Shown in pieces: positions 1 through 64,000 of a DNA stretch of 64,000 nt. How positions within the stretch are numbered: the stretch's first letter is position 1; every line of letters begins with the position of its first letter. The stretch comes from an uncultured Oscillospiraceae bacterium (GTDB lineage: Bacteria > Bacillota > Clostridia > Oscillospirales > Oscillospiraceae). A model generated the notes under the pieces. The model did not search any database. It was given only the letters and a program-made list of their open reading frames with translations, and had not been told where the DNA came from. Position numbers and translations under genes: made by a program. The DNA is taken from contig CAJTYK010000002.1 of NCBI GenBank assembly GCA_910584285.1, positions 2,261-66,260 on the forward strand, read 5' to 3'.

Positions 1-1
1 C

Positions 2-511
2 GCCCAGGTCACCCGGAACGGCCGGGTGGGGCTCATCGGCACCAAGGCCTCCATCCGCTCCGGGGCCTATGAGCGCACCCTGTCCAAGCTGCGCCCCGGG
101 TTGGAGGTCACCGCCCGGGCCTGCCCCCTGCTGGTGTCCCTGGTGGAAAACGGCCGCTTCTCCCCCGGCGATATCGTGGCGGAGACGGTGGTGGGCGAGT
201 ACCTGGCCCCCATCCGGGCGCGGGGGGTGGACACCCTGATCCTGGGCTGCACCCACTATCCCCTGATGAAGGCGGTGATCGGCGCGTACATGGGCCCGGA
301 CGTCAACCTGGTGGACGTGGGGGAGCAGTGCGCCCGGTGGGTGAAGCGCCAGCTGGAGCTGGACGGCCTGCGAAATGAACGCCCCGGCGCGGGGCGGCGG
401 CGCTATTTTGTCAGTGACAGCGTCCAGGATTTTTCCGACCTGGCCTCCCTCTTTTTAGGGGAGGATATCCACGGCGGTGTGGAGCAGATCGACATTACAA
501 CTTACGAGTGA
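2..511 (+). CDS. murI: glutamate racemase, C-terminal part (5' end outside window)
   Basis: Frame is open from the window edge to TGA at 509-511. Translation contains the second catalytic-Cys block of Asp/Glu racemases (LILGCTHYPL) and is MurI-like over its whole length. Confidence 0.85.
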   Translation, partial: AQVTRNGRVGLIGTKASIRSGAYERTLSKLRPGLEVTARACPLLVSLVENGRFSPGDIVAETVVGEYLAPIRARGVDTLILGCTHYPLMKAVIGAYMGPDVNLVDVGEQCARWVKRQLELDGLRNERPGAGRRRYFVSDSVQDFSDLASLFLGEDIHGGVEQIDITTYE

Positions 512-519
512 GGAAAGCT

Positions 520-960
520 ATGACGGATAATGTGATTATATCCATCCGGGGCCGGCAGCTATACGCCGAGAGCAGCCCCGACGAGGTGGAGCTGGTGACC
601 TCCGGCACCCTGAAGCGGGACGGCGCGGGGGGCTACATCGTGTCCTATGCGGAGACGGAGCTCACCGGGCTGGAGGGCACCACCACCCGGCTCCATGTGG
701 ACGGGGGCCGGGTGACCCTGCTGCGGGAGGGGAATGTGAACTCCCAGATGGTGTTTGAGGAGGGCAGGCGGCATCTGTCCATGTACGAGACGCCCTACGG
801 GGCGCTGTCCATCGGCGTCAACACCCGGCGGATGCGCTCCACCCTGGGGGATGCGGGGGGCGATTTGGAGATCGACTACGCCATTGAGATCGACAACCTC
901 ATCGCGGGGCAAAATCTGTTTCGCATGAACGTGCGGGCCAATCCGCCCCTGCGCCAGTGA
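520..960 (+). CDS. DUF1934-family small protein
   Basis: ORF 508-960. ATG at 520 lies 6 nt after GAGG. The roughly 146-aa sequence pattern (IRGRQ..., ELVTSG, V.LLREG) resembles DUF1934/YwiB-like proteins. Family assignment is from memory. Confidence 0.6.
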   Translation: MTDNVIISIRGRQLYAESSPDEVELVTSGTLKRDGAGGYIVSYAETELTGLEGTTTRLHVDGGRVTLLREGNVNSQMVFEEGRRHLSMYETPYGALSIGVNTRRMRSTLGDAGGDLEIDYAIEIDNLIAGQNLFRMNVRANPPLRQ

Positions 961-984
961 CGGGAATTTTTTCACAATTAGGGG

Positions 985-1013
985 TTGCAATCCCCGCCGG
1001 ATCGTGGTAAACT
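985..1013 (+). promoter_or_regulatory. sigma-A type promoter for the rimP-nusA-infB operon
   Basis: TTGCAA (985-990), 17-nt spacer, TAAACT (1008-1013), upstream of the rimP leader. Confidence 0.5.
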
Positions 1014-1032
1014 ACGGCTATGTAAGGTATGG

Positions 1033-1066
1033 AAGGAGTGAGGCTGGGGCCTCACTCCTTTTGTTG
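1033..1066 (+). terminator. leader hairpin plus U-tract (attenuator) in front of rimP-nusA
   Basis: AAGGAGTGAGGC (1033-1044) pairs with GCCTCACTCCTT (1049-1060) around a TGGG loop. It is followed by TTTTGTTG and sits 22 nt upstream of the rimP ATG. Confidence 0.55.
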
Positions 1067-1087
1067 AGGCAAAGGAGCTGACGCCAG

Positions 1088-1531
1088 ATGCCAAAGGTGA
1101 CGGACGCGGTGGCTGCCCTGGCCCTCCCCATTGTGGAGGGGGCGGGGTGCACCCTGTGGGACGTGGAATATGTGAAGGAGGCCGGGGAGTGGTTCCTCCG
1201 GGTCTACATCGACCGAGAGGGCGGCGTGGACATCGACTGCTGCGAGGCTGTCTCCCGCCCGCTGTCCGACGCGCTGGATGAGGCCGACCCCATCCAGGGC
1301 AGCTACACCTTCGAGGTGTCCTCCGCCGGACTGGATCGGGCGCTGAAGAAGCCCGCCCACTTTGCCGCCTGCCTGGGCAAGCCGGTGGACGTGCGCTTTT
1401 ACCGCCCCGTGGGCGGGCGCAAGGAGCTCACCGGCGCCCTCACCGGCTATGAGGACGGGGCCGTCCTGGTGGACGGGGTACGTTTTGAAAAGAACGACGT
1501 GGCCCAGGTGCGGCTGCACGTCGAGTTTTAA
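1088..1531 (+). CDS. rimP: ribosome maturation factor RimP
   Basis: 147-aa ORF with AAAGGAG upstream. RimP-like sequence (WFLRVYIDREGGV, FEVSSAGLDR) and the conserved position before nusA. Confidence 0.9.
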   Translation: MPKVTDAVAALALPIVEGAGCTLWDVEYVKEAGEWFLRVYIDREGGVDIDCCEAVSRPLSDALDEADPIQGSYTFEVSSAGLDRALKKPAHFAACLGKPVDVRFYRPVGGRKELTGALTGYEDGAVLVDGVRFEKNDVAQVRLHVEF

Positions 1532-1545
1532 GGAGTCGATGGACA

Positions 1546-2706
1546 ATGGCCAGAAAAAAAGTCGCCGCAAAGAACACGGAACTGGACACCAAGGAATTTT
1601 TCTCCGCCATCTCCGACATTGAGCAGGAAAAGGGCATTCCCAAGAGCTATATGCTGGAGAAGATCACCCAGGCGCTGGTGGCCGCCTACAAGCGGGATCA
1701 CGAGGGGATCACGGACAACGTGGTGGTGGACGCCAACGAGGAGTTGGGCACCGTGCGTATGTACGTGAAGAAGGACGTGGTGGAGGAGGTAGACAATCCC
1801 CACACCGAGATCAGCCTGGAGGAGGCCCAGAAGGCCCTGCCCCGGGCCCAGCTGGGGGACGTGCTGCGCATTGAGATCAAGCCCAAAAACTTCGGCCGCA
1901 TCGCCGCCCAGACCGCCCGCCAGGTGATCATCCAGGGGATGCGGGAGGCGGAGCGGGGGATGATCTTCAACGAGTTCTCCTCCAAGGAGCACGAGATTTT
2001 GACGGGCACCGTCACCCGGGTGGACGAGCGCAACGGCTCGGTAGCCATCCGGCTCACCTCCGGCTCCGAGTTCACCGACGCCTTCCTGTCCGCCGGCGAG
2101 CAGGTGAAGGGCGAGGTCATCCACGAGGGCGACCGGGTGCGGGTGTACGTGGTGGAGGTGCGGCAGGCCAGCCGCGGGCCCCAGGTGCTCATCTCCCGCA
2201 CCCACCCCGGCCTGGTGAAGCGGCTGTTTGAGCTGGAGGTGCCCGAGATCTACGACGGCACAGTGCAGGTCATGTCCATCGCCCGGGAGGCGGGCAGCCG
2301 CACCAAGCTGGCCGTGTGGAGCGACGACGAAAATGTGGATCCCATCGGCGCCTGCGTGGGCCCCCGGGGCCAGCGGGTCAACGCCGTGGTGGAGGAGCTG
2401 CGGGGCGAGAAGGTGGACATCATCAAGTGGTCGGAGGATCCCGGCCAGTACGTGGGCGCCGCCCTGGCCCCCGCCGACGTGATCAGCGTCACCGAGCTGG
2501 AGGAGGGCAAGAGCTGCCGGGTGGTGGTGCCCGACGATCAGCTGTCCCTGGCCATCGGCAAGGAGGGGCAGAACGCCCGCCTGGCCGCCCGGCTCACAGG
2601 CTATAAGATCGACATCCGCCCCGCCAGCGCCCCCGAGCCCCCCGAGGAGACACCGGAGGCCACCCCGGAAACGGGCGAGGACGAGATCGAGGCAACAGAG
2701 GAATAA
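1546..2706 (+). CDS. nusA: transcription termination/antitermination factor NusA
   Basis: 386-aa ORF with an S1 domain and two KH domains ([43 protein letters not shown]). Confidence 0.95.
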
Positions 2707-2710
2707 CACC

Positions 2711-2736
2711 TGTAGGGGCGCACAATGTGCGCTACA
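2711..2736. repeat. palindromic intergenic hairpin, TGTAGGGGCG-type
   Basis: TGTA..GCGCAC (2711-2723) pairs with GTGCGC..TACA (2727-2736). It shares the 10-mer TGTAGGGGCG with the element at 8936. Confidence 0.5.
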
Positions 2737-2761
2737 CGCCAAAACGAAGGGGGAGAACACC

Positions 2762-3037
2762 ATGCCCAAGAAAATACCCATGCGCCAATGCCTTGGCTGC
2801 CGGGAGATGAAGCCCAAGCCGGAGCTGATCCGGGTGGTGCGCTCCCCCGAGGGGGAGCTGTCCCTGGACTTCCGGGGGAAGAAGCCGGGCCGGGGGGCCT
2901 ATCTGTGCCCCGATCCCGCCTGCCTGGCCCGGGCGAAAAAGAGCCGCGCCATCGAGCGGGCCCTGTCCGCCCCCATGCCCCCCGAGGTGTGGGAGGGCCT
3001 GGAGGCCCAGATGAAGGCGGGTGACGGCGGTGACTGA
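2762..3037 (+). CDS. ylxR: YlxR/RnpM family (DUF448) RNA-binding protein
   Basis: 91 aa. N-terminal [15 protein letters not shown] motif and the conserved position after nusA. Confidence 0.85.
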
Positions 3038-3419
3038 CAGCGCCCTATCCCTGCTGGGTCTGGCCCTGCGGGGGAACAACCTGGCCGTGGGCGAGGAGCC
3101 GGTGGCGGAGGCCTGCAGGACGGGCCGGGCCAAGCTGGTGCTCACCGCCGCCGACGCGGCCCCCAACAGCGTGGAGCGGGCCCAACGCTGGGCCCAGGCC
3201 GGGGCCGTCCCGTGGATCCCGGCCCCCTGGACGAAGGAGGAGCTGGGCGGGGCCCTGGGGCGGTCAGTATGCGCCATGGCGGCCCTCACCGACCGGGGGC
3301 TGGCCGCCGCGCTGGCGGCCAAGCTGGCCCTGCGGGACGAAGCCCTGCGCCCCATCGCGTCCCTGCTGGAGGAAAAGAAGAAGCCGCGGGCCCAAAAGCC
3401 CGCTGTCCGTGAGATTTAG
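3021..3419 (+). CDS. ylxQ: L7Ae/YlxQ-family ribosomal-protein-like RNA-binding protein
   Basis: 132-aa ORF overlapping ylxR by 17 nt. [16 protein letters not shown] and [12 protein letters not shown] motifs, in the conserved nusA-ylxR-ylxQ-infB context. Confidence 0.75.
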
Positions 3420-3431
3420 GAGGTGGCCTGT

Positions 3432-5768
3432 TTGAGCCTTGCGAAACTGAACGCCCGGGATGTGGCCAAGGACTTTGGGATGCAAGCCAAAGCCATTACC
3501 GCTATCCTGGCCGAATACACCAAAGAGACGGTATCCCCCACCAAGATCCTGACGGATCGGGAGCTGTCCATCATCTTTGAGCACCTGACCCAGCACAACC
3601 AGGTGGACTCCATCGAGTCCATCTATGCCGACGTGTACCAGGAGCCTACCAAGGCGGAGCCCAAGAGCGCCCCCAAAAAGGACGGCAAAGCCGCCCCGTC
3701 CCCCGCCCAGGAGAAGGGCGCCCCGGACAAGGCCCCCCAGAAGGAGCAGGCCAAGCCCGCCGCCCCCGCTAAGCCCGTGGGCCGCGCCCCGGAGAAGAAG
3801 GTGGTGGACACTCGGAAGGGCGGCGGCCCCAACCTGGAGAAGTACGATCAGCACCTGGAGGATCTGGCCCCCGACAAGGCCAACCGGATGCAGACCGGCA
3901 AGCAGAAGTTCCAGAACCGGGGGGGCAAGAACCGGGGCCAGAGCTTCGGCAACAAGCGCAAGCAGGAGGAGCAGGATCGGATGCGCCGCCTCCAGCTGGA
4001 GATCGCCAAAAAGACCCCCCTCACCGTGAAGATCCCCGACGAGATCGGCGTGGGCGAGCTGGCCTCCCGGATGAAAAAGACCGGGGCGGAGGTGGTCAAG
4101 TGCTTGATCCGCAACGGCGTGATGGCCTCCCTGTCCGATATCATCGACTACGACACCGCGGCCCTGGTGGCCATGGAGCTGGGCTGCAAAGTCGAGAAGG
4201 AAGTCATCGTCACCATTGAGGAGCGGCTCATCGACACTGCCGAAGACAAGGAGGAGGATCTGGTCCCCCGGGCCCCGGTGGTGGTGGTCATGGGCCACGT
4301 GGATCACGGCAAGACCTCCCTGCTGGATCACATCCGCAACGCCAATGTGGTGTCCGGCGAGGCGGGCGGCATTACCCAGCACATCGGCGCATACCAGGTG
4401 ATGGTCAACGGCAAGCCCATCACCTTCCTGGACACGCCGGGCCACGAGGCGTTCACCGCCATGCGGGCCCGGGGCGCCATGGTCACTGATATCGCCATTC
4501 TGGTGGTGGCGGCGGACGACGGCATCATGCCCCAGACCGTGGAGTCCATCAACCACGCCAAGGCCGCCGAGATCCCCATCATCGTGGCCATCAACAAGAT
4601 GGATAAGCCGGAGGCCAACCCGGAGCGGATCAAGCAGCAGCTCACCGAGTACGAGCTGGTGCCCGAGGAGTGGGGCGGCGAAACCATCATCTGCCCCATC
4701 TCCGCCAAGACGGGCATGGGCATCGACAACCTGCTGGAGATGGTCACCCTCACCGCCGAGATGCGGGAGCTGAAGGCCAACCCCAACCGCACCGCCCACG
4801 GCGCGGTCATCGAGGCCCGGCTGGACAAGGGCCGGGGCCCGGTGGCCACCCTGCTGGTGCAGAACGGCACCCTGCGGCAGGGCGACGTGATCATCGCCGG
4901 CATGGCGGTGGGCCGCGTCCGGGCCATGACGGACTACAGGGGCAACAAGGTCACCGAGGCGGGCCCCTCTGTGCCGGTGGAGATCATCGGCATGGGCGAG
5001 GTGCCCGGGGCTGGGGACGACTTCCACGCCGTGGCCGACGAGCGGATGGCCCGGGAGCTGGTGGAGCAGCGCAAGGCGGAGATGAAGAACGCCACCACCG
5101 GCGCGGCCAAGCAGAAGGTGTCGCTGGAGGAGCTGTTCAGCCAGATCCAGGCGGGCGAGATGAAGGATCTGAACATCATCGTCAAGGCGGACGTGCAGGG
5201 CTCCGCCGAGGCGGTCAAGGCCAGCCTGGAGAAGATCTCCAACGAGGAGGTGCGCGTCCGGGTGATCCACTGCGCCGTGGGCGCCATCAACGAGTCTGAC
5301 GTGATGCTGGCCACCACCTCTAATGCCATTATCGTGGGCTTCAATGTCCGTCCGGACAAAAACGCCGCCGATTCCGCCGCCCGGAACAAGGTGGATATGC
5401 GGATGTATCGGGTGATCTACGACTGCATCAACGAGATCGAGGCCGCCATGAAGGGGATGCTGGCCCCCAAGTTCAAGGAGGTGGCCCTGGGCGAGGCCGA
5501 GGTGCGCCAGGTGTACAAGATCACCGGCGTGGGCTTTGTGGCCGGGTGCTACGTCACCGAGGGCAAGGTAGCCCGGAATGCCCAGATCCGGCTGGTGCGG
5601 GACGGCATCGTGATTCACGAGGGCGTGATGAACTCCCTCCAGCGCTTCAAGGACAGCGTGAAGGAGGTCGCCCGGGGCTACGAGTGCGGCATCGGCATCG
5701 AGAAGTACAGCGACATCAAGGAGGGCGACATCATCGAGGCCTTCGTGATGGAGCAGATAGAGGTATAG
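3432..5768 (+). CDS. infB: translation initiation factor IF-2
   Basis: GTPase motifs [29 protein letters not shown] at 3418-3423 favours TTG 3432 as the start. The ORF track begins at GTG 3423. Confidence 0.95.
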
Positions 5769-5800
5769 GCTGAGTGTGGGTGAAGAAAGGAGCGCAGAAC

Positions 5801-5953
5801 ATGGGAACTGAAGCTGAGCGGCAGGACACCAGAAAAGCCATGGCGTATGATTTGTTCGACATCCTTGACGAGAAGCCGGAGCAGGAGAGCTACACCGTGG
5901 ACGAGATCAAAAAACTGATCCGGATTTACCTCAAAACAGCAGAACAAAAGTAA
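5801..5953 (+). CDS. hypothetical 50-aa acidic protein
   Basis: ATG 5801 lies 8 nt after GAAAGGAG. 51 codons end at TAA 5951-5953, immediately followed by a GC hairpin. Not in the ORF track because it is under 60 aa. Confidence 0.4.
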   Translation: MGTEAERQDTRKAMAYDLFDILDEKPEQESYTVDEIKKLIRIYLKTAEQK

Positions 5954-5962
5954 AACAGGCTT

Positions 5963-5998
5963 GGGGCGGGCGGGTTCGCCCGCCCCGCATCGCTTTTT
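5963..5998 (+). terminator. intrinsic terminator-like hairpin inside the infB-rbfA interval
   Basis: GGGGCGGGCG (5963-5972) pairs with CGCCCGCCCC (5977-5986) around a 4-nt loop. A T5 run follows at 5994-5998. Confidence 0.55.
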
Positions 5999-6013
5999 AT
6001 GGAGGACAGCGCT

Positions 6014-6286
6014 ATGATGTATCCCTTTATGACCTTGGATGACGGTACCGAGATTGTCCACTCTGAAATGAAAGAGGACGGCCAGGTCAAGGTATATCTG
6101 GAACGGCCGGACGAAAAGGACTGCTTCCATCATGCCGTCTGCTGGCTTCCCGGCTACGTCTGGGAGGATATCTCCGGCTTTTCTGAGGAGGATGTGGCCC
6201 GCTTTCAGAAGATCATCCAGTCCACAGCCCATTTGATCCTGCAATTCTCCCAGGAGGGGGGCTTTGACAGTGCCGCAAGTTTTTAA
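6014..6286 (+). CDS. hypothetical 90-aa protein (partner of the DUF4160 gene)
   Basis: GGAGGA at 6001-6006 lies 7 nt before ATG 6014. The ORF track starts at 5999. No family recognised. Confidence 0.55.
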   Translation: MMYPFMTLDDGTEIVHSEMKEDGQVKVYLERPDEKDCFHHAVCWLPGYVWEDISGFSEEDVARFQKIIQSTAHLILQFSQEGGFDSAASF

Positions 6287-6548
6287 GATCGGTTCTTACT
6301 GGGTCTATTTCTGGTCTAACGAAAACGATCCTCTGGAACCGGTGCACGTCCATGTCTGCCAGGGGGCTCCCACCGCCGGGGCCACAAAGGTTTGGATCAC
6401 CCGGGCTGGGAAATGCTATTTGTGTCACAACAATGGAAAGATCCCGGAGCGGACGCTCCGGAACATCATCAAAATTCTTGAGGCCAGAAGCGAGGAAATC
6501 ATTGAAAAGTGGATAGCCTATTTTGGTGAGATCAACTATTTCTGCTGA
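6264..6548 (+). CDS. DUF4160 domain protein
   Basis: TTG 6264 lies 6 nt after AGGAGG. The N-terminus (FKIGSYWVYFWSNENDPLEPVHVHV) matches the DUF4160 pattern as I remember it. It overlaps the upstream ORF by 23 nt. Confidence 0.7.
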   Translation: MTVPQVFKIGSYWVYFWSNENDPLEPVHVHVCQGAPTAGATKVWITRAGKCYLCHNNGKIPERTLRNIIKILEARSEEIIEKWIAYFGEINYFC

Positions 6549-6579
6549 TGCTTTGATTACGATGCAAAGGAGAAACGCT

Positions 6580-6975
6580 ATGGCAGGCAACCGAATCGGC
6601 CGCGTCAACGAGGAGATCCAGCGGGAGCTGGCCGCCCTCATCCCCACGGTGAAGGATCCCCGGGTGGCGGAGGCGGGCATGGTGAGCGTCACCGCCGTGG
6701 ACACCACCCCCGATCTGAAATACGCCAAAATCTACGTCAGCGCCCTGAACAAGGACAGCAGCGCCCAGCTTTTGAAGGGCCTCAAATCCGCCGCTGGCTA
6801 CCTGCGCCGGGAGCTGGGCCGGGCGCTCAACCTGCGCAACACCCCGGAGCTGTCCTTTGTCCGGGACGACTCCATCGACAAGGGGGCCCACATCCTGGAT
6901 CTGCTGCGCAACCCGGACGTGGTGAAGCCCCCCAACCCCGCCAATGAGCACATCATTCTGGACGAGGAGGTTTAA
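6580..6975 (+). CDS. rbfA: ribosome-binding factor A
   Basis: ATG 6580 follows AAAGGAG. MAGNRIGRVNEEIQRELA and VTAVDTTPDLKYAKIYVS are RbfA-like. The ORF-track start at 6523 is an upstream extension. Confidence 0.9.
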   Translation: MAGNRIGRVNEEIQRELAALIPTVKDPRVAEAGMVSVTAVDTTPDLKYAKIYVSALNKDSSAQLLKGLKSAAGYLRRELGRALNLRNTPELSFVRDDSIDKGAHILDLLRNPDVVKPPNPANEHIILDEEV

Positions 6976-6981
6976 CAACCC

Positions 6982-7941
6982 ATGGATTACCGGGAAGCGG
7001 CGGCGTTTCTGCGCGCCCATGACAACTATCTGATCCTAACCCACAAGCGGCCCGACGGAGACACCATCGGCTGTGCCGCGGGGCTGTGCCGCACCCTGCG
7101 GGAGCTGGGCAAAACGGCCTATGTGCTGCCAAACGAGGATGTCATTCCCCTGCTGGAGAGCTACCTGGACGGCCTCACCGCCCCGGACGGCTTTGCCCCG
7201 GACACGGTGGTGAGCACCGACGTGGCCACGGAGAACCTGCTGCCGGACAGTGCCGCCGGGTACAAGGGCCGGATCGACCTTGCCATTGACCACCACCCCT
7301 CCCAGGAGTTTTTCGCCAGGGAGACCTGTCTGGAGGCGGACAAGGCCGCCTGCGGTGAGATCATCTGGAAGATCTGCGGCGAGCTGGGGGTGATGGACGG
7401 GGAGATCGCCACGCCGCTGTATGTGGCCATCGCCACCGATTGCGGCTGCTTCGTCTACGCCAACACCACCCCACACACCCACCGGGCGGCGGCGGCGCTG
7501 ATGGAGCAGGGCATCCCCGTCCAGGCGCTGAACAAGCGGCATTTCCGCACCAAGTCGCTGGCCCGAATGAAGTTGGAGAGCCTGATCCTCCAGAATATGC
7601 ACCTGTATCATGACGGCACGGTGGCAGTGGCCCCCATCTCTCTGGAGCTGATAGCTCAGGCCGGCGCCACCAGTGAGGACACGGACGACATCGCCGCCTT
7701 CCTGGGCCAGCTCAAGGGTGTGCTCCACACCGCCACCATCCGGGAGCACGAGGGGGGCGAGTGCCGCGTCTCCGTGCGCACCAAGGCGGACGAGCTCAAC
7801 GCCACCCGGGTCTGCGCCCGGCTGGGCGGGGGAGGGCATAAGGCCGCCTCCGGCTGCACCGTGAAGGGGACGGTGGACGAGGCGGAGCGGGCTATTCTGG
7901 CCGCCATCGACGAACAGCTGAGCGAGCCCAACCAGGATTGA
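6982..7941 (+). CDS. nrnA: DHH/DHHA1 phosphoesterase (NrnA-type oligoribonuclease/pAp phosphatase)
   Basis: Motifs LTHKRPDGDTIGC, DHH (AIDHHP) and GGGH (LGGGGHKAASG), in the conserved position between rbfA and truB. Confidence 0.8.
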   Translation: MDYREAAAFLRAHDNYLILTHKRPDGDTIGCAAGLCRTLRELGKTAYVLPNEDVIPLLESYLDGLTAPDGFAPDTVVSTDVATENLLPDSAAGYKGRIDLAIDHHPSQEFFARETCLEADKAACGEIIWKICGELGVMDGEIATPLYVAIATDCGCFVYANTTPHTHRAAAALMEQGIPVQALNKRHFRTKSLARMKLESLILQNMHLYHDGTVAVAPISLELIAQAGATSEDTDDIAAFLGQLKGVLHTATIREHEGGECRVSVRTKADELNATRVCARLGGGGHKAASGCTVKGTVDEAERAILAAIDEQLSEPNQD

Positions 7942-7954
7942 TAAGGTCAAGGGC

Positions 7955-7986
7955 CTTCTTCTTTTTCTCGAGAGAAAAAGAAGAAG
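7955..7986. terminator. perfect 15-bp palindrome after nrnA (possible terminator)
   Basis: CTTCTTCTTTTTCTC (7955-7969) pairs with GAGAAAAAGAAGAAG (7972-7986). Confidence 0.4.
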
Positions 7987-8052
7987 CAAGAAAAAGAGCT
8001 TGATGCTGGCCGCTGATGGGACAGTTTCCTTGCTGGGAGAGAGGTTCTGCCT

Positions 8053-8940
8053 ATGCCAAATGGAATTATTGTGATTGATAAGCCTGCCGGGTGGACCTCC
8101 ATGGACGTGTGCGCCAAGCTGCGGGGGATGTTTCACGAGAAGCGGGTGGGCCACGGGGGCACGCTGGATCCCATGGCCACCGGGGTGCTGCCGGTGTTTC
8201 TGGGCCGAGCCACCCGAGCGGTGGAGTTTGCCGCTGATTCCGATAAGGAGTACATCGCGGGGTTAAAGCTGGGAGTTGTCACAGACACTCAGGATACCAC
8301 CGGGGAGGTGCTGGAGGAACGGCCCGTGGACGTGACCCGGGACCAGCTCCTGGCGGCGCTGGCCCGGTTCACTGGGGACATCCAGCAGCTCCCGCCCATG
8401 TACTCCGCCATCAAGATAGGCGGCAAAAAGCTGTATGAGCTGGCCCGGAAGGGCAAAGAGGTGGAGCGCAAGCCCCGGCCCGTCACCATTCACGCCCTGG
8501 ACGTGCTGGACGAGGCGCCGCCCGAGGGGGCGGACTGGCTGGTGCGGGTGGCGTGTTCTAAGGGCACCTACGTGCGCACCCTCTGCCACGACATTGGACA
8601 GGCCCTGGGCTGCGGGGCGTGCATGGCCTCCCTGCGGCGGGTCAAGGCGGCGGGCTTTACGCTAAAGAACGCTGTGACGCTAAAAGCGGTGCAGGAGGCA
8701 GTGGATCGGGGGGAGGGGGACTCCCTCCTGCTGCCTGTGGACGCCTATTTTGCCGGCGTGCCCATGCTGGTGCTGAAAACCGACCGGGCGGAGAAGAAAA
8801 TCCGCAACGGCGCGGCGCTAAACGCCCGTGATCTCCCGGACGGGGCATACCGGGTGTACAGCATGGACAAGACCTTTCTGGCCCTTGGACAAGTAGTGGG
8901 CGGGACCCTCACTACCGTCAAGAGCTTTTTCGAGGTGTAG
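8053..8940 (+). CDS. truB: tRNA pseudouridine(55) synthase
   Basis: 295 aa. GIIVIDKPAGWTS and HGGTLDPMATGVL motifs. Confidence 0.95.
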   Translation: MPNGIIVIDKPAGWTSMDVCAKLRGMFHEKRVGHGGTLDPMATGVLPVFLGRATRAVEFAADSDKEYIAGLKLGVVTDTQDTTGEVLEERPVDVTRDQLLAALARFTGDIQQLPPMYSAIKIGGKKLYELARKGKEVERKPRPVTIHALDVLDEAPPEGADWLVRVACSKGTYVRTLCHDIGQALGCGACMASLRRVKAAGFTLKNAVTLKAVQEAVDRGEGDSLLLPVDAYFAGVPMLVLKTDRAEKKIRNGAALNARDLPDGAYRVYSMDKTFLALGQVVGGTLTTVKSFFEV

Positions 8941-9006
8941 GGGCGGATATGAGCCGCCCGCATAAACGAGAGCGAAACCGACGGGCGGATGATATCCGCC
9001 CCTACA
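8936..9006. repeat. 71-nt REP/MITE-like long hairpin overlapping the truB stop codon
   Basis: TGTAGGGGCGGATAT (8936-8950) pairs perfectly with ATATCCGCCCCTACA (8992-9006). An inner CCGCCCG/CGGGCGG pairing extends the stem. GAGGTGTA occurs on both sides (8932-8939 and 9007-9014). Confidence 0.6.
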
Positions 9007-9021
9007 GAGGTGTAATCACCG

Positions 9022-9939
9022 ATGGATACTCAACGAAATGTAATCGCCCTGGGCTTCTTCGACGGGGTACATCTGGGCCACGGGGCGCTGCTGCGGCGGG
9101 TGGGGTCGCGGGCCGCGGAGCTGGACGCCCGCCCCTGCGCCTTTACCTTCGACCAGAGCCCCGCCGCCGCCCTCACCGGTAAGGAGGTGCCCCTGCTGTC
9201 CGGGGTGGATGACCGGGCGTGGCTGATGGAAACGCTATACGGCATCCGGGAGGTCATCGTGGCCCCCTTTGCGGTCCTGCGGGACATGGACTGGCGGGAC
9301 TTCGTGGGGGACTACCTCCGGCGGGAGCACGGGGCCGTCCACGTGGTGGCGGGCCACGACTTCCACTTCGGCCGGGGCGGCCAGGGCAACCCCCAGCGGC
9401 TGGCGGAGGAGTGCGCCCGCCTGGGGATGGGCTGCGACATCATCCCCAGGGTGGAGCTGGACGGGGTGACGGTGTCCTCCACCCACATCCGGGGCCTGGT
9501 GGAGCGGGGGGAGCTGGAGGAGGCCAACCGTTTTCTGGGCCATCCCTTTGTGCTGTCCGGCCCGGTGGTGCACGGCAGCGAGCTGGGCCGCACCCTGGGC
9601 ACCCCCACCGCCAACCTGCACATACCGCCGGAGATCATCGTCCCCGGCTTCGGGGTGTACGCGGGCCGGGTGCGTCTGCCGGAGGTTGAGGATCGGCTGG
9701 CGGTGGTCAACATCGGGGTGCGTCCCACGGTGAACGCCGCCCTGTCCGGCGTGACGGTGGAGCCGTGGATCCTGGACTTCAGCGGCGACCTGTACGGCCG
9801 GATTCTCCGGCTGGAGCTCTACAAACGGCTGCGCCCCGAGCGGAGGTTTGGCAGCGTGGACGAGCTGCGCGCCGCCATTCTGGAAAACGCAGCGCAGACC
9901 CGGGCCTATTTTGCCGCAAAGGAGCACGCCTCATGTTAG
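9022..9939 (+). CDS. ribF: bifunctional riboflavin kinase / FMN adenylyltransferase
   Basis: 305 aa. ALGFFDGVHLGH, the GHDFHFG block and the riboflavin-kinase C-terminal part (GRTLGTPTANL). Confidence 0.95.
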   Translation: MDTQRNVIALGFFDGVHLGHGALLRRVGSRAAELDARPCAFTFDQSPAAALTGKEVPLLSGVDDRAWLMETLYGIREVIVAPFAVLRDMDWRDFVGDYLRREHGAVHVVAGHDFHFGRGGQGNPQRLAEECARLGMGCDIIPRVELDGVTVSSTHIRGLVERGELEEANRFLGHPFVLSGPVVHGSELGRTLGTPTANLHIPPEIIVPGFGVYAGRVRLPEVEDRLAVVNIGVRPTVNAALSGVTVEPWILDFSGDLYGRILRLELYKRLRPERRFGSVDELRAAILENAAQTRAYFAAKEHASC

Positions 9940-10652
9940 CCACTGTCATCAACGTCATTTTGGTGCTGCTGGGCAGCGCCGCCGGCCTGCTGTTCAAGAA
10001 CCTGATCAGCTCCCGCCTTATGGCCGTCCTCACCCAGGCGCTGGGCCTGTGTGTGCTGGGCGTGGGCATCAGCAGCGCCATCGGAACCCAAAATATGCTG
10101 TGCGTCATCGTGTGCATGGTGCTGGGCACTGTGCTGGGAAACGCCGTGGACATTGAGCGCCGGCTGGAGGGAGCCGGGGATCTGCTCCGGGCCCGGATCC
10201 CCAAGGGGGAGGAAACAGGCCGCTTCACCGAGGGCTTTGTCAACGCCTCCCTGCTGTTCTGCGTGGGAGCCATGGCCATCACCGGCTCCATCGAGGCGGG
10301 GCTCAACCACAACTATGAGATCATCGTGTCCAAGGGCGTCATCGACGGGGTGACCTCCATCTCCTTTGCCGCCACCATGGGGATCGGGGTGGCCTTTTCC
10401 GTCCTGCCGCTGCTGATCTACCAGGGGGGCATCACCCTGCTGGCGGAGTGGCTGGGACCTTACCTGCCCCAGGCGGTGATCACTGAGATGACCGCCGTGG
10501 GCGGCGCGCTGATCATCGGCATCGCCATCAATATGCTGGGTCTGGGCAGGGATCGGATCAAGGTGGGCAATATGCTGCCGGCTATGTTCCTGCCGATTTT
10601 ATACTTGCCGCTGGCGGAGTGGATCAGTTCGCTGGCAGAAAAATTGCAGTAA
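9933..10652 (+). CDS. DUF554 family membrane protein
   Basis: ATG 9933 follows AAAGGAG and overlaps the ribF stop. MLATVINVILVLLGS and FCVGAMAITGSIEAGL are typical of DUF554. The ORF-track start at 9765 is an extension inside ribF. Confidence 0.8.
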   Translation: MLATVINVILVLLGSAAGLLFKNLISSRLMAVLTQALGLCVLGVGISSAIGTQNMLCVIVCMVLGTVLGNAVDIERRLEGAGDLLRARIPKGEETGRFTEGFVNASLLFCVGAMAITGSIEAGLNHNYEIIVSKGVIDGVTSISFAATMGIGVAFSVLPLLIYQGGITLLAEWLGPYLPQAVITEMTAVGGALIIGIAINMLGLGRDRIKVGNMLPAMFLPILYLPLAEWISSLAEKLQ

Positions 10653-10854
10653 GCAGATTGCCCACAGGGCCCCGCCGTAGGGCGGGACGGCGCTTGCGCC
10701 GCAAATGCTTTGCGCGGCAAAGCATTTATCCGGGCCGGATTCACTCCGGGCCGGATAAAGTCCAAAGGGGCCCCATCAAAGCAGGCTTTGATGGGGTGGC
10801 AATATGCTGCCGGCTATGTTCCTGCCGATTCTATACTTACCGCTGGCGGAGTGG
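10568..10854 (+). repeat. 55-nt direct repeat of the DUF554 3' end flanking a 177-nt hairpin-rich insert
   Basis: 10568-10622 and 10800-10854 are identical at 53 of 55 positions by hand alignment. The interval contains perfect palindromes at 10671-10686, 10703-10727 and 10771-10796, plus a 12-nt direct repeat TCCGGGCCGGAT (10729-10740 and 10745-10756). Confidence 0.7.
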
Positions 10855-10982
10855 CTGGCGGGGCTGTTCTGAGCAGAAAACCGCTGTCCCCCGGACTGGA
10901 GGACGGCAGTTTTTTCCGTCTCAGTCCGGCGGGAAAGCTGGAGAATTTTTGTGAAAATCCGAAAGATTGCCGCAAAAACTCC

Positions 10983-11011
10983 TTGCAATAGCCGGACAAA
11001 GGCGGTATACT
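10983..11011 (+). promoter_or_regulatory. sigma-A type promoter of the butyryl-CoA operon
   Basis: TTGCAA (10983-10988), 17 nt, TATACT (11006-11011). This implies a 5' UTR of about 195 nt before crt. Confidence 0.55.
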
Positions 11012-11205
11012 ATGTGAGGATTCAATAGGGCACCCCCACCCACCCTGACGCGGCATGACCGGCGGACGTCGCCACGGCTCATTGCCGCACCCCTTTCCCC
11101 CTGGTTTGTTAAAAAAATAGCGAACTTTTTGCTGGAGGGAGCGGGGCGGCGGGGTGTCCCCGGAGTCAGATCTCATAGCGCAAGTACATTTATTAAGGAG
11201 GCAAC

Positions 11206-11985
11206 GTGATGTCATTTGTAAACTTTGAACAGCAGGGCGCTGTGGCCATCCTGACCATCAACCGCCCCGAGGCGCTCAACGCCCTGAACAGTCAGGTGCT
11301 GAGCGACCTGGACGAGGCCATCGCCAAGGTGGAGGCTGCGGACGACGTCCACGCGGTCATTATCACCGGTGCGGGCCGCTCCTTCGTGGCAGGGGCCGAC
11401 ATCGGCGAGATGAAGGGCTTCTCTGCCCGGGATGGCAAGCAGTTCGGCGTCCACGGCGGCGGCGTGTTCCTGAAGCTGGAGAACCTGTCCAAGCCCGTCA
11501 TTGCGGCGGTGAACGGCTTCGCCCTGGGCGGCGGCTGTGAGCTGTCCATGGCCTGCGACATCCGCATCGCCTCCGAGAAGGCCAAGTTCGGCCAGCCCGA
11601 GGTGGGCCTGGGCATCACCCCGGGCTTCGGCGGCACCCAGCGGCTGCCCCGCATCGTGGGCATCTCCAAGGCCATGGAGCTCATCCTCACCGCCAAGGTT
11701 ATCGGCGCCGCCGAGGCCAAGGAGATCGGCCTGGTCAGCGCTGTCTATCCCCCCGAGGAGCTGATGGACAAGGCCATGGAGCTGGCCAACGCCATCTGCG
11801 CCAACGCCCCCATCGCTGTGGCCGAGTCCAAGCGGTGCATCCGCATGGGGATGCAGACCGACATCGCCACCGGCTCCGCCTTCGAGGCCGAGGCCTTCGG
11901 CGTCACCTGCGGCACCGAGGACAAGAACGAGGGCATGGGCGCCTTCCTGGAGAAGCGCGCCGAGAAGCACTTCCAGAATAAGTAA
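11206..11985 (+). CDS. crt: short-chain enoyl-CoA hydratase (crotonase)
   Basis: 259 aa. Crotonase-fold motifs (ITGAGRSFVAGADI, AAVNGFALGGGCELSMACD). AAGGAGG lies upstream. The start is GTG 11206 or ATG 11209. Confidence 0.9.
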   Translation: MMSFVNFEQQGAVAILTINRPEALNALNSQVLSDLDEAIAKVEAADDVHAVIITGAGRSFVAGADIGEMKGFSARDGKQFGVHGGGVFLKLENLSKPVIAAVNGFALGGGCELSMACDIRIASEKAKFGQPEVGLGITPGFGGTQRLPRIVGISKAMELILTAKVIGAAEAKEIGLVSAVYPPEELMDKAMELANAICANAPIAVAESKRCIRMGMQTDIATGSAFEAEAFGVTCGTEDKNEGMGAFLEKRAEKHFQNK

Positions 11986-12146
11986 CGCCGTCCAATCCCC
12001 CGTCCGCCCCGCAGGGCAGGGGGGTATCGCGCCGAAGGCGCGTATCCAGGGGGGACTGGTCCCCCCTGGAAGGCGCGTATGCTGCCGCGCAGCGGCAGAG
12101 GTTTTCCGCAGAAAACCGACGCGCCAGCACTTCCAGAACAAGTAAC
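11966..12146 (+). repeat. 21-nt direct repeat of the crt 3' end (with stop codon) flanking a 139-nt hairpin array
   Basis: AGCACTTCCAGAA[T/C]AAGTAAC occurs at 11966-11986 and 12126-12146. The insert carries perfect hairpins at 12046-12069, 12082-12098 and 12100-12117, and the direct repeat GAAGGCGCGTAT (12034-12045 and 12069-12080). Confidence 0.7.
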
Positions 12147-12190
12147 CCCAATTTCATCCACATAAATTTTTAATCAGGAGGTACATCATT

Positions 12191-13063
12191 ATGAAAAAAG
12201 TAGGCGTGATCGGCGCGGGCACCATGGGTCAGGGCATCGCCAAGGCGTTTGCGCAGTCCGGCTGGGCTGTGGCTCTGTGCGACATCAAGCAGGAGTGGGC
12301 CGACAACGGCAAAGCCAAGATCCAGAAGGGCTACGCCAAGCTGGTGGAAAAGGGCAAGATGGATCAGGCCAAGGCCGACGCCAACGTAGCCGCCATCACC
12401 GCGGGCCTCAAGGAGGATCTGTGCGCTGACTGCGATCTGATCGTGGAGGCCGCCTTCGAGGACATGGGCGTGAAGCAGACTACCTTCGGTGAGCTGGACA
12501 AGATCTGCAAGCCGGAGTGCATCTTCGCCTCCAACACCTCCAGCCTGTCCATCACCGAGATCGGCAAGGGCCTGAGCCGTCCCCTCATCGGGATGCACTT
12601 CTTCAACCCCGCCGACCGGATGAAGCTGATTGAGGTTATTGCCGGCGCCAACACCCCCTCCGACATGGTGAACACCATCGTGGCCATCTCCGAGGAGCTG
12701 GGCAAGACCCCCGTGCAGGTCAACGAGGCCGCCGGCTTTGTGGTCAACCGGATCCTGATCCCCATGATCAACGAGGCCGCCTTCATCAAGATGGAGGGCG
12801 TGTCCAACATCGCCGGCATCGACGCCGCCATGAAGCTGGGCGCCAACCACCCCATGGGCCCCCTGGAGCTGGGCGACTTCATCGGCCTGGACATCTGCCT
12901 GGCCATCATGGACGTGCTGTATCACGAGACCGGCGACAGCAAGTACCGCGCCTGCCCGCTGATCCGGAAGATGGTGCGCGGCGGCCAGCTGGGCGTGAAG
13001 TCCGGCAAGGGCTTCTATGTCTACAACGCCGACCGCACCAAGACCGCCGTTGACGAGCTGTAA
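12191..13063 (+). CDS. hbd: 3-hydroxybutyryl-CoA dehydrogenase
   Basis: 290 aa. NAD-binding VGVIGAGTMGQGIA and a 3HCDH C-terminal domain. Confidence 0.92.
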   Translation: MKKVGVIGAGTMGQGIAKAFAQSGWAVALCDIKQEWADNGKAKIQKGYAKLVEKGKMDQAKADANVAAITAGLKEDLCADCDLIVEAAFEDMGVKQTTFGELDKICKPECIFASNTSSLSITEIGKGLSRPLIGMHFFNPADRMKLIEVIAGANTPSDMVNTIVAISEELGKTPVQVNEAAGFVVNRILIPMINEAAFIKMEGVSNIAGIDAAMKLGANHPMGPLELGDFIGLDICLAIMDVLYHETGDSKYRACPLIRKMVRGGQLGVKSGKGFYVYNADRTKTAVDEL

Positions 13064-13102
13064 GAGTATGCCGGTACGGTTTTTATAAGGAGGAATACAT
13101 CC

Positions 13103-14257
<1,155 letters not shown>

Positions 14258-14272
14258 GGAGGTAGAAACACC

Positions 14273-15079
14273 ATGAAAATCATTGTCTGTGTCAAGCAGG
14301 TGCCCGACACCTCCGGCGTGGTGGCCGTCAAAGCCGACGGCACCATGGATCGTGCCGCCATGGCCACCATCTCCAACCCCGACGACATGAACGCCCTGGA
14401 GGCGGCCCTGCAGATCAAGGAAACCAACCCCGACGTGAAGGTGTGCGTCGTGTCCATGGGCCCCCCTCCCACGGAGTCCATGCTCCGGGAGTGCCTGGCC
14501 ATGGGGGCCGACGAGGCTTATCTCGTCTCCGCCCGTGAGTTCGGCGGCGCCGACACCTGGGCCACCTCCAACACCCTCACCGCCGCCATCGAGAAGATCG
14601 GCGTGGACAAGGGCGACATCGTGATGTGCGGCCGCCAGGCCATCGACGGCGACACCGCCCAGGTGGGCCCTCAGATCGCCGAGAAGCTGGGCCTGCCCCA
14701 GGTGACCTACGTCACCGCCATCGACTACAAGGACGGCGAGCTCACCGTCCGGCGGGAGCTGGAGGACGGCTACATGACCATCAAGGTGCAGACCCCCTGC
14801 GTGCTCACCTGCATCAAGGAGCTGAACACCCCCCGGTACATGAGCGTGCCCGGCGTCATGGAGTGCTACGCCAAGCCCTACGCCGTGTGGGACTTCGAGG
14901 CCCTGAAGGAGAGCAAGTGGGTGTCCGCCGTGGAGAACGTGGGCCTGAAGGGCTCCCCCACCCAGGTGTACAAGTCCTTCTCCCCCCCGGTGAAGGGCAA
15001 GGGGACCATGATCGAGGGTGCCGACAAGGCCGCCTGCGAGAAGCTGGTTTCCATGCTGGGCGAGAAGCATATTATCTGA
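14273..15079 (+). CDS. etfB: electron transfer flavoprotein, beta subunit
   Basis: 268 aa. MKIIVCVKQVPDT start and an EtfB-like sequence. Confidence 0.92.
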   Translation: MKIIVCVKQVPDTSGVVAVKADGTMDRAAMATISNPDDMNALEAALQIKETNPDVKVCVVSMGPPPTESMLRECLAMGADEAYLVSAREFGGADTWATSNTLTAAIEKIGVDKGDIVMCGRQAIDGDTAQVGPQIAEKLGLPQVTYVTAIDYKDGELTVRRELEDGYMTIKVQTPCVLTCIKELNTPRYMSVPGVMECYAKPYAVWDFEALKESKWVSAVENVGLKGSPTQVYKSFSPPVKGKGTMIEGADKAACEKLVSMLGEKHII

Positions 15080-15097
15080 GGAAAGGGGAGGTTGAAT

Positions 15098-16204
15098 ATG
15101 GCCTATAATAGTAAAGACACCGCCGCCTTCAAGGGCGTGTGGGTATTTTGTGAGCAGCGGGACGGTGTGATCCTGGGCACCGGCTACCAGCTGCTGAGCG
15201 AGGGCCGCAAGCTGGCCGACGACCTGGGCGTGGAGCTGTGCGGCGTGCTGCTGGGCAGCGGCGTGAACGAGCAGTACGCCAAGGCCCTGGGCGGCTACGG
15301 CGCGGACAAGGTGTACATCTGCGACCACGAGCTGCTGAAGGACTACACCACCGACGCCTACACCAAGGTGCTGTGCGATCTGGTGGAGGACAAGAAGCCC
15401 GAGGTGTTCCTCATCGGGGCCACCAACATCGGCCGCGACCTGGGCCCCCGTGTGGCCGCCCGGCTGCACACCGGCCTGACCGCCGACTGCACCCACCTGG
15501 ACGTGGACGTGGAGAAGTACAAGGCCTTCCTGAAGACCACCTCCACCATCGACGTGGACAACACCCCCTTCGAGGACACCAAGAACCTGAAGATGACCCG
15601 TCCGGCCTTCGGCGGCCACCTGATGGCCACCATCGTGTGCCCGGACTACCGCCCCCAGATGTCCACGGTGCGCCCCGGCGTGATGCAGACCCAGGCCTTT
15701 GACGAGGCCAAGAGCCAGCAGACCGTGCTGGAGAAGATCGACGTTCAGCTCAGCAAGGACGATATCCATGTTGATCTGGTGGAGATCAAGAAGTCCGCCA
15801 AGAAGCTGGTGGATCTCATCGGCGCGGACGTGGTGGTGGCCGTGGGCCGCGGCATCAGCTCCAACCCCACCCGGGGCATTGAGATCGCCGAGGAGCTGGC
15901 CAATGTGCTGGGCGGCGTGGTTGGCGCGTCCCGCGCGGTGGTGGACGCGGGCTGGATCGGCGTGGATCACCAGGTGGGCCAGACCGGCAAGACGGTGCAC
16001 CCCAAGATCTACGTGGCCCTGGGCATCTCCGGCGCTATTCAGCACCTGGCCGGTATGCAGGACAGCGAGTGCATCATCGCGGTGAACAAGAACGGCAGCG
16101 CGCCCATTTTCGACGCGGCTACCTACGGCATCACCGGCGACCTGTTCAAGGTCGGCCCCATGCTGGCCGAGGCCATCAAGAGCTTCAAGGCCGCCAAGGG
16201 CTGA
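15098..16204 (+). CDS. etfA: electron transfer flavoprotein, alpha subunit
   Basis: ATG 15098 lies 6 nt after AGGGGAGG. The ORF track begins at TTG 15092. FAD-binding C-terminal block (YVALGISGAIQHLAGM). Confidence 0.92.
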   Translation: MAYNSKDTAAFKGVWVFCEQRDGVILGTGYQLLSEGRKLADDLGVELCGVLLGSGVNEQYAKALGGYGADKVYICDHELLKDYTTDAYTKVLCDLVEDKKPEVFLIGATNIGRDLGPRVAARLHTGLTADCTHLDVDVEKYKAFLKTTSTIDVDNTPFEDTKNLKMTRPAFGGHLMATIVCPDYRPQMSTVRPGVMQTQAFDEAKSQQTVLEKIDVQLSKDDIHVDLVEIKKSAKKLVDLIGADVVVAVGRGISSNPTRGIEIAEELANVLGGVVGASRAVVDAGWIGVDHQVGQTGKTVHPKIYVALGISGAIQHLAGMQDSECIIAVNKNGSAPIFDAATYGITGDLFKVGPMLAEAIKSFKAAKG

Positions 16205-16232
16205 GAAAGCCCGAACATTTACAGTTTGTAAA

Positions 16233-16268
16233 GCCCAGGGGGGACAAAGTGTCTCCCCTGGGCTTTTT
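16233..16268 (+). terminator. intrinsic terminator of the butyryl-CoA operon
   Basis: GCCCAGGGGGGAC pairs with GTCTCCCCTGGGC (one mismatch) and is followed by TTTTT. Confidence 0.8.
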
Positions 16269-16359
16269 GTGCATTTCTACATAATTTTTACATGGAAATA
16301 TGTGGGACACCCAGAATTGGTATTGAAAACTCCCTGTAAACTTCCACATCTTGTATCCG

Positions 16360-16379
16360 TGTCGAATTTTGTCGAATTT
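16360..16379 (+). promoter_or_regulatory. two tandem Spo0A-box-like heptamers
   Basis: TGTCGAATTT TGTCGAATTT. TGTCGAA is the consensus 0A box, and the two copies are spaced exactly 10 nt apart. They lie 16-35 nt upstream of a candidate -35. Confidence 0.4.
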
Positions 16380-16394
16380 TGCGATTTCTTTCCC

Positions 16395-16423
16395 TTGCGC
16401 GTTGGGAAGATCTTGGCAATAAT
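16395..16423 (+). promoter_or_regulatory. candidate promoter of the small gene at 16459
   Basis: TTGCGC (16395-16400), 17 nt, AATAAT (16418-16423). Confidence 0.4.
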
Positions 16424-16458
16424 GGGAGTAACCCAAGGAAAGAGAGGTGAACTCACTC

Positions 16459-16728
16459 ATGCGTGAGCTGTTTCTGAAAACGCTGGATCTTCCTGACGAG
16501 ACCGGCACACTTCGCAGCTACGACTACTCCATTCTCATTGACGAGATGGACGTGGGCCCGTTTTCCTGCGAGAGCTACGGCATCCGGGTCGTTGAGCGGG
16601 GCGGAGCCGAGGCCTCAGCCGCCCACGTGACGTGCAGCGCTGCCCGCATTGATGAGCTCAGCGACCTGGTGGTGCGCAACGCAGTTACGCCCACCACCCT
16701 GAATGATGTTCTGTCCGACTGGCTGTAA
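16459..16728 (+). CDS. small conserved Clostridia-type hypothetical protein (possibly DUF6514-like)
   Basis: 89 aa from ATG 16459. The ORF track starts at GTG 16447. It is followed by a strong terminator. The family name is from memory and not certain. Confidence 0.6.
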   Translation: MRELFLKTLDLPDETGTLRSYDYSILIDEMDVGPFSCESYGIRVVERGGAEASAAHVTCSAARIDELSDLVVRNAVTPTTLNDVLSDWL

Positions 16729-16795
16729 CTGTCCAAATGGGCTCCAAGTGCCCTGCGGTTCTAAAGGTGTACACTGTCCGACGGTTGTAAATAGC

Positions 16796-16830
16796 GCGGG
16801 ACGCCCTGGGGAGGCGTCCCGCGTTTTTTT
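16796..16830 (+). terminator. intrinsic terminator
   Basis: GCGGGACGCC (16796-16805) pairs with GGCGTCCCGC (16813-16822). A T7 run follows and overlaps the stop of the convergent gene. Confidence 0.8.
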
Positions 16831-17905
16831 AGAGCCGCTCCAGAGAGAGGAGCTGGTCGGCGGTGCGGTCGGCGGTGTCCATCACGCCGTCAAAGTTCAC
16901 ATAGGGGTTATAGATCCGTTCCAGCTTGTCGTGGGCGGCCTTGGCCTGGGCCAGACCGGCCACCGCCTCCTCCGTCAGGGCGGCGGCCACCCGCCGGGTG
17001 AAGCGCAGCCGGGGCTTGGCGGCCCGGCAGGCGTCGGCATCCACCATGGCATCCAGCCGCAGGCGGCGGTAGGCCCGGTGGGGCCAGGGGGCCTCCGGGG
17101 TGGAAGTGACAAAGGCCAGGGAGAGGTCAGGGAAGATGAGGTGGGCCAGTCGATCCGGGGCCATGGGGTCGGAGCAGACCACCGCCCGGTGCCCCGCCGC
17201 CAGGCCCGCGGTGAGGATAGGGTTGAGCAGATGGTGGGCCAGCCCAGAGCTGTCCGCCAGCTCATAGACCCGGCCCGCCTGGGCCTCCACCGTGCCCCAG
17301 AGGGTGAGGGTCCCCTTGTGGGTGACGGCGGACAGGAATCGCTGATCCGCGCCGCCTGTCCCGCCTGGCCTTTTCAGCTCCCGGCCGATGATCCCCGCCG
17401 CCCGCTTGGCCAGCTTCTGCTGTACCGCCGGGACGGCCAGCAGCTCGTTGATATCCCGGCGCAGCTCCCCCGCCGCGCCCAGGCACCGGTACACCCGCTT
17501 GTAGTGGCCCTGGTACTCCGCGGTGGCAGCCAGGATATCCTCCTTCACATTCTGGAGGCCAGCGCGGTCGTAGAAGCCGCTCAGGTCTATGTAGCGGTCA
17601 ACGGCGCCGGGGCAGCAGGGTTCGACGACGTGGGGCGCCGTCCCGTCCACTACCGCGGCCCCCAGGGCCGGAATGATCACCGCGTCCAGGGAGTCGGGAT
17701 CCCCCGAGCACAGCACCTCCTCCGTCTCCAGCCCCGCGGCCTGGGCGTGCCGCTCCACCCGGCGCATGAGGGTGGACTTGCCGCTGCCCGGGCCACTCTT
17801 GATGATGTACACTGCCCGGAACCGCCGGGGGTCGGACAGCTGGTGGTAGAGGGAATAAAACCCCGAGGGCGTATTCCCCCCCAGGAAATATTGGATCTTC
17901 GGCAT
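16829..17905 (-). CDS. P-loop ATPase of unknown function (PRK06851-like)
   Basis: 358 aa. Walker A (SGPGSGKST) and the N-terminal FLGGNTPSGFYSLY pattern that I associate with the PRK06851 family. Confidence 0.7.
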   Translation of the reverse strand: MPKIQYFLGGNTPSGFYSLYHQLSDPRRFRAVYIIKSGPGSGKSTLMRRVERHAQAAGLETEEVLCSGDPDSLDAVIIPALGAAVVDGTAPHVVEPCCPGAVDRYIDLSGFYDRAGLQNVKEDILAATAEYQGHYKRVYRCLGAAGELRRDINELLAVPAVQQKLAKRAAGIIGRELKRPGGTGGADQRFLSAVTHKGTLTLWGTVEAQAGRVYELADSSGLAHHLLNPILTAGLAAGHRAVVCSDPMAPDRLAHLIFPDLSLAFVTSTPEAPWPHRAYRRLRLDAMVDADACRAAKPRLRFTRRVAAALTEEAVAGLAQAKAAHDKLERIYNPYVNFDGVMDTADRTADQLLSLERL

Positions 17906-18059
17906 CCTGATAAAGCCTCCTCCTGATTGGCCGGTATCCCCGGCCTGGGTTTTCTCTCCAGACTATGCCGGCGGAGCCGGAAAGGTGCGCCCCGCGGCCC
18001 TGTCCGCCCCGCCACCAAATTCACCGGAAATTTTCCACCCAAAATCGGCGCTTTATGCC

Positions 18060-18088
18060 TTGACGGAGGGCATCATCCACGGTATAAT
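18060..18088 (+). promoter_or_regulatory. sigma-A type promoter of the hydrogenase gene
   Basis: TTGACG (18060-18065), 17 nt, TATAAT (18083-18088). Confidence 0.6.
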
Positions 18089-18166
18089 TCAACACGGTGA
18101 ATCGACATTTTTTTAACAATGCGGGCCGGCCAACCGCCCGCGCCGATGCTGAGGAGGGAACAGCCC

Positions 18167-19657
18167 ATGCGCCACTATGAAACTACGGTACAAAAGCTGA
18201 AGGACGAAGTGCTCACCGCCGTGGCCCGTCTGGCCTGGACCGAGCGGCTTCAGACCAACGACCTGCTGAACATTCCCGAGGAGATCATCCCCGGCCCGGA
18301 GGCCCAGATGCGCTGCTGCATCTACAAGGAGCGGGCCATTGTCAACAGCCGGGTGAAGATGGCCATGGGAGGCGACCGGGCCAACCCCGCCCTGGTGGAG
18401 GTGCTGCCCATCGCCTGTGACGAGTGCCCCGTCACCGAGATCAGCGTGGGCCCGTCCTGCCGGGGCTGTATCGCCCACCGCTGCGTGGAGGTGTGCCCCA
18501 AGGGGGCCATCCGCATTGAGAACCACCGCTCCGTCATTGACCACTCCAAGTGCGTGCTGTGCGGCAAGTGCATCGAGGCCTGCCCCTATGGCGCCATCAC
18601 CAAGAACGTGCGCCCCTGCGAGCGGGGCTGCCCGGTGAAGGCCATCACCATGGGCCCCGACCGGAAGGCCACCATTGACGTGAACAAGTGCATCTCCTGC
18701 GGTCAGTGTGTGATCCAGTGCCCCTTCGGCGCGGTGATGGACAAATCGTACATTGTGGACGTGATCCAGATGCTGCTGGGGGCGGACAAGTGGGGGCTCC
18801 ACGTCTACGCCATTCTGGCCCCCTCCTTCGTGGGCCAGTTCGACTGCACCCCCGGCCAGATGGCCGCCGCCCTAAAGGAGCTGGGCTTCTATGATGTGCA
18901 GGAGGTAGCGCTGGGCGCCGACCTCACCGCCCAGGCCGAGGCCGCCGAGTTTGAGGAGCGGGGGGGCGGCCCCATGACCTCCTCCTGCTGTCCCGCCTTC
19001 GTGGCCTTTGTGGAGCGGCATATGCCGGATCAGGTGCCCCTGGTGTCCACCACCCCCTCCCCCATGGTGATGCTGGGCCGGAGCATCAAGGATCGGGATC
19101 CCCTGGCCCGAGTGGTGTTCATCGGCCCCTGCGTGGCCAAGAAGCGGGAGTTCCACCTGGGCCGCACCCGGGCCAGCGTGGATCTGGTACTTACCTTCGA
19201 GGAGCTGTACTCTATGCTGTCCGCCAAGGACATTGACGTGTCCAAGATGAAGGAGATCCCCCTGGATCACGCCAGCGGCTTCGGCCGGGCCTTTGCCGCC
19301 GGGGGCGGCGTGGCGGCGGCGGTGGCCCAGGGTCTCAAGGAGCGGGGCAGCACCGTGGAGGCCAAAACGGTGGCCTGTAGTGGGATTGAGGAATGCAAGA
19401 TGGCCCTGTTGAAGATGTCCAAGGGCGTACTGCCCGAGAACTTCATCGAGGGCATGGCCTGCATGGGCGGCTGCGTCCAGGGCCCGGGCATCATCAATCG
19501 CAGCCCCAAGAACAAGAACGAGGTGGCCAAGCACGCCAAGGAGGCGGGCAAGCGCACCATCACCGACGCGGTGAACGCCATTGGCGGCCCCGCAGAGGTG
19601 CCCGCCGAGAGCAGCGACAAGAAGCCCGGCGGCGCCGTGGAGAAGGCCCGAGTATAA
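18167..19657 (+). CDS. monomeric [FeFe] hydrogenase (ferredoxin-like N-terminal clusters plus H-cluster domain)
   Basis: ATG 18167 follows GAGGAGGG. The H-cluster signatures TSSCCPAF, GPCVAKKRE and EGMACMGGCVQGPG are present, with several CxxCxxCxxxCP ferredoxin motifs upstream. The ORF-track start is 18119. Confidence 0.85.
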   Translation: MRHYETTVQKLKDEVLTAVARLAWTERLQTNDLLNIPEEIIPGPEAQMRCCIYKERAIVNSRVKMAMGGDRANPALVEVLPIACDECPVTEISVGPSCRGCIAHRCVEVCPKGAIRIENHRSVIDHSKCVLCGKCIEACPYGAITKNVRPCERGCPVKAITMGPDRKATIDVNKCISCGQCVIQCPFGAVMDKSYIVDVIQMLLGADKWGLHVYAILAPSFVGQFDCTPGQMAAALKELGFYDVQEVALGADLTAQAEAAEFEERGGGPMTSSCCPAFVAFVERHMPDQVPLVSTTPSPMVMLGRSIKDRDPLARVVFIGPCVAKKREFHLGRTRASVDLVLTFEELYSMLSAKDIDVSKMKEIPLDHASGFGRAFAAGGGVAAAVAQGLKERGSTVEAKTVACSGIEECKMALLKMSKGVLPENFIEGMACMGGCVQGPGIINRSPKNKNEVAKHAKEAGKRTITDAVNAIGGPAEVPAESSDKKPGGAVEKARV

Positions 19658-19737
19658 GCCAATCCAGTAAAAGGCCCGCTGTCCCGGAGGGGACGGCGGG
19701 CCCTTCCCCTGGACTGGAAATTTTCCACAGAATTCTT

Positions 19738-19777
19738 AGAACGAACGTTTGACAAATCGAACGAAGTGTGGTATAAT
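19738..19777 (+). promoter_or_regulatory. lexA promoter with overlapping SOS (Cheo-type) box
   Basis: TTGACA (19749-19754), 17 nt, TATAAT (19772-19777). AGAACGAACGTTTG (19738-19751) matches GAAC-N4-GTTC with one mismatch. A second CGAAC half-site lies in the spacer. Confidence 0.7.
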
Positions 19778-19838
19778 ACCTCCAAGTCAAGATCCGCGGC
19801 CGGGTGGGCGGATCGATTTCTTGGAAGGAGCTTGCGCC

Positions 19839-20444
19839 ATGGGTAAACTGACCCCCAAGCAGCAGCAGATCTACGACTTCATCTCCACCTTCGCGGACGA
19901 TCACGGCTACCCTCCCTCCGTGCGGGAGATCGCCCAGGCGGTCAACCTGAAATCCCCCGCCACCGTCCATTTCCACCTGAAGGGCCTGCGGGAGGCGGGC
20001 TACATCTCCCAGGCGGAGGGCAAAACCCGGGCCATCACCATCGTGGGCGGCGACGCCGCCGCACGGAAGGATCAGGTGCCCCTGGTGGGCTACGTGGCGG
20101 CGGGCTCCCCCATCCTGGCCCAGGAGCACATCGAGGAATACCTCACCTTCGACACCGGCGGCCTGTCCGGCGAACACTTCGCCCTCACCGTCCGGGGCGA
20201 GTCCATGCTGGAGGCGGGCATACTCCCCGGCGACGTGGTGGTGGTGCACCAGCAGCCCCAGGCCCGGAACGGCGACATTGTGGTGGCCCTGTTTGAGGAC
20301 GAGGCCACCGTGAAAACCTTCCGCCGGGAGCGGGACGGACACATCTGGCTCTACCCGGAGAACTCCAGCCCGGAGTACCAGCCCATCGACGGGGAGGGCT
20401 GCTCCATTCTGGGCCGGGTGGTGGCGGTGATCCGGCGGTACTGA
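19839..20444 (+). CDS. lexA: LexA repressor
   Basis: ATG 19839 follows GGAAGGAG. The winged-helix N-terminus (LTPKQQQIYDFI..., PPSVREIA) and the S24 peptidase part (VAAG, GESM, GDIVV) are present. The ORF-track start is 19749. Confidence 0.95.
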   Translation: MGKLTPKQQQIYDFISTFADDHGYPPSVREIAQAVNLKSPATVHFHLKGLREAGYISQAEGKTRAITIVGGDAAARKDQVPLVGYVAAGSPILAQEHIEEYLTFDTGGLSGEHFALTVRGESMLEAGILPGDVVVVHQQPQARNGDIVVALFEDEATVKTFRRERDGHIWLYPENSSPEYQPIDGEGCSILGRVVAVIRRY

Positions 20445-20474
20445 GAGCGACACAGCAGATAAAGCAGGAAAGGA

Positions 20475-20504
20475 GCGCTTCCCAGTGGGGAGCGCCCCTT
20501 TTTT
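20475..20504 (+). terminator. intrinsic terminator after lexA
   Basis: GCGCTTCCC pairs with GGGGAGCGC (one G-U pair) and is followed by CCCCTTTTTT. Confidence 0.7.
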
Positions 20505-20601
20505 ACAATCTCTATATCATGCCGGTTTATGGGACTTTCTATAGGGTATACTGTCCTCAGAACAAAGGGGAGGGCACCCCCGAAGGAAAGGAGCATCCCA
20601 T

Positions 20602-20718
20602 ATGTACGAGATCGAGTTTGTGCGGGGTCACGTGGAGGTCTACTTGGACGGCGCGTTCTGCTTTTCCGCCGACACCCGAGGGGAAGCGGAGGCCGAGATC
20701 GCCCTCATGACCGCGTAA
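20602..20718 (+). CDS. hypothetical 38-aa protein
   Basis: GAAAGGAG lies 8 nt before ATG 20602. 39 codons end at TAA 20716-20718, and a strong terminator follows 8 nt later. Confidence 0.4.
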   Translation: MYEIEFVRGHVEVYLDGAFCFSADTRGEAEAEIALMTA

Positions 20719-20726
20719 GAGACCCC

Positions 20727-20760
20727 AAAACCCCCTGCGGCAAGCCGCAGGGGGTTTTTT
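20727..20760. terminator. bidirectional intrinsic terminator
   Basis: AAAACCCCCTGCGG pairs with CCGCAGGGGGTTTT around a CAAG loop. It lies between the convergent 38-aa ORF and htrA. Confidence 0.85.
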
Positions 20761-20772
20761 ATGAGAACGGGC

Positions 20773-22191
20773 TTACCGCCCAAAGAAATAGCTCCACGGG
20801 AAGTTGCTGAAGGGATTGCCGTTGAAGCCCTCGTCGCCGCCATCCCCGCCGTAGGGGTACTGGCCACCGTAGCTTCCGCTGGAGGTGGGCTGGGGATTGG
20901 GATTGGTCTGGCCCTGATTGCCGGAGGTGTCCGGCTCGTTCTCCTGCTCGTCAAAGGTGAGCTGGAGGGTCAGCGTCTCGCCGGAGCGGTACACCTCAAT
21001 GGACACCGTGTCCCCGGCTCGGTAGCTGTTCTTTACGGACACCATCTGGTTGGCGTCGGTGATCTCGGTGTCGTCGATCTTGGTGATGATGTCCCCGGGG
21101 CGGAGGCCGGCGGTCTCGGCGCAGGAGCCCTCCTCCACGCCGTTGACATACACGCCGGAGGGCCAGCCGAAGGCCTGCTTGTTCTCCTCAGACACCGTCC
21201 TGGGGTAGAGCACCCCCATGTAGGGCCGCCCGGTGACATAGCCGTACTGCATATAGTCGGTGATGATGCCAATGACGTCGTTGATGGGGATGGCGAAACC
21301 GATGCCCTCGATGGACGCCTGGGAGGACTGGCCGTTGTTGCTCAGCTTGGCGGAGGTGATGCCCACCACCCGGCCGTAGCTGTCGAACAGCGGGCCGCCG
21401 GAGTTGCCGGAGTTGATGGTGCAGTTGGTCTGGATCATGTTGTTCATCACGGTGCCGTCGCTCATGGTGATGGAGCGGCCGGTGGAGGACACGTTGCCGG
21501 AGGTCTGGGAGAAGGACAGGGTGCCCAGGGCGTTGCCGATGGTGCACACCTGCTCACCCACCACCAGATCGTCGGAGTCGCCCAGCACCACGGGCTTCAG
21601 GCCGGACACGCCGTCGATTTTCAGCACCGCCACGTCGTTGAGCTCCTCACCGCCCACCAGCTTGGCGTCATAGGTGTCACCGTTGTTCAGCGTCACCTTG
21701 ATGGTGTTGGCCCCGTCAATGACGTGGTAGTTGGTGACGATGTAGCCGTCCTCGCTGATGATGAAGCCGGACCCCGCCCCGGCGGTGGGCTGCTGATACC
21801 AGCCGTTGGTGACCATGCCGGTCACCGAGATGCACACGCTGGAGTCGGCGTAGGCGGCGTAGATCTCGCTGAGGCTCATGGGGGTGAGGCCGTCGGCCTG
21901 CTTGACGGTGACGGCGGTGGGATCCACTTCGTTGCGGTAGATGGTAGTCTCATTCTGGGGGGCCCGGTTCAGGTGGCTATAGGCCGCCGCGCCGCCCACG
22001 CCCGCACCGCCCCCCGCCAGGGCGCAGCACAGCACCAGGGCCACCGCCTTGCCCGCGCCGCCCTTTTTCTTCTTGGGGGGCTGGGGAGGAATAGAGGACT
22101 GGGGGCGATCCCAGGGGTCGCCGCTGGGCGAGGGCTGGGTGTAGTTGTAGCGGTAATTGCCGCTGCTGTCAAAGCCATTCTGCTCATACAT
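20773..22191 (-). CDS. htrA: HtrA/DegP-family S1C serine protease with C-terminal PDZ domain
   Basis: Trypsin-fold motifs (GNSGGPL, HVIDGA), a PDZ block (GLRPGDIITKID) and an N-terminal membrane anchor. ATG 22191 follows GAAAGGAG. The ORF track starts at TTG 22209. Confidence 0.85.
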   Translation of the reverse strand: MYEQNGFDSSGNYRYNYTQPSPSGDPWDRPQSSIPPQPPKKKKGGAGKAVALVLCCALAGGGAGVGGAAAYSHLNRAPQNETTIYRNEVDPTAVTVKQADGLTPMSLSEIYAAYADSSVCISVTGMVTNGWYQQPTAGAGSGFIISEDGYIVTNYHVIDGANTIKVTLNNGDTYDAKLVGGEELNDVAVLKIDGVSGLKPVVLGDSDDLVVGEQVCTIGNALGTLSFSQTSGNVSSTGRSITMSDGTVMNNMIQTNCTINSGNSGGPLFDSYGRVVGITSAKLSNNGQSSQASIEGIGFAIPINDVIGIITDYMQYGYVTGRPYMGVLYPRTVSEENKQAFGWPSGVYVNGVEEGSCAETAGLRPGDIITKIDDTEITDANQMVSVKNSYRAGDTVSIEVYRSGETLTLQLTFDEQENEPDTSGNQGQTNPNPQPTSSGSYGGQYPYGGDGGDEGFNGNPFSNFPWSYFFGR

Positions 22192-22362
22192 GGGAATTGC
22201 TCCTTTCAAATTCCGTCATGGAACGCTGTTTCAAAGGCGGGGAGGTCACCGGGGCCCTCTCGTCCGCCGCTGAGGATACAATACCCCATAATTGTGTCCA
22301 AACTATGTCACAGGGTCGAAATGATTTTGAATTTACCCTGAAAAAAAACTGAAAACGGCCCG

Positions 22363-23019
22363 TCACCGCTTCCCCCGGCCCCGCCGCAGGTCAAAGACAA
22401 TGAGGGCGGCACAGCCCGCTATCAGCAGAAGCAGGATGAGGATGGCGCAATTGCGGAAAAACTCCTGGGGCAGGATGTTGATGATCTGATCCTCCGCCGG
22501 GTCAAAGAGCCAGTTGTCCTTGCCTGGGAAAAACAGGGCGTGGAACACCACGAAGGCCCGGTTGAAGTCCAGCGCCGCCAGAGCGCCCACCAGGAGGAAC
22601 GCAGCTCCCAGCCCCGCTCCCGCCCAGAAGCCGGGGCCGCACCCCAAAGGCCGGGCAGGTCTGCGGCCGGTGAAGTGGGCATACAGCAAAGCCGCCGCCA
22701 GCAGGCCAAGGGACACACCCAGCACCCGCAGATCCAGCAGGAACAGCTCCCGCACGTCGGTGAAATGGGCCTTGCCCTCCTCCGACCACTTCAAGACCCC
22801 GGTGGAGAACTCCTCCGCCCCCAGGCAGTAGTCCAGCATCTCGTCGAAGGCGGTCTTGATCTCATTTTCCGTCAGCCCGGTGCGCTCCACCAGCTTTAGG
22901 GGACCGATGTGGGCGTAGTAGAAGGGGCGGCACAGGATGGGGGCGGCAATGGACGCGGTGAGCAGCGCCAGGGCCGTGAGCACGGCGGTCAGGGCGCACA
23001 GGGGCCTGCTTTCCTTCAT
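22363..23019 (-). CDS. TIGR01906/DUF1461-like integral membrane protein
   Basis: ATG 23019 follows AAAGGAGG. 218 aa with multiple TM segments, plus the RPFYYAHI and HFTDVRELF patterns. The ORF-track start is 23088. Confidence 0.65.
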   Translation of the reverse strand: MKESRPLCALTAVLTALALLTASIAAPILCRPFYYAHIGPLKLVERTGLTENEIKTAFDEMLDYCLGAEEFSTGVLKWSEEGKAHFTDVRELFLLDLRVLGVSLGLLAAALLYAHFTGRRPARPLGCGPGFWAGAGLGAAFLLVGALAALDFNRAFVVFHALFFPGKDNWLFDPAEDQIINILPQEFFRNCAILILLLLIAGCAALIVFDLRRGRGKR

Positions 23020-23711
23020 AGGGCATCCTCCTTTTCGGGCAGGGCAGACAGGGTGATGAGCACCTGGGAGGGGAGGTAGAAGAACCACATCCCCACCGAG
23101 GCAACGGGATACAACGGAGCGGCAGCGGGCAGGGCGTTAAACAGCCCCACGCACAGGTCGCACCCCACGAACAGGGTGAGGCCAACGGCAAACAGCCGCC
23201 CGGGGCGGCCCCTCACCGTCCAGGCCAAAACCGCGTTGGACAAAAGCTGGGAGAAGTACAACCCCGCCAGCAGGTTCACCGGGGAGGCCAGCTCCAGGGC
23301 GTACAGCCCCAGCCCCGCCCCCAGGGCCAGGGCGGAGCGCAGGGGCCAGCCGCAGTCCGCGCCCATGCGGCGCAGGCGGAGGTAATAGGCTGTCTGAACG
23401 CACAAAAACAGGGCGATGCCCACGGCATAGTGATCGCTGCGCACCAGCAGGAACCAGTCCGCCCCGGCGGTGAGGGCCAGGGCGGCGGGAACCAGCCGGT
23501 CGCCGCCCCAGTTGACGCAGGCCAGCAGGGAGAAGCCCAGGCACAGCAGGATCCCCGCGTATTTGATGGGGACGGACAGTCCGCCCCGGCCGGTGAGATC
23601 CAGGGCGAGGAAGGCGGCGTACAGCGCCCCCTCCGCCGCCAGGAACGCGGCGGCGCACTTTTTTCGTTTCAGAACGGATCCCCCTTCCGGCATTTGGGGA
23701 GAGTATACCAC
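23016..23711 (-). CDS. YhhN-family (lysoplasmalogenase-like) membrane protein
   Basis: Polytopic membrane ORF with a GADWFLL motif resembling YhhN/TMEM86 proteins. The start codon is uncertain because no clear SD precedes 23711 or 23693. Confidence 0.55.
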   Translation of the reverse strand: MVYSPQMPEGGSVLKRKKCAAAFLAAEGALYAAFLALDLTGRGGLSVPIKYAGILLCLGFSLLACVNWGGDRLVPAALALTAGADWFLLVRSDHYAVGIALFLCVQTAYYLRLRRMGADCGWPLRSALALGAGLGLYALELASPVNLLAGLYFSQLLSNAVLAWTVRGRPGRLFAVGLTLFVGCDLCVGLFNALPAAAPLYPVASVGMWFFYLPSQVLITLSALPEKEDAL

Positions 23712-23734
23712 GTTTGCCGGAAAAAGGGAAGGGC

Positions 23735-23763
23735 TTGACGGGGGCGGCCGCGGGTGGTATACT
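23735..23763 (+). promoter_or_regulatory. sigma-A type promoter of the MFS leader transcript
   Basis: TTGACG (23735-23740), 17 nt, TATACT (23758-23763). Confidence 0.65.
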
Positions 23764-23984
23764 GAGCTTACTTTTTCAAGAGGGGGATACGCAAATCATG
23801 GCGTTCTATGCTCCATATTAGGCATATTTGAGCGGATAAGGGAACGGGGTGCGCTTGAGCACGCCTGGTTTTCTGTACGCAAAAACGGCCTGCAAGGAGT
23901 ATAGCGCGTGTTTTTTGTCATCTCCCGACTGCCTGTGCCGCGGTGCGCGGCGGAGCGGTCGTGTCATGCGCTGCGCTTTTTTGC

Positions 23985-24022
23985 GGGCCGAACCCCGGAC
24001 GGGGTTCGGCCCCTTTGTGTTT
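23985..24022 (+). terminator. strong intrinsic terminator inside the MFS leader (attenuator)
   Basis: GGGCCGAACCCC (23985-23996) pairs with GGGGTTCGGCCC (24001-24012) and is followed by CTTTGTGTTT. It lies 29 nt upstream of the MFS start codon. Confidence 0.7.
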
Positions 24023-24050
24023 GACGCTTCATTGAGAAAGGATGTTTATT

Positions 24051-25325
24051 ATGGATACGAAAAAGCCTTCCCAAGGGCTTTGGACTTGGGATTTTACCAT
24101 CATCACCGTGGGCAGCGTCATCTCCCTCATCGGCGGCGTGCTGTCCAGCTTCGCCATGAGCATGATGGTGCTGGACTACACCGGATCGGTGTTCCTCTAC
24201 GCCCTGTTCAACGCCACCTATCAGATCCCCATGCTGGCGTGCCCCGTTTTAGCGGGGCCGTATCTGGATCGGATGAGCCGGAAAAAGGTGATCTACCGGC
24301 TGGACTTCCTGTCCGCCGGGATGTTCGCTGGGCTGGCCCTGCTGCTGCGGACGGGCTGGTTCAGCTTCCCGGCGCTGCTGTGCTTCAACCTGATCCGGGG
24401 CAGCGTGGACAGCGTATACATGGTGGCCTACGACAGCCTCTACCCCAACCTGGTGGAGGAGGGAAACCTGTCCAAGGCCTACTCCATCTCCGGGATGCTG
24501 CAATCCATCATGCTGATGGCCTACCCCCTGGGGGCCATCGCCTATGAGGCGCTGGGCGGCGTGGAGCCGCTGTTTGCCATCAACGCGGTGTGCTTCTTCG
24601 CCGCCGCCTGCTTTGAGCGGTGCGTCCGCCATGTGGAGACCCACATGGACGCCGCCCCGCCGGCGGACGGCGTGGGGGCGCTGAAGCGCTTTGGCCGGGA
24701 TCTCCGGGAGGGGGTGGACTACATCGCCGGGGAGAAGGGCCTGCTGGCCGTCACCCTGTACTTTATGTTCTCCAACTTCGCCGGGGTGGGCTCGGATCAG
24801 ATGTTTCTGCCCTTCTTCCGGAACCACAGCGCCCTGTTTGCCGCTTGGCCGGTGGCGGCGGTGACCCTGGGCGCCATCGTGTCCACCTGCTCCGAGGCAG
24901 GCCGGGTGGCGGGCGGGCTGCTCCACTACCGCTTCCGGCTCCCGGCGGCGAACAGATTTCCCGTGGCCATGGCGGTCTACACAACCCTGCCCTTCCTTTA
25001 CGGAGTGCTGCTGTTCCTGCCCGTCCCGGCCATGGCGGCGGTGTTTTTCCTCTACGGGGTGCTGGGGGTGACCTCCTACAACATCCGCATCGCCGCCACC
25101 CAGTCTTACCTGCCCGACGGCAAGCGGGCCCGGTTCAACGGCGCGTATCAGATGCTCACCTCCCTGGGCTCGCTGTGCGGCACCCTGCTGGCGGGGGCAC
25201 TGGCGGAACGCCTGCCCGAGCGGGCGGTGATCTTGCTGTTCAGCACGGTGGGGCTGGCGGCAGCCTGGCTGTTTATTTTCCGGCGCCGCCGGGAGGTAGC
25301 CATCCTCTACAACCGGGAGGTGTAA
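24051..25325 (+). CDS. MFS transporter, MefA/EntS-like subfamily
   Basis: 12-TM ORF. The YLDRMSRKK loop motif and overall pattern match MefA-like MFS proteins. GAAAGG abuts ATG 24042, so ATG 24051 is the more likely start. Confidence 0.85.
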   Translation: MDTKKPSQGLWTWDFTIITVGSVISLIGGVLSSFAMSMMVLDYTGSVFLYALFNATYQIPMLACPVLAGPYLDRMSRKKVIYRLDFLSAGMFAGLALLLRTGWFSFPALLCFNLIRGSVDSVYMVAYDSLYPNLVEEGNLSKAYSISGMLQSIMLMAYPLGAIAYEALGGVEPLFAINAVCFFAAACFERCVRHVETHMDAAPPADGVGALKRFGRDLREGVDYIAGEKGLLAVTLYFMFSNFAGVGSDQMFLPFFRNHSALFAAWPVAAVTLGAIVSTCSEAGRVAGGLLHYRFRLPAANRFPVAMAVYTTLPFLYGVLLFLPVPAMAAVFFLYGVLGVTSYNIRIAATQSYLPDGKRARFNGAYQMLTSLGSLCGTLLAGALAERLPERAVILLFSTVGLAAAWLFIFRRRREVAILYNREV

Positions 25326-25365
25326 TTTGCCCCACAAAAATCGGCAAATAGGAATAGATTTTCCC

Positions 25366-25393
25366 TTGCGTTTGAAATGAGACGTGATATAAT
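25366..25393 (+). promoter_or_regulatory. candidate promoter of the rnf operon
   Basis: TTGCGT (25366-25371), 16 nt, TATAAT (25388-25393), with an upstream TG (extended -10). Confidence 0.55.
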
Positions 25394-25533
25394 AGTCAGT
25401 ACGTGAGCAGGCGTCTCCCGCTGTTTGGCAGGTTCCATTCGCCGCCGGCGGGGGACGCCGCCTGCCTGTTCCGGGCCCCGCCGCCCGGGGCGGGCCGCGC
25501 GCAAGGAGAAACTACGATTGAGGAGGAAGTTCT

Positions 25534-26886
25534 GTGTTTAAGGGCAAACTGCATGGAATTCATGCGCCCCACAGGAAGAACACTGTGGACTGCGCGCCGG
25601 CGCGTATGCCGGTGCCCGCGGTGATCACCGTCCCCATGTCCATGAACATCGGGGCCCCGGCCAAGCCGGTAGTCAAGGTGAACGACACGGTGAAGGTGGG
25701 GCAGCTGATCGCGGAGGCCGGGGGCTTCATGTCCGCGCCCATCTATTCCGGCGTGTCCGGCAAGGTGAAGCGGCTGGATGAGATCGTCAGCGCCAACGGC
25801 CGGTTCGACACCGTCGTCGTCATTGAGACTGACGGCGAGCAGACCGTGTGGGAGGGCGTCAAGCCCCCCGTGGTCACCGACAAGGACAGCTTTGTGGAGG
25901 CGGTGCGCCAGTGCGGCTGCGTGGGCCTGGGCGGCGCGGGCTTCCCCACGTCCGTCAAGCTGAACGTAGATCCCGACCGGGTGCACGCCATCATCATCAA
26001 CGGCGCGGAGTGCGAGCCCTACATCACCTCGGATACCCGCACCATGATCGATAACGCTGACGACGTGATCTACGGCGCCCAGCTCCTCCAGAAGTACTAC
26101 ACCGCCGACCGGATCGTCATCGGCATTGAGGACAACAAGCCCCAGTGCGTGAAGATCATGGAGGAGGCAGGCAAGGGCGTGCCCGGCTTTGAGGTGGCCT
26201 CCCTGCCGGCCCTGTACCCCCAGGGCGGCGAGAAGGTGCTCATCTACAACACCACCGGCGAGATCGTCCCCGAGGGCAAGCTGCCCATCGACGTGGGCGC
26301 CATCGTCATCAACTGCACCACCCTGGCCGTCATCGCCAAGTACATCCGCACCGGGATGCCCCTGGTGGAGAAGGTGGTCACCATCGACGGCTCCGCCATC
26401 GCCAACCCCCAGAACGTCATCGCCCCGGTGGGCACCCCCATCCAGAACCTGCTGGACTTCGTGGGCTTGAAGTGCGAGCCCAAGAAGGTGCTGTACGGCG
26501 GCCCCATGATGGGCATTTCCGTCCCCAGCCTGGAAGCCCCCATCATGAAGAACACCAACGCCATCATCGCCTTCGACGAGAAGGATGCCGAGGATCCCGT
26601 GCCCTCCGCCTGCATCCGCTGTGGGCGCTGCGTGGCCCATTGCCCCTTCAACCTGATGCCCGCCGCCATTGAGAGCGCCTACAACAACAAGGAGCCGGAG
26701 AAGCTCAAGGCCCTCAAGGTGAACCTGTGCATGGAGTGCGGCTGCTGCTCCTTCAGTTGTCCCGCCCGCCGGCCTCTGGTGCAGGTGAACAAGCTGGCCA
26801 AGGCCATGCTCAACAAGTACAACGCCGAGCAGAAGGCGGCGGCGGAGAAGAAAGCCGCCAAGGAAAAAGAAAAGGAGGCGGTCTGA
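25534..26886 (+). CDS. rnfC: Rnf complex subunit C
   Basis: 450 aa. GAGFPT NADH/FMN-type block and two CxxCxxCxxxCP motifs. GTG start follows GAGGAGG. Confidence 0.93.
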   Translation: MFKGKLHGIHAPHRKNTVDCAPARMPVPAVITVPMSMNIGAPAKPVVKVNDTVKVGQLIAEAGGFMSAPIYSGVSGKVKRLDEIVSANGRFDTVVVIETDGEQTVWEGVKPPVVTDKDSFVEAVRQCGCVGLGGAGFPTSVKLNVDPDRVHAIIINGAECEPYITSDTRTMIDNADDVIYGAQLLQKYYTADRIVIGIEDNKPQCVKIMEEAGKGVPGFEVASLPALYPQGGEKVLIYNTTGEIVPEGKLPIDVGAIVINCTTLAVIAKYIRTGMPLVEKVVTIDGSAIANPQNVIAPVGTPIQNLLDFVGLKCEPKKVLYGGPMMGISVPSLEAPIMKNTNAIIAFDEKDAEDPVPSACIRCGRCVAHCPFNLMPAAIESAYNNKEPEKLKALKVNLCMECGCCSFSCPARRPLVQVNKLAKAMLNKYNAEQKAAAEKKAAKEKEKEAV

Positions 26887-26887
26887 G

Positions 26888-27814
26888 ATGGATAAGAACA
26901 TGGTCGTCTCCGTCAACCCCCATATCTACGCATCCCAAACCACCCAGACAATCATGCGGGACGTGCTCATCGCCCTGTTCCCCGCCGTCATCGCGTCTAT
27001 CGTGTTCTTCGGGATCCAGGCGCTGCTGGTGGAAGTGGTGTGCGTGGCGGTGGCCGTGCTGTGCGAGTGGGCCTTTGAGAAGATCACCCACCGGCCCGTC
27101 ACCATCACCGACCTGTCCGCAGCCGTCACCGGCCTGCTGCTGGCCCTGAACCTGCCGGTGGATATCCCCCTGTGGCAGGCGGTGTTCGGTGCCTTCGTGG
27201 CCATCGTGGTGGTGAAGCAGTTCTTCGGCGGCATCGGCCAGAACTTCGCCAACCCCGCCATCACCGCCCGCGTCATCATGCTGGTGGCCTTTTCCGGCAC
27301 CATGACCGCCTGGGCTATCCCCGCCTTTACCGATGTCACCTCCTCCGCCACCCCCCTGGCCGTCCTGAGCGGGGCGGAGGGCCAGCTGCCCACCCTGGGC
27401 CAGATGTTCCTGGGCGCCCGGGGCGGCTCCATGGGTGAGACCTCCTGCCTGGCCCTGCTCCTCGGTGGCATTTACCTGGTCTACCGCAAGGTCATCACCT
27501 GGCATACCCCCGTGGCCTTCATCGGCACCGTGCTGGTGTGCACCGCCCTGCTGGGGCAGGAGCCGCTGTACCAGGTGATGGCAGGCGGCCTGTTCATCGG
27601 CGCCATCTTCATGGCCACCGACTACACCACCTCCCCCCCCACCCCCGCCGGAAAGCTGATCTTCGGCCTGGGCTGCGGCCTCATCACCGTGCTCATCCGC
27701 GTGTGGGGCAACTACCCGGAGGGCGTGTCCTTCTCCATCCTGCTGATGAACATTTTGAACCCCTACATCTGTGAGTGGACGAAAACCAAGCCGTTTGGAG
27801 GTGTTCAGGCATGA
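26888..27814 (+). CDS. rnfD: Rnf complex subunit D
   Basis: 308-aa polytopic protein with an NqrB/RnfD-like sequence (ATPLA, FMATDYTTSP). Confidence 0.93.
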   Translation: MDKNMVVSVNPHIYASQTTQTIMRDVLIALFPAVIASIVFFGIQALLVEVVCVAVAVLCEWAFEKITHRPVTITDLSAAVTGLLLALNLPVDIPLWQAVFGAFVAIVVVKQFFGGIGQNFANPAITARVIMLVAFSGTMTAWAIPAFTDVTSSATPLAVLSGAEGQLPTLGQMFLGARGGSMGETSCLALLLGGIYLVYRKVITWHTPVAFIGTVLVCTALLGQEPLYQVMAGGLFIGAIFMATDYTTSPPTPAGKLIFGLGCGLITVLIRVWGNYPEGVSFSILLMNILNPYICEWTKTKPFGGVQA

Positions 27815-28371
27815 CAAAAGCGAAATCCAATGTGGTCAGCGACTTTGTGGCCCCCATCGCCGTGCTGGTGATCATCTGCGTGGTGATGAGCTGCCTGCTG
27901 GCCCTCACCAACAACGCCACCGCCCCCATCATTGAGGAGGCAGAGCGCAAGGCCAAGGAGGAGGCCCGGCTGGAGGTGCTCCCCGGCGCCGACAGCTTCG
28001 AGCAGCTGAACGTGGACGGCCTGCCCGACGCGGTCACCGAGGTCTACAAGGCTGCCAACGGCGCGGGCTACACCTTCTCCCTCAAGGCCCAGGGCTACGG
28101 CGGCAAGGGCACGCTGAACCTGACCGTGGGCATCGACATGGACGGCAAGATCACCGGCACCAAGGTGCTCAGTCACAGCGAGACGGTGGGCCTGGGTTCC
28201 AAGATCACCAACGACGAGTTCAAAAACCAGTTCCCCGGCAAGGACGCCTCCTACGTGTCCGATATCAAGAACATCGACACCATCAGCGGCGCCACCCGTT
28301 CCTCCAACTTCTACCGCCTGGCATTGACCTATGCCTTTGAAGCCTTCGACATGGTAAAGGAGGCCGCCTGA
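27811..28371 (+). CDS. rnfG: Rnf complex subunit G (FMN-binding)
   Basis: ATG 27811 overlaps the rnfD stop (ATGA). FMN-binding SGATRSS motif. The ORF-track start is 27775. Confidence 0.9.
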   Translation: MTKAKSNVVSDFVAPIAVLVIICVVMSCLLALTNNATAPIIEEAERKAKEEARLEVLPGADSFEQLNVDGLPDAVTEVYKAANGAGYTFSLKAQGYGGKGTLNLTVGIDMDGKITGTKVLSHSETVGLGSKITNDEFKNQFPGKDASYVSDIKNIDTISGATRSSNFYRLALTYAFEAFDMVKEAA

Positions 28372-28372
28372 T

Positions 28373-29068
28373 ATGAATAACAACAAGCTGAAAATCCTCA
28401 CCAACGGCATCATCAAGGAGAACCCCATCCTGGTGCTCATCCTGGGCACCTGCCCCTTCCTGGCGGTCACCACCCAGGCCTCCAACGCCATCGGCATGGG
28501 CGCGGCGGTCACCTTCGTGCTGCTGTGCTCCAACATCATGATCTCCCTGCTGCGCAAGGTGATCTCCGACAAGGTGCGTATCCCCTGTTACATCGTGGTC
28601 ATCGCCTCCTTCGTCACCCTGGTGCAGATGATCGTCAAGGCCTACCTGCCCGACCTGGACAAGGCCCTGGGCCTGTACCTGCCCCTCATCGTGGTGAACT
28701 GCATCATCCTGGGCCGGGCGGAGATGTTCGCCAACAAGAACACCCCCCTGGACTCCGCCCTGGACGCCATCGGCATGGGCGTGGGCTACACGCTGGCCAT
28801 GCTGGCGATGGCGAGTATCCGCGAGATCTTCGGCGCAGGCACCTGGTTCGGCATCCCCGTCCCCGTGCTGGCGGACAACAACATCTCCATCATGACCATG
28901 GCCCCCGGCGGCTTCGCCATCTTCGGCATTTTGATCGCCATCATCAACAAGGCCAGCAACGGCAAGGCCATCAAGAAGAAGGACTTCAGCTGCGAGGGCT
29001 GCCCCAGCGCCGCCGCGTGCAACGGGCAGAACTGCGCTGAGAAGAAGAAGGAGGCTGCCGCGAAATGA
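28373..29068 (+). CDS. rnfE: Rnf complex subunit E
   Basis: 231-aa NqrD/RnfE-like membrane protein. Confidence 0.92.
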   Translation: MNNNKLKILTNGIIKENPILVLILGTCPFLAVTTQASNAIGMGAAVTFVLLCSNIMISLLRKVISDKVRIPCYIVVIASFVTLVQMIVKAYLPDLDKALGLYLPLIVVNCIILGRAEMFANKNTPLDSALDAIGMGVGYTLAMLAMASIREIFGAGTWFGIPVPVLADNNISIMTMAPGGFAIFGILIAIINKASNGKAIKKKDFSCEGCPSAAACNGQNCAEKKKEAAAK

Positions 29069-29676
29069 AAGAGTTATTAGCCATCGTCATGGCGGCCGTT
29101 CTGGTAAACAACTACGTGCTGGCCCAGTTCCTGGGCATCTGCCCCTTCCTGGGCGTGTCCAAGAAGCTGGATCAGGCCGCCGGCATGAGCGTGGCCGTCA
29201 TCTTCGTCATGGTGCTGGCCACCGCCGTCACCTACCCCATCCAGCACTTCATCCTGGACAAGAACAACCTGGGCTACCTCCAGACCATCGTGTTTATCCT
29301 GGTGATCGCCGCCCTGGTGCAGCTGGTGGAGATCATCCTGAAGAAGTACATCCCCGCGCTGCACGCCTCCCTGGGCGTGTACCTGCCCCTGATCACCACC
29401 AACTGCGCGGTGCTGGGCGTGTGCATCAGCAACGTGGACAACTACATGGGCGTCACCGCCTTCGGCGGCTCCTTCGTCCAGGCGCTGTTCAACGCCCTGG
29501 GCTCCGGCCTGGGCTTCCTGCTGGCCATGGTGCTGTTCTCCGGCGTGCGCAGCCGGGTGGACAAGTGCAAGTGCCCCGAGTGCTTCAAGGGGATGCCCAT
29601 CACCCTGATCTCCGCGGCCATCGTGTCCGTGTCCTTCATGGGCTTCGCCGGCCTCGTGGAAAACCTGCTGGGTTAA
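29065..29676 (+). CDS. rnfA: Rnf complex subunit A
   Basis: 203-aa NqrE/RnfA-like membrane protein. Overlaps rnfE by 4 nt. Confidence 0.92.
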   Translation: MKELLAIVMAAVLVNNYVLAQFLGICPFLGVSKKLDQAAGMSVAVIFVMVLATAVTYPIQHFILDKNNLGYLQTIVFILVIAALVQLVEIILKKYIPALHASLGVYLPLITTNCAVLGVCISNVDNYMGVTAFGGSFVQALFNALGSGLGFLLAMVLFSGVRSRVDKCKCPECFKGMPITLISAAIVSVSFMGFAGLVENLLG

Positions 29677-29689
29677 GGAGGGGAAGCGT

Positions 29690-30511
29690 ATGAATCCGAT
29701 TGTTATTGCGATTTTGGTGGTGGGTATCATCGGCCTGCTGTGTGCCGTGATGCTGACCATCGCCTCCAAGTTCATGGCAGTGGAGGTGGACGAGCGCATC
29801 CCCCAGGTGCGGGAATGCCTGCCCGGCGCCAACTGCGGCGCCTGCGGCTTCGCCGGGTGCGACGGATATGCCGCCGCCCTGGTGGAGGATCCGGATCTGT
29901 CCGTCAGCCTGTGCGTCCCCGGCGGGGCCACCGCCGCCGCCAGCATCGGCAAGGTGCTGGGCCGGGAGGCCGGCGACGTGGCCAAGCAGGTGGCTGAGGT
30001 GCGCTGCTCCGGCACCTGTGAGGCCACCTCCGTGAAGATGGACTACAAGGGCCTGGAGAGCTGCGCCGCCGCCAAGCTGCTGTTCGGCGGCACAGGCAAG
30101 TGCGTCTACGGCTGCATCGGCCTGGGTGACTGCGCCCAGGTGTGCCCTGTGTCCGCCATCCACATCAACGGCGGGCTGGCCCGAGTGGACGCCAGCGTGT
30201 GCATCGGCTGCGGCCTGTGCGCCAAGACCTGCCCCAACGGCGTCATCGCCATCCGTCCCGCCGACGCCCACATGGTGGTGGACTGCAACAGCCACCAGAA
30301 GGGCGCGGGCACCCGCAAGAGCTGCTCCGCGGGCTGCATCGGCTGCCAGCTGTGCGAGAAGAACTGCCACACCGGGGCCATCACCGTCACCGACAACCTG
30401 GCGAGCATTGACTACGCCAAGTGCGACGGCTGCGGGAAGTGCATCGAGGTGTGTAAGGCCGGCTGCCTGGTGGCGTTGAACATCACCAAGGCCGAGGTCG
30501 TCAACGGCTGA
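29690..30511 (+). CDS. rnfB: Rnf complex subunit B (polyferredoxin)
   Basis: 273 aa with an N-terminal anchor and multiple 4Fe-4S Cys motifs. Confidence 0.92.
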   Translation: MNPIVIAILVVGIIGLLCAVMLTIASKFMAVEVDERIPQVRECLPGANCGACGFAGCDGYAAALVEDPDLSVSLCVPGGATAAASIGKVLGREAGDVAKQVAEVRCSGTCEATSVKMDYKGLESCAAAKLLFGGTGKCVYGCIGLGDCAQVCPVSAIHINGGLARVDASVCIGCGLCAKTCPNGVIAIRPADAHMVVDCNSHQKGAGTRKSCSAGCIGCQLCEKNCHTGAITVTDNLASIDYAKCDGCGKCIEVCKAGCLVALNITKAEVVNG

Positions 30512-30526
30512 TAAGAGCAAACCAGA

Positions 30527-30554
30527 GGCACGGCGGGCCTTTGCCCGCCGTGCC
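30527..30554 (+). terminator. GC hairpin after rnfB (terminator-like, no U-tract)
   Basis: GGCACGGCGGGC pairs with GCCCGCCGTGCC around a CTTT loop. Confidence 0.5.
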
Positions 30555-30616
30555 CCGAAGTATGGGCGGGGGAAGGCCGTGAGGCCCTCCCTCCGTTGCG
30601 GTTTTGGAGGAATTTT

Positions 30617-30994
30617 GTGGAGTGGTTGAAAACCCATCGGAATGATGCTATACTGATTGCCACCCTGCTGCTGGCAGGGGGGGCGCTGCTGCTGTGGCTG
30701 GGGCTCACCCGGCAGATCGGAGGCGTGGCCCGGGTGCAGATCGACGGCGAGACAGTGATGGAGCTGCCCCTCAGCCAGGACGCTCGAGTGGAGTTAGGCG
30801 AGCCGGGCCACGGCAACACCCTCGTGATCGAAAACGGCGCGGCCCAAGTGATTGCCGCCGACTGCCCCGATCAGGTGTGCGTGCGGCAGGGCGCGGTGCG
30901 CTATAACGGAGAGTCCATCGTCTGCCTGCCCCATAAGCTCATCGTCTCCATTGAGGGGGGCGGGTCAAACGGCGTGGACGGCTCCACAAACTGA
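30617..30994 (+). CDS. NusG domain II-containing membrane-anchored protein
   Basis: GTG 30617 lies 6 nt after GGAGG. One TM segment, then the VQIDGETVMELPL and CPDQVCV..G...CLPHKLIV patterns typical of NusG_II proteins that precede Gx transporters. Confidence 0.65.
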   Translation: MEWLKTHRNDAILIATLLLAGGALLLWLGLTRQIGGVARVQIDGETVMELPLSQDARVELGEPGHGNTLVIENGAAQVIAADCPDQVCVRQGAVRYNGESIVCLPHKLIVSIEGGGSNGVDGSTN

Positions 30995-31120
30995 TAGGGC
31001 CCCCGCGAAAGCCCAGCGGAGCGGGTTTCGTGGGGAGAGGAGAAGCAAGGGAGCGAAGGGAGCTTTCCCCGCAGGGGGAAGCGGAGTGGAGCGGACTTTG
31101 CTTTGACGAAGGGGGAACAA

Positions 31121-31609
31121 ATGAAAGCGTCGAAAGTGGCCCAGTACGGGTTGTTGACCGCCCTGGCCCTGGTGCTGTCCTATCTGGAATCGCTGGTGCC
31201 CCCCCTGTGGGTGCCGGGGGTGAAGCTGGGCCTGCCCAACCTTGCCATCGTGTTCGCTCTGTACCGCCTGGGCTGGCGGGACGCCTGCGTGATCTCGCTG
31301 GTGCGGGTGGTGCTGGTGGCCCTGTTGTTCGGTAACGGGGCGGCGCTGGCCTACAGTGTGGCCGGGGCGGCGCTGAGCCTGTCCCTCATGGGTCTGCTGA
31401 AGCGGACGGGGAAATTCTCCTCGGTGGGCGTCAGCGTGGCCGGGGGCGTGGCCCATAACGCGGGGCAGATTGCCGTTGCCATGGCCCTGCTGGAGACGGC
31501 AAGGCTGGCGTGGTATCTGCCGGTGCTGTGGATCTCGGGCACCATCGCCGGGGTGCTCATCGGGATCGTGTCCGGCGAGTTGGTGAAGCGGGTGCCGGAG
31601 AAAAAATGA
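31121..31609 (+). CDS. Gx transporter family protein (heptaprenyl diphosphate synthase component I-like, PF07456)
   Basis: ATG 31121 follows GGGGG. LLTALALVLSYLE, GVKLGLPN and GGVAHNAGQ motifs. Confidence 0.7.
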   Translation: MKASKVAQYGLLTALALVLSYLESLVPPLWVPGVKLGLPNLAIVFALYRLGWRDACVISLVRVVLVALLFGNGAALAYSVAGAALSLSLMGLLKRTGKFSSVGVSVAGGVAHNAGQIAVAMALLETARLAWYLPVLWISGTIAGVLIGIVSGELVKRVPEKK

Positions 31610-31619
31610 GGTGATCGAG

Positions 31620-31817
31620 ATGACGAAGAAGCTGAAGAAAAGCACCGTTGATCTGATCCGCGCCGCTCTGTTCGCGGTCTGCGCTTTGACCTGGCTTCCC
31701 GACTGGCCGGTGGAGCGGGCGGGCGGGCTTCGGATTGTCCTCCCCATCGTCTGCGCCGCCATTGCTGTTTGGAACCTGATCCGGTATTTCAAAGGCCACG
31801 AAGCGGAACGCGGGTAA
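31620..31817 (+). CDS. 65-aa two-TM micro membrane protein (paralogue 1)
   Basis: The translation-initiation context TGAGGTGATCGAGATGA is shared with the next gene. Two hydrophobic segments and a basic C-terminus. Confidence 0.5.
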   Translation: MTKKLKKSTVDLIRAALFAVCALTWLPDWPVERAGGLRIVLPIVCAAIAVWNLIRYFKGHEAERG

Positions 31818-31833
31818 GCGTGAGGTGATCGAA

Positions 31834-32037
31834 ATGAAGAAGGGTGCATTTCATCTGATTATGTTTGTAATATGCGGGCTGGGTGCGGTGGGATGGATCG
31901 CAAATTGTGTGAAGGATTTTGCATACCGGACGCCGGGGACTGTGGACGCCTGGAACATCGTCCTCGCTGTTATCTGGAGCGCCGCCTTCGCGGTGCACCT
32001 TTACGGATATGTCAGCCAACGCAAGAAGGGAAAATAA
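31834..32037 (+). CDS. 67-aa two-TM micro membrane protein (paralogue 2)
   Basis: TGAGGTGATCGAAATGA context and the same two-TM plus basic-tail architecture. Confidence 0.5.
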   Translation: MKKGAFHLIMFVICGLGAVGWIANCVKDFAYRTPGTVDAWNIVLAVIWSAAFAVHLYGYVSQRKKGK

Positions 32038-32050
32038 GGAGGTTCTGCAC

Positions 32051-32719
32051 ATGAATTTGAACACAACCGGGCTGTTTGACCTGAGCCATACCCTGGCCGG
32101 GGACTACCTGGCCCGCTTTGCATACCCCTGGCAGGCCCTGGACGGTATCAAGGAGCTGATCCTCACTCTGGGCCCCGCCCTGGGGAACGACTACGAGGAG
32201 CGCGCCCCCCAGGTGTGGGTGCACGAGACGGCCAAAATCGCCCCCACCGCCTTTCTGGGCGCGCCCTGCATCATCGGCCCGAGCACCGAGGTGCGCCACT
32301 GCGCCTTTATCCGGGGCTCCGCCCTGGTGGGGGCGGGGTGCGTGGTGGGCAATTCGGTGGAGCTGAAAAACGTGATTTTGTTTGACAACGTGCAAACCCC
32401 CCACTATAACTATGTGGGCGATTCCATCCTGGGCTACAAGAGCCACATGGGGGCGGGCTCCATCACCTCCAACGTGAAGTCGGACAAAACCCTCGTCACC
32501 GTGAAAAGCCAGGGGGAAGCCATCGAAACGGGCCGGAAGAAGTTCGGGGCCATCCTGGGCGATTGGGTGGAGGTAGGCTGCAACAGCGTGCTCAACCCAG
32601 GCACAGTGATCGGTCCCCACAGCAACGTCTATCCCCTGTCCTGCGTCCGGGGCGTCGTCCCGGCGGACAGCATCTATAAGACCGGGGGCGTCATCGTCCC
32701 CAAGCGGAAGGGAGACTGA
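32051..32719 (+). CDS. left-handed beta-helix (hexapeptide repeat) acyltransferase, GlmU C-terminal-domain-like
   Basis: ATG 32051 follows AAGGAGG. Hexapeptide repeats (IGPSTEVRHCAFIRGSALVGAGCVVGNSVELKN...). Immediately upstream of glmM. The ORF-track start is 31919. Confidence 0.7.
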   Translation: MNLNTTGLFDLSHTLAGDYLARFAYPWQALDGIKELILTLGPALGNDYEERAPQVWVHETAKIAPTAFLGAPCIIGPSTEVRHCAFIRGSALVGAGCVVGNSVELKNVILFDNVQTPHYNYVGDSILGYKSHMGAGSITSNVKSDKTLVTVKSQGEAIETGRKKFGAILGDWVEVGCNSVLNPGTVIGPHSNVYPLSCVRGVVPADSIYKTGGVIVPKRKGD

Positions 32720-32721
32720 CT

Positions 32722-34092
32722 ATGGGCAAATATTTTGGCACCGACGGCTTCCGGGGCAAGGCCAACGTGGAGCTCACCGCCCACCACGCCTATGAGGTGG
32801 GCCGCTTCCTGGGCTGGTACTACGGCCGGGGCGGGGAGCGGGCCCGCATCGTGGTGGGCAAGGACACCCGCCGCTCCAGCTATATGCTGGAGTACGCCAT
32901 CAGCGCGGGCATGGCCGCCTCCGGGGCGGATGTGTATCTGCTCCACGTCACCACCACCCCCTCCGTGTCCTACGTCACCCGGACGGACGGCTTCGACTGC
33001 GGCGTGATGATCTCCGCCTCCCACAACCCCTACTACGACAACGGCATCAAGCTGATGAACCGGGAGGGGGAGAAGATGGACGAGGGCACCATCCGGCTGG
33101 TGGAGGACTACCTGGACGGCAATCTGTCCGTGGACGGGCAGGCCCTGCCCAAGCTGCCCTTCGCCACCGGCGAGGGGATCGGCAGCATCGTGGATCACAC
33201 CGCGGGCCGCAACCGGTACATGGGCTACCTGATCTCGCTGGCGGTGTACTCCTTCCGGGGAAAGCGGATCGCCCTGGACTGCGCCAACGGCTCCGCCTGG
33301 AGCATCGCTCCCAACGTGTTTCGCTCTTTAGGCGCGGACGTGCACGTCATTAACGACCGCCCGGACGGGCTGAACATCAACCTGGACGCGGGCTCCACCC
33401 ACATCGACGGGCTGAAGCAGTACGTGAAGGATCACGGCTGCGACGCAGGCTTCGCCTTTGACGGGGACGCGGATCGCTGCCTGGCCGTGGACGAAAACGG
33501 CAACCTGGTGGACGGCGACCAGATCATGTACCTGTACGGCCTGTATATGAAGGAGCGGGGCAAGCTGCTCACCAACACGGTGGTGACCACCGTCATGTCC
33601 AACTTTGGGCTGTACAAGGCGCTGGACGCGGCGGGGATCGATTACGTCAAGACCGCCGTGGGGGATAAGTACGTCTACGAGGACATGGTGAAGAACGGCC
33701 GCCGCCTGGGCGGCGAGCAGTCGGGGCACATCATCTTCTCCAAGTATGCCCGGACGGGGGACGGCATCCTCACCGCCCTGAAGGTGATGGAGGTGATGAT
33801 GGCCAAGAAGGAGACGCTGAGCCGCCTGGCGGAGCCGGTAACCATCTACCCGCAGGTGTTGATCAACGTGCGGGTGAAGGACAAAAAAACCGCCCAGGAC
33901 GACCCGGCTGTCCAGGCGGCGGTGCAGGCCGTGGCGGACGAGCTGGGGGACACGGGCCGGATCCTGGTGCGGGAGTCCGGCACCGAGCCGCTGGTGCGGG
34001 TGATGGTGGAGGCGCCGGAGAAGGGCCTGTGCCAGGCCCTGGCCCAGGGGGTGGTGGATGTGATCCTTGCCCAGGGGCACGGGGCGGAATAA
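32722..34092 (+). CDS. glmM: phosphoglucosamine mutase
   Basis: 456 aa. Active-site block GVMISASHNP and GEQSGH. Confidence 0.95.
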   Translation: MGKYFGTDGFRGKANVELTAHHAYEVGRFLGWYYGRGGERARIVVGKDTRRSSYMLEYAISAGMAASGADVYLLHVTTTPSVSYVTRTDGFDCGVMISASHNPYYDNGIKLMNREGEKMDEGTIRLVEDYLDGNLSVDGQALPKLPFATGEGIGSIVDHTAGRNRYMGYLISLAVYSFRGKRIALDCANGSAWSIAPNVFRSLGADVHVINDRPDGLNINLDAGSTHIDGLKQYVKDHGCDAGFAFDGDADRCLAVDENGNLVDGDQIMYLYGLYMKERGKLLTNTVVTTVMSNFGLYKALDAAGIDYVKTAVGDKYVYEDMVKNGRRLGGEQSGHIIFSKYARTGDGILTALKVMEVMMAKKETLSRLAEPVTIYPQVLINVRVKDKKTAQDDPAVQAAVQAVADELGDTGRILVRESGTEPLVRVMVEAPEKGLCQALAQGVVDVILAQGHGAE

Positions 34093-34093
34093 G

Positions 34094-34282
34094 GGCAGGG
34101 GTGCGGTCTCGCCTTCGGCTCGGTCGGCGCTGGACGAGCGCCACCGGCGCTCAGCGCCCTGCCGGGGGCGTTCCTTTCTGCTCGTGCAGAAAGGAACCGA
34201 AAGACACGCTTAAGGGGGAGACCGCCGGATCGCGCTTCGCGCTCAGGCGGTCTCCCCCTTAAGAATCCCCCTTTTACGGGGG
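34094..34282. repeat. array of perfect GC-rich hairpins after glmM
   Basis: Stems at 34126-34142, 34146-34158, 34170-34197 (12 bp), 34209-34264 (18-bp arms CTTAAGGGGGAGACCGCC / GGCGGTCTCCCCCTTAAG) and 34267-34282. Confidence 0.6.
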
Positions 34283-34687
34283 CCGTCAGATCGGAGGGTG
34301 GGTGGTACCCTTCCGGCGCGGAGCGGATACGGACGCGTGGATCCCTGTCGCCGCTGCCGCTGAGTGTGTGGGTACTGATTGTGGGTGGGATCCATATTCT
34401 GTGCGCCTGGGTGTTGGGTGGTGCTTCACGGGTGCGGGTCGGGCGCATTCTCCGTACCGGGCGGGGGAGCCGGAACCACCCAGGCGCCAACCGAGGGAAC
34501 CGCCTGGGTGCTGTCCCCACACACGGGCGGCAGCACCAATGGGGGAGAAGCCAGTCCAGTCTTTGCGCGCCGGTCACTTCCCCACCCCGCAAAATCGGCG
34601 TGCCCTTGACCTTAATGGGGGTTCTCAGGGGGAGGCCGTCCTGAGAGCGGGGGCCCCAAGGGCGGGCCCTCCAGGGGGTAAGGGGGA

Positions 34688-36283
34688 CTACCTGTCCCAC
34701 TTGGCAATAAGCGCCCGGATCTGATCCTCGAACTTGCCCAGATCCTTGTTGGAGCCGCCCCGGTTGTGGGCGATGACCTCCAACAGCTTCTGGCCCATAT
34801 CCTCCAGCCGGCGGTAGGCCGGGGAGCCCATGGGGGCCGCCGGGACCTTGGGCTCCAGCACGATGCCCGGGGCGATCAGGCGGTTATCCAGCAGGTCGTA
34901 GACCTCCTCATAATCAGGGGCGTGGACGGCAAAGCCCAGCTCCTTCAGGGTCTGGGTGTAGTTCTCCGCGGCCCGGGCCTCGCCGTGTACCACGAACACC
35001 TGCTTGGGCTTGGGGCTGAAGGCGCTGATCCAGCGCACCAGTCCGTCCCGGTCTGCGTGGGAGCTCAGGCCGTGGAAGCGGACGATCCGCGCCCGGACCG
35101 CCACCTCCTCCCCGAACAGACGCACCCGCTGGGCGCCGTCCAGAATCCGGCGGCCCAAGGAGCCGTCCGCCTGGTAGCCCACAAAGAGGATGGTGCACTC
35201 CGGTCGCCACAGATTGTGCTTCAGGTGGTGCCGGATGCGGCCCGCGTCGCACATGCCGGAGGCGGAGATGATCACCTTGGGGGTGGGGTCGGCGTTCAGC
35301 CCCCGGGATTCCTCGGTGCCCTCGGTGATGTTCAGCCCCGGGAAGCGGAACAGCGCCCCGCCCCGCAGGTGCTCAATGGCGTCCTCGTCCAAGTAGCCGG
35401 TGAGATCGCCGGAAAAGATCTCGGTGGCCGCCCCGGCCAGGGGGGAGTCCACGTACACCTGGAAGTCGGGGTTGTGGCGCACCAGCCCCTGCTCCTTGAT
35501 CTGGCGGATAAAGTACAGCAGCTCCTGGGTGCGGCCCACGGCGAAGGAGGGGATGATCAGGTTGCCCCCCTCAGCCATAGTCTCGTCAATGACCCGGGCC
35601 AGATCGTCGGCGTAGTTGGGCTTTTCCTTCACGTTGTGGAGCCGGTCGCCGTAGGTGCTCTCCGTCACCACATAGTCGGCGTCCGTGATGTACTGGGGAG
35701 CGCGGATGATGGGGGTTTTCCGGTTGCCGATGTCGCCGGAGAACACGATCTTCCGGGTCTCCTCCCCCTCGGTGAGCCAAAGCTCCGCGCAGGCGGAGCC
35801 CAGCAGGTGGCCCGCGTCGATAAACCGGGCCCGGATGCCGTCGGAGATCTGGAACTCCTGGCCGTACTCCATGGTGACCACGTGCCGCAGGGCCCGCTCC
35901 ACGTCCACGATGGTATACAGCGGCTCCACCGGGGGCTTGCCCGCCCGCTGGCCCTTCTGGTTCTCCCAGGCGGCGTCGCTCTCCTGGATGTGGGCGGAGT
36001 CCCGGAGCATGATGTCCAGCAGCTGGGCCGTCAGCCGGGTGCAGTAGATATTGCCCCGGAAGCCCTGCTTCACCAGCAGGGGGATACGCCCTGAGTGATC
36101 GATGTGGGCGTGTGTGACCACCATGTCGTCGATGAGGGAGGGGGCGAAATCCAGCTCGGCGTTGTCCCGCTCGTCCCGGCCCTGCTGCAGGCCGCAGTCC
36201 ACCAGCACCTTGTGGCCGTTGGCCTCCACACAGTGGCAGCTGCCGGTGACCGCCTTGGCCGCGCCGAAAAAGGTCAATTTCAT
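34688..36283 (-). CDS. MBL-fold metallo-hydrolase with beta-CASP/RNA-specificity domain
   Basis: ATG 36283 follows GAGGTG. HAHIDHSG motif and beta-CASP-type blocks. The ORF-track start is 36376. Confidence 0.8.
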   Translation of the reverse strand: MKLTFFGAAKAVTGSCHCVEANGHKVLVDCGLQQGRDERDNAELDFAPSLIDDMVVTHAHIDHSGRIPLLVKQGFRGNIYCTRLTAQLLDIMLRDSAHIQESDAAWENQKGQRAGKPPVEPLYTIVDVERALRHVVTMEYGQEFQISDGIRARFIDAGHLLGSACAELWLTEGEETRKIVFSGDIGNRKTPIIRAPQYITDADYVVTESTYGDRLHNVKEKPNYADDLARVIDETMAEGGNLIIPSFAVGRTQELLYFIRQIKEQGLVRHNPDFQVYVDSPLAGAATEIFSGDLTGYLDEDAIEHLRGGALFRFPGLNITEGTEESRGLNADPTPKVIISASGMCDAGRIRHHLKHNLWRPECTILFVGYQADGSLGRRILDGAQRVRLFGEEVAVRARIVRFHGLSSHADRDGLVRWISAFSPKPKQVFVVHGEARAAENYTQTLKELGFAVHAPDYEEVYDLLDNRLIAPGIVLEPKVPAAPMGSPAYRRLEDMGQKLLEVIAHNRGGSNKDLGKFEDQIRALIAKWDR

Positions 36284-36333
36284 CAAAAGGCACCTCGATT
36301 CTCTTTCCTGTCTTGTGCAGGTTCTATAATGGC

Positions 36334-36362
36334 ATTGTATAACAGGACGGGGGAAAAGTAAA
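36334..36362 (-). promoter_or_regulatory. candidate promoter of the beta-CASP gene
   Basis: Minus strand: TTTACT (36362-36357), 17 nt, TACAAT (36339-36334). Confidence 0.4.
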
Positions 36363-36384
36363 GGGCTTCCCGACAACTTTCGGG

Positions 36385-36431
36385 AAAAATAGAGGAAGGC
36401 CGGGCTGCCCCCCGACCTTCCTCTATTTTTT
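36385..36431 (-). terminator. intrinsic terminator closing the B12-uptake operon (bidirectional shape)
   Basis: Minus strand: AAAAAATAGAGGAAGG ... CCTTCCTCTATTTTT, an 11-bp outer stem with a GC-rich inner stem. Confidence 0.8.
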
Positions 36432-36455
36432 ACGCCGCTCCGGACAGGCCGGAGC

Positions 36456-37562
36456 TCAGAAGCCGGACTCGTCCAGCTTCCCTTGGCTCCGGGCCAGCTC
36501 CCGCAGCCGCCGGTTGCCCTCGTTCATCTCCCCGAAGTCCTCCACTGGGCAGAGCACCCGGGTGCACCCCTCCATCAGGGCAGCGGCCCGCCGGAGCGCC
36601 TCCTCCCCGATGGGGCGGAAAGGCTTCTCCGAGACGGTCTCCACCGCCAGTGCCCGGGCCACGGGGTAGTCCAGGTCGTTCTCCCCCAGCACCCCGGCGG
36701 CAAAGGGCGTCCCCTGCCGCTGGAGCCGGCGATAGACCGGGATGCCCGCCCCGCCGCCGCCGATGACAAACACCTCCGGGGCCCCGGAGGCCGCCTCCAG
36801 CTCCAGCGAGCCGTACAGGGCGTTGTAGCTGCCCCGGGCCGCGCCGTACAGATCCGTGATATACTCCGCAGTGAAGATGTCCTCCGGCGGGCCCTGCCGA
36901 GCGATGGTATCCCCCGAGACGCACACCACCCAGTCGCTGATCTTCTGGGCCAGATCCAGCTCGTGGAGGGACATCACCACCGCCAGGTTCCGGGAGCGCA
37001 CCATGTCCTTCAAGATGGCCAGCAGCTCCAGCTTGTGGCGGATGTCCAGGAAGGAGGTGGGCTCGTCCAGCACCAGCACCTCCGGCTCCTGGTTCAGCGC
37101 CCGGGCCAGCAGCACCCGCTGGCGCTGCCCGTCGCTGATCCGGGAGAAGTCCCGATCCGCCAGGTCGGCGGCGTGCACCAGCTCCAGGCTCTTGGCTGTC
37201 TTGTCCCGATCCTCCTGGGTCAGGATCCCCAGCCGCCCGGTGTAGGGATACCGCCCGGTGGCCGCCACGTCGAAGCAGGTCATCAGCTCCGGGCGGACGT
37301 GGGCGGTCATGAGCACGCTGAGCTTCCGGGCCACGTCCCGCTCGCTGAGGGCCGCCATGTCCTCCCCACCCAGGTACACCGCCCCCCCGATGAGGGGGAG
37401 CTGCCGGATGAGGCTTTTCAGGATGGTGGATTTGCCCGCCCCGTTGGGGCCGATAAGGGTCATGATCCGCCCCCGGCGCAGCTCCAGCTCAATGCCGCTG
37501 ATGAGGGCCCTTTTGTGGTAGCCCACGCTGAGGTGTTCCGTGCGCAGACGCGGTTCGCTCAT
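36456..37562 (-). CDS. ABC transporter ATP-binding protein (FepC/BtuD class) with a roughly 110-aa C-terminal extension
   Basis: ATG 37562 overlaps the permease stop (ATGA). Walker A (GPNGAGKST), signature (ISDGQRQR) and Walker B (VLVLDEP) are present. The extra C-terminal domain starts around EVFVIGGGGAGIP. The ORF-track start at 38123 is an artefact. Confidence 0.85.
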   Translation of the reverse strand: MSEPRLRTEHLSVGYHKRALISGIELELRRGRIMTLIGPNGAGKSTILKSLIRQLPLIGGAVYLGGEDMAALSERDVARKLSVLMTAHVRPELMTCFDVAATGRYPYTGRLGILTQEDRDKTAKSLELVHAADLADRDFSRISDGQRQRVLLARALNQEPEVLVLDEPTSFLDIRHKLELLAILKDMVRSRNLAVVMSLHELDLAQKISDWVVCVSGDTIARQGPPEDIFTAEYITDLYGAARGSYNALYGSLELEAASGAPEVFVIGGGGAGIPVYRRLQRQGTPFAAGVLGENDLDYPVARALAVETVSEKPFRPIGEEALRRAAALMEGCTRVLCPVEDFGEMNEGNRRLRELARSQGKLDESGF

Positions 37563-38572
37563 GCCCGGGCCCCCTTCCCGCCCCGCCGGGAGGCCATGAG
37601 GTAGAGCACCACCGGCGCGCCGAACACGGCGGTGACGGAGCTGATGGACATATCCCGGGGGGCGAAGGCGGTGCGGGCGATGAGGTCGCAGAACAGGCAG
37701 AAGGCTGCGCCCCCCAAAAAACAGCCCGGTATGATCACGATGGGCTTTGCGGTGCGGAACAGGCCCTTCACCAGATGGGGCACAGCGATGCCCACGAAGG
37801 AGATGGGCCCGGCAAAGGCGGTGACGCAGGCGGACAGCAGGCTGGACAGCAGGATCAGCTCTGCCCGGAACCGCTTGATGTTCACCCCCATGCTCTGGGC
37901 GTACACCTCCCCCATCTGGTAGGCCCCAATGGGCTTGGACAGCAGGAAGGTGAGCACCAGGGCCACGCCCACCACCCAGGCCATGAGCCGCACGTTTTCC
38001 CAGGAGGTGCCGGAGAAGCTGCCCAGCGACCAGTTGTGGAGGTTGACGATGTTGGAGTCGTCGCTGAAGGTGATCACAAAGTCGGTGATGGCGGAGCAGA
38101 TGTTGCCGATCATGATGCCGCACACCACCAGCATGGACATATTCCGCACCCGCCGGGACATGAGCAGCACAAAGCCCATGGAGATCATGGATCCGGCGAA
38201 GGCCCCCGCCACCATGGCCATGGAGCTGATGACGATGCCCCGGCTGAGGAAGGTCACCATCACCAGGGCCACCGTCAGCTTGGCCCCGGAGGAGATGCCC
38301 AGCACAAAGGGCCCGGCGATGGGGTTAGCGAAAAAGGTCTGGAGCAGGAAGCCGGACACCGACAGCGCCCCGCCCAGGATGGCGGCGGCCAGCAGCCGGG
38401 GCAGGCGCATCCCCCAGATAATGCCGCTCTCCGACGGCTTTAGTAGGGCGGAAAATACCTCCTCCAGCGGTATGCTCACGCTGCCGGCGCTGATATTCCA
38501 CACCAGCAGCGCCAGCACCAGTGCCGTCAGCAGCGCCAGCCCTGCGGCGCAGCGCGGCCGGTTGTCTTTCAT
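37559..38572 (-). CDS. FecCD/BtuC-family ABC permease
   Basis: Polytopic FecCD-like sequence. ATG 38572 lies 6 nt after GGAGGGG. The ORF track starts at GTG 38590. Confidence 0.9.
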   Translation of the reverse strand: MKDNRPRCAAGLALLTALVLALLVWNISAGSVSIPLEEVFSALLKPSESGIIWGMRLPRLLAAAILGGALSVSGFLLQTFFANPIAGPFVLGISSGAKLTVALVMVTFLSRGIVISSMAMVAGAFAGSMISMGFVLLMSRRVRNMSMLVVCGIMIGNICSAITDFVITFSDDSNIVNLHNWSLGSFSGTSWENVRLMAWVVGVALVLTFLLSKPIGAYQMGEVYAQSMGVNIKRFRAELILLSSLLSACVTAFAGPISFVGIAVPHLVKGLFRTAKPIVIIPGCFLGGAAFCLFCDLIARTAFAPRDMSISSVTAVFGAPVVLYLMASRRGGKGARA

Positions 38573-38586
38573 CGTCATCCCCTCCG

Positions 38587-39777
38587 TCACGTCAGCCGGT
38601 AGAGATAGGTCAGCGACCCATCCGCCCCATGGCCTTGCGTCAGAATGTTATGGATGTCCAGCATCATCTCGCCCACGGACTGGGATTCCTGGAACATACT
38701 TTTTCCGGTGCACCACACATTTCCCTCCCGCACCGCCTTGAAGTCGGCCAGGGGGGCGCTTTTGGCAATGAGCTGCTCCAGCGTCTCCAACGTGCCCTCG
38801 ATGGTGCTGTTGTAGATGAGCACATCTGCGTCCTTTGCCTCGTGGTAGAAGCTCTCCATCTGGATGTTCATGGTGGACAGGGCGTTGTCCCCCTCCCCCA
38901 GGCCCTCGGGCAGATAGACCCCGCCCGCCAGGTCGATGGCCTTGGCGATGTAGTCCCCCGACTTGCGCACCGTCACCATGCCGTTGGCGGTGACGGCGAA
39001 GAAGGCCACCGTCTTTCCGGTGCTCTCCTGCTCCAGCACGGGCTCCAGCCTGGCCAGCTGCTCAGCGTAGTAGGCGTCGGCCTCCTTCTCCCGGCCCAGC
39101 AGGGCGCCGTACAGCTTCACCCACTCCATCCGGCCCAGGGGGTGGCTCTCATAGCTGGAGCGCTCCACCAGCACCGGGATGCCCAGCCGCTCCAGCTGCT
39201 CCTTCACCTCGGGGTTGTGGTAGATCATGGTGGACTCCAGGGCCATGCCACAGCCCTTGGACTGGAGCAGCTCGTAGTCCGGAGCGGAGTATTTCCCGGC
39301 GTACACCATCCGGCCCGCCTCCATGGCCTCCTTCACCTCGGGGAGATACCAGCCCGCCGCGTCGGTGCCCACCAGGGTGACGGCGTCCATGGCGTCCAGC
39401 TTCCGGAAGCAGTCCATGGCGGCGGTGGCCTGTAGGTAAATATTCTGGATGGGCTGGCGCAGAACGGTGACGTCCTCCGGCGTGCCCTCCGGGATGGGAT
39501 CCAGCTCGGGCACCACCAGATAGGTTTCCGTATCAATGGCGATCCGCTGATAGCCCTCCGGGGAATAATCCACGGAAAACATCTGGGCATAGTCCAGCTC
39601 CAGGTGTCGGCTCCAGTCCATCTCGCCCCAGGCCGGCACGACCCGCTCTGTGTTGGCGGGCTCCGACCCCTGGGAGGGCTCCTGGGCGGGCGGCGCGGAG
39701 GTCTCCCCAGCAGGGGCGCAGGCACACAGGGCCGCCGTCAGCGCCAGCAGGGGCACAACAATTTTCCACAATTTCAT
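38587..39777 (-). CDS. ABC substrate-binding lipoprotein (BtuF/FhuD class, Peripla_BP_2-like)
   Basis: Signal peptide with a lipobox (LTAALCAC). A cluster-A type binding-protein sequence next to the FecCD permease. Confidence 0.8.
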   Translation of the reverse strand: MKLWKIVVPLLALTAALCACAPAGETSAPPAQEPSQGSEPANTERVVPAWGEMDWSRHLELDYAQMFSVDYSPEGYQRIAIDTETYLVVPELDPIPEGTPEDVTVLRQPIQNIYLQATAAMDCFRKLDAMDAVTLVGTDAAGWYLPEVKEAMEAGRMVYAGKYSAPDYELLQSKGCGMALESTMIYHNPEVKEQLERLGIPVLVERSSYESHPLGRMEWVKLYGALLGREKEADAYYAEQLARLEPVLEQESTGKTVAFFAVTANGMVTVRKSGDYIAKAIDLAGGVYLPEGLGEGDNALSTMNIQMESFYHEAKDADVLIYNSTIEGTLETLEQLIAKSAPLADFKAVREGNVWCTGKSMFQESQSVGEMMLDIHNILTQGHGADGSLTYLYRLT

Positions 39778-39787
39778 AGGCGTCCCC

Positions 39788-40423
39788 TTACTGCTTCGTC
39801 AGGCTGGCGGAATCAAAGGTTACGGTGTACTCCACCTCATGGGGCTCGCTCATAGCCACCGTGTCGGCGATGACGGTCAGCGGCGCGTCAAAGGCGGTCA
39901 CTGGGATCTCAAAGACGGAGTTGCTGCCCGGGGCGCTGATCAGGTCGTAGCGCACGCCGTTCACCTTCATGTAGTCAAAGTTGGGACTGCTCCACACAAT
40001 GGTGGCGTAAAACTTTCCGCCCGAGCACCGCAGCGCCGCAGGAGACTGGATGGTGGCCCGTCCGGTGCCCCCTGACAAGGTGACCTTGGCGGTGTAGCTG
40101 CCGTCCTCCGGGCCGGAGGGGGTGGGCTCCGGGGTGGGGGCCGTTGTGGGCTCCGGAGTGGGCTTGGCAGTGGGCTTTGCCGTGGGCTCCGGGGTGGCCG
40201 TGGGCTCCGGGGTGGGAGCTGTTGTGGGCTCGGTCGTGGCGGTGGCCTCCGGGGCGGGGGTGGCCGTGGGCTCGGTTGTGGCGGCAGGCTGGGACTGCTC
40301 CGGAGCGGGGCTGGGGGTCTGGGTGGGCTCCGGCGGCTGCTGCGGCTGCTGCGCGGCACAGCCGGCCAGCACCGTCAGGGTCAGCGCCAGCGCCGCCAGA
40401 CGGGCCATCGTGTTCTGTTTCAT
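39788..40423 (-). CDS. lipoprotein: Pro/Thr-rich linker plus a roughly 105-aa uncharacterised beta-rich (NEAT-like) C-terminal domain
   Basis: ATG 40423 follows GAGGAGGA. Lipobox LAGC. About 80 aa of EPT/TPA repeats. The C-terminal domain is shared with the C-terminus of the upstream SLH-CbiK protein. Confidence 0.7.
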   Translation of the reverse strand: MKQNTMARLAALALTLTVLAGCAAQQPQQPPEPTQTPSPAPEQSQPAATTEPTATPAPEATATTEPTTAPTPEPTATPEPTAKPTAKPTPEPTTAPTPEPTPSGPEDGSYTAKVTLSGGTGRATIQSPAALRCSGGKFYATIVWSSPNFDYMKVNGVRYDLISAPGSNSVFEIPVTAFDAPLTVIADTVAMSEPHEVEYTVTFDSASLTKQ

Positions 40424-40441
40424 CTAATTCTCCTCCTCGTC

Positions 40442-40478
40442 AAAAGAAGCGCCGCAGAGCGCTTGGCTCCGCGGCGCT
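40442..40478 (-). terminator. intra-operon hairpin plus U-tract between the first two genes
   Basis: Minus strand: AGCGCCGC (40478-40471) pairs with GCGGCGCT (40455-40448) and is followed by TCTTTTG. Confidence 0.5.
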
Positions 40479-40487
40479 CAGAGAACG

Positions 40488-42353
40488 TTATTTCGCCTTG
40501 GCGGTGTCTGCCTGGAAGGTCAGGGTGCGGTCGTACCAGGTGTCCTTCTTTGCGCTGTGGGCGGCATAGTCCAGAGGCTTGTCCAGCTCGGCCACGGCCA
40601 GGGTGAAGGTGGTCTTGCCGTCGGCCTTCACACCGTCCACCACGCCCTCCTGGGCCAGGCCGGCGGCGGAGGCGGTGCCCACAAACATCTTGTCGAAGCT
40701 CTCGCTGCCCAGCACCAGCTGGGCGGTCATCTTGCCGTCCTTCACGGTGAGGGTGCAGCTGTCGATCTTGAACATGGACTGCTCGCACTCCACCTCGATG
40801 GCGTACACGCCGTCGGCCAGTCTCTCCTTGCCGTCGGGGTTCTCGGGGTTGGGCTCCACGTCCACGCCGGTGTCGCCCAGGGGCTTGGCGGCCTTGGCAT
40901 GGGCGGCCAGCAGATCCCGGATGGCCTGGAGCTCGCCCAGGCCCTTCACCTCACACTGGACCTCCAGTCCGGCGGCGGAGAACACAGAGTACCAGGACTG
41001 GGGGTCGTTCTCATCGGCCATGTCGTTGTTGGCGTGATCCCCCGCCACGATCATCATGGGGCGCAGCACCACCTTGGTGTATCCGGCCGCCTTCACCAGC
41101 TCCACCAGCTCCTGGGCGGTAGGGGAGGCCTCCACGGTGCCAATAAAGTAGTTCTTGTGGCCCTTGTCGGTGAGCACCTGCTGCATCTTGGCGTAAATGC
41201 TGTTGGAGGCGGCCTCGGTGCCGTGGCCCATGTAGCACACGGCGGTCTTGCCGTCCTTGGCCAGGTCCTGGGTGGCGGCCACCATGGCGTCGGCCACCTG
41301 GTCGAAGTCGTCGTCGGTGGTGAGCAGGGGGGCGCCGATCTTGATGGACTGGAAGTTGCCCTCATATTTCTCCAGGGCCTTCACCAGATCGCCGTACTCC
41401 CAGCCGTTCATCAGGTGGGTGGGCTGCACCAGCAGCTCCTCCACGCCGTTCTTCTTGGCCCGCTCCAGGGCCTCCTTCACGTTGTCGATGAGCTCGCCGT
41501 CCCGGCGGTATACATGCTCGATGATGATGTCGGCGGTAAAGCCACGGCGGACATCATAGTCCGGGAACGCTTTGTCCAGGTCGTCCTCGATGGCCTTGAT
41601 GGTCAGCACCCGGTTGTCGTTGAAGCTGGTGCCAAAGCTCACCACCAGCAGCTCCTTCTTGCCGATGCTGTCCTGGTTGCGGGGGTTATCCTTGGAGGCG
41701 TCGCCGGTGGCGGCGTCAGCCATGTAGCGGCACAGGATGGCGGACACCTCCGCCCGGGTGGCGGTGCCGTTGGGGTTGAGCTTCCGGTTCTGATCCCCGG
41801 TGATGAACTCGCTGGCCACGGCCCAGTTCATGTAGCCCTTGGCCCAATCGCTCACCTCGGCGGCGTCGGGATAGGCGGACGTCTCGTCCTTGCGGCTTTT
41901 CAGGGCGTCCTTGCCCACCTGGCGGGCGGCAAACTCGCAGATGATCTTGGCGATCTCCTGCCGCTTGACGGTGCCATTGGGGTCAAAGGTGTCGTTGTTG
42001 GCGGTCTTGCCGTTGACGATCTTCTGGGAGAAGGCCCAGACCACCGCGTCCCGGTAAGCATCCCCCTCCTTCACATCCTGGAAGGGATTGTCCACGCCCT
42101 TCACATCGGGGGAGTTGGCCAGACGGTACAGCGCCGTCACCAGCTCCGCCCGGGTCATGGGCTCGTTGGAGCCAAAGGTGGTGTCGGTTCTGCCGTCCAC
42201 CAGGCCCTTCTCCGTCACCTCGGCCACATACTCCTTGGCCCAGTCGGGCACGTCGGTGTACTTGGCTGCGTCGGCGGCGAAGGCGGAGCCGGTCAATCCC
42301 GCCGCCAGCACCAGGGCCAGCAGCAGCGCGGTGAGCTTGTTCCGTTTTCTCAT
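40488..42353 (-). CDS. secreted S-layer-homology (3x SLH) protein fused to a CbiK-type chelatase domain and a C-terminal NEAT-like domain
   Basis: Signal peptide (..GSAFA/AD). Three SLH repeats (aa 30-215). CbiK-like core (aa 232-487) with both conserved His blocks (LVQPTHLMNGWEY, CYMGHGTE). C-terminal domain aa 512-621. AAGGAGG lies upstream. Confidence 0.8.
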   Translation of the reverse strand: MRKRNKLTALLLALVLAAGLTGSAFAADAAKYTDVPDWAKEYVAEVTEKGLVDGRTDTTFGSNEPMTRAELVTALYRLANSPDVKGVDNPFQDVKEGDAYRDAVVWAFSQKIVNGKTANNDTFDPNGTVKRQEIAKIICEFAARQVGKDALKSRKDETSAYPDAAEVSDWAKGYMNWAVASEFITGDQNRKLNPNGTATRAEVSAILCRYMADAATGDASKDNPRNQDSIGKKELLVVSFGTSFNDNRVLTIKAIEDDLDKAFPDYDVRRGFTADIIIEHVYRRDGELIDNVKEALERAKKNGVEELLVQPTHLMNGWEYGDLVKALEKYEGNFQSIKIGAPLLTTDDDFDQVADAMVAATQDLAKDGKTAVCYMGHGTEAASNSIYAKMQQVLTDKGHKNYFIGTVEASPTAQELVELVKAAGYTKVVLRPMMIVAGDHANNDMADENDPQSWYSVFSAAGLEVQCEVKGLGELQAIRDLLAAHAKAAKPLGDTGVDVEPNPENPDGKERLADGVYAIEVECEQSMFKIDSCTLTVKDGKMTAQLVLGSESFDKMFVGTASAAGLAQEGVVDGVKADGKTTFTLAVAELDKPLDYAAHSAKKDTWYDRTLTFQADTAKAK

Positions 42354-42388
42354 GTCTCGTTTTCCTCCTTACGGTCTCATTTGTTCTA

Positions 42389-42551
42389 AGAACCTGTATT
42401 CACAGCCGAAGATGCCGGCTGGGCGAGGGATTTTTTCGCCAGACAAGGCGCATTTTCGCAGGAATACTTTGTGTATTTCAAGAAAATGCAACGCAGTATG
42501 GCGGAAAAAGACCCGTCCAGACGGCGTTTGAGGTTGTGAATACAGGTTCTA
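42389..42551. mobile_element. 163-bp element bounded by perfect 16-bp inverted repeats (MITE-like) in the operon leader
   Basis: AGAACCTGTATTCACA (42389-42404) pairs with TGTGAATACAGGTTCT (42536-42551). The interior is 47-50% G+C by hand count of two 60-nt lines, lower than the flanks. Confidence 0.6.
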
Positions 42552-42605
42552 AATTTCCCGACGGGCTGAGCCCGCCGTGGGAAACCGGATCGGGCGGGGC
42601 GCCGT

Positions 42606-42850
42606 AAAAAGGAAACGCCCCGGGCCGAAGGCCTCGGGGCGCGACAATGCCTCACGCGCGGAACACCGCCGTGAGGCCGAATCAAAAGCGCACTCTTGGT
42701 TTCGGCAGAATGCAGCCAGCCGCCACATATCTGACTTATCCCCTCAACGGGGGCATCACAGTGACCGACTCGCAGGGACTCTCACCCTATTCTGTGCGCC
42801 GCCACAGGCGGCCGCGGTTGGCTTCCAGCTATTCAGTTGAACTGACAAAT
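42606..42850 (-). promoter_or_regulatory. cobalamin riboswitch 1 (aptamer about 42690-42850, terminator 42606-42642)
   Basis: Minus strand reads GGTGAGAGTCCCTGCGAGTCGGTCACTGTGATGCC...GGGGATAAGTCAGATATGTGGCGG (core plus B12-box-like block). The terminator CGCCCCGAGGCC TTCG GCCCGGGGCG plus TTTCCTTTTT follows. Confidence 0.85.
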
Positions 42851-42852
42851 AC

Positions 42853-42881
42853 AGGCTAACACGGCGGAACGGATTTGTCAA
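42853..42881 (-). promoter_or_regulatory. candidate promoter of riboswitch 1
   Basis: Minus strand: TTGACA (42881-42876), 17 nt, TAGCCT (42858-42853). Confidence 0.45.
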
Positions 42882-42891
42882 GCATTTCCTT

Positions 42892-42917
42892 GCCCGTGTT
42901 GGCCCGTGTTGGCCCGG
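42892..42917. repeat. tandem 10-mer (2.6 copies)
   Basis: GCCCGTGTTG GCCCGTGTTG GCCCGG, between the cbiG stop and the -35 of the riboswitch promoter. Confidence 0.6.
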
Positions 42918-42918
42918 G

Positions 42919-43950
42919 CTATCCGGGGAACCGGGCAGCCCAGTCCTCCTCCGCCACCGCCACGGTGACGCCGTTCCGGATGGTTTTGCCCACCACCAGT
43001 CGCCGGGCGCCCATTCTGGCGGCCCGTTCGCACACGTTATCCACCCCCGTGAAGCGCAGCACCCGCTCAGAATGGGCAAAGTCCCCCGCCAGCGCCGCCA
43101 GCTCCCGGGCGCTGTAAAAGGCCGCCGGCCAGCCCTGGGCGGCGCAGTAGTCCAGCAGGCCCTCCTCATCCCGCTTCAGATCGATGGAGGCCACGCAGCT
43201 CACCGCCCTGGGGTGGATGTCATGCTCCTCCAGCACCTGCTTCACCGCCGCCCGGATGGCCGCCTCGCTTGTCCCCCGCCGGCAGCCCAGGCCCAGGTGG
43301 AGCACCGGGGGAACCAGCAGCAGCGTCTCCCGGAAGGGGGCCTTTTTCCGCCAGGAGATGCAGATGCCCACCGCTCCGCTGTCTCCCCGCTCCGTGCCGG
43401 GGGGCAGTTCCCCCTCCACGGGAAAGTCACAGCACAGGGGCACCGGGCCCTCCAAAATGGCAGCGGATACCGCCTTGGCCGCCTTCATGTCGTCGAGGAA
43501 CAGCCCCTGCCGGGCGGCCCAGGCGTCCACAGAGAATTTCCCGTTGACGTCGGTGGCGGTGGTAACCACCGGCTCCGCCTCCAGCCCCCGGGCCAGCCGC
43601 AGGGCCAGGGCGTTGGCCCCGCCGATATGGCCGGACAGCAGGGGGATGACAAACTGCCCCAGCTCGTCCACGCACAGCACCGCCGGATCGGTGCGCTTGT
43701 CCCGCACCCAGGGGGCGATGGAGCGCACAGCGATGCCCGCCGCCCCTACAAATATCAGGGCGTCCCCCCAGGCAAACAGCGGGCCGGTGGCCTGGGCGCA
43801 GGGGGAGCCCAGCACCTCAAACGTCCCGTCCGCGTACCGCTCCGGGGCCAGGCACCGGCACTCGTCCCCCGGGCCCCGCAGGCAGTCCCGGATCCGCAGG
43901 GCCGTCTCCCGCCCCCGGCGGCTGTAGGCAAATATGGCCAGCTTCATCAC
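42919..43950 (-). CDS. cbiG: cobalt-precorrin-5A hydrolase
   Basis: 343 aa. CbiG N- and C-terminal domains (VGAAGIAVRSIAP, LGLGCRRG). Confidence 0.85.
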   Translation of the reverse strand: MMKLAIFAYSRRGRETALRIRDCLRGPGDECRCLAPERYADGTFEVLGSPCAQATGPLFAWGDALIFVGAAGIAVRSIAPWVRDKRTDPAVLCVDELGQFVIPLLSGHIGGANALALRLARGLEAEPVVTTATDVNGKFSVDAWAARQGLFLDDMKAAKAVSAAILEGPVPLCCDFPVEGELPPGTERGDSGAVGICISWRKKAPFRETLLLVPPVLHLGLGCRRGTSEAAIRAAVKQVLEEHDIHPRAVSCVASIDLKRDEEGLLDYCAAQGWPAAFYSARELAALAGDFAHSERVLRFTGVDNVCERAARMGARRLVVGKTIRNGVTVAVAEEDWAARFPG

Positions 43951-43973
43951 GCCCGCCCCCTTTCTTCCCCCTG

Positions 43974-44002
43974 ATTATTGCAGGGCTGCGGCGGATTGTC
44001 AA
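43974..44002 (-). promoter_or_regulatory. candidate promoter of cbiG
   Basis: Minus strand: TTGACA (44002-43997), 17 nt, AATAAT (43979-43974). Confidence 0.55.
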
Positions 44003-44052
44003 GGGGATCCCCCCGCCGGGATGGGAAGTTCGGCGCTGGGCACAAAAAGCTA

Positions 44053-44081
44053 TTGCTATTGTGGACCCAATAGTATATAAT
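44053..44081 (+). promoter_or_regulatory. tetR-family gene promoter with an embedded palindromic operator
   Basis: TTGCTA (44053-44058), 17 nt, TATAAT (44076-44081). The palindrome CTATTG-N6-CAATAG (44056-44073) lies in the spacer. Confidence 0.6.
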
Positions 44082-44129
44082 ACTCTTATTAAGAAACCTT
44101 CGCCCGCAAATTGAGAGGAGGGGCCGTAC

Positions 44130-44738
44130 TTGGACGACACCAAAACAAGGATCCTCTCCGCGGCGATGAAGGCCGTCCGGCAGTATGGGCTGGAAGGCGT
44201 CCGGGTACAGAACATCAGCGAGCTGGCCGGCATCTCCCCCGGGGCCATGTACCGCTACTTCAAAAGCAAGGACGAGCTGATGGTGGCCTGCTTTGCCAGC
44301 GTGGATCAGCAGGCAGCCGCCATCTTTGATCATCTCAAGTTCAACCCCCTGATCATGTTCACCGACCCCATGAAGGCGGTCAGGAGCCTGTGGGTGCCCT
44401 ACTTCCGTTTCTGGGTGGCCCATCCGGACGAGACGGTGTTCTACCACCGCTTCCGGGACAGCGCCGCCTTCCCCGAATTTTACAAGCACTACGACGGAAG
44501 CCATTTCAACACCTTCGGCGGCATGGTGCGGGCCTTTATGAACACCTTCCCCAGCCTGCGCAGGATCAACCAGGATCTACTGTGGCTCCACGTGCTCACC
44601 TCCACCGTGATGTATGCCAAATACGTGGTGGAGGGCACGCTGCCCAACACCCAGGAGACGGAGGACACGGTGTTCCAGTTTATCAGCGTGGGCCTGAGCG
44701 GTTACCTGCGGCCCGAGAACGCAACCCCTAATTCTTAG
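44130..44738 (+). CDS. TetR/AcrR-family transcriptional regulator
   Basis: 202 aa. N-terminal HTH (TRILSAAMKAVRQYGLEGVRVQNISELAGISPGAMYRYFKSKDEL). TTG start follows GAGAGGAGGGG. Confidence 0.85.
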   Translation: MDDTKTRILSAAMKAVRQYGLEGVRVQNISELAGISPGAMYRYFKSKDELMVACFASVDQQAAAIFDHLKFNPLIMFTDPMKAVRSLWVPYFRFWVAHPDETVFYHRFRDSAAFPEFYKHYDGSHFNTFGGMVRAFMNTFPSLRRINQDLLWLHVLTSTVMYAKYVVEGTLPNTQETEDTVFQFISVGLSGYLRPENATPNS

Positions 44739-44885
44739 AATAGGCCGCCGGGCCATGCGGGATCAGGGGATGCCCCCTCAGACCTTCATCGGCGAGTTCT
44801 TTGACCGGGTATATCCGGACGAGTACATCGACGAAAAGATCCCCGCCATGGTGTTTAAGCAGGGGAATAGAGCCAGCCAGCAAAA

Positions 44886-44922
44886 AGCCGGCGGCGGGAT
44901 GTCCATCCCACCGCCGGCTTTT
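44886..44922. terminator. bidirectional terminator between the tetR-family gene and the end of the cob operon
   Basis: AAAAAGCCGGCGGCGGGAT ... ATCCCACCGCCGGCTTTT, with one mismatch in a 15-bp stem. Confidence 0.75.
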
Positions 44923-44939
44923 GACGTTTTGCTTGCCGC

Positions 44940-45458
44940 TCAGAACTCCACGCCCTCCCGGGCGGGGATCCCCTGGGCAAAGGGGTGGCGATGGCAGCGC
45001 ATCTCGGTGCTGTAGTCCGCCGCGTCCCGCATCCAGTCCGCCGGTCGCCGCCCGGTGAGCACCAGCTCCTGCCCGGACGGCTTTTCCAGCACCGCCCGGC
45101 GGAGCAGCGCCTCGTTCACCAGCCCCTTTTCCAGGGCGGCGCACGCCTCGTCCAGCACCAGCAGATCGGCGTTTAGCTCCAGCGCCTGCCGCAGGTGCTG
45201 GGTGTGGAGGGCCCAGGTCTCCGCCCGCTCCGTTTCGTCCATCCGGGCGGAAAACCTCGTCCCCGCCTTCCCCCGGAGCACCTGGGCCCCCAGGCATTGG
45301 AGCAGGGGGATCTCCCCGCTGTGTCCCCCCTTGAGGAACTGGACGATCACCACCCGCCGCCCCGCCCCCAGGGCCCGCAGGGCCAGCCCCATGGCGGCGG
45401 TGGTTTTGCCCTTGCCCTCCCCCCAGTAGAGGTGGATCAGGCCCCGCTCCCCGCTCAT
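44940..45458 (-). CDS. cobO: cob(I)yrinic acid a,c-diamide adenosyltransferase
   Basis: 172 aa. GEGKGKTTAAMGLALRA P-loop of the CobA/CobO/BtuR family. Confidence 0.9.
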   Translation of the reverse strand: MSGERGLIHLYWGEGKGKTTAAMGLALRALGAGRRVVIVQFLKGGHSGEIPLLQCLGAQVLRGKAGTRFSARMDETERAETWALHTQHLRQALELNADLLVLDEACAALEKGLVNEALLRRAVLEKPSGQELVLTGRRPADWMRDAADYSTEMRCHRHPFAQGIPAREGVEF

Positions 45459-46138
45459 GACAGCTTTTCCTGCCGCCCCGCGGGATCGGTGGCGTTCAGG
45501 GCGGCGTACAGCAGGGCGTTGCAGATGGCGGCGGCTACGTTGCTGCCCCCCTTGCGGCCCATGGCCGCGATGCAGGGCACGCCGTACCGCTCACAGGCCG
45601 CCACCATCCGCTCCTTGCTCTCCACCACGTTGACAAAGCCCACCGGCACCGCCACCACAAAGGCGGGGCGCAGCCCGCCCTCCATCAGCTGGCACAGCTT
45701 CAGCAGGGCCGTGGGGGCGTTGCCCACCGCCAGGGCCGCGCCGGGGTACTCTCCCGCCGCTTTCTCCATGCACACCGTCGCCCGGGTAACGCCCCGGCTT
45801 TTGGCCTGTCGGGCCACCTCCGGATCCGCCATGAAGCAGTACACCTCACCCCCCAGCTTGGCCAGCGCGGTCTTGCTCACCCCCGCCTTGGCCATGTTGG
45901 TGTCCGTCACAATGGACGCCCCCGCCCGGAGGGCCTTCACCGCCGCCTCCACCGCACCGTCGGTGAAACGCAGGCTGTGGGCGTAGTCAAAGTCCGCCGT
46001 GGTGTGGATCACCCGCTTCACCACCGGCTCCCGGTCAGCCGGCAGGACAATCCCCATCTGGGCCAGCTCCGCGGCGATGATGCGCATACTTTCCCCCTCG
46101 ATGTCCGAGGGACGCTGATAGGTCAATTCCCGTTCCAT
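45455..46138 (-). CDS. cbiC: precorrin-8X methylmutase
   Basis: 227 aa. VIHTTADFDYA and GNAPTAL motifs. Confidence 0.9.
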   Translation of the reverse strand: MERELTYQRPSDIEGESMRIIAAELAQMGIVLPADREPVVKRVIHTTADFDYAHSLRFTDGAVEAAVKALRAGASIVTDTNMAKAGVSKTALAKLGGEVYCFMADPEVARQAKSRGVTRATVCMEKAAGEYPGAALAVGNAPTALLKLCQLMEGGLRPAFVVAVPVGFVNVVESKERMVAACERYGVPCIAAMGRKGGSNVAAAICNALLYAALNATDPAGRQEKLS

Positions 46139-47620
46139 TCAATTCATCCCCATCATTCCATAGAGTTCCCTCAGCTCGAGGGCCTGCCGCACCCCGTCCG
46201 CCAGCAGGTCGAGCTGGGCCTGCTGATAGGCGGCGTGGGACACCGCCCGGGTGCGCTCCACCGGCAGCCCCCGGCGCTCACACAGCAGTGCCGCCAGCTT
46301 CTGGGTCAGCTCCCCGCTGTCGAACAGCCCGTGGAGGTAGGTGCCCCACACATTGTCCCGGACGCAGCCGTCCTCCCGGCCGTCCTCCAGGCGGCAGAAG
46401 GGCTCCCCGAGCACCTGAGTGCGCCCCATGTGGATCTCGTATCCCTCCAGCTTGGCCCCGGCCAGCGGACCGGACACCACCTGGCCCCCCACCCGGGTGC
46501 GGGACTTCTCGGGCAGGAAGGTGGTCTCCACCGGCAGCAGGCCCATCCCCCGGACGCTGCCTCCCGCACCGTGCTCTACCCCCGACTGGTCGTGGACGGC
46601 CTCGCCCAGCATCTGATAGCCGCCGCACACCCCCAGCACCGGCGTGCCCGCCGCGGCCAGCTTCAAAATGGCGGCCTCCAGCCCGCACTGCCGCAGCCAG
46701 AGCAGGTCGCCCACTGTGCTCTTTGTCCCAGGCAGGATCACCAGATCGGGCAGGCCCAGCTTCCGGGGGTCGTCCACATAGCGCACCCCGATTTGCGGGT
46801 GCTCCTCCAGGGGGGTAAAGTCGGTGAAGTTGGAGATCCGGGGCAGGCGCACCACCGCCGCGTCCAGGGGCTTGTGGGCGGCCTCCTGTTCCAGGCAGGG
46901 GGCCAGGGAGTCCTCGTCGTCCACGTCCACCTTGAGGTAGGGCACCACGCCTAAGACCCGTTTGCCCGTCTTTTCCTCCAGCATGGACAGGCCGGGGCGC
47001 AGAATCTCCGGATCCCCCCGGAACTTGTTGATGATCAGCCCCTGGATCAACTCCTGCTCCTGGGGCTGGAGCAGGGCCACGGTGCCATAGAGCTGGGCGA
47101 ACACGCCACCCCGGTCGATGTCCCCCGCCAGCAGCACCGGCGCGTTCAGCCGCAGAGCCAGCCCCATGTTGACAATATCGTCCGCCCGGAGGTTGATCTC
47201 CGCGGGGCTGCCCGCCCCCTCAATGACGATGACATCGTTCTCGGCGGCGAGACTGTCGTAGGCCGCCAGCACCTCGGGGAACAGCTGCTTCTTATAGCGG
47301 AAATACTCCGCCGCCGACATCTGCCCCCGCACCTCTCCCAGGACAATGACCTGGCTGCCCGTGTCACTGCTGGGCTTGAGCAGCACCGGGTTCATCCGCA
47401 CGTCCGGCTCCACCCCCGCCGCCTGGGCCTGCACCGCCTGGGCCCGGCCCATCTCCAGCCCGTCCCGGGTGACGTGGCTGTTCAGCGCCATATTTTGGCT
47501 CTTGAAGGGGGCCACCCGGTATCCGTCCTGGGCGAAGATCCGGCACAGGGCAGCGCACAGCAGGCTTTTGCCCGCCCCGGACATGGTGCCCTGGATCATG
47601 ATGCACTTTGCTGGGCTCAT
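46139..47620 (-). CDS. cbiP: cobyric acid synthase
   Basis: ATG 47620 overlaps the cobD stop (ATGA) and follows GAAGGAGG. IMIQGTMSGAGKS and the GATase block GVCGGYQMLG are present. The ORF-track start at 48244 is an artefact. Confidence 0.92.
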   Translation of the reverse strand: MSPAKCIMIQGTMSGAGKSLLCAALCRIFAQDGYRVAPFKSQNMALNSHVTRDGLEMGRAQAVQAQAAGVEPDVRMNPVLLKPSSDTGSQVIVLGEVRGQMSAAEYFRYKKQLFPEVLAAYDSLAAENDVIVIEGAGSPAEINLRADDIVNMGLALRLNAPVLLAGDIDRGGVFAQLYGTVALLQPQEQELIQGLIINKFRGDPEILRPGLSMLEEKTGKRVLGVVPYLKVDVDDEDSLAPCLEQEAAHKPLDAAVVRLPRISNFTDFTPLEEHPQIGVRYVDDPRKLGLPDLVILPGTKSTVGDLLWLRQCGLEAAILKLAAAGTPVLGVCGGYQMLGEAVHDQSGVEHGAGGSVRGMGLLPVETTFLPEKSRTRVGGQVVSGPLAGAKLEGYEIHMGRTQVLGEPFCRLEDGREDGCVRDNVWGTYLHGLFDSGELTQKLAALLCERRGLPVERTRAVSHAAYQQAQLDLLADGVRQALELRELYGMMGMN

Positions 47621-48693
47621 AAAGTTTCCTCCTTCAAAACGTCCTGTAGCGCGGCGATAAGCCGCCCGTTGTCCGCCCCGTCCCGCACCGCCGTCCGATA
47701 CCAGCCCCGGCCCAGCCCGTGGTAGTTGGAGCAGTCCCGCAGCAGGATCCCCCGCTCCCGCAGGGGCTCCTCCAGGGGCACGGGGGATTGGAACAGCAGA
47801 TAGTTGGCCTCCCCCGGGATCACCCGCAGGCCCAGCCGGACCAGTGCCTGCGCCAGCCGGGGCCGCTCTGTCCGGATCAACGTCTGGACAGCCTCCACAT
47901 AGGCCGTCTCCTCCAGCGCGGCCATACCCGCCGCCTGAGCGGGGCCGGACACCGCCCAGGGCTGGCCCGCCTCCCGCATCCGCCCCAGCAGGGCGACATC
48001 GGTGCACAGGCAGTACCCCAGCCGCAGCCCCGCCATGGCATACAGCTTGGTGAAGGCCTTCAGGATCAGCAGGTTGGGATACCGGCCCAGAAGGCCCTTC
48101 ATGGTGAACGCCTCCGGCTCGTCCAGAAAGTCCAGGAAGCACTCGTCCACCACCAGCAGGGCGTCCGCCTCCCGGCAGCGCTCCAACGCCCGCTCCAGCA
48201 GGGGCCGGGGGATGGTTCGCCCAGTGGGGTTGTTGGGCTGGCACAGGAACACCAGGTCTGTTTCCGGGGAAATCGCGTCCGGGAAGTCCTCCCCCAGGGC
48301 GAACTCGTCCTCCGCCCGGAGGGGGAAGCGATCCGTTTTACATCCAATCAGCTCCAGCGCCGCCTCATACTCCGCGAAGGCGGGGGCGGTGATGAGGGCC
48401 TTTTCCGGCCGTCTGGCCAGCACCGCCCGGTAGATCAGATCCGCCGCCCCGTTTCCGCACAGGCACCAGTCCGGCTCCACCCGCTCCGCCCGGGCGATGG
48501 CCTCCACCAGGCCGCGGCACAGGGGATCGGGGTAGCGGTGGGCATCGGCCAGCGCGTCCGCCGCCGCCCGGCGCACCCCCTCCGGCATCCCCAGAGGGCT
48601 GATGTTGGCGGAGAAGTCCAGGGGCTGCCCCCCGTACCGGGCCTGATAGCCCGCCCAGTCCCCGCCATGGGTCAACCGCCGCCCCTCCGTCAT
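47617..48693 (-). CDS. cobD: threonine-phosphate decarboxylase (class I/II aminotransferase fold)
   Basis: 358 aa. N-terminal HGG plus a PLP-aminotransferase-like sequence, located between cbiB and cbiP. Confidence 0.85.
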   Translation of the reverse strand: MTEGRRLTHGGDWAGYQARYGGQPLDFSANISPLGMPEGVRRAAADALADAHRYPDPLCRGLVEAIARAERVEPDWCLCGNGAADLIYRAVLARRPEKALITAPAFAEYEAALELIGCKTDRFPLRAEDEFALGEDFPDAISPETDLVFLCQPNNPTGRTIPRPLLERALERCREADALLVVDECFLDFLDEPEAFTMKGLLGRYPNLLILKAFTKLYAMAGLRLGYCLCTDVALLGRMREAGQPWAVSGPAQAAGMAALEETAYVEAVQTLIRTERPRLAQALVRLGLRVIPGEANYLLFQSPVPLEEPLRERGILLRDCSNYHGLGRGWYRTAVRDGADNGRLIAALQDVLKEETL

Positions 48694-49664
48694 GGCTTCC
48701 GCCTCCGGTGGCCCGCCAGGGCTCTGGCCAGCAGCCCCGCCCCCAGGGCCAACCCGCCGGCGGCGTACAGCATCCGGTTGGCTCGGGTAATGTCCTTTGG
48801 CTCCACCGGCCTGCCGGGGTCACCGATGGTGGGCTTGTCCACCGTCTTGCCGAAGTAGGACGCGGGCCCCGCCAGCTGAACGCCCAATGCCCCGGCGCAG
48901 GCGGACTCCGTCTGGGCGGAGTTGGGGCTGGCATGGTTCCGGCGATCCCGCCGCCAGATCCGCCACGCCCCCCGTCCGTCCTGCCCGGTGAGGAAGGCCC
49001 CGCCCATCCAGCACAGCGCCGCCAGCCGGGAGGGGATCAGGTTGGCCGCATCGTCCAGCTTGGCCGCCGCCCTGCCAAAGTAGAGGTAGCGGTCGTTTTT
49101 ATAGCCCACCATGCTGTCCATGGTGTTCACCGCCTTGTAGGTGAGGGCCAGGGGCGCACCGCCCAGGAGCATATAGAACAGCGGCGCGGCCACCCCGTCG
49201 GAGAAGTTCTCCGCCACCGTCTCCACCGCGGCCTTGGCCACCCCCTCCGCCGTCAGCACCTGGGTGTCCCGGCCCACGATCCGGCCCACGGCCCTTTGGG
49301 CGGCGGGCAGATCGCCCCGCTCCAGCTCCGCCTGGACGCGGCCGCTCTCCACCGCCAGCCCTTTGAGCGCCAGCGCCTGCCAGCACCACAGCGTCTCCAG
49401 GGCAAAGCCGGCGGCGGGGTGGAGCTTATTGGCCACCCGGCACGCCCCGGCCGTGACCGCGTACGTTCCCACCGGGAGGGCCGCCGCTAAAACCGCCCCG
49501 CCCAGCAGCTCCCCCTGGGGCGTTTTAGGCAGGCGGGGGCGCAGAAAGCCCTCCAGAGCGGAGATAGCCTTTCCCATGTACACCACCGGATGGGGCATCC
49601 GCTCCGGATCGGCCAGCAGCAGATCCAGGGCGAAGCCGCAGGGGATGGCAGGGTTAAATTTCAT
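48690..49664 (-). CDS. cbiB: adenosylcobinamide-phosphate synthase
   Basis: 324-aa membrane protein. DLLLADP..PHPV N-terminal motif. Confidence 0.9.
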   Translation of the reverse strand: MKFNPAIPCGFALDLLLADPERMPHPVVYMGKAISALEGFLRPRLPKTPQGELLGGAVLAAALPVGTYAVTAGACRVANKLHPAAGFALETLWCWQALALKGLAVESGRVQAELERGDLPAAQRAVGRIVGRDTQVLTAEGVAKAAVETVAENFSDGVAAPLFYMLLGGAPLALTYKAVNTMDSMVGYKNDRYLYFGRAAAKLDDAANLIPSRLAALCWMGGAFLTGQDGRGAWRIWRRDRRNHASPNSAQTESACAGALGVQLAGPASYFGKTVDKPTIGDPGRPVEPKDITRANRMLYAAGGLALGAGLLARALAGHRRRKP

Positions 49665-50259
49665 GTTTCTCGCCTCTCGTATACTGCACCGTCTCCAGCA
49701 CAGTTAGAATTTGTTCCGTTCCCCACCGGGAGCCGTCCAGCACAAAGCCGCCCCCCAGGGGGCCGTTCCAGGAAAAATAGTCCCGCCGGGGCAGGGCGAA
49801 CCGCTCCAGCGCCGCCATCTGGGTGCCGCCGTGGGCCACAATGACCAGCCGCTCCGCTCCCGCAGCGGCCGCCCCGTCCAGCAGGTCCTGAACAGCGGCG
49901 CAGATCCGATGGCAGAATTGGGCCCTGGACTCCCCGCCGGGGGGCGCGTCCACACAGCCCCCGTCCACCCAGGCCCGGTAGGCCGGGAGGCGCTCCATCT
50001 CCTTCCAGCTCTTGCCCTCGAACAGGCCGAAGTCCATCTCCTGGAGGCCGGGCACCGCGATCTGCCGGGCCCTCGGAAAGAGAATCTCCGCCGTCTCCGC
50101 CGTCCGGCGCAGCGGGGAGACGTACACCACCTCCGGCGCAAGCTCCGCCCGGGCCAGCGCCCTCCGGCCCCGCTCCGACAGGGGCAGGTCGGTGCGGCCC
50201 AGATACTTCTGTTGGGCGTTGTAGTCCGTCTCCCCGTGGCGCAGCAGCCAGACCCTCAT
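49654..50259 (-). CDS. cobC: histidine phosphatase family protein (alpha-ribazole phosphatase type)
   Basis: 201 aa. RHGETDYN catalytic motif, inside the cob operon. Confidence 0.8.
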   Translation of the reverse strand: MRVWLLRHGETDYNAQQKYLGRTDLPLSERGRRALARAELAPEVVYVSPLRRTAETAEILFPRARQIAVPGLQEMDFGLFEGKSWKEMERLPAYRAWVDGGCVDAPPGGESRAQFCHRICAAVQDLLDGAAAAGAERLVIVAHGGTQMAALERFALPRRDYFSWNGPLGGGFVLDGSRWGTEQILTVLETVQYTRGEKHEI

Positions 50260-50579
50260 TTCAGCACCTGGGGCAGGCCGCAGAACACCCGGATCACCCG
50301 CTGGGCCCGCTGGGCCAGCAGGCAGGCCAGCCGCCCCGCCGCCTCCCGGTGGGCCCGCTCCTGGGGATCCACCGGCACCACGCCGCCCCCCACCTCGGCG
50401 GCGATCACCACCTCGGATCGGGCCAGCTCGTCCGCCAGCGCCTCCAGATCGGCGCGGTTCCGGGCCAGCTCCTGGGCGTCCCGGACGGCGCGGCCCTCCA
50501 GCTCCTCCGGCGTACAGCCCAGCAGGGAACAGGCGTACTCAGTCTTGCCACTGTACAGCGGCCCCGTGATAAAAATCAT
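50256..50579 (-). CDS. truncated CobU-like P-loop protein (107 aa)
   Basis: ATG 50579 overlaps the cobS stop. It has a P-loop (GPLYSGKTEYA) and a CobU-type C-terminal block (EVGGGVVPVDPQERAHREAAGRLACLLAQRA) but lacks the central roughly 70 aa. The ORF-track start at 51287 is an artefact. Confidence 0.6.
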   Translation of the reverse strand: MIFITGPLYSGKTEYACSLLGCTPEELEGRAVRDAQELARNRADLEALADELARSEVVIAAEVGGGVVPVDPQERAHREAAGRLACLLAQRAQRVIRVFCGLPQVLK

Positions 50580-51355
50580 AAAAATCTCGCCTCCACAAGC
50601 TGGCAAAGCACCAGCGCCCCCAGCATCCACAGCTCTGTGCGCTGGAGGAACCAGCCCGCCAGATCGCCGGACAGCCCGCCGAACTGCTTGTCCGCCGTCA
50701 CCCGATAGCGCCAGAACACCAGCAGCGCCGCCAGCGCCATCAGCCCGCCGACAGCGCCCCCCAGGGCGATCATCGCCGCCGCCGTCAGGGCGCACACGGC
50801 CATCAGGATTCGCCCCACGGCGGTTCGATCCGCGGCGGTGGCAAAGGTGTGGGCCAGCCCGGTGTTCTTCGCCAAAGGGAACCGGGCGATGGCCAGCCCA
50901 GACAGCCCCCGCTCCAGCACAAAGCCCAGCCCCATGGCCCACAGGGCCCGACCGTCCGGCCGCAGGGCGGCGCACAGGGCCAGGTGGGCCACAAAGTAGG
51001 CGCACAACCGGATGACGGCAAAGGCCCCGCACCGGGGATCCTTCAAAATCTCCTGCTTCTTTTCCGGCGGGGCGCAGCTGGCCAGGGCGTCGCAGGTGTC
51101 GGCGTAGCCGTCCAGGTGGATGCCCCCGGTGACCAGCACCGGGATCAGGCAGAAGCCCGCCCCCCGCAGCAGCTCCGGGGCGGCAAAGAAGGCGCACACC
51201 CAGGCCCAGCCCCACCACAGGGCGGCGCACACCGCCCCCACCAGCGGGAAGGCGCACAGGGCATAGCGCATATTGCGCCCGTTCCACTCCACCTGGGGCA
51301 GGGGGATGGCGGAAAACATGGCGAAGGCCACCAGTACCGTCTCCATGACAATCAT
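50576..51355 (-). CDS. cobS: adenosylcobinamide-GDP ribazoletransferase (cobalamin synthase)
   Basis: ATG 51355 overlaps the cobU stop. 259-aa membrane protein with a DGYADTCDA motif. Confidence 0.9.
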   Translation of the reverse strand: MIVMETVLVAFAMFSAIPLPQVEWNGRNMRYALCAFPLVGAVCAALWWGWAWVCAFFAAPELLRGAGFCLIPVLVTGGIHLDGYADTCDALASCAPPEKKQEILKDPRCGAFAVIRLCAYFVAHLALCAALRPDGRALWAMGLGFVLERGLSGLAIARFPLAKNTGLAHTFATAADRTAVGRILMAVCALTAAAMIALGGAVGGLMALAALLVFWRYRVTADKQFGGLSGDLAGWFLQRTELWMLGALVLCQLVEARFL

Positions 51356-51882
51356 ACCTCCGCCCCCTTGTGCCAAATTGGGATGCCGCAGACTACCTCG
51401 CACACCCGGTCGGCCCGCTGGGCCAGCAGCCGGTTGACCTCCGCCAGGGCCCGCAGGTAGCTGTCCGTGTCCCCGGCGTAGTTCCGGCCGCCGGAGCAGA
51501 CCTCGTTGCCCACCACCACCAGGTCGGCGCACTGGGTCAGCAGGGCCTCCACGCCGCCCGCCACGGCGGACACGGCCCCCTCCACCGTCCCCGCCCCGTC
51601 CGGGCTGTACAGCTCGTTGGCGGTGAGATTGCCCAGGCACTCCAGCAGTACCGCCCCCCGCCGGGGCAGCGTCAGGGCGGCCAGATCGGTGTACCGCTCC
51701 ACCGTCTCAAACCCCTTCCCCCGGCGCAGCTCCCGGTGGCGGGCGATCCGGGCCTGTCCCTCCGGGCCGAAGGGCTCCATGGTGGCGATGTAGATCCGGG
51801 GCCGGTGGGGGGAGGCCAGGATCAGCCCCTCGGCGTATTCGCTCTTACCGCTGGCCGCGCCGCCGATCACAAGGGTGAACAT
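51352..51882 (-). CDS. cobU: adenosylcobinamide kinase / adenosylcobinamide-phosphate guanylyltransferase
   Basis: ATG 51882. 176 aa. P-loop GGAASGKSEYAE and a YIAT...RIARH block. Confidence 0.85.
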   Translation of the reverse strand: MFTLVIGGAASGKSEYAEGLILASPHRPRIYIATMEPFGPEGQARIARHRELRRGKGFETVERYTDLAALTLPRRGAVLLECLGNLTANELYSPDGAGTVEGAVSAVAGGVEALLTQCADLVVVGNEVCSGGRNYAGDTDSYLRALAEVNRLLAQRADRVCEVVCGIPIWHKGAEV

Positions 51883-51884
51883 CC

Positions 51885-52961
51885 TCAACCCCCCTGGGGC
51901 GTGTACGCCTCGATGCCGGTGCCGTCGAAGGTGGTGCCGTCCGAGTACAGGGCCAGCGCCATGTCCAGCAGGGGGATGGCCGCCACCGCCCCGGTGCCCT
52001 CGCCCAGCCGCATCCCGGCGGTGATCAGGGGCTTTTTGCCCAGGGCGTCCAGGATCAGACGGCCCGCAGGCTCGGCGGACACGTGGCTGGCCAGCATGGC
52101 CTTGCCTGATCCGGGGCACAGCCCCAGGGCGCACAGCGCCGCCACAGTGCTGATGAACCCGTCCATCAGCACCGGCACCCGGCCCGCCGCGCCCCCCAGA
52201 AATATGCCGCACATACCAGCGATGTCGAAGCCCCCCACCTTCGCCAGCACGTCCAGGGGATCCGCCGGATCGGGGCGGTTGACCGCCAGCGCCGTCTCCA
52301 CCGCCCACACCTTCCGGCGCAGGCCCGCGTCGGACAGGCCCGCTCCCCGGCCCGTCAGCTCCCCGGCGGGCCGGCCCAGCAGGGCGCAGGCCACAGCGGA
52401 GCTGGTGGTGGTGTTGCCGATACCCATCTCCCCGGTGGCCAGCAGGCCCACGCCCTGGCTGTGCAGCTCCAGGGCCAGCTCCGCCCCGGTGAGGACGGCC
52501 CGCTCCACCTGCTCCCGGCTCATGGCGGGGCCCTGGGTGATGTCCCCGGTGCCGTTCCCCATACGGCGATCCAGCACGCCGGGGATCTGGCCGGGATCCT
52601 TCATCCCCATGTCCACGGGCACCACCCGGCAGTTGGCCACCGCCGCCATCTTGCACACAGAGGAGCGCTTGGCCCCCGCGTTCCGGGCGATGGCCGCCGT
52701 GACGGTGTGGTCGCTCTGGGCCACCCCCTGGGCCAGCACGCCGTTGTCGGCGCACAGCAGCAGCAGGGCCCGGTTGGACAGGTCGATGTTGTGGTTCAGG
52801 GTGAGGGCGGCGATATCCTCCACCGCCGTCTCCAGCAGGCCCAGGCTGTCCAGAGGCTTGGCGATGGACGCCCACTGGCGGTGGGCCGCCTGTCGGGCCG
52901 CCTCCTCCCGGGGGTCGGGCCGGATGGCGTCCAAAAGCGCCTGAATTGTCTCAAATCTCAT
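51885..52961 (-). CDS. cobT: nicotinate-nucleotide--dimethylbenzimidazole phosphoribosyltransferase
   Basis: ATG 52961. GEMGIGNTT motif. The ORF-track start is 53003. Confidence 0.9.
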   Translation of the reverse strand: MRFETIQALLDAIRPDPREEAARQAAHRQWASIAKPLDSLGLLETAVEDIAALTLNHNIDLSNRALLLLCADNGVLAQGVAQSDHTVTAAIARNAGAKRSSVCKMAAVANCRVVPVDMGMKDPGQIPGVLDRRMGNGTGDITQGPAMSREQVERAVLTGAELALELHSQGVGLLATGEMGIGNTTTSSAVACALLGRPAGELTGRGAGLSDAGLRRKVWAVETALAVNRPDPADPLDVLAKVGGFDIAGMCGIFLGGAAGRVPVLMDGFISTVAALCALGLCPGSGKAMLASHVSAEPAGRLILDALGKKPLITAGMRLGEGTGAVAAIPLLDMALALYSDGTTFDGTGIEAYTPQGG

Positions 52962-54318
52962 GGGTGATCCGCTCCTCTCGGTATTGCTCCGCCCCCCGGA
53001 CAAACCGCTCCGCCAGCTCTGGGCGGCCCGCGAAATACAGGTGGGGGAAGGCGGCGTATAGCCGCCCGCTCACAAAGCCGCACCGCCAGCTCCGGCCTGT
53101 CAGGGGCTTGACCGCGGTGAGGCCGTCCCCGTTGTCCGTGGAGTCCCAGTAATGGAACTCGTGGACGGGGACTTCTTCCCCCGCCTGGAACAGCAGGCTG
53201 TCCGACGCCGCCCGCAGCTGGGAATAGCCGAACCGCACCAGCCGTTGCTTCCGCACTCCGTCCCCGGGCAGGGCCCCGGCCATGGGGTAACTTACCCCGT
53301 CCATCCCTTCCAGCGCTTGGCCCAGGTACAGAAAGCCGCCGCACTCCGCCACGGTGGGCATACCCCGCTCCACCGCCCCCCGGATACTGTCCCGCATGGG
53401 GGCGTTGTCCGCCAGCGCCCCGGCGTACAGCTCCGGATAGCCCCCGGGCAGGTACAGCCCGCAGGCCCGCTCCGGCAGCGCCTTATCGTGGAGGGGGCTG
53501 AAAAACAGCAGCTCCGCTCCCGCGTCCCGCAGGGCATCCAGCGTCTCGGCGTAGGTGAAGCAGAACGCCTCGTCCTGGGCCACGGCGATGGGGATGCCGC
53601 CCCGATTGAGGCGCGGGGGAGGGGCCGTCCAGCCCTCCCGCCGGTCAAACAGGGCAAAGAGCCTGTCCCAGTCCATGCCCTTGTCCAGCGCCTCCGCCAC
53701 CCGGTGGAGGCGGGCGGTGAGATCCTCGATCTCCCCGGCGGTGCGCAGGCCCAGGTGGCGGCTTTCCAAGACCGCGTCCTCCACATGGGGCAGGCAGCCC
53801 AGCACGGGCAGGCCCGTCTCCCGCTCCAGCATGGGGGTCAGGCTGCCGGCCAGCATGGGGGAGCAGTCGTTGAGGAAAATGCCCGCGATATGGCTGGGGC
53901 GGCGGAAGTCCAGCAGCCCCTTGATCTGGGCCGCCAGGGTCAGGCTGGCCCCCTTTGGCCGCACCGCCAGCAGGACAGGGAGATCCAGCGTGTCCGCCCC
54001 GTGCCACGCGCTGGCCCGGTGGGTGGAGCCGCCCAGGCCGTCGTAGAAGCCCATGGCTCCCTCCACCACCACCGAGCCGTGGGCAGCGGCGCAGCGGCGG
54101 TACAGCCGGCGCACCACGTCCTCCCCCGCCAGGAACAGATCCAGGTTGTGGCTGTCCACCCCCAGAGCCGCCCGGTGGAACATGGGGTCGATGTAGTCCG
54201 GGCCGCACTTGAAGGCGCAGGGGTTCAACCCCCGCTCCTTCAGCGCCGCCAGCAAGGCGCAGGTCAGCACCGTCTTGCCGCTCCCCGAGGCGGGGGCGGA
54301 GATCATCAGCTCAACCAT
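52951..54318 (-). CDS. cbiA: cobyrinate a,c-diamide synthase
   Basis: 455 aa. SGSGKT P-loop, CGPDYIDP, and a C-terminal GATase block with ECGG. Confidence 0.9.
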   Translation of the reverse strand: MVELMISAPASGSGKTVLTCALLAALKERGLNPCAFKCGPDYIDPMFHRAALGVDSHNLDLFLAGEDVVRRLYRRCAAAHGSVVVEGAMGFYDGLGGSTHRASAWHGADTLDLPVLLAVRPKGASLTLAAQIKGLLDFRRPSHIAGIFLNDCSPMLAGSLTPMLERETGLPVLGCLPHVEDAVLESRHLGLRTAGEIEDLTARLHRVAEALDKGMDWDRLFALFDRREGWTAPPPRLNRGGIPIAVAQDEAFCFTYAETLDALRDAGAELLFFSPLHDKALPERACGLYLPGGYPELYAGALADNAPMRDSIRGAVERGMPTVAECGGFLYLGQALEGMDGVSYPMAGALPGDGVRKQRLVRFGYSQLRAASDSLLFQAGEEVPVHEFHYWDSTDNGDGLTAVKPLTGRSWRCGFVSGRLYAAFPHLYFAGRPELAERFVRGAEQYREERITHEI

Positions 54319-55510
54319 GGCAGTTCCCCGCGATGAGGAAGGTGGGATTGTTGGCCATGAGCAGATGGAGCCTGCCCGCCGGCTTGGTGCGGCTGACGGC
54401 GATCTGGGTGACCTGCGCCTCCAGCCCCCGGGCGGTCAGGGCCGCGGCGGCGGCGGACAGGGTTTCCAACGCGATGGCGGACACGCAGATCCGGGCATTG
54501 GGGTTTTTGTCCAGCGCCGCCCCCACAATGGCGTCCAGCTCCCCCTTGGTGCCGCCCAGGAACACTCCGTCCGGGGCGGGTAGATCCGCCAGCACCTGGG
54601 GAGCGCGACCCTCTACCAGCTGTAGATTCCAGGCAGAAAATTTCTGTTTGTTTTCACGAATGAGGGCGCAAGCGTCCTGTTCACACTCCACGGCGAACAC
54701 CCGCCCCTGGGGCGCGGCCAGGGCCAGCTCCACGCTGACGCTGCCTGTGCCCGCCCCCACATCCCACAGGGTATCCGTGGGGCGGACGGCCAGCTTGGCC
54801 AGGGCGGCGGAGCGCACCTCCTGCTTGGTCATGGGCACATCCCCCCGGATGAATTCCCCGTCCGGGATGCCGGGACAGCGGGGCCCGTACCGGGGGGCGG
54901 CCTCCGCCAGCAGCACAGACAGGGAGGGGAACCCCCGCCCCGCCAGCTCCGCCGCGGTGCCGAAGGTGACGCGCTCCTCGGGCGCGGACAGGTTCTCCCC
55001 CACGGTGACGGCCAGCGCCCCCAGCCCCGCCTGGGTCAGCCGGCGGCAGATCTCCCCCGGCCCCAACGCCCCGCCGGTGAGGAAAAAGGCGGGCCGTCCG
55101 GCGGACACCGCCGCCACCGGGTCGCAGTCCGTGCCGTGGGCGGACACCAGATTCCAGTCCTGCCAGGGCCGGCCCAGCCGGGCGGACAGCAGCTGCACGC
55201 TGGACACACCCGGCAGCACCCGGGCGGGGATCTGCCGCTCCTCCAGCAGGGGCAGCAGCCCCCGGGCCCCGGAGTAGAACCCGGCGTCCCCGCTGTATAC
55301 CACCGCGCAGTCGCAGCTCTGGCGCAGGATGCCGTCCAGCAGCTCCTGGGGCTTTACGGCGGCGATCCGGTGGTCTGTGCACCCCTGGGGCAGGTGCTCC
55401 AGCAGCCGCTGGGCCCCAAGAATGCACCCGGCGCTTTTCAGGGCGGCGGCGCACTCCGCCGTCATAGTGTTCTCCCAGCCCCCGCCCAGCGAGGCCAACG
55501 TCACCCGCAT
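54311..55510 (-). CDS. cbiET: fused cobalt-precorrin-7 (C5)-methyltransferase / cobalt-precorrin-6B (C15)-methyltransferase, decarboxylating
   Basis: N-terminal tetrapyrrole methylase half plus a C-terminal SAM-MTase half (DVGAGTGSVSVE). ATG 55510 follows GGGAG. The ORF track starts at 55528. Confidence 0.85.
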   Translation of the reverse strand: MRVTLASLGGGWENTMTAECAAALKSAGCILGAQRLLEHLPQGCTDHRIAAVKPQELLDGILRQSCDCAVVYSGDAGFYSGARGLLPLLEERQIPARVLPGVSSVQLLSARLGRPWQDWNLVSAHGTDCDPVAAVSAGRPAFFLTGGALGPGEICRRLTQAGLGALAVTVGENLSAPEERVTFGTAAELAGRGFPSLSVLLAEAAPRYGPRCPGIPDGEFIRGDVPMTKQEVRSAALAKLAVRPTDTLWDVGAGTGSVSVELALAAPQGRVFAVECEQDACALIRENKQKFSAWNLQLVEGRAPQVLADLPAPDGVFLGGTKGELDAIVGAALDKNPNARICVSAIALETLSAAAAALTARGLEAQVTQIAVSRTKPAGRLHLLMANNPTFLIAGNCHG

Positions 55511-56244
55511 CCCATCATCTCCCTGCATCGTTGTAGTACGTCCTCATAGCTCAGCCCGTCCTCCTGGGGACGGCGGATCAGGATCAGCTTTGCCCCCGCG
55601 GCCCGGGCCGCCAGCGCCTTCTCCTCAAAGCCCCCGGCCTTTCCCCCGTCCTTGGTCACCAGGTACGCGATGTGGTACTGCCGGATCAGGGCCTCGTTCA
55701 GCTCCCGGGAAAAGGGGCCCTGGAGGGCCAGAATGTGGCTGCTGGGCACACCGGCGGCGGCGCAGGCCGCAAGGCTGGCGGCCAAGGGCAGCACCCGGGG
55801 ATACAGCCGCTCCCCGCCCAGGGGGGCGAACAGGGCCAGCTCCTTGGCCCCGGTGGTGAGCAGGATGTTTCCCTGGGTGGTTTGCAGCCACCGGGCCGCG
55901 TCGGAAGCGGAGGCGAACACCTCCGCCCCCGCCGGGACGGGGCACGCCGCCCGGAGAAGCCGCAAAAGGGGCGTGCCCGTCTCCGCGCAGGCGGCCCGGA
56001 TGGTTTCGCTGGCCTGGACGGCGTAGGGGTGGGTGGCGTCCACGCACAGATCCGCCCCCGCCGCCGTCCGGGCCATCTCCCCCTCGTCCATCCGGCCGGT
56101 CAGCACCGTGACGCCTGGGGCCTCCCCCTGCTCCTCCCGGCCGTACTGCGTGGCCACGCACACCGTCACCCCGGCGCCCAGCTCCGCCAGGGCCCGGGAC
56201 AGCCGCCGCCCCTCGGTGGTGCCGCTAAATAGTACGACGTTCAT
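55501..56244 (-). CDS. cbiJ: cobalt-precorrin-6A reductase
   Basis: ATG 56244 overlaps the cbiH stop (ATGA). 247 aa. GTTEGR N-terminus and a VTKDGG block. Confidence 0.85.
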   Translation of the reverse strand: MNVVLFSGTTEGRRLSRALAELGAGVTVCVATQYGREEQGEAPGVTVLTGRMDEGEMARTAAGADLCVDATHPYAVQASETIRAACAETGTPLLRLLRAACPVPAGAEVFASASDAARWLQTTQGNILLTTGAKELALFAPLGGERLYPRVLPLAASLAACAAAGVPSSHILALQGPFSRELNEALIRQYHIAYLVTKDGGKAGGFEEKALAARAAGAKLILIRRPQEDGLSYEDVLQRCREMMGCG

Positions 56245-56987
56245 AGGCCCTGTTTCTTTTCGTAGCCCCGGGGGGTGATCATCCGGCCGCCCTCTGCCAG
56301 CGTGGTGGATGAGCCGATGAATACGGTGGAGAACATATCCAATTGGGTGTCCCGCAGCTCGCCCAGGGGAAGCACGCGGGCCTCCTCGCCCTCCCGGCCG
56401 GTGTTGCGGACGTAGCCGCACACGGTTTCCGGGCTGACGCCCGCGCTGAGCAGGATGTCACACGCCCGTTGCAGATAGTCCGGGCGCTTGTGGGAGGCGG
56501 GGTTGTAGATCACCATGGAGAAGTCCCCCGCCGCCGCGCAGCGCAGGCGGTTCTCAATGGCCTCCCAGGGGGTGAGCAGGTCGGACAGGGAGATGACGCA
56601 GAAATCGTGGCCGATGGGGGCCCCCAGCAGGGCCGCCCCAGACAGGGCGGAGGTCACCCCGGGCACCACCTCCACCTCCACGTCCGGCCACTGGGGGGCA
56701 AGCTGGAAGACGGGCCCCGCCATGCCGTACACACCCGCGTCCCCGCTGCACACCAGGGCCACGGTTTTGCCGCTGTCCGCCGTCTCCAGCGCCCAGCGGC
56801 AGCGGTCGATCTCCTTGGTCATGGGGGTGGTGTAGCTGTCCTTGTCCGGGTACAGACCCTTCACCAGCTCCACGTACACCGTGTAGCCGCACAGCACCTG
56901 GGCGTCCTCCAGCGCCGCCCGGGCCTGGGCGGTGAAATACTTCTGATCGCCGGGGCCCAGCCCCACCACGTACAGCCGCTTTGCCAT
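56241..56987 (-). CDS. cbiH: cobalt-precorrin-3B C17-methyltransferase
   Basis: 248 aa. VVGLGPGD and SGDAGVYGMA motifs. Confidence 0.9.
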   Translation of the reverse strand: MAKRLYVVGLGPGDQKYFTAQARAALEDAQVLCGYTVYVELVKGLYPDKDSYTTPMTKEIDRCRWALETADSGKTVALVCSGDAGVYGMAGPVFQLAPQWPDVEVEVVPGVTSALSGAALLGAPIGHDFCVISLSDLLTPWEAIENRLRCAAAGDFSMVIYNPASHKRPDYLQRACDILLSAGVSPETVCGYVRNTGREGEEARVLPLGELRDTQLDMFSTVFIGSSTTLAEGGRMITPRGYEKKQGL

Positions 56988-56991
56988 GGCC

Positions 56992-57768
56992 TTACCCTCC
57001 CTGGGCGGGGGAATCCGTCCCCTGCCGGAACTCGGTGGTGAAGGCGGGGTCGTAGAGCTTGCTGCGCTCGTAGCTCTGCCCCAAAAAGCCCCCCACCAGG
57101 ATGATGGCGGTTTTCCAGATGCCCGCCGCGTTCCCGGCCTGAGCCAGAGTGCCCACGGTGCACCGGACGATCTGCTCCTCCGGCCAGGTGGCCTTGTAGA
57201 CGATGGCGGCGGGGGTATCGGCGGTGTACGCCCCGCCCGCCAGCAGCGCCGCCTGCACCTGCTCCTGCATCCCGGCGGACAGGAAGATGGCCATGGATGC
57301 CCCGTGGGAGGCCAGCTTCTCCAACGTCTCCCCCTCGGGCACCGGGGTGCGGCCCGCCATGCGGGTGATGATCACGCTCTGGCTCACCCCGGGCAGGGTG
57401 TACTCCGCCCCCAGGGCCGCCGCCGCCCCGCAGAAGCTGGACACCCCCGGCGTGTCATCCCAGGGTATGTTCAGCTTGTCCAGCTCGTCCATCTGCTCCC
57501 GGATGGCCCCGTACAGGCAGGGGTCGCCGGTGTGCAGCCGCACCAGCTCCAGGCCGCGGGCGTCGGCCTCCTTCATCACGTCCAGCACCTGCTCCAGCGT
57601 CATTTCTGCGCTGTTGTAGATCCGACAGCCCTCCTTGGCCAACCCCAGCAGGGCGGGGTTTACCAGGCTCCCGGCGTAAATGATCACGTCCGTCCCCTTC
57701 AGCAGCTCCGCCCCCCGCAGGGTGATGAGGTCGGCCCCGCCGGGGCCCGCGCCTACAAAATGTACCAT
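56992..57768 (-). CDS. cbiF: cobalt-precorrin-4 C11-methyltransferase
   Basis: 258 aa. FVGAGPGGADLITLRG and RLHTGDPCLYGA motifs. Confidence 0.9.
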   Translation of the reverse strand: MVHFVGAGPGGADLITLRGAELLKGTDVIIYAGSLVNPALLGLAKEGCRIYNSAEMTLEQVLDVMKEADARGLELVRLHTGDPCLYGAIREQMDELDKLNIPWDDTPGVSSFCGAAAALGAEYTLPGVSQSVIITRMAGRTPVPEGETLEKLASHGASMAIFLSAGMQEQVQAALLAGGAYTADTPAAIVYKATWPEEQIVRCTVGTLAQAGNAAGIWKTAIILVGGFLGQSYERSKLYDPAFTTEFRQGTDSPAQGG

Positions 57769-57769
57769 G

Positions 57770-58471
57770 CTATTGCTCCTCCTTTACGAGGACGGTGGCA
57801 AAATAGCCCACGTCCCCGGGAATCTGTTCCAGCTCCGTCCACACTCGCTCGGTGGGCAGGCCGCAGTCCTCCACCAGCGCCGCCCGGGAGAGCTGGCCGG
57901 TGGTTTTCAGCGCCTCCACGATCTCGGGCAGGCCCCGGCCCGCCTTCATCAGCACCTTGCCCCCGGGCTGCTCCACCAGCGGGGCCACCGGCCCCTTGCC
58001 CACCGGGATGATATGCAGGGGAGAGCCCCAGCGCACCAGGGTGGCGCCCAGTCGGGCCGCCGCCGCGCAGAAGCTGGGCACGCCGGGGATCATCACCGTC
58101 TCATAGCCCCGGCGGTTCAGCAGCTCCATCAGATATCCCCAGGTGGCGTAGATGGAGACATCGCCCAGGTTGGGCATGGCCACGTCCTCCCCCCGATCCA
58201 GATGGGCCTGGATGGCGTCCGCCGCCGCCTGGTGGGAGGCCTGGAGCACCGCCGGATCTTGGGACATGGTGAAGGTCAGGGGCAGGATGGTTTTATCCGT
58301 CAGATCCACCGCCCCCCGGGCGATGTCCAGGGCCAGCATCTCACCGCTCCTGGTCTGGGGGGCGGCGATGACGGGGCACCGCTCCAGAGTATGGACCGCC
58401 TTCAGAGTGATCAGCTCCGGGTCGCCGGGGCCCACCCCCACGCCATAGCATACGCCGCGCTTCACTTCCAT
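57770..58471 (-). CDS. cbiL: cobalt-precorrin-2 C20-methyltransferase
   Basis: 233 aa. GVGVGPGDPELITLKA motif. Confidence 0.9.
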   Translation of the reverse strand: MEVKRGVCYGVGVGPGDPELITLKAVHTLERCPVIAAPQTRSGEMLALDIARGAVDLTDKTILPLTFTMSQDPAVLQASHQAAADAIQAHLDRGEDVAMPNLGDVSIYATWGYLMELLNRRGYETVMIPGVPSFCAAAARLGATLVRWGSPLHIIPVGKGPVAPLVEQPGGKVLMKAGRGLPEIVEALKTTGQLSRAALVEDCGLPTERVWTELEQIPGDVGYFATVLVKEEQ

Positions 58472-59607
58472 CCCTCCAAAATCTCATTTGCTTTATCCGT
58501 CTGGCCCAGGGGGCCGTATACGTTGGAAAAGATCACCGCGCCCACGGCATAGGCCCCCGCCGCCCGCCGCTCCAGGTGGAGCTGGATGGCGGCCAGCAAG
58601 CTGTCCAGCACCGCCCGCCGCAGCCCGTCAGTGTCCAGCAGCTCCAGGCAGGCGTCGGTGGTAGCGGCGTCCATCAGCCTCCGGCACAATTCCACATCGG
58701 CCCCGCACAGGGCCGCGTGGGCGCAGAACAACTCCGTCCGGCAGTCGGCGTATTTGGAGTGGGTGTTCATGATCCCACCCGCTGCCTTCACCAGCTTGCC
58801 GATGTGGCCCGCCACCAGCACCCGCTGGAACCCTGACCCCGCGGCGATGTCCAGCGCGTCCCCTAAAAAGTTGGAGTACTTCACCACCGGCACGCCCAGG
58901 CCGTCCAGCCCGGTGCTTTTGAGAAAATCCTCCCCATAGTTGCCGGGGGTGAGGATCAGCTCCGTAGAGCTCACCGCCGCCTGCCGCAGCTGGAGGGCGA
59001 TGGTGTCCACAATGGCCTGCTCGCTCATGGGCTCCACAATGCCGGAGGTGCCCAGGATGGACAGGCCGCCCACCACCCCCAGCACCGGGTTGAAGGTCTT
59101 GGCCGCCCGCGACCCCCCGCCGGGGATGGAGATGGTGACATCCATGCCGTCGGCGCAGTCCAGCTGGGCGCACGCGGCCTGCACCTGCTCCTCGATCATC
59201 CGCCGGGGCACCCGGTTGATAGCGGCGGCCCCTACGGGCTGATCCAGGCCGGGCTTGGTCACCCGGCCCACCCCCTCGCCGCCGTCGATCCGCACTCCGG
59301 GCTGGGAAACGCGGGTCACCTCCGCCCAGATCAGCATCCCGTCCGTCACGTCGTAGTCGTCCCCGGCGTCCTTGCGCACGGCGCACCGGGCCCGCCGCCC
59401 AGGCTCCAAAAGTTCTACCCCCGCCGGGGGGACGGCCACCTCCAGCCCCTTGGGTGTGGTGAGGGAGAGGGCCTCCGGAGCCTCCCCCGTCAGCAGCAGC
59501 CGGACCGCTCCCGCCGCCGCCAGCGCCGCACAGGTGCCCGTGGTATAGCCGCAGCGCAGCATGGACTGCCCACTGCGCACATAGTGCGTGAACCCGCCAC
59601 CCTCCAC
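58462..59607 (-). CDS. cbiD: cobalt-precorrin-5B (C1)-methyltransferase
   Basis: 381 aa. LRCGYTTGTCAAAAA N-terminal block. GTG start follows GGAAGGAGG. Confidence 0.9.
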   Translation of the reverse strand: MEGGGFTHYVRSGQSMLRCGYTTGTCAALAAAGAVRLLLTGEAPEALSLTTPKGLEVAVPPAGVELLEPGRRARCAVRKDAGDDYDVTDGMLIWAEVTRVSQPGVRIDGGEGVGRVTKPGLDQPVGAAAINRVPRRMIEEQVQAACAQLDCADGMDVTISIPGGGSRAAKTFNPVLGVVGGLSILGTSGIVEPMSEQAIVDTIALQLRQAAVSSTELILTPGNYGEDFLKSTGLDGLGVPVVKYSNFLGDALDIAAGSGFQRVLVAGHIGKLVKAAGGIMNTHSKYADCRTELFCAHAALCGADVELCRRLMDAATTDACLELLDTDGLRRAVLDSLLAAIQLHLERRAAGAYAVGAVIFSNVYGPLGQTDKANEILEGWK

Positions 59608-59627
59608 GGCAGCCGCCTCCTTCCATG

Positions 59628-59845
59628 AAAAAAGCGCCCCTGCTTCACCAGGGGCGCGTACTAACCCCGCCCAGGAGGGCGGGACGAACCGCTTGCTGTG
59701 CTTCCGGTTTCGGCAGAAAAGCTCCAGACCGCCATGTATCTGACTTATCCCTTCAGGGAGGGCATCACAGTGACCGACTCGCGGGGACTCTCACCCCATT
59801 CCATGCGCCGCCGACGCGGCCGCGGCTGGTATCCTATTGAGTTGG
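59628..59845 (-). promoter_or_regulatory. cobalamin riboswitch 2 (aptamer about 59700-59845, terminator 59628-59657)
   Basis: Minus strand reads GGTGAGAGTCCCCGCGAGTCGGTCACTGTGATGCC...GGGATAAGTCAGATACATGGCGG. The terminator GCGCCCCTG GTGAAG CAGGGGCGC plus TTTTTT sits directly before the cbiD SD. Confidence 0.85.
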
Positions 59846-59849
59846 CCAT

Positions 59850-59878
59850 ATTGTATCATAATTGCAGGCCGCTGTAAA
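59850..59878 (-). promoter_or_regulatory. promoter of riboswitch 2 / cbi operon
   Basis: Minus strand: TTTACA (59878-59873), 17 nt, TACAAT (59855-59850). Confidence 0.55.
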
Positions 59879-59933
59879 GATCGTTTGTGGAACTTCCCGC
59901 TGGCCCGGGGGCGGGGGCGGCATAGAATTGTGA

Positions 59934-60410
59934 TCAGGCCCCCAGGTCGGGGCGCTCCCCAGGCGGCGGGCTGCTCCAGCGCCTCCCCCAGGCCGTGGCC
60001 CAGCGCTCACAGTACAGCGCATCGTAGGGGAGCCCCCGCCTGCTCCGCCAGCCGGCAAAACAATGGCACCAGATGAGGCTGGGCAGCGCCACCACAGGCC
60101 AGTACAGTGGGCCCAGCAGCAGACACTGGATGGTGTGCCCATATTCATGGGCCCAGAGGGCGGGATGCTCGTCCGCGTTGGGGACGCTGAGGAACAGGAA
60201 GATGCCCAGGGACAGGCCCCCCCGGTTCCCCGGCAGGAGGGTCACAATGCCGTTGTGGAACCGACGGACAGGACAGCGGCCCCGGCAGCACAGGAACACC
60301 GCCAAGCCCACCAGGTTCACCGGCAGCCCCCAGGTGAATTGGATCAGGTAAAAGAGAGCCCTGGACCAGCCGGCGGCGGCCCGGCCGGCAGCGCATTCGA
60401 TTTTTTGCAT
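59934..60410 (-). CDS. hypothetical membrane protein with an HExxH motif
   Basis: ATG 60410 gives 158 aa with several hydrophobic segments and WAHEYGHTIQ. The ORF-track start is 60476. Confidence 0.55.
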   Translation of the reverse strand: MQKIECAAGRAAAGWSRALFYLIQFTWGLPVNLVGLAVFLCCRGRCPVRRFHNGIVTLLPGNRGGLSLGIFLFLSVPNADEHPALWAHEYGHTIQCLLLGPLYWPVVALPSLIWCHCFAGWRSRRGLPYDALYCERWATAWGRRWSSPPPGERPDLGA

Positions 60411-60514
60411 AACAAAAGCCACCCCCATCCCCATACTATTTTGTCGATTATACCATCTGTGCCCGGGTCTGTCCACCAGGCACCCTTATGGAAAGAAAGA
60501 ATCCGCATATTCTC

Positions 60515-60543
60515 TTGCTTTTTTGGTTATTACCATATATAAT
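60515..60543 (+). promoter_or_regulatory. sigma-A type promoter
   Basis: TTGCTT (60515-60520), 17 nt, TATAAT (60538-60543). Confidence 0.55.
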
Positions 60544-60589
60544 GGGGTAGAAACTTGACCCGGCAAATTATAAAACAGGGGTGAATCTC

Positions 60590-60937
60590 ATGGATAAGGA
60601 AAAAACCATTGCCACGGCCGCTGAGCCCGAGGCCACACAGGAGCCCGTCAAGAAGCCTACGGCAGCGGAGAAAAAGCCCGCCGCGGAAAAGAAGCCCGCC
60701 GCTGCGAAGGCCCGTAAGGAGCGCAAGCCCAAGGAGGACAGCCTTAAGCCCGTGGTCGTCCTACAGTTCCAGGGCACCGAGGTGGATCTGGACACGCTGG
60801 TGGAGGCGGCCAGAGCCGACTTCCGGCAGGCCAAGAAGCGCACGCCCATCACCGAGCTGAAGCTGTACGTCAAGCCGGAGGAGCGCATGGCCTACTATGT
60901 GGTAAACGAAAAGCATAACGGGAGCATCGCTTACTAA
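60590..60937 (+). CDS. hypothetical protein: Lys/Ala/Pro-rich N-terminus plus a conserved C-terminal domain (possibly DUF6465-like)
   Basis: ATG 60590 lies 7 nt after AGGGGTG. AEKKPA repeats, then VVLQFQG.EVDL...LYVKPEE..AYYVVN. The family name is from memory only. Confidence 0.6.
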   Translation: MDKEKTIATAAEPEATQEPVKKPTAAEKKPAAEKKPAAAKARKERKPKEDSLKPVVVLQFQGTEVDLDTLVEAARADFRQAKKRTPITELKLYVKPEERMAYYVVNEKHNGSIAY

Positions 60938-60953
60938 CCTATCCACGCCTTTC

Positions 60954-60997
60954 AAAATAAGCGGAGACGCTGCTAACAGCGTCTCCGCTTATTTTTT
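60954..60997. terminator. bidirectional intrinsic terminator
   Basis: AATAAGCGGAGACGCTG (60956-60972) pairs with CAGCGTCTCCGCTTATT (60977-60993), a 17-bp perfect stem. An A-run precedes it and a T-run follows. Confidence 0.85.
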
Positions 60998-61050
60998 CAT
61001 GGGTCAAAGCACAGGCCGCTTCCCGCGGAGCTTGCGCCGGGGCACCGCCC

Positions 61051-62202
61051 TCACCGATCCAGCAGGCGGCCCCGGGTAAACACCAGCTCCACCCGGTTCT
61101 CCGAATCCAGCACCACCAGATCCGCATCCTTGCCGTCGGCGATGGAGCCCTTCCGGTCGAACACCCCGATGAGCCGGGCGGGATTCTCCGTCAGAGCGGG
61201 CAGCAGCTCCTCCATGGGCCGCCCGGTGAAGGCCAGCAGATTGCGCAGCGCTACGTCCTGAGTGAGGGTGCTACCGGCCCGGGTGCCGTCGCTGGCCAGC
61301 TTGGCGTCCCCGTCCTCCACCACCACCTCGTTCACGCCCAGGTGATACTTGCCGTCGGGCAGCCCCGCCGCCATAATGGAGTCAGTGATGGCCACCACCC
61401 GGTCCAGCCCTTTGGTCTTGATCAGCAGCCGCACCGAGCCGGGGTGGAGGTGCCGCCCGTCGCAGATCATCTCACAGTACACATCCGACTCCAGCACCGC
61501 CCCCATAATGGCGGGCCTGTGCTGGTGGAACAGCCCCATGGCGTTGAAGGTGTGGGTGGCGGCCTGGGCCCCGGCGGCGATGGCCGCCATGGAGGTCTCG
61601 TAGTCCGCCCCGGAGTGGCCGATGGCGGGGATGATCCCCAGCTTCCTGGCCTCCGGGATCAGCTCCACCACACCCTCCACCTCCGGCGACACCGTCAGGT
61701 AGCGGATGCCGCCCTCGGCCTGCTCCTGGTAGGAGCGCAGCAGTTCCGGATCTCCCTTGCGCAGCAGATGCTCCGGCATGGCCCCCTTGTACGCACTGGC
61801 CAGGAAGGGCCCCTCCAAATGGACGCCCAGCAGCTCGGCGGTGGGCTGGCCCCCCTGCCGGTGGGCCTTGAACTGGTCGATGCACCACCGGGTCTGCTCC
61901 TCCGTGTCGGTGAGCACCGAGCACAGCCAGGCGGTGGTGCCGTTGCCGGCAAAAAAGCGGCTGAGCTTCTCCAGATCCTCCGCGGTGGCGCCGTTCACAT
62001 CCACGCCCACCCCGCCGTGGGTGTGTACGTCGATAAAGCCGGGCACCACCCGCCTGCCGGCGGCGTCGATGACCTCCTCCGACCGTGGGACGGGGGCGTC
62101 CTTGTCCAGCACCTGGATCCGTCCGCCGGACAGCTTCAAGGTCTTTTCCTCAAAACGCCGGCCCAGATAGACCTGGCCGTTGATGAGATAGGTATCCTTC
62201 AT
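61051..62202 (-). CDS. nagA: N-acetylglucosamine-6-phosphate deacetylase
   Basis: 383 aa. GFIDVHTHGG metal-binding block and an amidohydrolase fold. Confidence 0.9.
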   Translation of the reverse strand: MKDTYLINGQVYLGRRFEEKTLKLSGGRIQVLDKDAPVPRSEEVIDAAGRRVVPGFIDVHTHGGVGVDVNGATAEDLEKLSRFFAGNGTTAWLCSVLTDTEEQTRWCIDQFKAHRQGGQPTAELLGVHLEGPFLASAYKGAMPEHLLRKGDPELLRSYQEQAEGGIRYLTVSPEVEGVVELIPEARKLGIIPAIGHSGADYETSMAAIAAGAQAATHTFNAMGLFHQHRPAIMGAVLESDVYCEMICDGRHLHPGSVRLLIKTKGLDRVVAITDSIMAAGLPDGKYHLGVNEVVVEDGDAKLASDGTRAGSTLTQDVALRNLLAFTGRPMEELLPALTENPARLIGVFDRKGSIADGKDADLVVLDSENRVELVFTRGRLLDR

Positions 62203-62219
62203 GTCCCCTCCTCCCGGGC

Positions 62220-63041
62220 TCAGTCCGGCAGGTTGGCCACAAATTCCGTGGTGCGGATCAGCGCGTCCGGGTGGGTCTGCATCAGGGTGGCGGGGAAGTG
62301 ACCGGACACCTCGCCGTAGGCCGTATGGCGGAGCACCGCCCGGTGCCAGTCCCGGAACACGCCCAAGCGTACCTTCCGGGCGTTGTAGATCTCATTCATG
62401 CCGATGGTGACGCACCAGCGGGGCATATCGTCCACTGCGCCGTTCAGATCGCCAATGGCGTTGGCTGTCCGGGTCTCTCGGCTGATCTCCAGCACCCGGG
62501 TGTGGAGCTGCTTGAACTGCTCCCCGGTGAGCTCGTCCTGGGCCTCGTTGAAGGCCAGGTGGCCGTTGATGCCGATGCCGCCGAAGCAGATGTCCACGCC
62601 GCCCAGCTTCTCAATGGTGCGGGCCATGTTGTCCGGGTCGTTGGGGTCGGGAAACACCCGCTGGCTCTCGGGCATCACCAGCTCCGGCTTAATTTTGGTG
62701 TACACCGTCCGATCCATGAAGCCCCGGAAGCTGAGCTTGTCACTCTTGTCGATCCACTGCTTGTCGTCGGTGAGGTACTCGTCCATGTTGAGGAACCAGA
62801 CGTTTTTCAGGCTGATGTTCTCCCCGTTGACCAGATCCACAAAATAGGGGTACTGCCCCACGGGCCCCACGGGGCAGATAAACACGGTGGTTTTGCCCTG
62901 GGCGTTATGAGCCTTGATCTCGTCCGCCATTTCCCGGGCAATAGCCTGGAACACCGCGGTATTGTCCGAGAGCACCTCAATGGGCACCTTGGGGGCGGCC
63001 AGCAGCTGCTCCCTGGTATAGTAATAATAGTCGTGGCGCAT
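62220..63041 (-). CDS. nagB: glucosamine-6-phosphate deaminase/isomerase family protein
   Basis: 273 aa. NagB/6-phosphogluconolactonase-fold pattern (FLNMDEY, GIGINGHLAFNE), adjacent to nagA. Confidence 0.8.
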   Translation of the reverse strand: MRHDYYYYTREQLLAAPKVPIEVLSDNTAVFQAIAREMADEIKAHNAQGKTTVFICPVGPVGQYPYFVDLVNGENISLKNVWFLNMDEYLTDDKQWIDKSDKLSFRGFMDRTVYTKIKPELVMPESQRVFPDPNDPDNMARTIEKLGGVDICFGGIGINGHLAFNEAQDELTGEQFKQLHTRVLEISRETRTANAIGDLNGAVDDMPRWCVTIGMNEIYNARKVRLGVFRDWHRAVLRHTAYGEVSGHFPATLMQTHPDALIRTTEFVANLPD

Positions 63042-63055
63042 TTTGCGTCCTCCTT

Positions 63056-64000
63056 TCAGCTTTGCCGGGGCGGGAGCCCCGTGTACTTCTCCAGAACCTC
63101 CAGCACCCGGTACACATCCAGCCAGGGCTGGAACTCCGGCTCCTGTTCACAGATAAACCGCTGGAAGGCGTTCCAGTCCTCCGCCGCCCTGCCGTCCTCC
63201 CCCCGGGCCAGGTGCCGCAGCGCCCGGGCCAGCTTGAGCACATAGTCCCGGTGGCAGTTCAGCGCCTCCCAGAAGGGGGTGGCCCAGCCGCCCGCGCCCC
63301 GGTGGGCGTCCAGGGTGGGGGTGAAGCTCCGGCACAGCTCCCGGATCTCCTCCAGCCGGGCGGCCATCCCCTGGTCCCGGCGCTCGCCCTTGCCGTTGAC
63401 GTAATCGGTGCTGCTCAGGCCGGACAGCTGGGACAGGTAGTCCGCCACAACGGGCCAGTCCGCCCCGTAGGCCGCGGCGAAATATTCCCCCAGCAGTTGG
63501 TTCACGTCGGCGTCCGCGTCCATCAGCGTCCGGCCCAGCACATAGTTGGGGAAGAAGTTGGGCAGGCCCGCGCGCAGCTCCTGGCAGCTGATATAGCCGT
63601 CCAGGCCCAGCCCCTTGAGCTGCTTCACGTCGCCGCTGATGACCCGGGCCAGCTTCACGTACCCGAAGTCGCCGTAGTGGGCCCGGCCCAGGGGGTAGTC
63701 GTACACGAAGCTGTCCCCGTGGAACTGCGCCTGCCAGCCCCGGAGGAAGGCCAGGTTCTCCGAGAGATCCGTGGGCAGGGTGATCCGGTTACGCGCATAG
63801 GCCGGGATGGGGGGCAGCTCCCGCTCCACGGTGTAGGATCGCTCAAAGGTGCGGCTGATGGGGGCGAACATGAGGACGAACCGATCCGGATTGGCCAGCC
63901 GGGCCTTCACCGGGGGCCACAGCAGCTCCTGGTACAGCAGGAACACGATCCGAGTGGCCAGCCCCAGGCCAGTCAGCCGCTGGTCGATCTCATTGAGCAG
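63056..64000 (-). CDS. uncharacterised protein, C-terminal part (5' end outside window); probably glycan/amino-sugar utilisation
   Basis: The frame stays open from 63056 to the window edge, so the ORF-track GTG at 63946 is internal. It appears co-oriented and co-transcribed with nagB-nagA. No family assigned with confidence. Confidence 0.5.
   Translation of the reverse strand: MLNEIDQRLTGLGLATRIVFLLYQELLWPPVKARLANPDRFVLMFAPISRTFERSYTVERELPPIPAYARNRITLPTDLSENLAFLRGWQAQFHGDSFVYDYPLGRAHYGDFGYVKLARVISGDVKQLKGLGLDGYISCQELRAGLPNFFPNYVLGRTLMDADADVNQLLGEYFAAAYGADWPVVADYLSQLSGLSSTDYVNGKGERRDQGMAARLEEIRELCRSFTPTLDAHRGAGGWATPFWEALNCHRDYVLKLARALRHLARGEDGRAAEDWNAFQRFICEQEPEFQPWLDVYRVLEVLEKYTGLPPRQS

Follow-up and report, generated by a model that had tools for sequence, protein, structure and literature searches.

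A candidate B12-repressed operon for surface corrinoid capture in an Oscillospiraceae-type Gram-positive bacterium

Background

Surface capture of B12-like cofactors by Gram-positive gut bacteria is entirely uncharacterised according to a September 2026 review (PMC13616437). Here we analyzed a locus which raises the question of how it may be done. It lies in the window, a stretch of 64,000 nucleotides from an uncultured Oscillospiraceae bacterium, and in it a structured leader RNA is followed by two exported proteins (P1 and P2) and a BtuFCD-type importer (P3, P4 and P5), all on the minus strand. A preliminary description had read the unit as a surface corrinoid-capture system and knew of no characterised Firmicute equivalent, a view with which the review agrees; no description of a CbiK/NEAT capture system under B12-riboswitch control was found in the literature. 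All the features that it described lie where it had placed them. We consider the unit to be probably a B12-repressed operon for surface capture of cobalt tetrapyrroles by a Gram-positive (Oscillospiraceae-type) cell, an Isd-like relay for corrinoids, and the best current candidate for this function in Gram-positive gut bacteria.

Leader RNA and the riboswitch variant

The promoter (42853..42881) was read from the sequence as TTGACA-17-TAGCCT with a TG upstream, which is of the extended -10 type. It is under the threshold of a generic promoter scan; its TTGACA and TGnTAnnnT are kept across the orthologous leaders (alignment A1). The aptamer (42704..42841) scored 115 bits with our variant model R1 and is composed of the RNA elements P1, P2 hairpin, P3, GAAU, a GGGUGAGAGUCCC hairpin, an invariant GCGAGUCGGUCACUGUGA, the P5/6 hairpin and AAGUCAGAUA. 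Thereafter comes the expression platform (42606..42703), in which the segment CUGCCGAAACC...UUCGGCCUC is conserved; its intrinsic terminator (stem 42645-42616, U-run 42615-42606; dG -25.1, z -2.65) is likewise retained in the orthologous leaders of alignment A1.

The leader had been called a cobalamin riboswitch with terminator, to be checked against RF00174. The structured leader and the terminator are there but the RF00174 membership is not, as no match to RF00174, RF01482 or RF01689 was obtained at any threshold tried, even at E<=10; the Rfam library control detected E. coli btuB at 87 bits. The aptamer shows strong covariation, with 99.1% of cells paired vs 82.5% in shuffles and a covariation score of 0.478 vs 0.144, reached by 0/500 shuffles. 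Model R1 in turn picks up canonical RF00174 elements at 24-36 bits, and the leader is homologous to canonical cobalamin riboswitches. It is a conserved, covarying and previously unannotated cobalamin-riboswitch variant and not a standard RF00174 member; its aptamer appears to belong, as a diverged class-II-like form, to the lineage of cobalamin riboswitches, and its ligand is read from the regulon only.

With RF00174 (clan CL00101, together with RF01482 and RF01689) the variant has in common the helix order, the GGUGAnAnnCC loop, the ...CACUGUGA core, the AGYCAG box, a terminator-type expression platform at the end and a regulon of cbi/cob operons, btuFCD-type importers and metE. It differs in the core (GAGUCGGUCACUG vs GGGCCCGCCACUG in RF00174), in the box (AGUCAGAUAC vs AGCCAGGAGACCUGCC) and in having no P6 extension.

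A long spacer of about 250 nt (42354..42605) follows the leader terminator and leads up to the start codon of P1; ~170 nt of it are extra in comparison with the orthologous leaders. It contains a GGAGG ribosome-binding site and a weak promoter-like site (42481-42452), which is located 3' of the riboswitch and could permit B12-independent expression.

A second copy of the variant (59712..59846; 119 bits with R1) heads the cobalamin biosynthesis operon cbiD-cbiL-cbiF-cbiH-cbiJ-cbiET-cbiA-cobT-cobU-cobS-...-cbiP-cbiC-cobO, which runs from 59607 down to 44940 (labels between cobT and cobO were transferred from the Pfam calls of an identical locus, L002). The element was found in more than 100 Clostridia genomes, where about 112 copies precede cbi/cob operons, Peripla_BP_2/FecCD/ABC (BtuFCD-type) importers and metE, a company which supports the identification of the leader as a cobalamin riboswitch. 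In 13 further loci with 14 copies of the variant, RF00174, RF01482 and RF01689 detected none of them; one genome (L024) has both the variant and a canonical RF00174.

Genes of the operon

P1 (621 aa, 40488..42353) was characterized by Pfam, by PDB sequence matches and by modelling of its C-terminus. As had been described, an SLH-CbiK-domain protein comes first: a Sec signal peptide (AFA/AD) is followed by three SLH cell-wall anchor repeats (Pfam 2e-25) and a CbiK chelatase-fold domain at aa 229-492 (PF06180, 1e-74), whose sequence matches in the PDB are CbiK 1qgo (2.7e-43) and FetB 9b86 (1e-39). The catalytic triad H377, E408 and H440 is intact, and H/E/H is invariant in 60/60 sampled domains, of which 59 are exported, down to 42% identity. 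Such strict invariance suggests that the CbiK-fold domain is catalytic rather than simply binding, and it counts against a capture-only reading.

P1 ends in a NEAT-fold domain (aa ~510-621; weak NEAT Pfam match, model pLDDT 84.5), for which the top Foldseek matches are NEAT domains. A second such domain is carried by P2, the Pro/Thr-linker lipoprotein of the preliminary description (211 aa, 39788..40423), which has an LAGC lipobox, a Pro/Thr-rich linker of ~80 aa and the NEAT-fold domain at aa 100-211; its AF2 model (pLDDT 90.2) matched IsdX1 (3sik; E 2.8e-6, TM 0.78), and also Hbp2 and IsdC, in Foldseek. HHalign joins the P1 C-terminus with the P2 domain over 103 columns (98.9% probability, E 2.5e-17), and the proposal of a shared NEAT-like beta domain is thus upheld. 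The search against NEAT PF05031 gave matches to both domains, but these are weak and below the Pfam cutoff (17 bits vs 32.8). In sequence, the canonical haem-ligand motif YxxxY is not apparent, and the family conserves AMSxPHExxY instead.

P3 (396 aa, 38587..39777; Peripla_BP_2, Pfam 4.6e-25) is a BtuF-like cluster-A substrate-binding lipoprotein, P4 (37559..38590; Pfam FecCD, 3e-76) is a FecCD/BtuC-type permease and P5 (368 aa, 36456..37562; Pfam ABC_tran) is the ABC ATPase, in agreement with the genes as first named. This set and its B12 riboswitch control are those of the E. coli-type BtuFCD system, but the scores stay under the equivalog cutoffs: the best NCBIfam match of P4 is BtuC with 210 bits (cutoff 334) and that of P5 is the corrinoid ABC transporter ATPase PRK09536 with 207 bits, below cutoff. 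No solved homologue of P3 was detected by sequence. We counted these shortfalls, and the RF00174-negative leader, against the corrinoid reading. P5 also differs from BtuFCD in a C-terminal extension of ~120 aa which is MJ0874-like, as in the archaeal-type model PRK09536; its orthologues bear PF27219 MJ0874.

The junctions had been described as tight. The 10-nt gap and the GTGA and ATGA overlaps, the last joining the P5 start codon to the permease stop, were found as such, but P1 and P2 are separated by a 64-nt spacer (40424..40487) with a strong 14-bp GC-rich hairpin followed by the U-run UCUUUUGA (dG -34.1, z -4.16), possibly an internal attenuator or partial terminator. The strong terminator reported after P5 (36385..36431) is a 20-bp perfect hairpin between an A-run and a T-run (dG -37.6, z -6.09).

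Orthologous loci

A protein-first metagenome sample gave 20 orthologous loci, and in 19 of them canonical RF00174 (76-111 bits) precedes exported CbiK, 2xNEAT, BtuF-like protein, FecCD and ATPase in that order. The expected linkage of orthologues with B12 riboswitches and transporters therefore holds, through two kinds of B12 riboswitch control across genomes, the variant and RF00174. The cultured Enterocloster bolteae (name as in the NCBI record) has a two-NEAT protein in a locus with RF00174 at 106 bits; cbi genes are not adjacent to this type of locus. In several genomes the operon adjoins cbi genes or is fused to a cbi (cbiD...) operon, and in another genome (L057) a CbiK without signal lies inside the cbi operon.

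The inspected exported members bear Sec or lipoprotein signals. Their modules are shuffled between genomes: CbiK+NEAT+NEAT in a single chain (L042), CbiK plus a separate 2xNEAT protein (L088), and SLH-CbiK-NEAT plus a NEAT protein in the window. These fusions and fissions support a functional coupling of the CbiK and NEAT modules.

Proposed mechanism and alternatives

When intracellular cobamide is high it would bind the leader aptamer, the terminator (42645-42606) would form and transcription would stop; when it is low, read-through would follow. P1 would be exported by Sec and anchored by its three SLH repeats to cell-wall polysaccharide, with the CbiK-fold and NEAT-fold domains displayed outside the wall, and P2 would stay tethered to the membrane while its ~80-residue linker extends the NEAT-fold domain into the wall. 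The ligand may then be handed from P1 to P2 and on to the BtuF-like lipoprotein, and the BtuCD-type permease and ATPase would bring it into the cell, much as haem moves along the Isd relay but with a corrinoid as cargo. Both the direction of hand-over and the polarity of the off-switch are what we infer. As cargo we regard a corrinoid as most probable, whether a cobamide in complete form or an incomplete one such as cobinamide or cobyric acid, and the surface proteins would bind it in preference to haem or a precursor. To our knowledge all characterised NEAT domains bind haem, which counts against this reading.

The Isd relay of Staphylococcus aureus and Bacillus anthracis (IsdB/H/A/C to IsdE to IsdF) likewise combines wall-anchored and membrane-tethered NEAT proteins with a Peripla_BP_2 lipoprotein and FecCD permease, an architecture suited to tetrapyrrole hand-over through the thick Gram-positive wall; BslK of B. 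anthracis is itself an SLH-anchored NEAT protein. Isd, however, is under iron/Fur control and uses sortase anchoring, whereas the present operon has B12 riboswitches, SLH repeats and lipid, adds a CbiK-fold domain, lacks haem oxygenase and presumably carries a corrinoid on NEAT-like domains below the Pfam cutoff and with no evident YxxxY. The lipoproteins BtuG, BtuH, BtuJ and BtuK of Bacteroides thetaiotaomicron (PMC13616437, PMC8941943) are also accessory surface proteins of cobalamin-riboswitch B12 transport loci, with the same presumed role of extracellular capture and relay to a transporter. Here the envelope is Gram-positive, there is no TonB-dependent BtuB, and CbiK and NEAT serve as building blocks; BtuG, BtuH and BtuJ families are absent from the Pfam matches and the folds are unrelated.

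An unlikely alternative to corrinoid capture is that a catalytically active surface CbiK acts outside the cell on a tetrapyrrole that is early in the pathway or lacks its metal (for example sirohydrochlorin, cobalt-sirohydrochlorin or a metal-free corrinoid), either binding it or inserting the metal, and that the NEAT proteins and importer deliver the cobalt tetrapyrrole to the cytoplasmic cbi pathway. The invariant triad of the exported CbiK domains speaks for it, as do the Co and Mn chelatase activity of the P. gingivalis surface FetB (PMC13065792), the fusion with cbiD... operons, and a cbi operon in the window which begins at the cobalt-precorrin-2 steps, with cytoplasmic cbiK/cbiX and hemA-D/cobA not found within 64 kb. 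But the early genes are commonly encoded at other loci, and 64 kb are too little to establish that they are missing; sirohydrochlorin in free form is not known as an environmental nutrient, the signal-less CbiK of L057 is in a cbi operon, and the E. bolteae-type locus is not beside cbi genes.

Uptake of haem or porphyrin by an Isd-like or FetB-like route, with the NEAT and CbiK-fold domains feeding a haem ABC importer, is less probable still. Haem-binding NEAT domains are the best structural matches of both NEAT-like domains, cluster-A importers carry haem too (an NCBIfam haem ATPase matched at 177 bits), and the extracytoplasmic CbiK homologues P. gingivalis FetB (IhtB, 9b86) and periplasmic D. 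vulgaris CbiK-P (2xvx) are haem or porphyrin binders with catalytic residues retained, as in P1. IhtB is even encoded alongside a binding protein, permease and ATPase. These homologues belong to haem, iron or porphyrin (Mn-PPIX) biology (PMC13065792) in Gram-negative hosts and have no B12 riboswitch, SLH repeats or NEAT partners. In the present family B12-riboswitch control is near-universal (the variant here, RF00174 in 19 of the 20 sampled loci), the regulon is shared with cbi/cob and metE, the operon is linked to cbi genes and has no haem oxygenase gene, and the low NEAT scores and AMSxPHExxY in place of YxxxY also argue against haem.

The least probable reading is cobalt acquisition, with the surface CbiK taking hold of Co(II) as such or in a small chelate so that it can be imported. 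In its favour, the conserved His/Glu/His site of CbiK binds Co(II), as is established enzymology, and B12 riboswitches commonly control cobalt transporters. Against it, Peripla_BP_2/FecCD systems are classified (cluster A-II) as carriers of organic chelates and not free ions, NEAT-fold domains like the two conserved here bind tetrapyrroles in every known case, and by family name the permease and ATPase come closest to BtuC and the corrinoid ATPase. Regulation of cobalt import by B12 feedback has been described (PMC7689651).

The variant also controls other first genes, for SLH-anchored proteins that carry DUF4430 plus an alpha/alpha toroid, a transcobalamin-like pair (PMC4350170). At those loci, recognisable B12-binder domains therefore occupy the regulatory niche that the surface proteins have here.

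Organization of the operon

The operon analyzed here probably encodes a surface relay of the Isd type that is repressed by B12 and handles a cobalt tetrapyrrole, most probably a corrinoid. The analysis shows the composition of the operon, its folds, its signals for export, its conservation and its control by B12 riboswitches; the ligand, the direction of the relay and the off-switch polarity are inferred. The preliminary description had proposed a surface corrinoid-capture system; the finding is real and its interpretation holds at the level which comparative genomics can reach. In such a relay the ligand would be captured on the wall by P1 (an SLH-CbiK-NEAT surface protein), carried inward by the long-linker lipoprotein P2 and handed by a BtuF-like protein (P3) to a BtuCD-type permease.

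The genes form a single compact unit on the minus strand, from 42881 down to 36385. The promoter proposed at 42881-42853 (TTGACA-17-TAGCCT with TG upstream) was borne out by reading of the sequence and by its conservation in orthologous leaders; a generic promoter scan missed it, the -10 hexamer being too weak. The leader ends in a terminator made of a GC-rich hairpin and a U-run (42645-42606, -). P1 (40488-42353, -; 621 aa) opens with a Sec signal peptide; the Pfam scan found SLH in three repeats (2e-25), CbiK over its full length (PF06180, 1e-74) and, at the C-terminus, a NEAT match below threshold. P2 (39788-40423, -) has the lipobox LAGC, a Pro/Thr linker of about 80 residues and a C-terminal domain with a weak NEAT match. 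It is followed by P3, a Peripla_BP_2 lipoprotein, P4, a FecCD permease, and P5, an ABC ATPase of 368 aa (36456-37562, -) whose actual start codon is the ATG at position 37562. The strong terminator claimed at 36431-36385 was confirmed as a perfect 20-bp hairpin (dG -37.6, z -6.1).

The gene junctions had been described as tight, and the 10-nt gap, the GTGA overlap and the ATGA overlap were found as described; the P1-P2 junction is instead a 64-nt spacer (40424-40487, -) with a strong 14-bp GC-rich hairpin followed by the U-run UCUUUUGA (dG -34.1, z -4.2). This hairpin may be an internal attenuator, by which P1 would be made in excess over the downstream products.

The P1 start codon comes only about 250 nt after the leader terminator (42354-42605, -), and some 170 nt of this stretch are missing in orthologous leaders. 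A promoter-like site in this interval (TTGAAA-18-GAAAAT with TG, 42481-42452, -) could bypass the riboswitch. Residues ~250-368 of P5 are a C-terminal extension of about 120 aa, assigned to PF27219 (MJ0874) in orthologues, and among NCBIfam names the corrinoid ABC ATPase PRK09536, of archaeal type, scores best for P5. The neighbours in the window are unremarkable: an Rnf complex (rnfC, rnfD, ..., rnfB; 25534-30511, +), the phosphoglucosamine mutase GlmM (32722-34092, +) and an RNase J-like beta-CASP nuclease (34688-36376, -).

The leader element

The leader had been called a cobalamin riboswitch, and this name held for its lineage and its B12 regulon and failed for the Rfam match. The Rfam 15 scan of the whole 64-kb window was empty at the RF00174 gathering score (31.5 bits), and no member of the cobalamin clan matched in 42300-43000 even at E<=10; the Rfam matches on the leader at that threshold (v-snoRNA-1, ncS037, Chlorobi-1, GlsR5 and mir-277) were set aside as chance. 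A faulty library was ruled out as the cause by the E. coli btuB leader, which scored 87 bits, and as a further positive control five ordinary elements were all RF00174-positive (40-91 bits). By contrast, RF00174 matched none of 14 variant elements when 13 variant loci were scanned.

Alignment of the leaders of orthologous operons, fetched via P1 homologues, gave a nearly invariant element of about 135 nt, here called the variant (42704-42841, - in the P1 operon). The strings GUCACUGUGA and AGUCAGAUAC are invariant in 88 variants; they are related to, but altered from, the canonical core and B12 box, which general background and five standard matches give as GCCACUG and AGYCMGGAGACCKGCC. GCGAGUCGGUCACUGUGA is also invariant, and AGUCAGAUAC occupies the place of the B12 box. 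Compensatory changes were seen in 9 of the 16 predicted pairs, paired cells reached 99.1% vs 82.5% in shuffles, and the covariation score was 0.478 vs 0.144 in shuffles (0/500 shuffles), with slid controls at 0.089 or below.

The 18-nt variant core GCGAGTCGGTCACTGTGA was found again in the window at 59765-59782, within a second copy of the element (59712-59846, -). R1, a covariance model of the variant, scored just two sites in the window, with 119 and 115 bits; the higher score belongs to the second copy, which lies directly upstream of cbiD (58462-59607), leading a cobalamin biosynthesis operon of about 15 kb from cbiD to cobO (59607-44940). The cbi operon of the window covers the steps from cobalt-precorrin-2 onward.

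R1 also picks up short canonical RF00174 elements in other genomes at 14.5-36 bits (L128 with 36 bits and E 2e-9, L037, L115, L031 and L009). In a Spirochaetales MAG (L071, 2607-2738, +) an intermediate form, GCGAGCCCGUCACUGUAA ... AAGCCAGAUUACC, scores 51 bits with R1 and may link the canonical class with the variant. Because of this cross-detection and this intermediate, the variant is best classed within the cobalamin riboswitch lineage as a diverged, class-II-like form, lacking the P6 extension and missed by current Rfam models; it makes up an unannotated cobalamin-riboswitch subclass. A different, non-B12 riboswitch was rejected on the B12 regulon and on the detection of RF00174 members by R1. 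The ligand would be cobalamin or another cobamide, judging from the regulon.

Distribution and conservation

A motif-first survey was done by a loose pattern scan with one genome per species and gave at least 120 stretches. The variant was present in about 112 of them, from more than 100 species-level Clostridia genomes (L010-L128), the hosts among the matches listed being mostly Oscillospiraceae, Ruminococcaceae, Lachnospiraceae and Butyricicoccus; ordinary riboswitches were found in five stretches among the matches listed. The variant stands upstream of variously arranged cbi/cob operons, of the SLH-CbiK operon, of metE, of further Peripla_BP_2/FecCD/ABC importers and of genes for large secreted surface proteins.

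Since the motif-first scan is biased towards riboswitch-linked loci, sampling was redone protein-first by a P2-family search of metagenomes, which gave at least 600 matches, many from human gut. Canonical RF00174 (76-111 bits, same strand) was found at 19 of the 20 P2-family loci with a full upstream flank among the matches listed. Most often the riboswitch is followed by an exported CbiK that lacks SLH, then by the two-NEAT protein, the BtuF-like protein, the FecCD permease and the ATPase. The preliminary description had named missing linkage of orthologues to B12 riboswitches or transporters as a ground for refutation; on this count and this order the linkage was upheld. There are thousands of P1 homologues, and four distinct chromosomal neighbourhoods preserve the order of the five genes, twice adjoining or fused with cbi genes. 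Not every member of the SLH-CbiK family belongs to this operon, because a lone homologue (L007, 10001-11854; 65% identity) stands without transporter genes and without a riboswitch element in its leader.

The modules are also arranged in different ways: CbiK and two NEAT domains form one lipoprotein in L042, CbiK is accompanied by a two-NEAT lipoprotein in L088, and in the window SLH-CbiK-NEAT is paired with a NEAT lipoprotein. Such shuffling is Rosetta-stone evidence that the modules act together. Records under the names Enterocloster bolteae and E. clostridioformis contain the two-NEAT protein, annotated as 'hypothetical protein', and a metagenome locus encoding exactly this protein also carries RF00174 (106 bits) and a CbiK lipoprotein.

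Domains of the surface proteins

The claimed CbiK domain of P1 proved sound, with 251.5 bits to PF06180 against a cutoff of 26.2 and profile positions 1-260 of 262 covered; the NCBIfam equivalog cutoff for CbiK was not reached (219 vs 400 bits). Its PDB matches are Salmonella enterica CbiK (1qgo, 2.7e-43), Porphyromonas gingivalis FetB (9b86, 1e-39) and the periplasmic CbiK of Desulfovibrio vulgaris (2xvx, 4.8e-29). The catalytic and metal-binding residues of CbiK are His145, Glu175 and His207 in S. enterica numbering, and H377, E408 and H440 of P1 align to the 1qgo motifs MGHG, VE and GDHA. This triad is kept without change by all 60 distinct CbiK domains in the collected loci (59 of these exported), with identities as low as 42%. 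P1 does not fit the cytoplasmic enzyme of anaerobic cobalamin biosynthesis, since it bears SLH repeats, three in number, behind a signal peptide, and the CbiK orthologues inspected carry Sec or lipoprotein signals. Cytoplasmic cbiK/cbiX and hemA-D/cobA were not found in the 64-kb window, where the exported CbiK is the sole CbiK-family domain.

The invariant triad, the precedent of FetB (PMC13065792) and the missing cytoplasmic chelatase in the window favour an active extracellular chelatase, or a role in precursor salvage, which we hold to be a minor possibility. Two readings that reach further are unlikely. In the first, the surface CbiK acts as an extracellular chelatase and the NEAT domains carry corrinoid or cobalt tetrapyrrole; some of the cobalt-tetrapyrrole chemistry would then lie outside the Gram-positive cell, where metal would be inserted or exchanged in scavenged metal-free or wrongly metalated tetrapyrroles, and an Isd-like relay would import the product. 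In the second, the variant riboswitch senses a corrinoid form other than that of the canonical class.

The domain shared by P1 and P2 had been described as NEAT-like. The fold was supported by models and structure comparison; the sequence scores stayed below the PF05031 cutoff of 32.8 bits (17.3 for the P1 C-terminus and 17.5 for P2), and PF05031 is precomputed for many homologues of these domains. The model of the P2 domain (pLDDT 90) has IsdX1 (E 2.8e-6, TM 0.78), Hbp2-N2 and IsdC as top structural matches, all of them haem-binding NEAT domains. All top matches of the P1 C-terminal model are likewise NEAT domains (Hbp2-N2 2.7e-5, IsdX1 3e-5), and both models show the eight-stranded immunoglobulin-like beta sandwich of NEAT type. 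A P2-family profile gave marginal IsdX1 matches only against PDB sequences (E 0.2), so it is the comparison of predicted structures, and not sequence alone, that establishes the NEAT fold. The P1 C-terminus is homologous to the P2 domain (HHalign 98.9%, E 2.5e-17); chance likeness, considered on the BLASTP value of E 5e-4, was ruled out by the HHalign result and the two NEAT-fold models.

In NEAT domains the haem iron is bound by a YxxxY motif on the last strand, plus an SxxxxY lip. At the sequence level the canonical YxxxY is not evident here: the P2 family keeps SGGxGRA and AMSxPHExxY and the P1 C-terminus keeps YAAHxxK..WYDRTLTF.

The importer and the ligand

A Peripla_BP_2 binding protein, a FecCD permease and an ABC ATPase were identified in one operon by Pfam, and their order is kept in about 80 loci among the matches listed. 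BtuC and the corrinoid ATPase are the best-scoring NCBIfam names for permease and ATPase, with scores under the equivalog cutoffs (210 vs 334 bits and 207 vs 537 bits). The P3 binding protein had no match in a PDB sequence search and the P5 matches are generic; neither search tells corrinoid from haem, and corrinoid transport by the importer would follow from the riboswitch control. This regulation speaks against haem uptake, which the NEAT matches might bring to mind and which is very unlikely. Cobalt uptake is highly improbable, as both the importer type and the NEAT domains speak against it.

Relation to known systems

For the corrinoid relay preferred here, the Isd NEAT relay is the closest system by mechanism. 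Isd has sortase (LPXTG) anchors, iron/Fur regulation and an IsdG-type haem oxygenase, whereas the window operon has SLH and lipobox anchors and a B12-riboswitch leader, and no haem oxygenase gene was found in the operon. FetB and CbiK-P are closest by protein family. The BtuG/H/J/K capture proteins of Bacteroides are closest by function, with unrelated folds: BtuG is a beta-propeller family, BtuH has the BtuH domain and BtuJ is DUF4465, and Pfam scans of P1 and P2 gave only SLH, CbiK/CbiX and weak NEAT, which places them outside the BtuG, BtuH and BtuJ families. To our knowledge the known surface capture proteins BtuG, BtuH, BtuJ and BtuK are all from Bacteroidota.

Literature searches found nothing linking CbiK with S-layer homology or tying NEAT domains to cobalamin capture, and the system was not described under CbiK with BtuF and riboswitch, nor under cobalamin riboswitch variants in Clostridia. 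These results agree with the earlier remark that no characterised Firmicute equivalent is known, and with a September 2026 review in which Gram-positive extracellular cobamide capture "remains entirely uncharacterized" (PMC13616437). The operon is a concrete and very widespread candidate for Gram-positive B12 capture; its homologues run into the thousands, and human gut metagenomes supply many of them. Because the two-NEAT protein is present in Enterocloster bolteae and E. clostridioformis, which are in culture, the question of Gram-positive surface capture is directly testable in cultured gut bacteria. Should corrinoid binding be confirmed, it would provide the first tetrapyrrole other than haem as a NEAT ligand and would give the CbiK fold a receptor role.

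Other genes under the variant riboswitch

Since Rfam 15 does not detect the variant, the B12 regulons of Oscillospiraceae and related Clostridia are currently under-annotated, which affects metabolic reconstructions of the gut microbiome. Both classes occur back to back in one MAG (L024), the variant before cbiD (6929-7066, -) and a canonical RF00174 element before cbiG (7232-7459, +, 64 bits); these coexisting classes might differ in ligand selectivity. The cbiG of the window (42919-43950, -) stands alone, with the transporter operon on one side and the main cbi operon on the other; it is adjoined by a divergent TetR-family regulator (44130-44738, +) and has no detectable riboswitch, unlike its L024 orthologue.

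Some genes behind the variant are without an obvious B12 link. These are a [FeFe]-hydrogenase-like gene in L015 (73-1614) and L021, and a pyridine-nucleotide disulphide oxidoreductase in L086 (6163-7494), where the variant is atypical (63.7 bits, with a different 5' half).

The first genes controlled by the variant in L016 (4611-6467), L012 (1737-3329), L103 (1387-4368), L017 (1325-5704) and L048 (2269-6807) encode SLH-anchored surface proteins which carry DUF4430 and a prenyltransferase-like alpha/alpha toroid. DUF4430 is the C-terminal domain of transcobalamin-type binders (PMC4350170). With these SLH-DUF4430-toroid proteins there is a further candidate class, the second, of B12 binders anchored to the Gram-positive wall.

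Follow-up and report, generated by a model that had tools for sequence, protein, structure and literature searches.

What is a cobaltochelatase fold doing in a protein built for the outside of the cell? The question is raised by one gene in a 64,000-nucleotide stretch of DNA from an uncultured Oscillospiraceae bacterium (hereafter the window). Its product, the CbiK-NEAT protein, combines a CbiK domain with cell-wall-binding repeats and a NEAT-fold domain. In the absence of binding data, the evidence leans modestly towards a hitherto undescribed Gram-positive capture device for vitamin B12-type compounds.

The open reading frame at 40488-42353 was confirmed and lies on the minus strand; its start codon is the ATG at 42353, with AGGAGG 11 nt upstream. 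The gene and its parts are as follows.

40488..42353, minus strand: gene for a 621-aa exported-type protein with signal peptide, three SLH repeats, CbiK domain and NEAT-fold domain (open reading frame, Pfam, AF2/Foldseek).
42276..42353, minus strand: signal peptide, aa 1-26, with AFA/AD cleavage (read from the sequence; kept in 15 orthologues; low pLDDT in the model).
41709..42266, minus strand: three SLH repeats, aa 30-215, putative cell-wall anchor (Pfam SLH, E 2e-25; PDB sequence matches; Foldseek).
40887..41660, minus strand: CbiK (class II chelatase) domain, aa 232-489, with F240, H313, H377, E408 and H440 (Pfam, PDB sequence matches, alignment, AF2/Foldseek).
40491..40820, minus strand: NEAT-fold domain, aa 512-621, with conserved Y517, S526-M527-F528 and W606-Y607-D608-R609 (AF2, Foldseek, family profile).

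An earlier note on this DNA had claimed a four-part anatomy, and all of it held: the cleavable signal peptide (AFA/AD) on inspection and on conservation in 15 orthologues, the three SLH repeats with Pfam and Foldseek in agreement, the complete CbiK-like core by Pfam, matches to sequences of solved structures and AF2 superposition, and the C-terminal extra domain (aa 512-621), now identified as a NEAT fold. The same architecture recurs in more than 100 clusters at 64-100% identity, mostly from Oscillospiraceae/Oscillibacter metagenome-assembled genomes.

By inspection, the N-terminus consists of MRKRNK, a 14-residue hydrophobic core and AFA/AD, with no lipobox cysteine; the pattern is the same in all 15 orthologues. 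Export itself is inferred from sequence alone. The SLH region shows the motifs TRAE, KRQE and TRAE, falls into three stretches in Pfam and has PDB sequence matches to Sap, SbsB and SpaA, while its model superposes on the SLH structures of Sap and SpaA (Foldseek TMt 0.78-0.81). Anchoring to the wall through these repeats is likewise an inference, without localisation data. Many other SLH proteins are present in related loci.

The CbiK domain is complete. Its PF06180 match (aa 233-489) scores 251.5 bits against a cutoff of 26.2 (E 1e-74) and covers profile positions 1-260 of 262. Among solved structures, the core matches in sequence 1qgo (E 3e-43), FetB 9b86 (1e-39) and CbiKP 2xvx (5e-29). The AF2 model (pLDDT 84.7) predicts the two-lobed alpha/beta chelatase fold and superposes on 1qgo with TMt 0.93 and an rmsd of 1.7 A over 257 columns; TMt is 0.88 against 9b86 and 0.89 against 2xvx.

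Phe10, His145, Glu175 and His207 of Salmonella CbiK, whose roles are described in PMC4063343, align respectively to F240, H377, E408 and H440. All four are invariant among 40 family members, as is H313, and their equivalents are kept in every repeat of relatives that carry 2-3 tandem CbiK modules per protein. Alignment to CbiK structures thus confirmed the histidines and pocket residues, but only one of the two catalytic His blocks that the earlier note had proposed. CYMGHGTE held, since it contains H377, the His145 equivalent. The other, VQPTHLMNGWEY, failed: it aligns to the His83 block of Salmonella CbiK, and the His207 equivalent H440 sits in VAGDHANNDMA. A further position concerns haem: His96 of CbiKP, reportedly the inter-subunit haem axial ligand at the oligomer interface (Romao et al. 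2011), corresponds to Gly321 here, invariant in the family.

Could the protein nevertheless be an ordinary biosynthetic sirohydrochlorin cobaltochelatase, its N-terminal extension being an artefact or irrelevant? PF06180 is far above its cutoff, the gene adjoins cbiG and the cbi cluster, and JGI calls one orthologue 'sirohydrochlorin cobaltochelatase'. Such an enzyme should be a cytoplasmic single-domain protein in a cbi operon, which does not fit here. Signal peptide, three SLH repeats and NEAT domain share a single uninterrupted reading frame with the CbiK domain and are kept in all orthologues; these conserved export and anchor modules contradict the proposal. The score against the NCBIfam equivalog for sirohydrochlorin cobaltochelatase (NF047852) is 218.9 bits where 400 are required. 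The gene is grouped with an importer rather than with cbi genes, and its operon adjoins cbi genes in just 5 of 16 loci. We regard this reading as all but excluded. The argument that export and SLH anchoring rule out a role as the pathway's cytoplasmic enzyme thereby stands.

The C-terminal domain scores below the Pfam NEAT cutoff (PF05031; 17.3 versus 32.8 bits, E 0.0066). Modelled alone (pLDDT 91.8), it is predicted to meet the NEAT criterion of an eight-stranded beta-sandwich, and the top 33 Foldseek matches in the PDB are all NEAT domains, the best being IsdX1 (3sik, E 1.6e-5, TMq 0.67). The family profile places S526-M527 on the lip ISM of IsdX2-N5, without a residue-level structural superposition. 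The YxxxY motif is incomplete (Y607xxxL611): Tyr607 occurs in 77% of 216 domain copies, and the second Tyr is Leu or Ile. One relative, P0149, passes the Pfam NEAT cutoff at 35.5 bits, with several others sub-threshold. This NEAT-like domain is found in 719 representative proteins, as tandem arrays, and in relatives 1-9 such modules are fused to a binding protein. In JGI, part of the C-terminal domain is annotated as 'heme-binding NEAT domain protein'.

The gene is the first of a five-gene operon with tight or overlapping junctions, kept in 15 of 15 Oscillospiraceae genome loci that were picked on protein similarity alone. Downstream of it lie the following.

39788..40423, minus strand: lipoprotein with lipobox LAGC, a Pro/Thr/Glu linker of about 80 aa and a second NEAT-like domain, aa 104-211 (sequence, Pfam, BLASTP).
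38587..39777, minus strand: substrate-binding lipoprotein, Peripla_BP_2 of the FecB/BtuF/haem-type cluster (Pfam E 4.6e-25).
37559..38590, minus strand: FecCD-family permease, best named match BtuC (Pfam FecCD E 3e-76; NCBIfam).
36456..37562, minus strand: ABC ATPase, best named match a corrinoid ABC transporter ATPase (Pfam ABC_tran; NCBIfam); its start overlaps the stop codon of the permease.
36366..36413, minus strand: terminator-like hairpins, end of the operon.

In the first lipoprotein, the NEAT-like domain is weak by Pfam (E 0.0058, 17.5 bits, below the cutoff of 32.8) and resembles the C-terminal domain of the CbiK-NEAT protein by BLASTP (E 4e-4); this domain part is kept in 15 of 15 loci. 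The remaining three genes make up a type-II ABC importer. Its permease reaches 210 bits against NCBIfam BtuC and its ATPase 206.9 bits against PRK09536, below the respective cutoffs of 334 and 537. For the binding protein, no match in PDB or NCBIfam assigns a ligand, and the Pfam match is generic. Although binding data are lacking, the ligand-capture role suggested in the earlier note is supported by the NEAT partner domain, the NEAT-like lipoprotein, the importer and the tandem-CbiK relatives; multivalent arrays of this kind, CbiK or NEAT-like, are typical of binding modules rather than of enzymes in a pathway.

Which ligand would be captured? An indication comes from the region upstream of the operon.

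42853..42881, minus strand: promoter-like site of the operon leader, TTGACA, 17 nt, TG-n-TAGCCT (conservation).
42676..42826, minus strand: cobalamin-riboswitch-like aptamer (conserved in 16 of 16 loci; covarying helices).
42606..42642, minus strand: intrinsic terminator of the leader, the expression platform (GC-rich stem-loop and T run; kept in orthologous leaders).
42383..42545, minus strand: 163-nt MITE-like insertion between leader terminator and ribosome-binding site (locus comparison, inverted repeats).
59628..59830, minus strand: second copy of the riboswitch-like leader and terminator, directly upstream of cbiD (exact 18-nt core).

The promoter-like site (CTTGACA-17-TGnTAnnnT) is kept, without a shift in position, in all 16 orthologous leaders; a simple consensus scan misses it because its -10 element is off consensus. 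The aptamer runs through P1, a P2 hairpin, P3, GAAU, P4 (GGG-UGAGAGU-CCC), the invariant GCGAGUCGGUCACUGUGA, a P6 hairpin, AUAAGUCAGAUA, P3', P1' and a conserved 3' hairpin. P1/P3 pairing is supported by covariation: cognate strands form 14.7 long-range pairs versus 7.6 for non-cognate ones (p 6e-31, 63 distinct 3' strands). With cobalamin riboswitches (RF00174, RF01482) the leader shares the helix order, the core junction blocks GAAUAGGG, CACUGUGA and UAAGUCAG-A-A, present in that order in the window and all 15 loci, a closing terminator and a typical B12 regulon. It differs in a condensed P4/P5 region and in GUCACUG in place of GCCACUG. Rfam 15 does not call it: the best match is the AdoCbl riboswitch RF01482 at 17.8 bits (E 0.37, gathering score 50), there is nothing against RF00174, and neither these two models nor RF01689 gave a hit at the gathering score, whether in the window or across 27 loci. 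With so widespread an RNA uncalled, riboswitch-based regulon maps of these bacteria are incomplete. The ligand of this variant is deduced from gene context only, without binding data.

That context is of the B12 type. The 18-nt core of the operon leader recurs once in the window, at 59765-59782 (chance expectation 0.03 per window), ahead of cbiD (58462-59607), which heads the window's cobalamin-synthesis operon. Across 120 metagenome loci, the genes behind the same core include cbi operons, hemC with tetrapyrrole methylases, cbiM, nrdD and btuF/C/D-like genes, as well as those for giant surface proteins with DUF4465 (BtuJ), or with DUF4430 and SLH. BtuJ (DUF4465) is a known B12 binder. Relatives provided an independent test: for the tandem exported CbiK proteins P0092, P0027, P0028 and P0087, a canonical RF00174 cobalamin riboswitch precedes the gene at a distance of 100-150 nt in every case (four of four relatives; 84.4-103.1 bits, gathering score 31.5). 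In Desulfovibrio, a single B12 element controls both cbiK-cbiL and btuCDF (PMC545781), and in P. gingivalis the iht operon is unaffected by starvation for iron or haem (PMC12094164).

In the window, the link between RNA and gene may be looser. The MITE-like insertion has terminal inverted repeats CCTGTATTCACA / TGTGAATACAGG and is flanked by a TAGAAC duplication; it is present in the window and in locus L002 and cleanly missing from L001 and L004. It lies downstream of the terminator and contains a promoter-like TTGAAA-18-GAAAAT (42452-42481), so that it could possibly uncouple the gene in part from the RNA.

A first competitor is capture of haem or porphyrin by a Gram-positive Isd-like relay, in which CbiK and NEAT modules bind haem and hand it to an ABC importer of the haem type; this has been proposed for CbiKP and FetB/IhtB. 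In its favour are the NEAT fold, whose lip carries Ser-Met and whose last strand has a Tyr, the haem/porphyrin binding of FetB and CbiKP, which come from the same kind of operon, the JGI name of the C-terminal fragment, and the fact that the Peripla_BP_2/FecCD importer class also carries haem. Regulation, however, favours corrinoids over haem, because the operon leader is the same B12-riboswitch-like RNA as that of the cbi operon, and canonical cobalamin riboswitches precede all four related exported CbiK genes. In addition, the haem-ligating His96 of CbiKP is replaced by an invariant glycine (G321), the YxxxY motif is incomplete, and the closest transporter matches are of the B12 type. Haem capture appears unlikely.

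A second competitor keeps the enzyme activity. Here the wall CbiK would work outside the cell, loading Co2+ (or another metal) into a tetrapyrrole or corrinoid that lacks metal, and the product would be imported. Cobalt would then reach the cell in chelated form, and the wall CbiK could stand in for a cytoplasmic cbiK. The catalytic equivalents of Phe10, His145, Glu175 and His207 are indeed invariant in 40 members and all tandem repeats, FetB has Co/Mn chelatase activity in vitro (PMC13065792), and B12-riboswitch control suits a cobalt-supply function. The window's cbi cluster lacks both cbiK/cbiX and a cobalt transporter (cbiMNQO), and Desulfovibrio organisms with cbiK have no known cobalt transporters (PMC545781). 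Against this, it is not evident where sirohydrochlorin or a metal-free corrinoid would come from outside the cell. The tandem modules and the NEAT partners suggest binding and transfer, and the CbiK equivalog cutoff is not reached. Moreover, only 64 kb of the genome was seen, and the rest may encode both a cytoplasmic chelatase and a cobalt transporter. We therefore consider an extracellular chelatase improbable.

Bolder still, the wall CbiK might chelate cobalt outside and the imported cobalt-tetrapyrrole might join the cbi pathway at the CbiL step. Such a route would fit the invariant catalytic residues, the riboswitch control, the missing cbiK, cbiX and cbiMNQO of the window's cbi cluster and the in-vitro activity of FetB. 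If true, these Oscillospiraceae could do without both a cytoplasmic cobaltochelatase and a cobalt-ion transporter, and exported CbiKs generally (CbiKP, FetB) would be parts of a route that acquires cobalt as a chelate. We judge it very unlikely.

We now propose, with moderate confidence and no binding data, a B12-repressed relay for capture and import of corrinoids from wall to membrane; a biosynthetic chelatase is ruled out, and a haem system is improbable. After Sec export and signal-peptide cleavage, the protein would be held non-covalently on the secondary cell-wall polymer by its three SLH repeats. A corrinoid (a cobamide or a cobalt-containing precursor) would be bound at the wall surface by the CbiK-fold module, the NEAT-fold module or both, the invariant His/His/Glu and Phe pocket of the former being the candidate cobalt contact. 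The ligand would then pass to the membrane lipoprotein with the second NEAT-like domain on its long Pro/Thr linker, on to the Peripla_BP_2 lipoprotein and into the BtuC/BtuD-like importer. At high cellular adenosylcobalamin, the leader RNA would fold and transcription would end at the terminator (42642-42606). Ligand identity and direction of transfer are inferred.

Several points weigh against corrinoids. All characterised NEAT domains bind haem or haemoproteins, and both characterised exported CbiK homologues (CbiKP and FetB/IhtB) were isolated as haem/porphyrin binders. The leader is below every Rfam gathering score, neither the BtuC nor the BtuD match attains its equivalog cutoff, and no ligand is assigned to the binding protein. 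Finally, strict invariance of the catalytic residues also suits a true enzyme.

The Gram-positive counterpart of extracellular cobamide capture was termed 'entirely uncharacterized' in a 2026 review (PMC13616437), and the CbiK-NEAT family, abundant in Oscillospiraceae, is a concrete candidate for this role in Gram-positive gut Firmicutes. It would bring two folds with established roles elsewhere, that of a biosynthetic chelatase and the NEAT domain of haem receptors, to the wall under B12 control. Were corrinoid binding true, it would add a ligand class for NEAT-fold domains and exported CbiKs. The haem-centred roles of CbiKP and FetB/IhtB would then deserve a second look. In Desulfovibrio, the operon of CbiKP is under B12 regulation, and the iht operon is indifferent to both haem and iron. 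There is also a practical consequence. Genome-based predictions of B12 prototrophy count 'CbiK/CbiX present' as the cobalt-insertion step (PMC8123684), and the CbiK-NEAT protein can be miscounted there because one source names it 'sirohydrochlorin cobaltochelatase' and it adjoins a chelatase-less cbi cluster.

Among known systems, Salmonella enterica CbiK (1qgo/2xwp), the anaerobic sirohydrochlorin cobaltochelatase, is the best sequence and structure match to the core. It is, however, a cytoplasmic single-domain pathway enzyme, whereas the CbiK-NEAT protein is exported-type, putatively wall-anchored, multi-domain and encoded in an importer operon. Desulfovibrio vulgaris CbiKP (2xvx) is an exported CbiK fold with 31% identity and the catalytic His kept; it is encoded with a FecB/C/D-type ABC importer, and Desulfovibrio cbiK-cbiL and btuCDF stand under a B12 element. 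It differs in being soluble, periplasmic and Gram-negative, in lacking SLH and NEAT, in a role assigned to haem or iron, and in His96, the inter-subunit haem ligand that is Gly321 in the CbiK-NEAT protein. P. gingivalis FetB/IhtB (9b86; ihtABCDE) is likewise a surface CbiK homologue followed by binding protein, permease and ATPase, and retains Co/Mn chelatase activity in vitro. It has been described as binding haemin, as a putative dechelatase and as producing Mn-PPIX. Unlike the CbiK-NEAT protein it is a lipoprotein of the outer membrane, where its partner is a TonB-dependent receptor, and it lacks NEAT and SLH domains.

The Isd-type haem relays of Firmicutes (IsdA/B/C/H with IsdE-IsdF; IsdX1/X2; Listeria Hbp2; Shp) offer a parallel in layout: NEAT modules at wall or membrane feed a Peripla_BP_2 and FecCD importer, and tandem NEAT arrays occur in both. 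Anchoring in the Oscillospiraceae system would be by SLH repeats and lipoproteins rather than sortase/LPXTG, its NEAT domain is under the Pfam cutoff, lacks the second Tyr of YxxxY and is fused to CbiK, and its regulation is by a B12-type RNA instead of Fur and iron. In logic, the cobamide relay of B. thetaiotaomicron (BtuG, BtuH and BtuJ with BtuB and BtuFCD) is comparable as well. Its binder folds are unrelated (beta-propeller, DUF4430, DUF4465), and they are outer-membrane lipoproteins of a Gram-negative. In that relay too, riboswitch-controlled surface binders feed a Btu importer, and BtuJ (DUF4465) and DUF4430 domains reappear in further surface proteins whose genes follow the leader motif of the CbiK-NEAT operon.

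We favour, with moderate confidence, reading the CbiK-NEAT operon as a B12-repressed corrinoid capture relay, in which ligand binding is inferred. The open reading frame proposed in the earlier note does exist; it is on the minus strand and opens a five-gene operon with short or overlapping junctions.

Features of the CbiK-NEAT operon, its leader and its neighbourhood in the window
40488-42353, minus strand: target gene, 621 aa, ATG at 42353, AGGAGG 11 nt 5' of the ATG
39788-40423, minus strand: lipoprotein with lipobox LAGC, a Pro/Thr/Glu linker of ~80 aa and a NEAT-like domain
38587-39777, minus strand: binding lipoprotein, Peripla_BP_2
37559-38590, minus strand: permease, FecCD family
36456-37562, minus strand: ABC ATPase, ABC_tran
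36366-36413: terminator-like hairpins after the operon
42676-42826 and 59680-59830, minus strand: two copies of a riboswitch-like RNA
42383-42545: MITE-like insertion of 163 nt, between the leader terminator and the ribosome-binding site of the target
42919-59607, minus strand: anaerobic cobalamin cluster, upstream of the operon on the same strand

The target product starts with MRKRNK, a 14-residue hydrophobic core and AFA/AD, without a lipobox, as read from the sequence; the same design recurs in all 15 orthologues recovered from genomes. On inspection and conservation it is likely a textbook Sec signal peptide, export itself being inferred; the earlier claim holds on these two grounds, with no dedicated predictor behind it. 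Pfam places SLH repeats in three stretches (E 2e-25). A mis-called start codon was considered and rejected, as the signal peptide and SLH repeats are kept in every orthologue.

The CbiK domain is full-length (aa 233-489; 251.5 bits in Pfam, where the cutoff is 26.2), and its nearest solved structures by sequence are Salmonella CbiK (E 3e-43), P. gingivalis FetB (1e-39) and the periplasmic CbiK of D. vulgaris (5e-29). In an AlphaFold2 model built on a 40-sequence family alignment (mean pLDDT 84.7), the core superposes on Salmonella CbiK with a TMt of 0.93 and an rmsd of 1.7 Å, on FetB with a TMt of 0.88 and on CbiKP with 0.89, while the N-terminal module superposes on the SLH domains of Sap and SpaA (0.78-0.81; all Foldseek against the PDB).

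By HMMER alignment to 1qgo, Phe10, His145, Glu175 and His207 of the Salmonella enzyme correspond to F240, H377, E408 and H440 of the target; these four, plus H313, are invariant in the 40-member alignment. The roles of Salmonella His145, His207 and Phe10 have been described (PMC4063343). The earlier note had placed the second catalytic histidine in VQPTHLMNGWEY; this part failed, the true site being VAGDHANNDMA, and the VQPTHLMNGWEY block aligns with the His83 block of the Salmonella enzyme.

Such strict conservation of catalytic residues would suit an enzyme equally well, and counts against the corrinoid relay. The corresponding rival is extracellular chelation, in which the target would insert metal outside the cell; in vitro, FetB is a Co/Mn chelatase and not a dechelatase (PMC13065792). 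On the other side, the target scores 218.9 bits with the sirohydrochlorin cobaltochelatase equivalog (NCBIfam), misses its cutoff of 400, and is therefore not classed as the pathway enzyme. We hold extracellular chelation to be unlikely, slightly more so than haem capture. Public records call the family 'hypothetical protein' or 'sirohydrochlorin cobaltochelatase'; with the second name, pathway reconstructions would credit the cobalt-insertion step in error; a scoring criterion for that step is available (PMC8123684).

Directly before the CbiK module, at aa 216-231 (window 41661-41708), lies the conserved motif TGDAS(K/L)D(N/D)PRN(Q/A)D.IG. It is also found in the inter-domain linkers of the tandem-CbiK relatives P0027, P0030, P0087 and P0104, precedes every exported CbiK module, each tandem repeat included, and is absent from cytoplasmic CbiK. 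It might mark a module boundary or form a functional N-terminal extension.

The C-terminal extra domain of the earlier note (aa 512-621) holds as a domain. Pfam NEAT matches it only weakly (aa 532-612, E 0.0066, under cutoff). Modelled alone (pLDDT 91.8), it retrieves NEAT domains in all of its 33 best PDB matches (IsdX1, Hbp2-N2, IsdC, Shp, IsdA, IsdH and IsdB; Foldseek), the top one at E 1.6e-5 and TMq 0.67, and the Ser-Met-Phe motif of the domain-family profile aligns with the Ser-Met lip of IsdX2-N5 (E 0.03). From the structure matches and the lip alignment together, we therefore identify it as a divergent NEAT-fold domain.

With aa 505-621 as query, an exhaustive HMMER search returned 719 representative proteins, many of them multi-copy; it was the informative search, a word-indexed one having given 8 fragments only. 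The best 149 (P0121-P0269) carry one to nine copies, either by themselves or joined to a homologue of the operon's binding protein, and more than 60 of them show a tandem NEAT-like array directly fused to a Peripla_BP_2 binding protein (N...N-SBP). Tandem arrays are exemplified by P0121 (1965 aa), P0126 and P0130. Across 216 copies, the conserved positions are G515, Y517, M527, F528, W606, Y607, D608 and R609. Because the domain is physically fused to the importer's binding protein, it likely passes its ligand to the ABC importer, although transfer is inferred from the fusion. Pfam NEAT stays under threshold in most family members and exceeds it in one; the array-plus-Peripla_BP_2 architecture is not covered by it at cutoff.

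All 15 Oscillospiraceae/Oscillibacter genome loci, which were chosen by protein similarity, show the five genes in synteny. The domain of the operon's first lipoprotein is weakly similar both to NEAT (E 0.0058) and to the C-terminal domain of the target (BLASTP E 4e-4). Among named families, the permease matches BtuC best and the ATPase a corrinoid ABC ATPase, both under equivalog cutoffs. Neither PDB sequence search nor NCBIfam gave a match indicating the ligand of the binding lipoprotein, and this lack of any assignment is a further point against the relay. Peripla_BP_2/FecCD ABC importers are known to carry chelates rather than free ions, and an importer of free Co2+ was rejected for that reason.

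In the corrinoid relay as we propose it, the SLH-anchored CbiK-NEAT protein would occupy the wall surface, the gap between wall and membrane would be bridged by the tethered NEAT-like lipoprotein, and the binding lipoprotein with the BtuCD-like importer would finish the uptake.

The near-complete cobalamin cluster contains cbiD, three tetrapyrrole methylases, cbiJ, cbiET, cbiA, cobT, cobS, cobU, cobC, cbiB, cobD, cbiP, cbiC, cobA/btuR and cbiG. Neither cbiK/cbiX nor a cobalt transporter was found in this cluster, and tblastn detected no second CbiK in the window; the exported target is the only CbiK homologue near it. No fetched locus contained a stand-alone cytoplasmic CbiK, a result that does not cover the remaining parts of the genomes. 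The CbiK-NEAT operon adjoins cbi genes in only 5 of 16 loci. In the genome loci L001 (4253-4452, minus strand), L002 and L004, a cbiD-type leader lies divergently beside cbiG; compared with the window, the layout of the cbi operon differs, and local rearrangement around the CbiK-NEAT operon between close relatives and the window is likely.

Between cobA/btuR and cbiG, the cbi cluster contains a TetR-family gene in the opposite orientation (44130-44738, plus strand); at the metagenome loci L038 and L077, the first ORF after the riboswitch-like motif is a TetR gene. Directly downstream of the operon terminator lies an RNase J-like metallo-beta-lactamase/beta-CASP gene (34688-36376, minus strand), syntenic only in L001 and L002. 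Otherwise the window is made up of ordinary chromosomal genes (nusA-infB, butyryl-CoA dehydrogenase/Etf, Fe-hydrogenase, HtrA and Rnf).

Two conserved elements, a promoter-like site and then an RNA, open the 565-nt intergenic region 5' of the target gene, and a terminator comes next. This leader occurs in every one of the 16 orthologous loci, with or without cbiG as a neighbour. Its invariant 18-nt core, GCGAGTCGGTCACTGTGA, has exactly one further copy in the window (59765-59782; 0.03 expected by chance), in a second leader that has a terminator of its own and lies immediately 5' of cbiD.

We examined helix pairing in 98 sequences with 63 distinct 3' strands. When the P2 hairpin was allowed to form, cognate P1/P3 strands made on average 14.7 long-range pairs against 7.6 for non-cognate ones (Mann-Whitney p 6e-31). 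This fold took the place of a simpler comparison of duplex energies between the 5' and 3' strands, in which the GC-rich P2 arms left little separation (-20.6 against -18.0 kcal/mol). When 99 leaders were aligned with MAFFT and analysed with RNAalifold, P3, P4 and P6 were recovered; P1/P2 were missed, since the variable flanks misalign. The leader is a structured RNA with covarying helices, and it has the helix order of a cobalamin riboswitch together with the conserved blocks, expression platform and regulon of one; its ligand is inferred.

At gathering score, Rfam calls no riboswitch in the window as a whole or in 27 loci (10 from genomes, 17 from metagenomes), and a permissive scan of 701 nt gave nothing relevant. 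Only when a 221-nt slice was scanned did a relevant match appear, at best AdoCbl RF01482 over the junction core (17.8 bits, E 0.37, cutoff 50). This failure to reach threshold counts against the relay. The P4/P5 region is condensed, with the core GCGAGUCGGUCACUGUGA invariant, and Rfam 15 thresholds are not reached; the leader could be an unannotated riboswitch variant, its ligand again inferred. If so, B12 regulons of Oscillospiraceae would be under-called.

The MITE-like insertion is bounded by the terminal inverted repeats CCTGTATTCACA and TGTGAATACAGG and flanked by a duplicated TAGAAC; the window and L002 have it, L001 and L004 lack it. It contains a promoter-like TTGAAA-18-GAAAAT, and might give riboswitch-independent transcription in the window's strain.

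Scanning metagenomes for the exact 18-mer, with mechanical assignment of the first ORF, yielded at least 120 loci (L017-L136). Behind the motif lie cbi operons, hemC with methylases, cbiM, nrdD, btuF/C/D-like genes and further CbiK-NEAT operons; the largest class consists of giant surface proteins with DUF4465 (BtuJ) or DUF4430 plus SLH. For some of the downstream genes (aconitase, Fe-hydrogenase, RecQ, LysR, bile-salt hydrolase) a connection with B12 is not apparent, and 4 of 82 aligned instances are chance matches without flanking motif (L047, L048, L095, L115).

Relatives at 52-62% identity provide a test independent of the variant leader. These exported proteins carry two or three CbiK modules each, anchored through a lipoprotein signal or through a Cu_amine_oxidN1-like module at the N-terminus, and P0030, P0087 and P0104 end in the same NEAT-like domain as the target. 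DNA was fetched for five of them, P0104 being left out of the scan with 83 nt upstream on its contig. All four scanned genes are directly preceded, on the same strand, by a canonical RF00174 riboswitch (gathering score 31.5).

RF00174 matches upstream of tandem-CbiK genes
L137, gene 6001-8700: 84.4 bits
L138, gene 6001-8700: 101.3 bits
L139, gene 2203-4911: 103.1 bits
L140, gene 1398-4100: 86.1 bits

Exported CbiK modules of Clostridia are therefore members of the B12 regulon by the standard criterion. These four genes stand alone, outside any ABC operon; in L138 and L139 an uncharacterised gene of ~320 aa without Pfam match follows.

Haem capture by the operon is the other rival. In its favour, and against the relay, are the haem precedents for both CbiK and NEAT folds. 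The haem ligand of CbiKP is reportedly His96 (Romao et al. 2011); that position is Gly321 in the target, and the glycine is invariant in the 40-member alignment. A haem-only Isd analogue was rejected because regulation is of B12 type, and we consider haem capture unlikely. Neither iron nor haem starvation elicits a response from the iht operon (PMC12094164); the literature searched gave nothing usable on a B12 element upstream of P. gingivalis iht. The earlier proposal of ligand capture rather than pathway chelation is supported and sharpened towards corrinoids, binding remaining an inference.

The literature searched contained no description of an SLH- or NEAT-linked CbiK or of a B12-linked NEAT domain, and no paper on a cobalamin riboswitch in Oscillibacter. 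Cobamide capture in Gram-positive Firmicutes has been called entirely uncharacterized (PMC13616437). In Desulfovibrio, cbiK-cbiL and btuCDF are under one B12 element (PMC545781). The target likely belongs with known kinds, namely exported CbiK homologues, NEAT relays and riboswitch-controlled cobamide capture, and calls for no new category.
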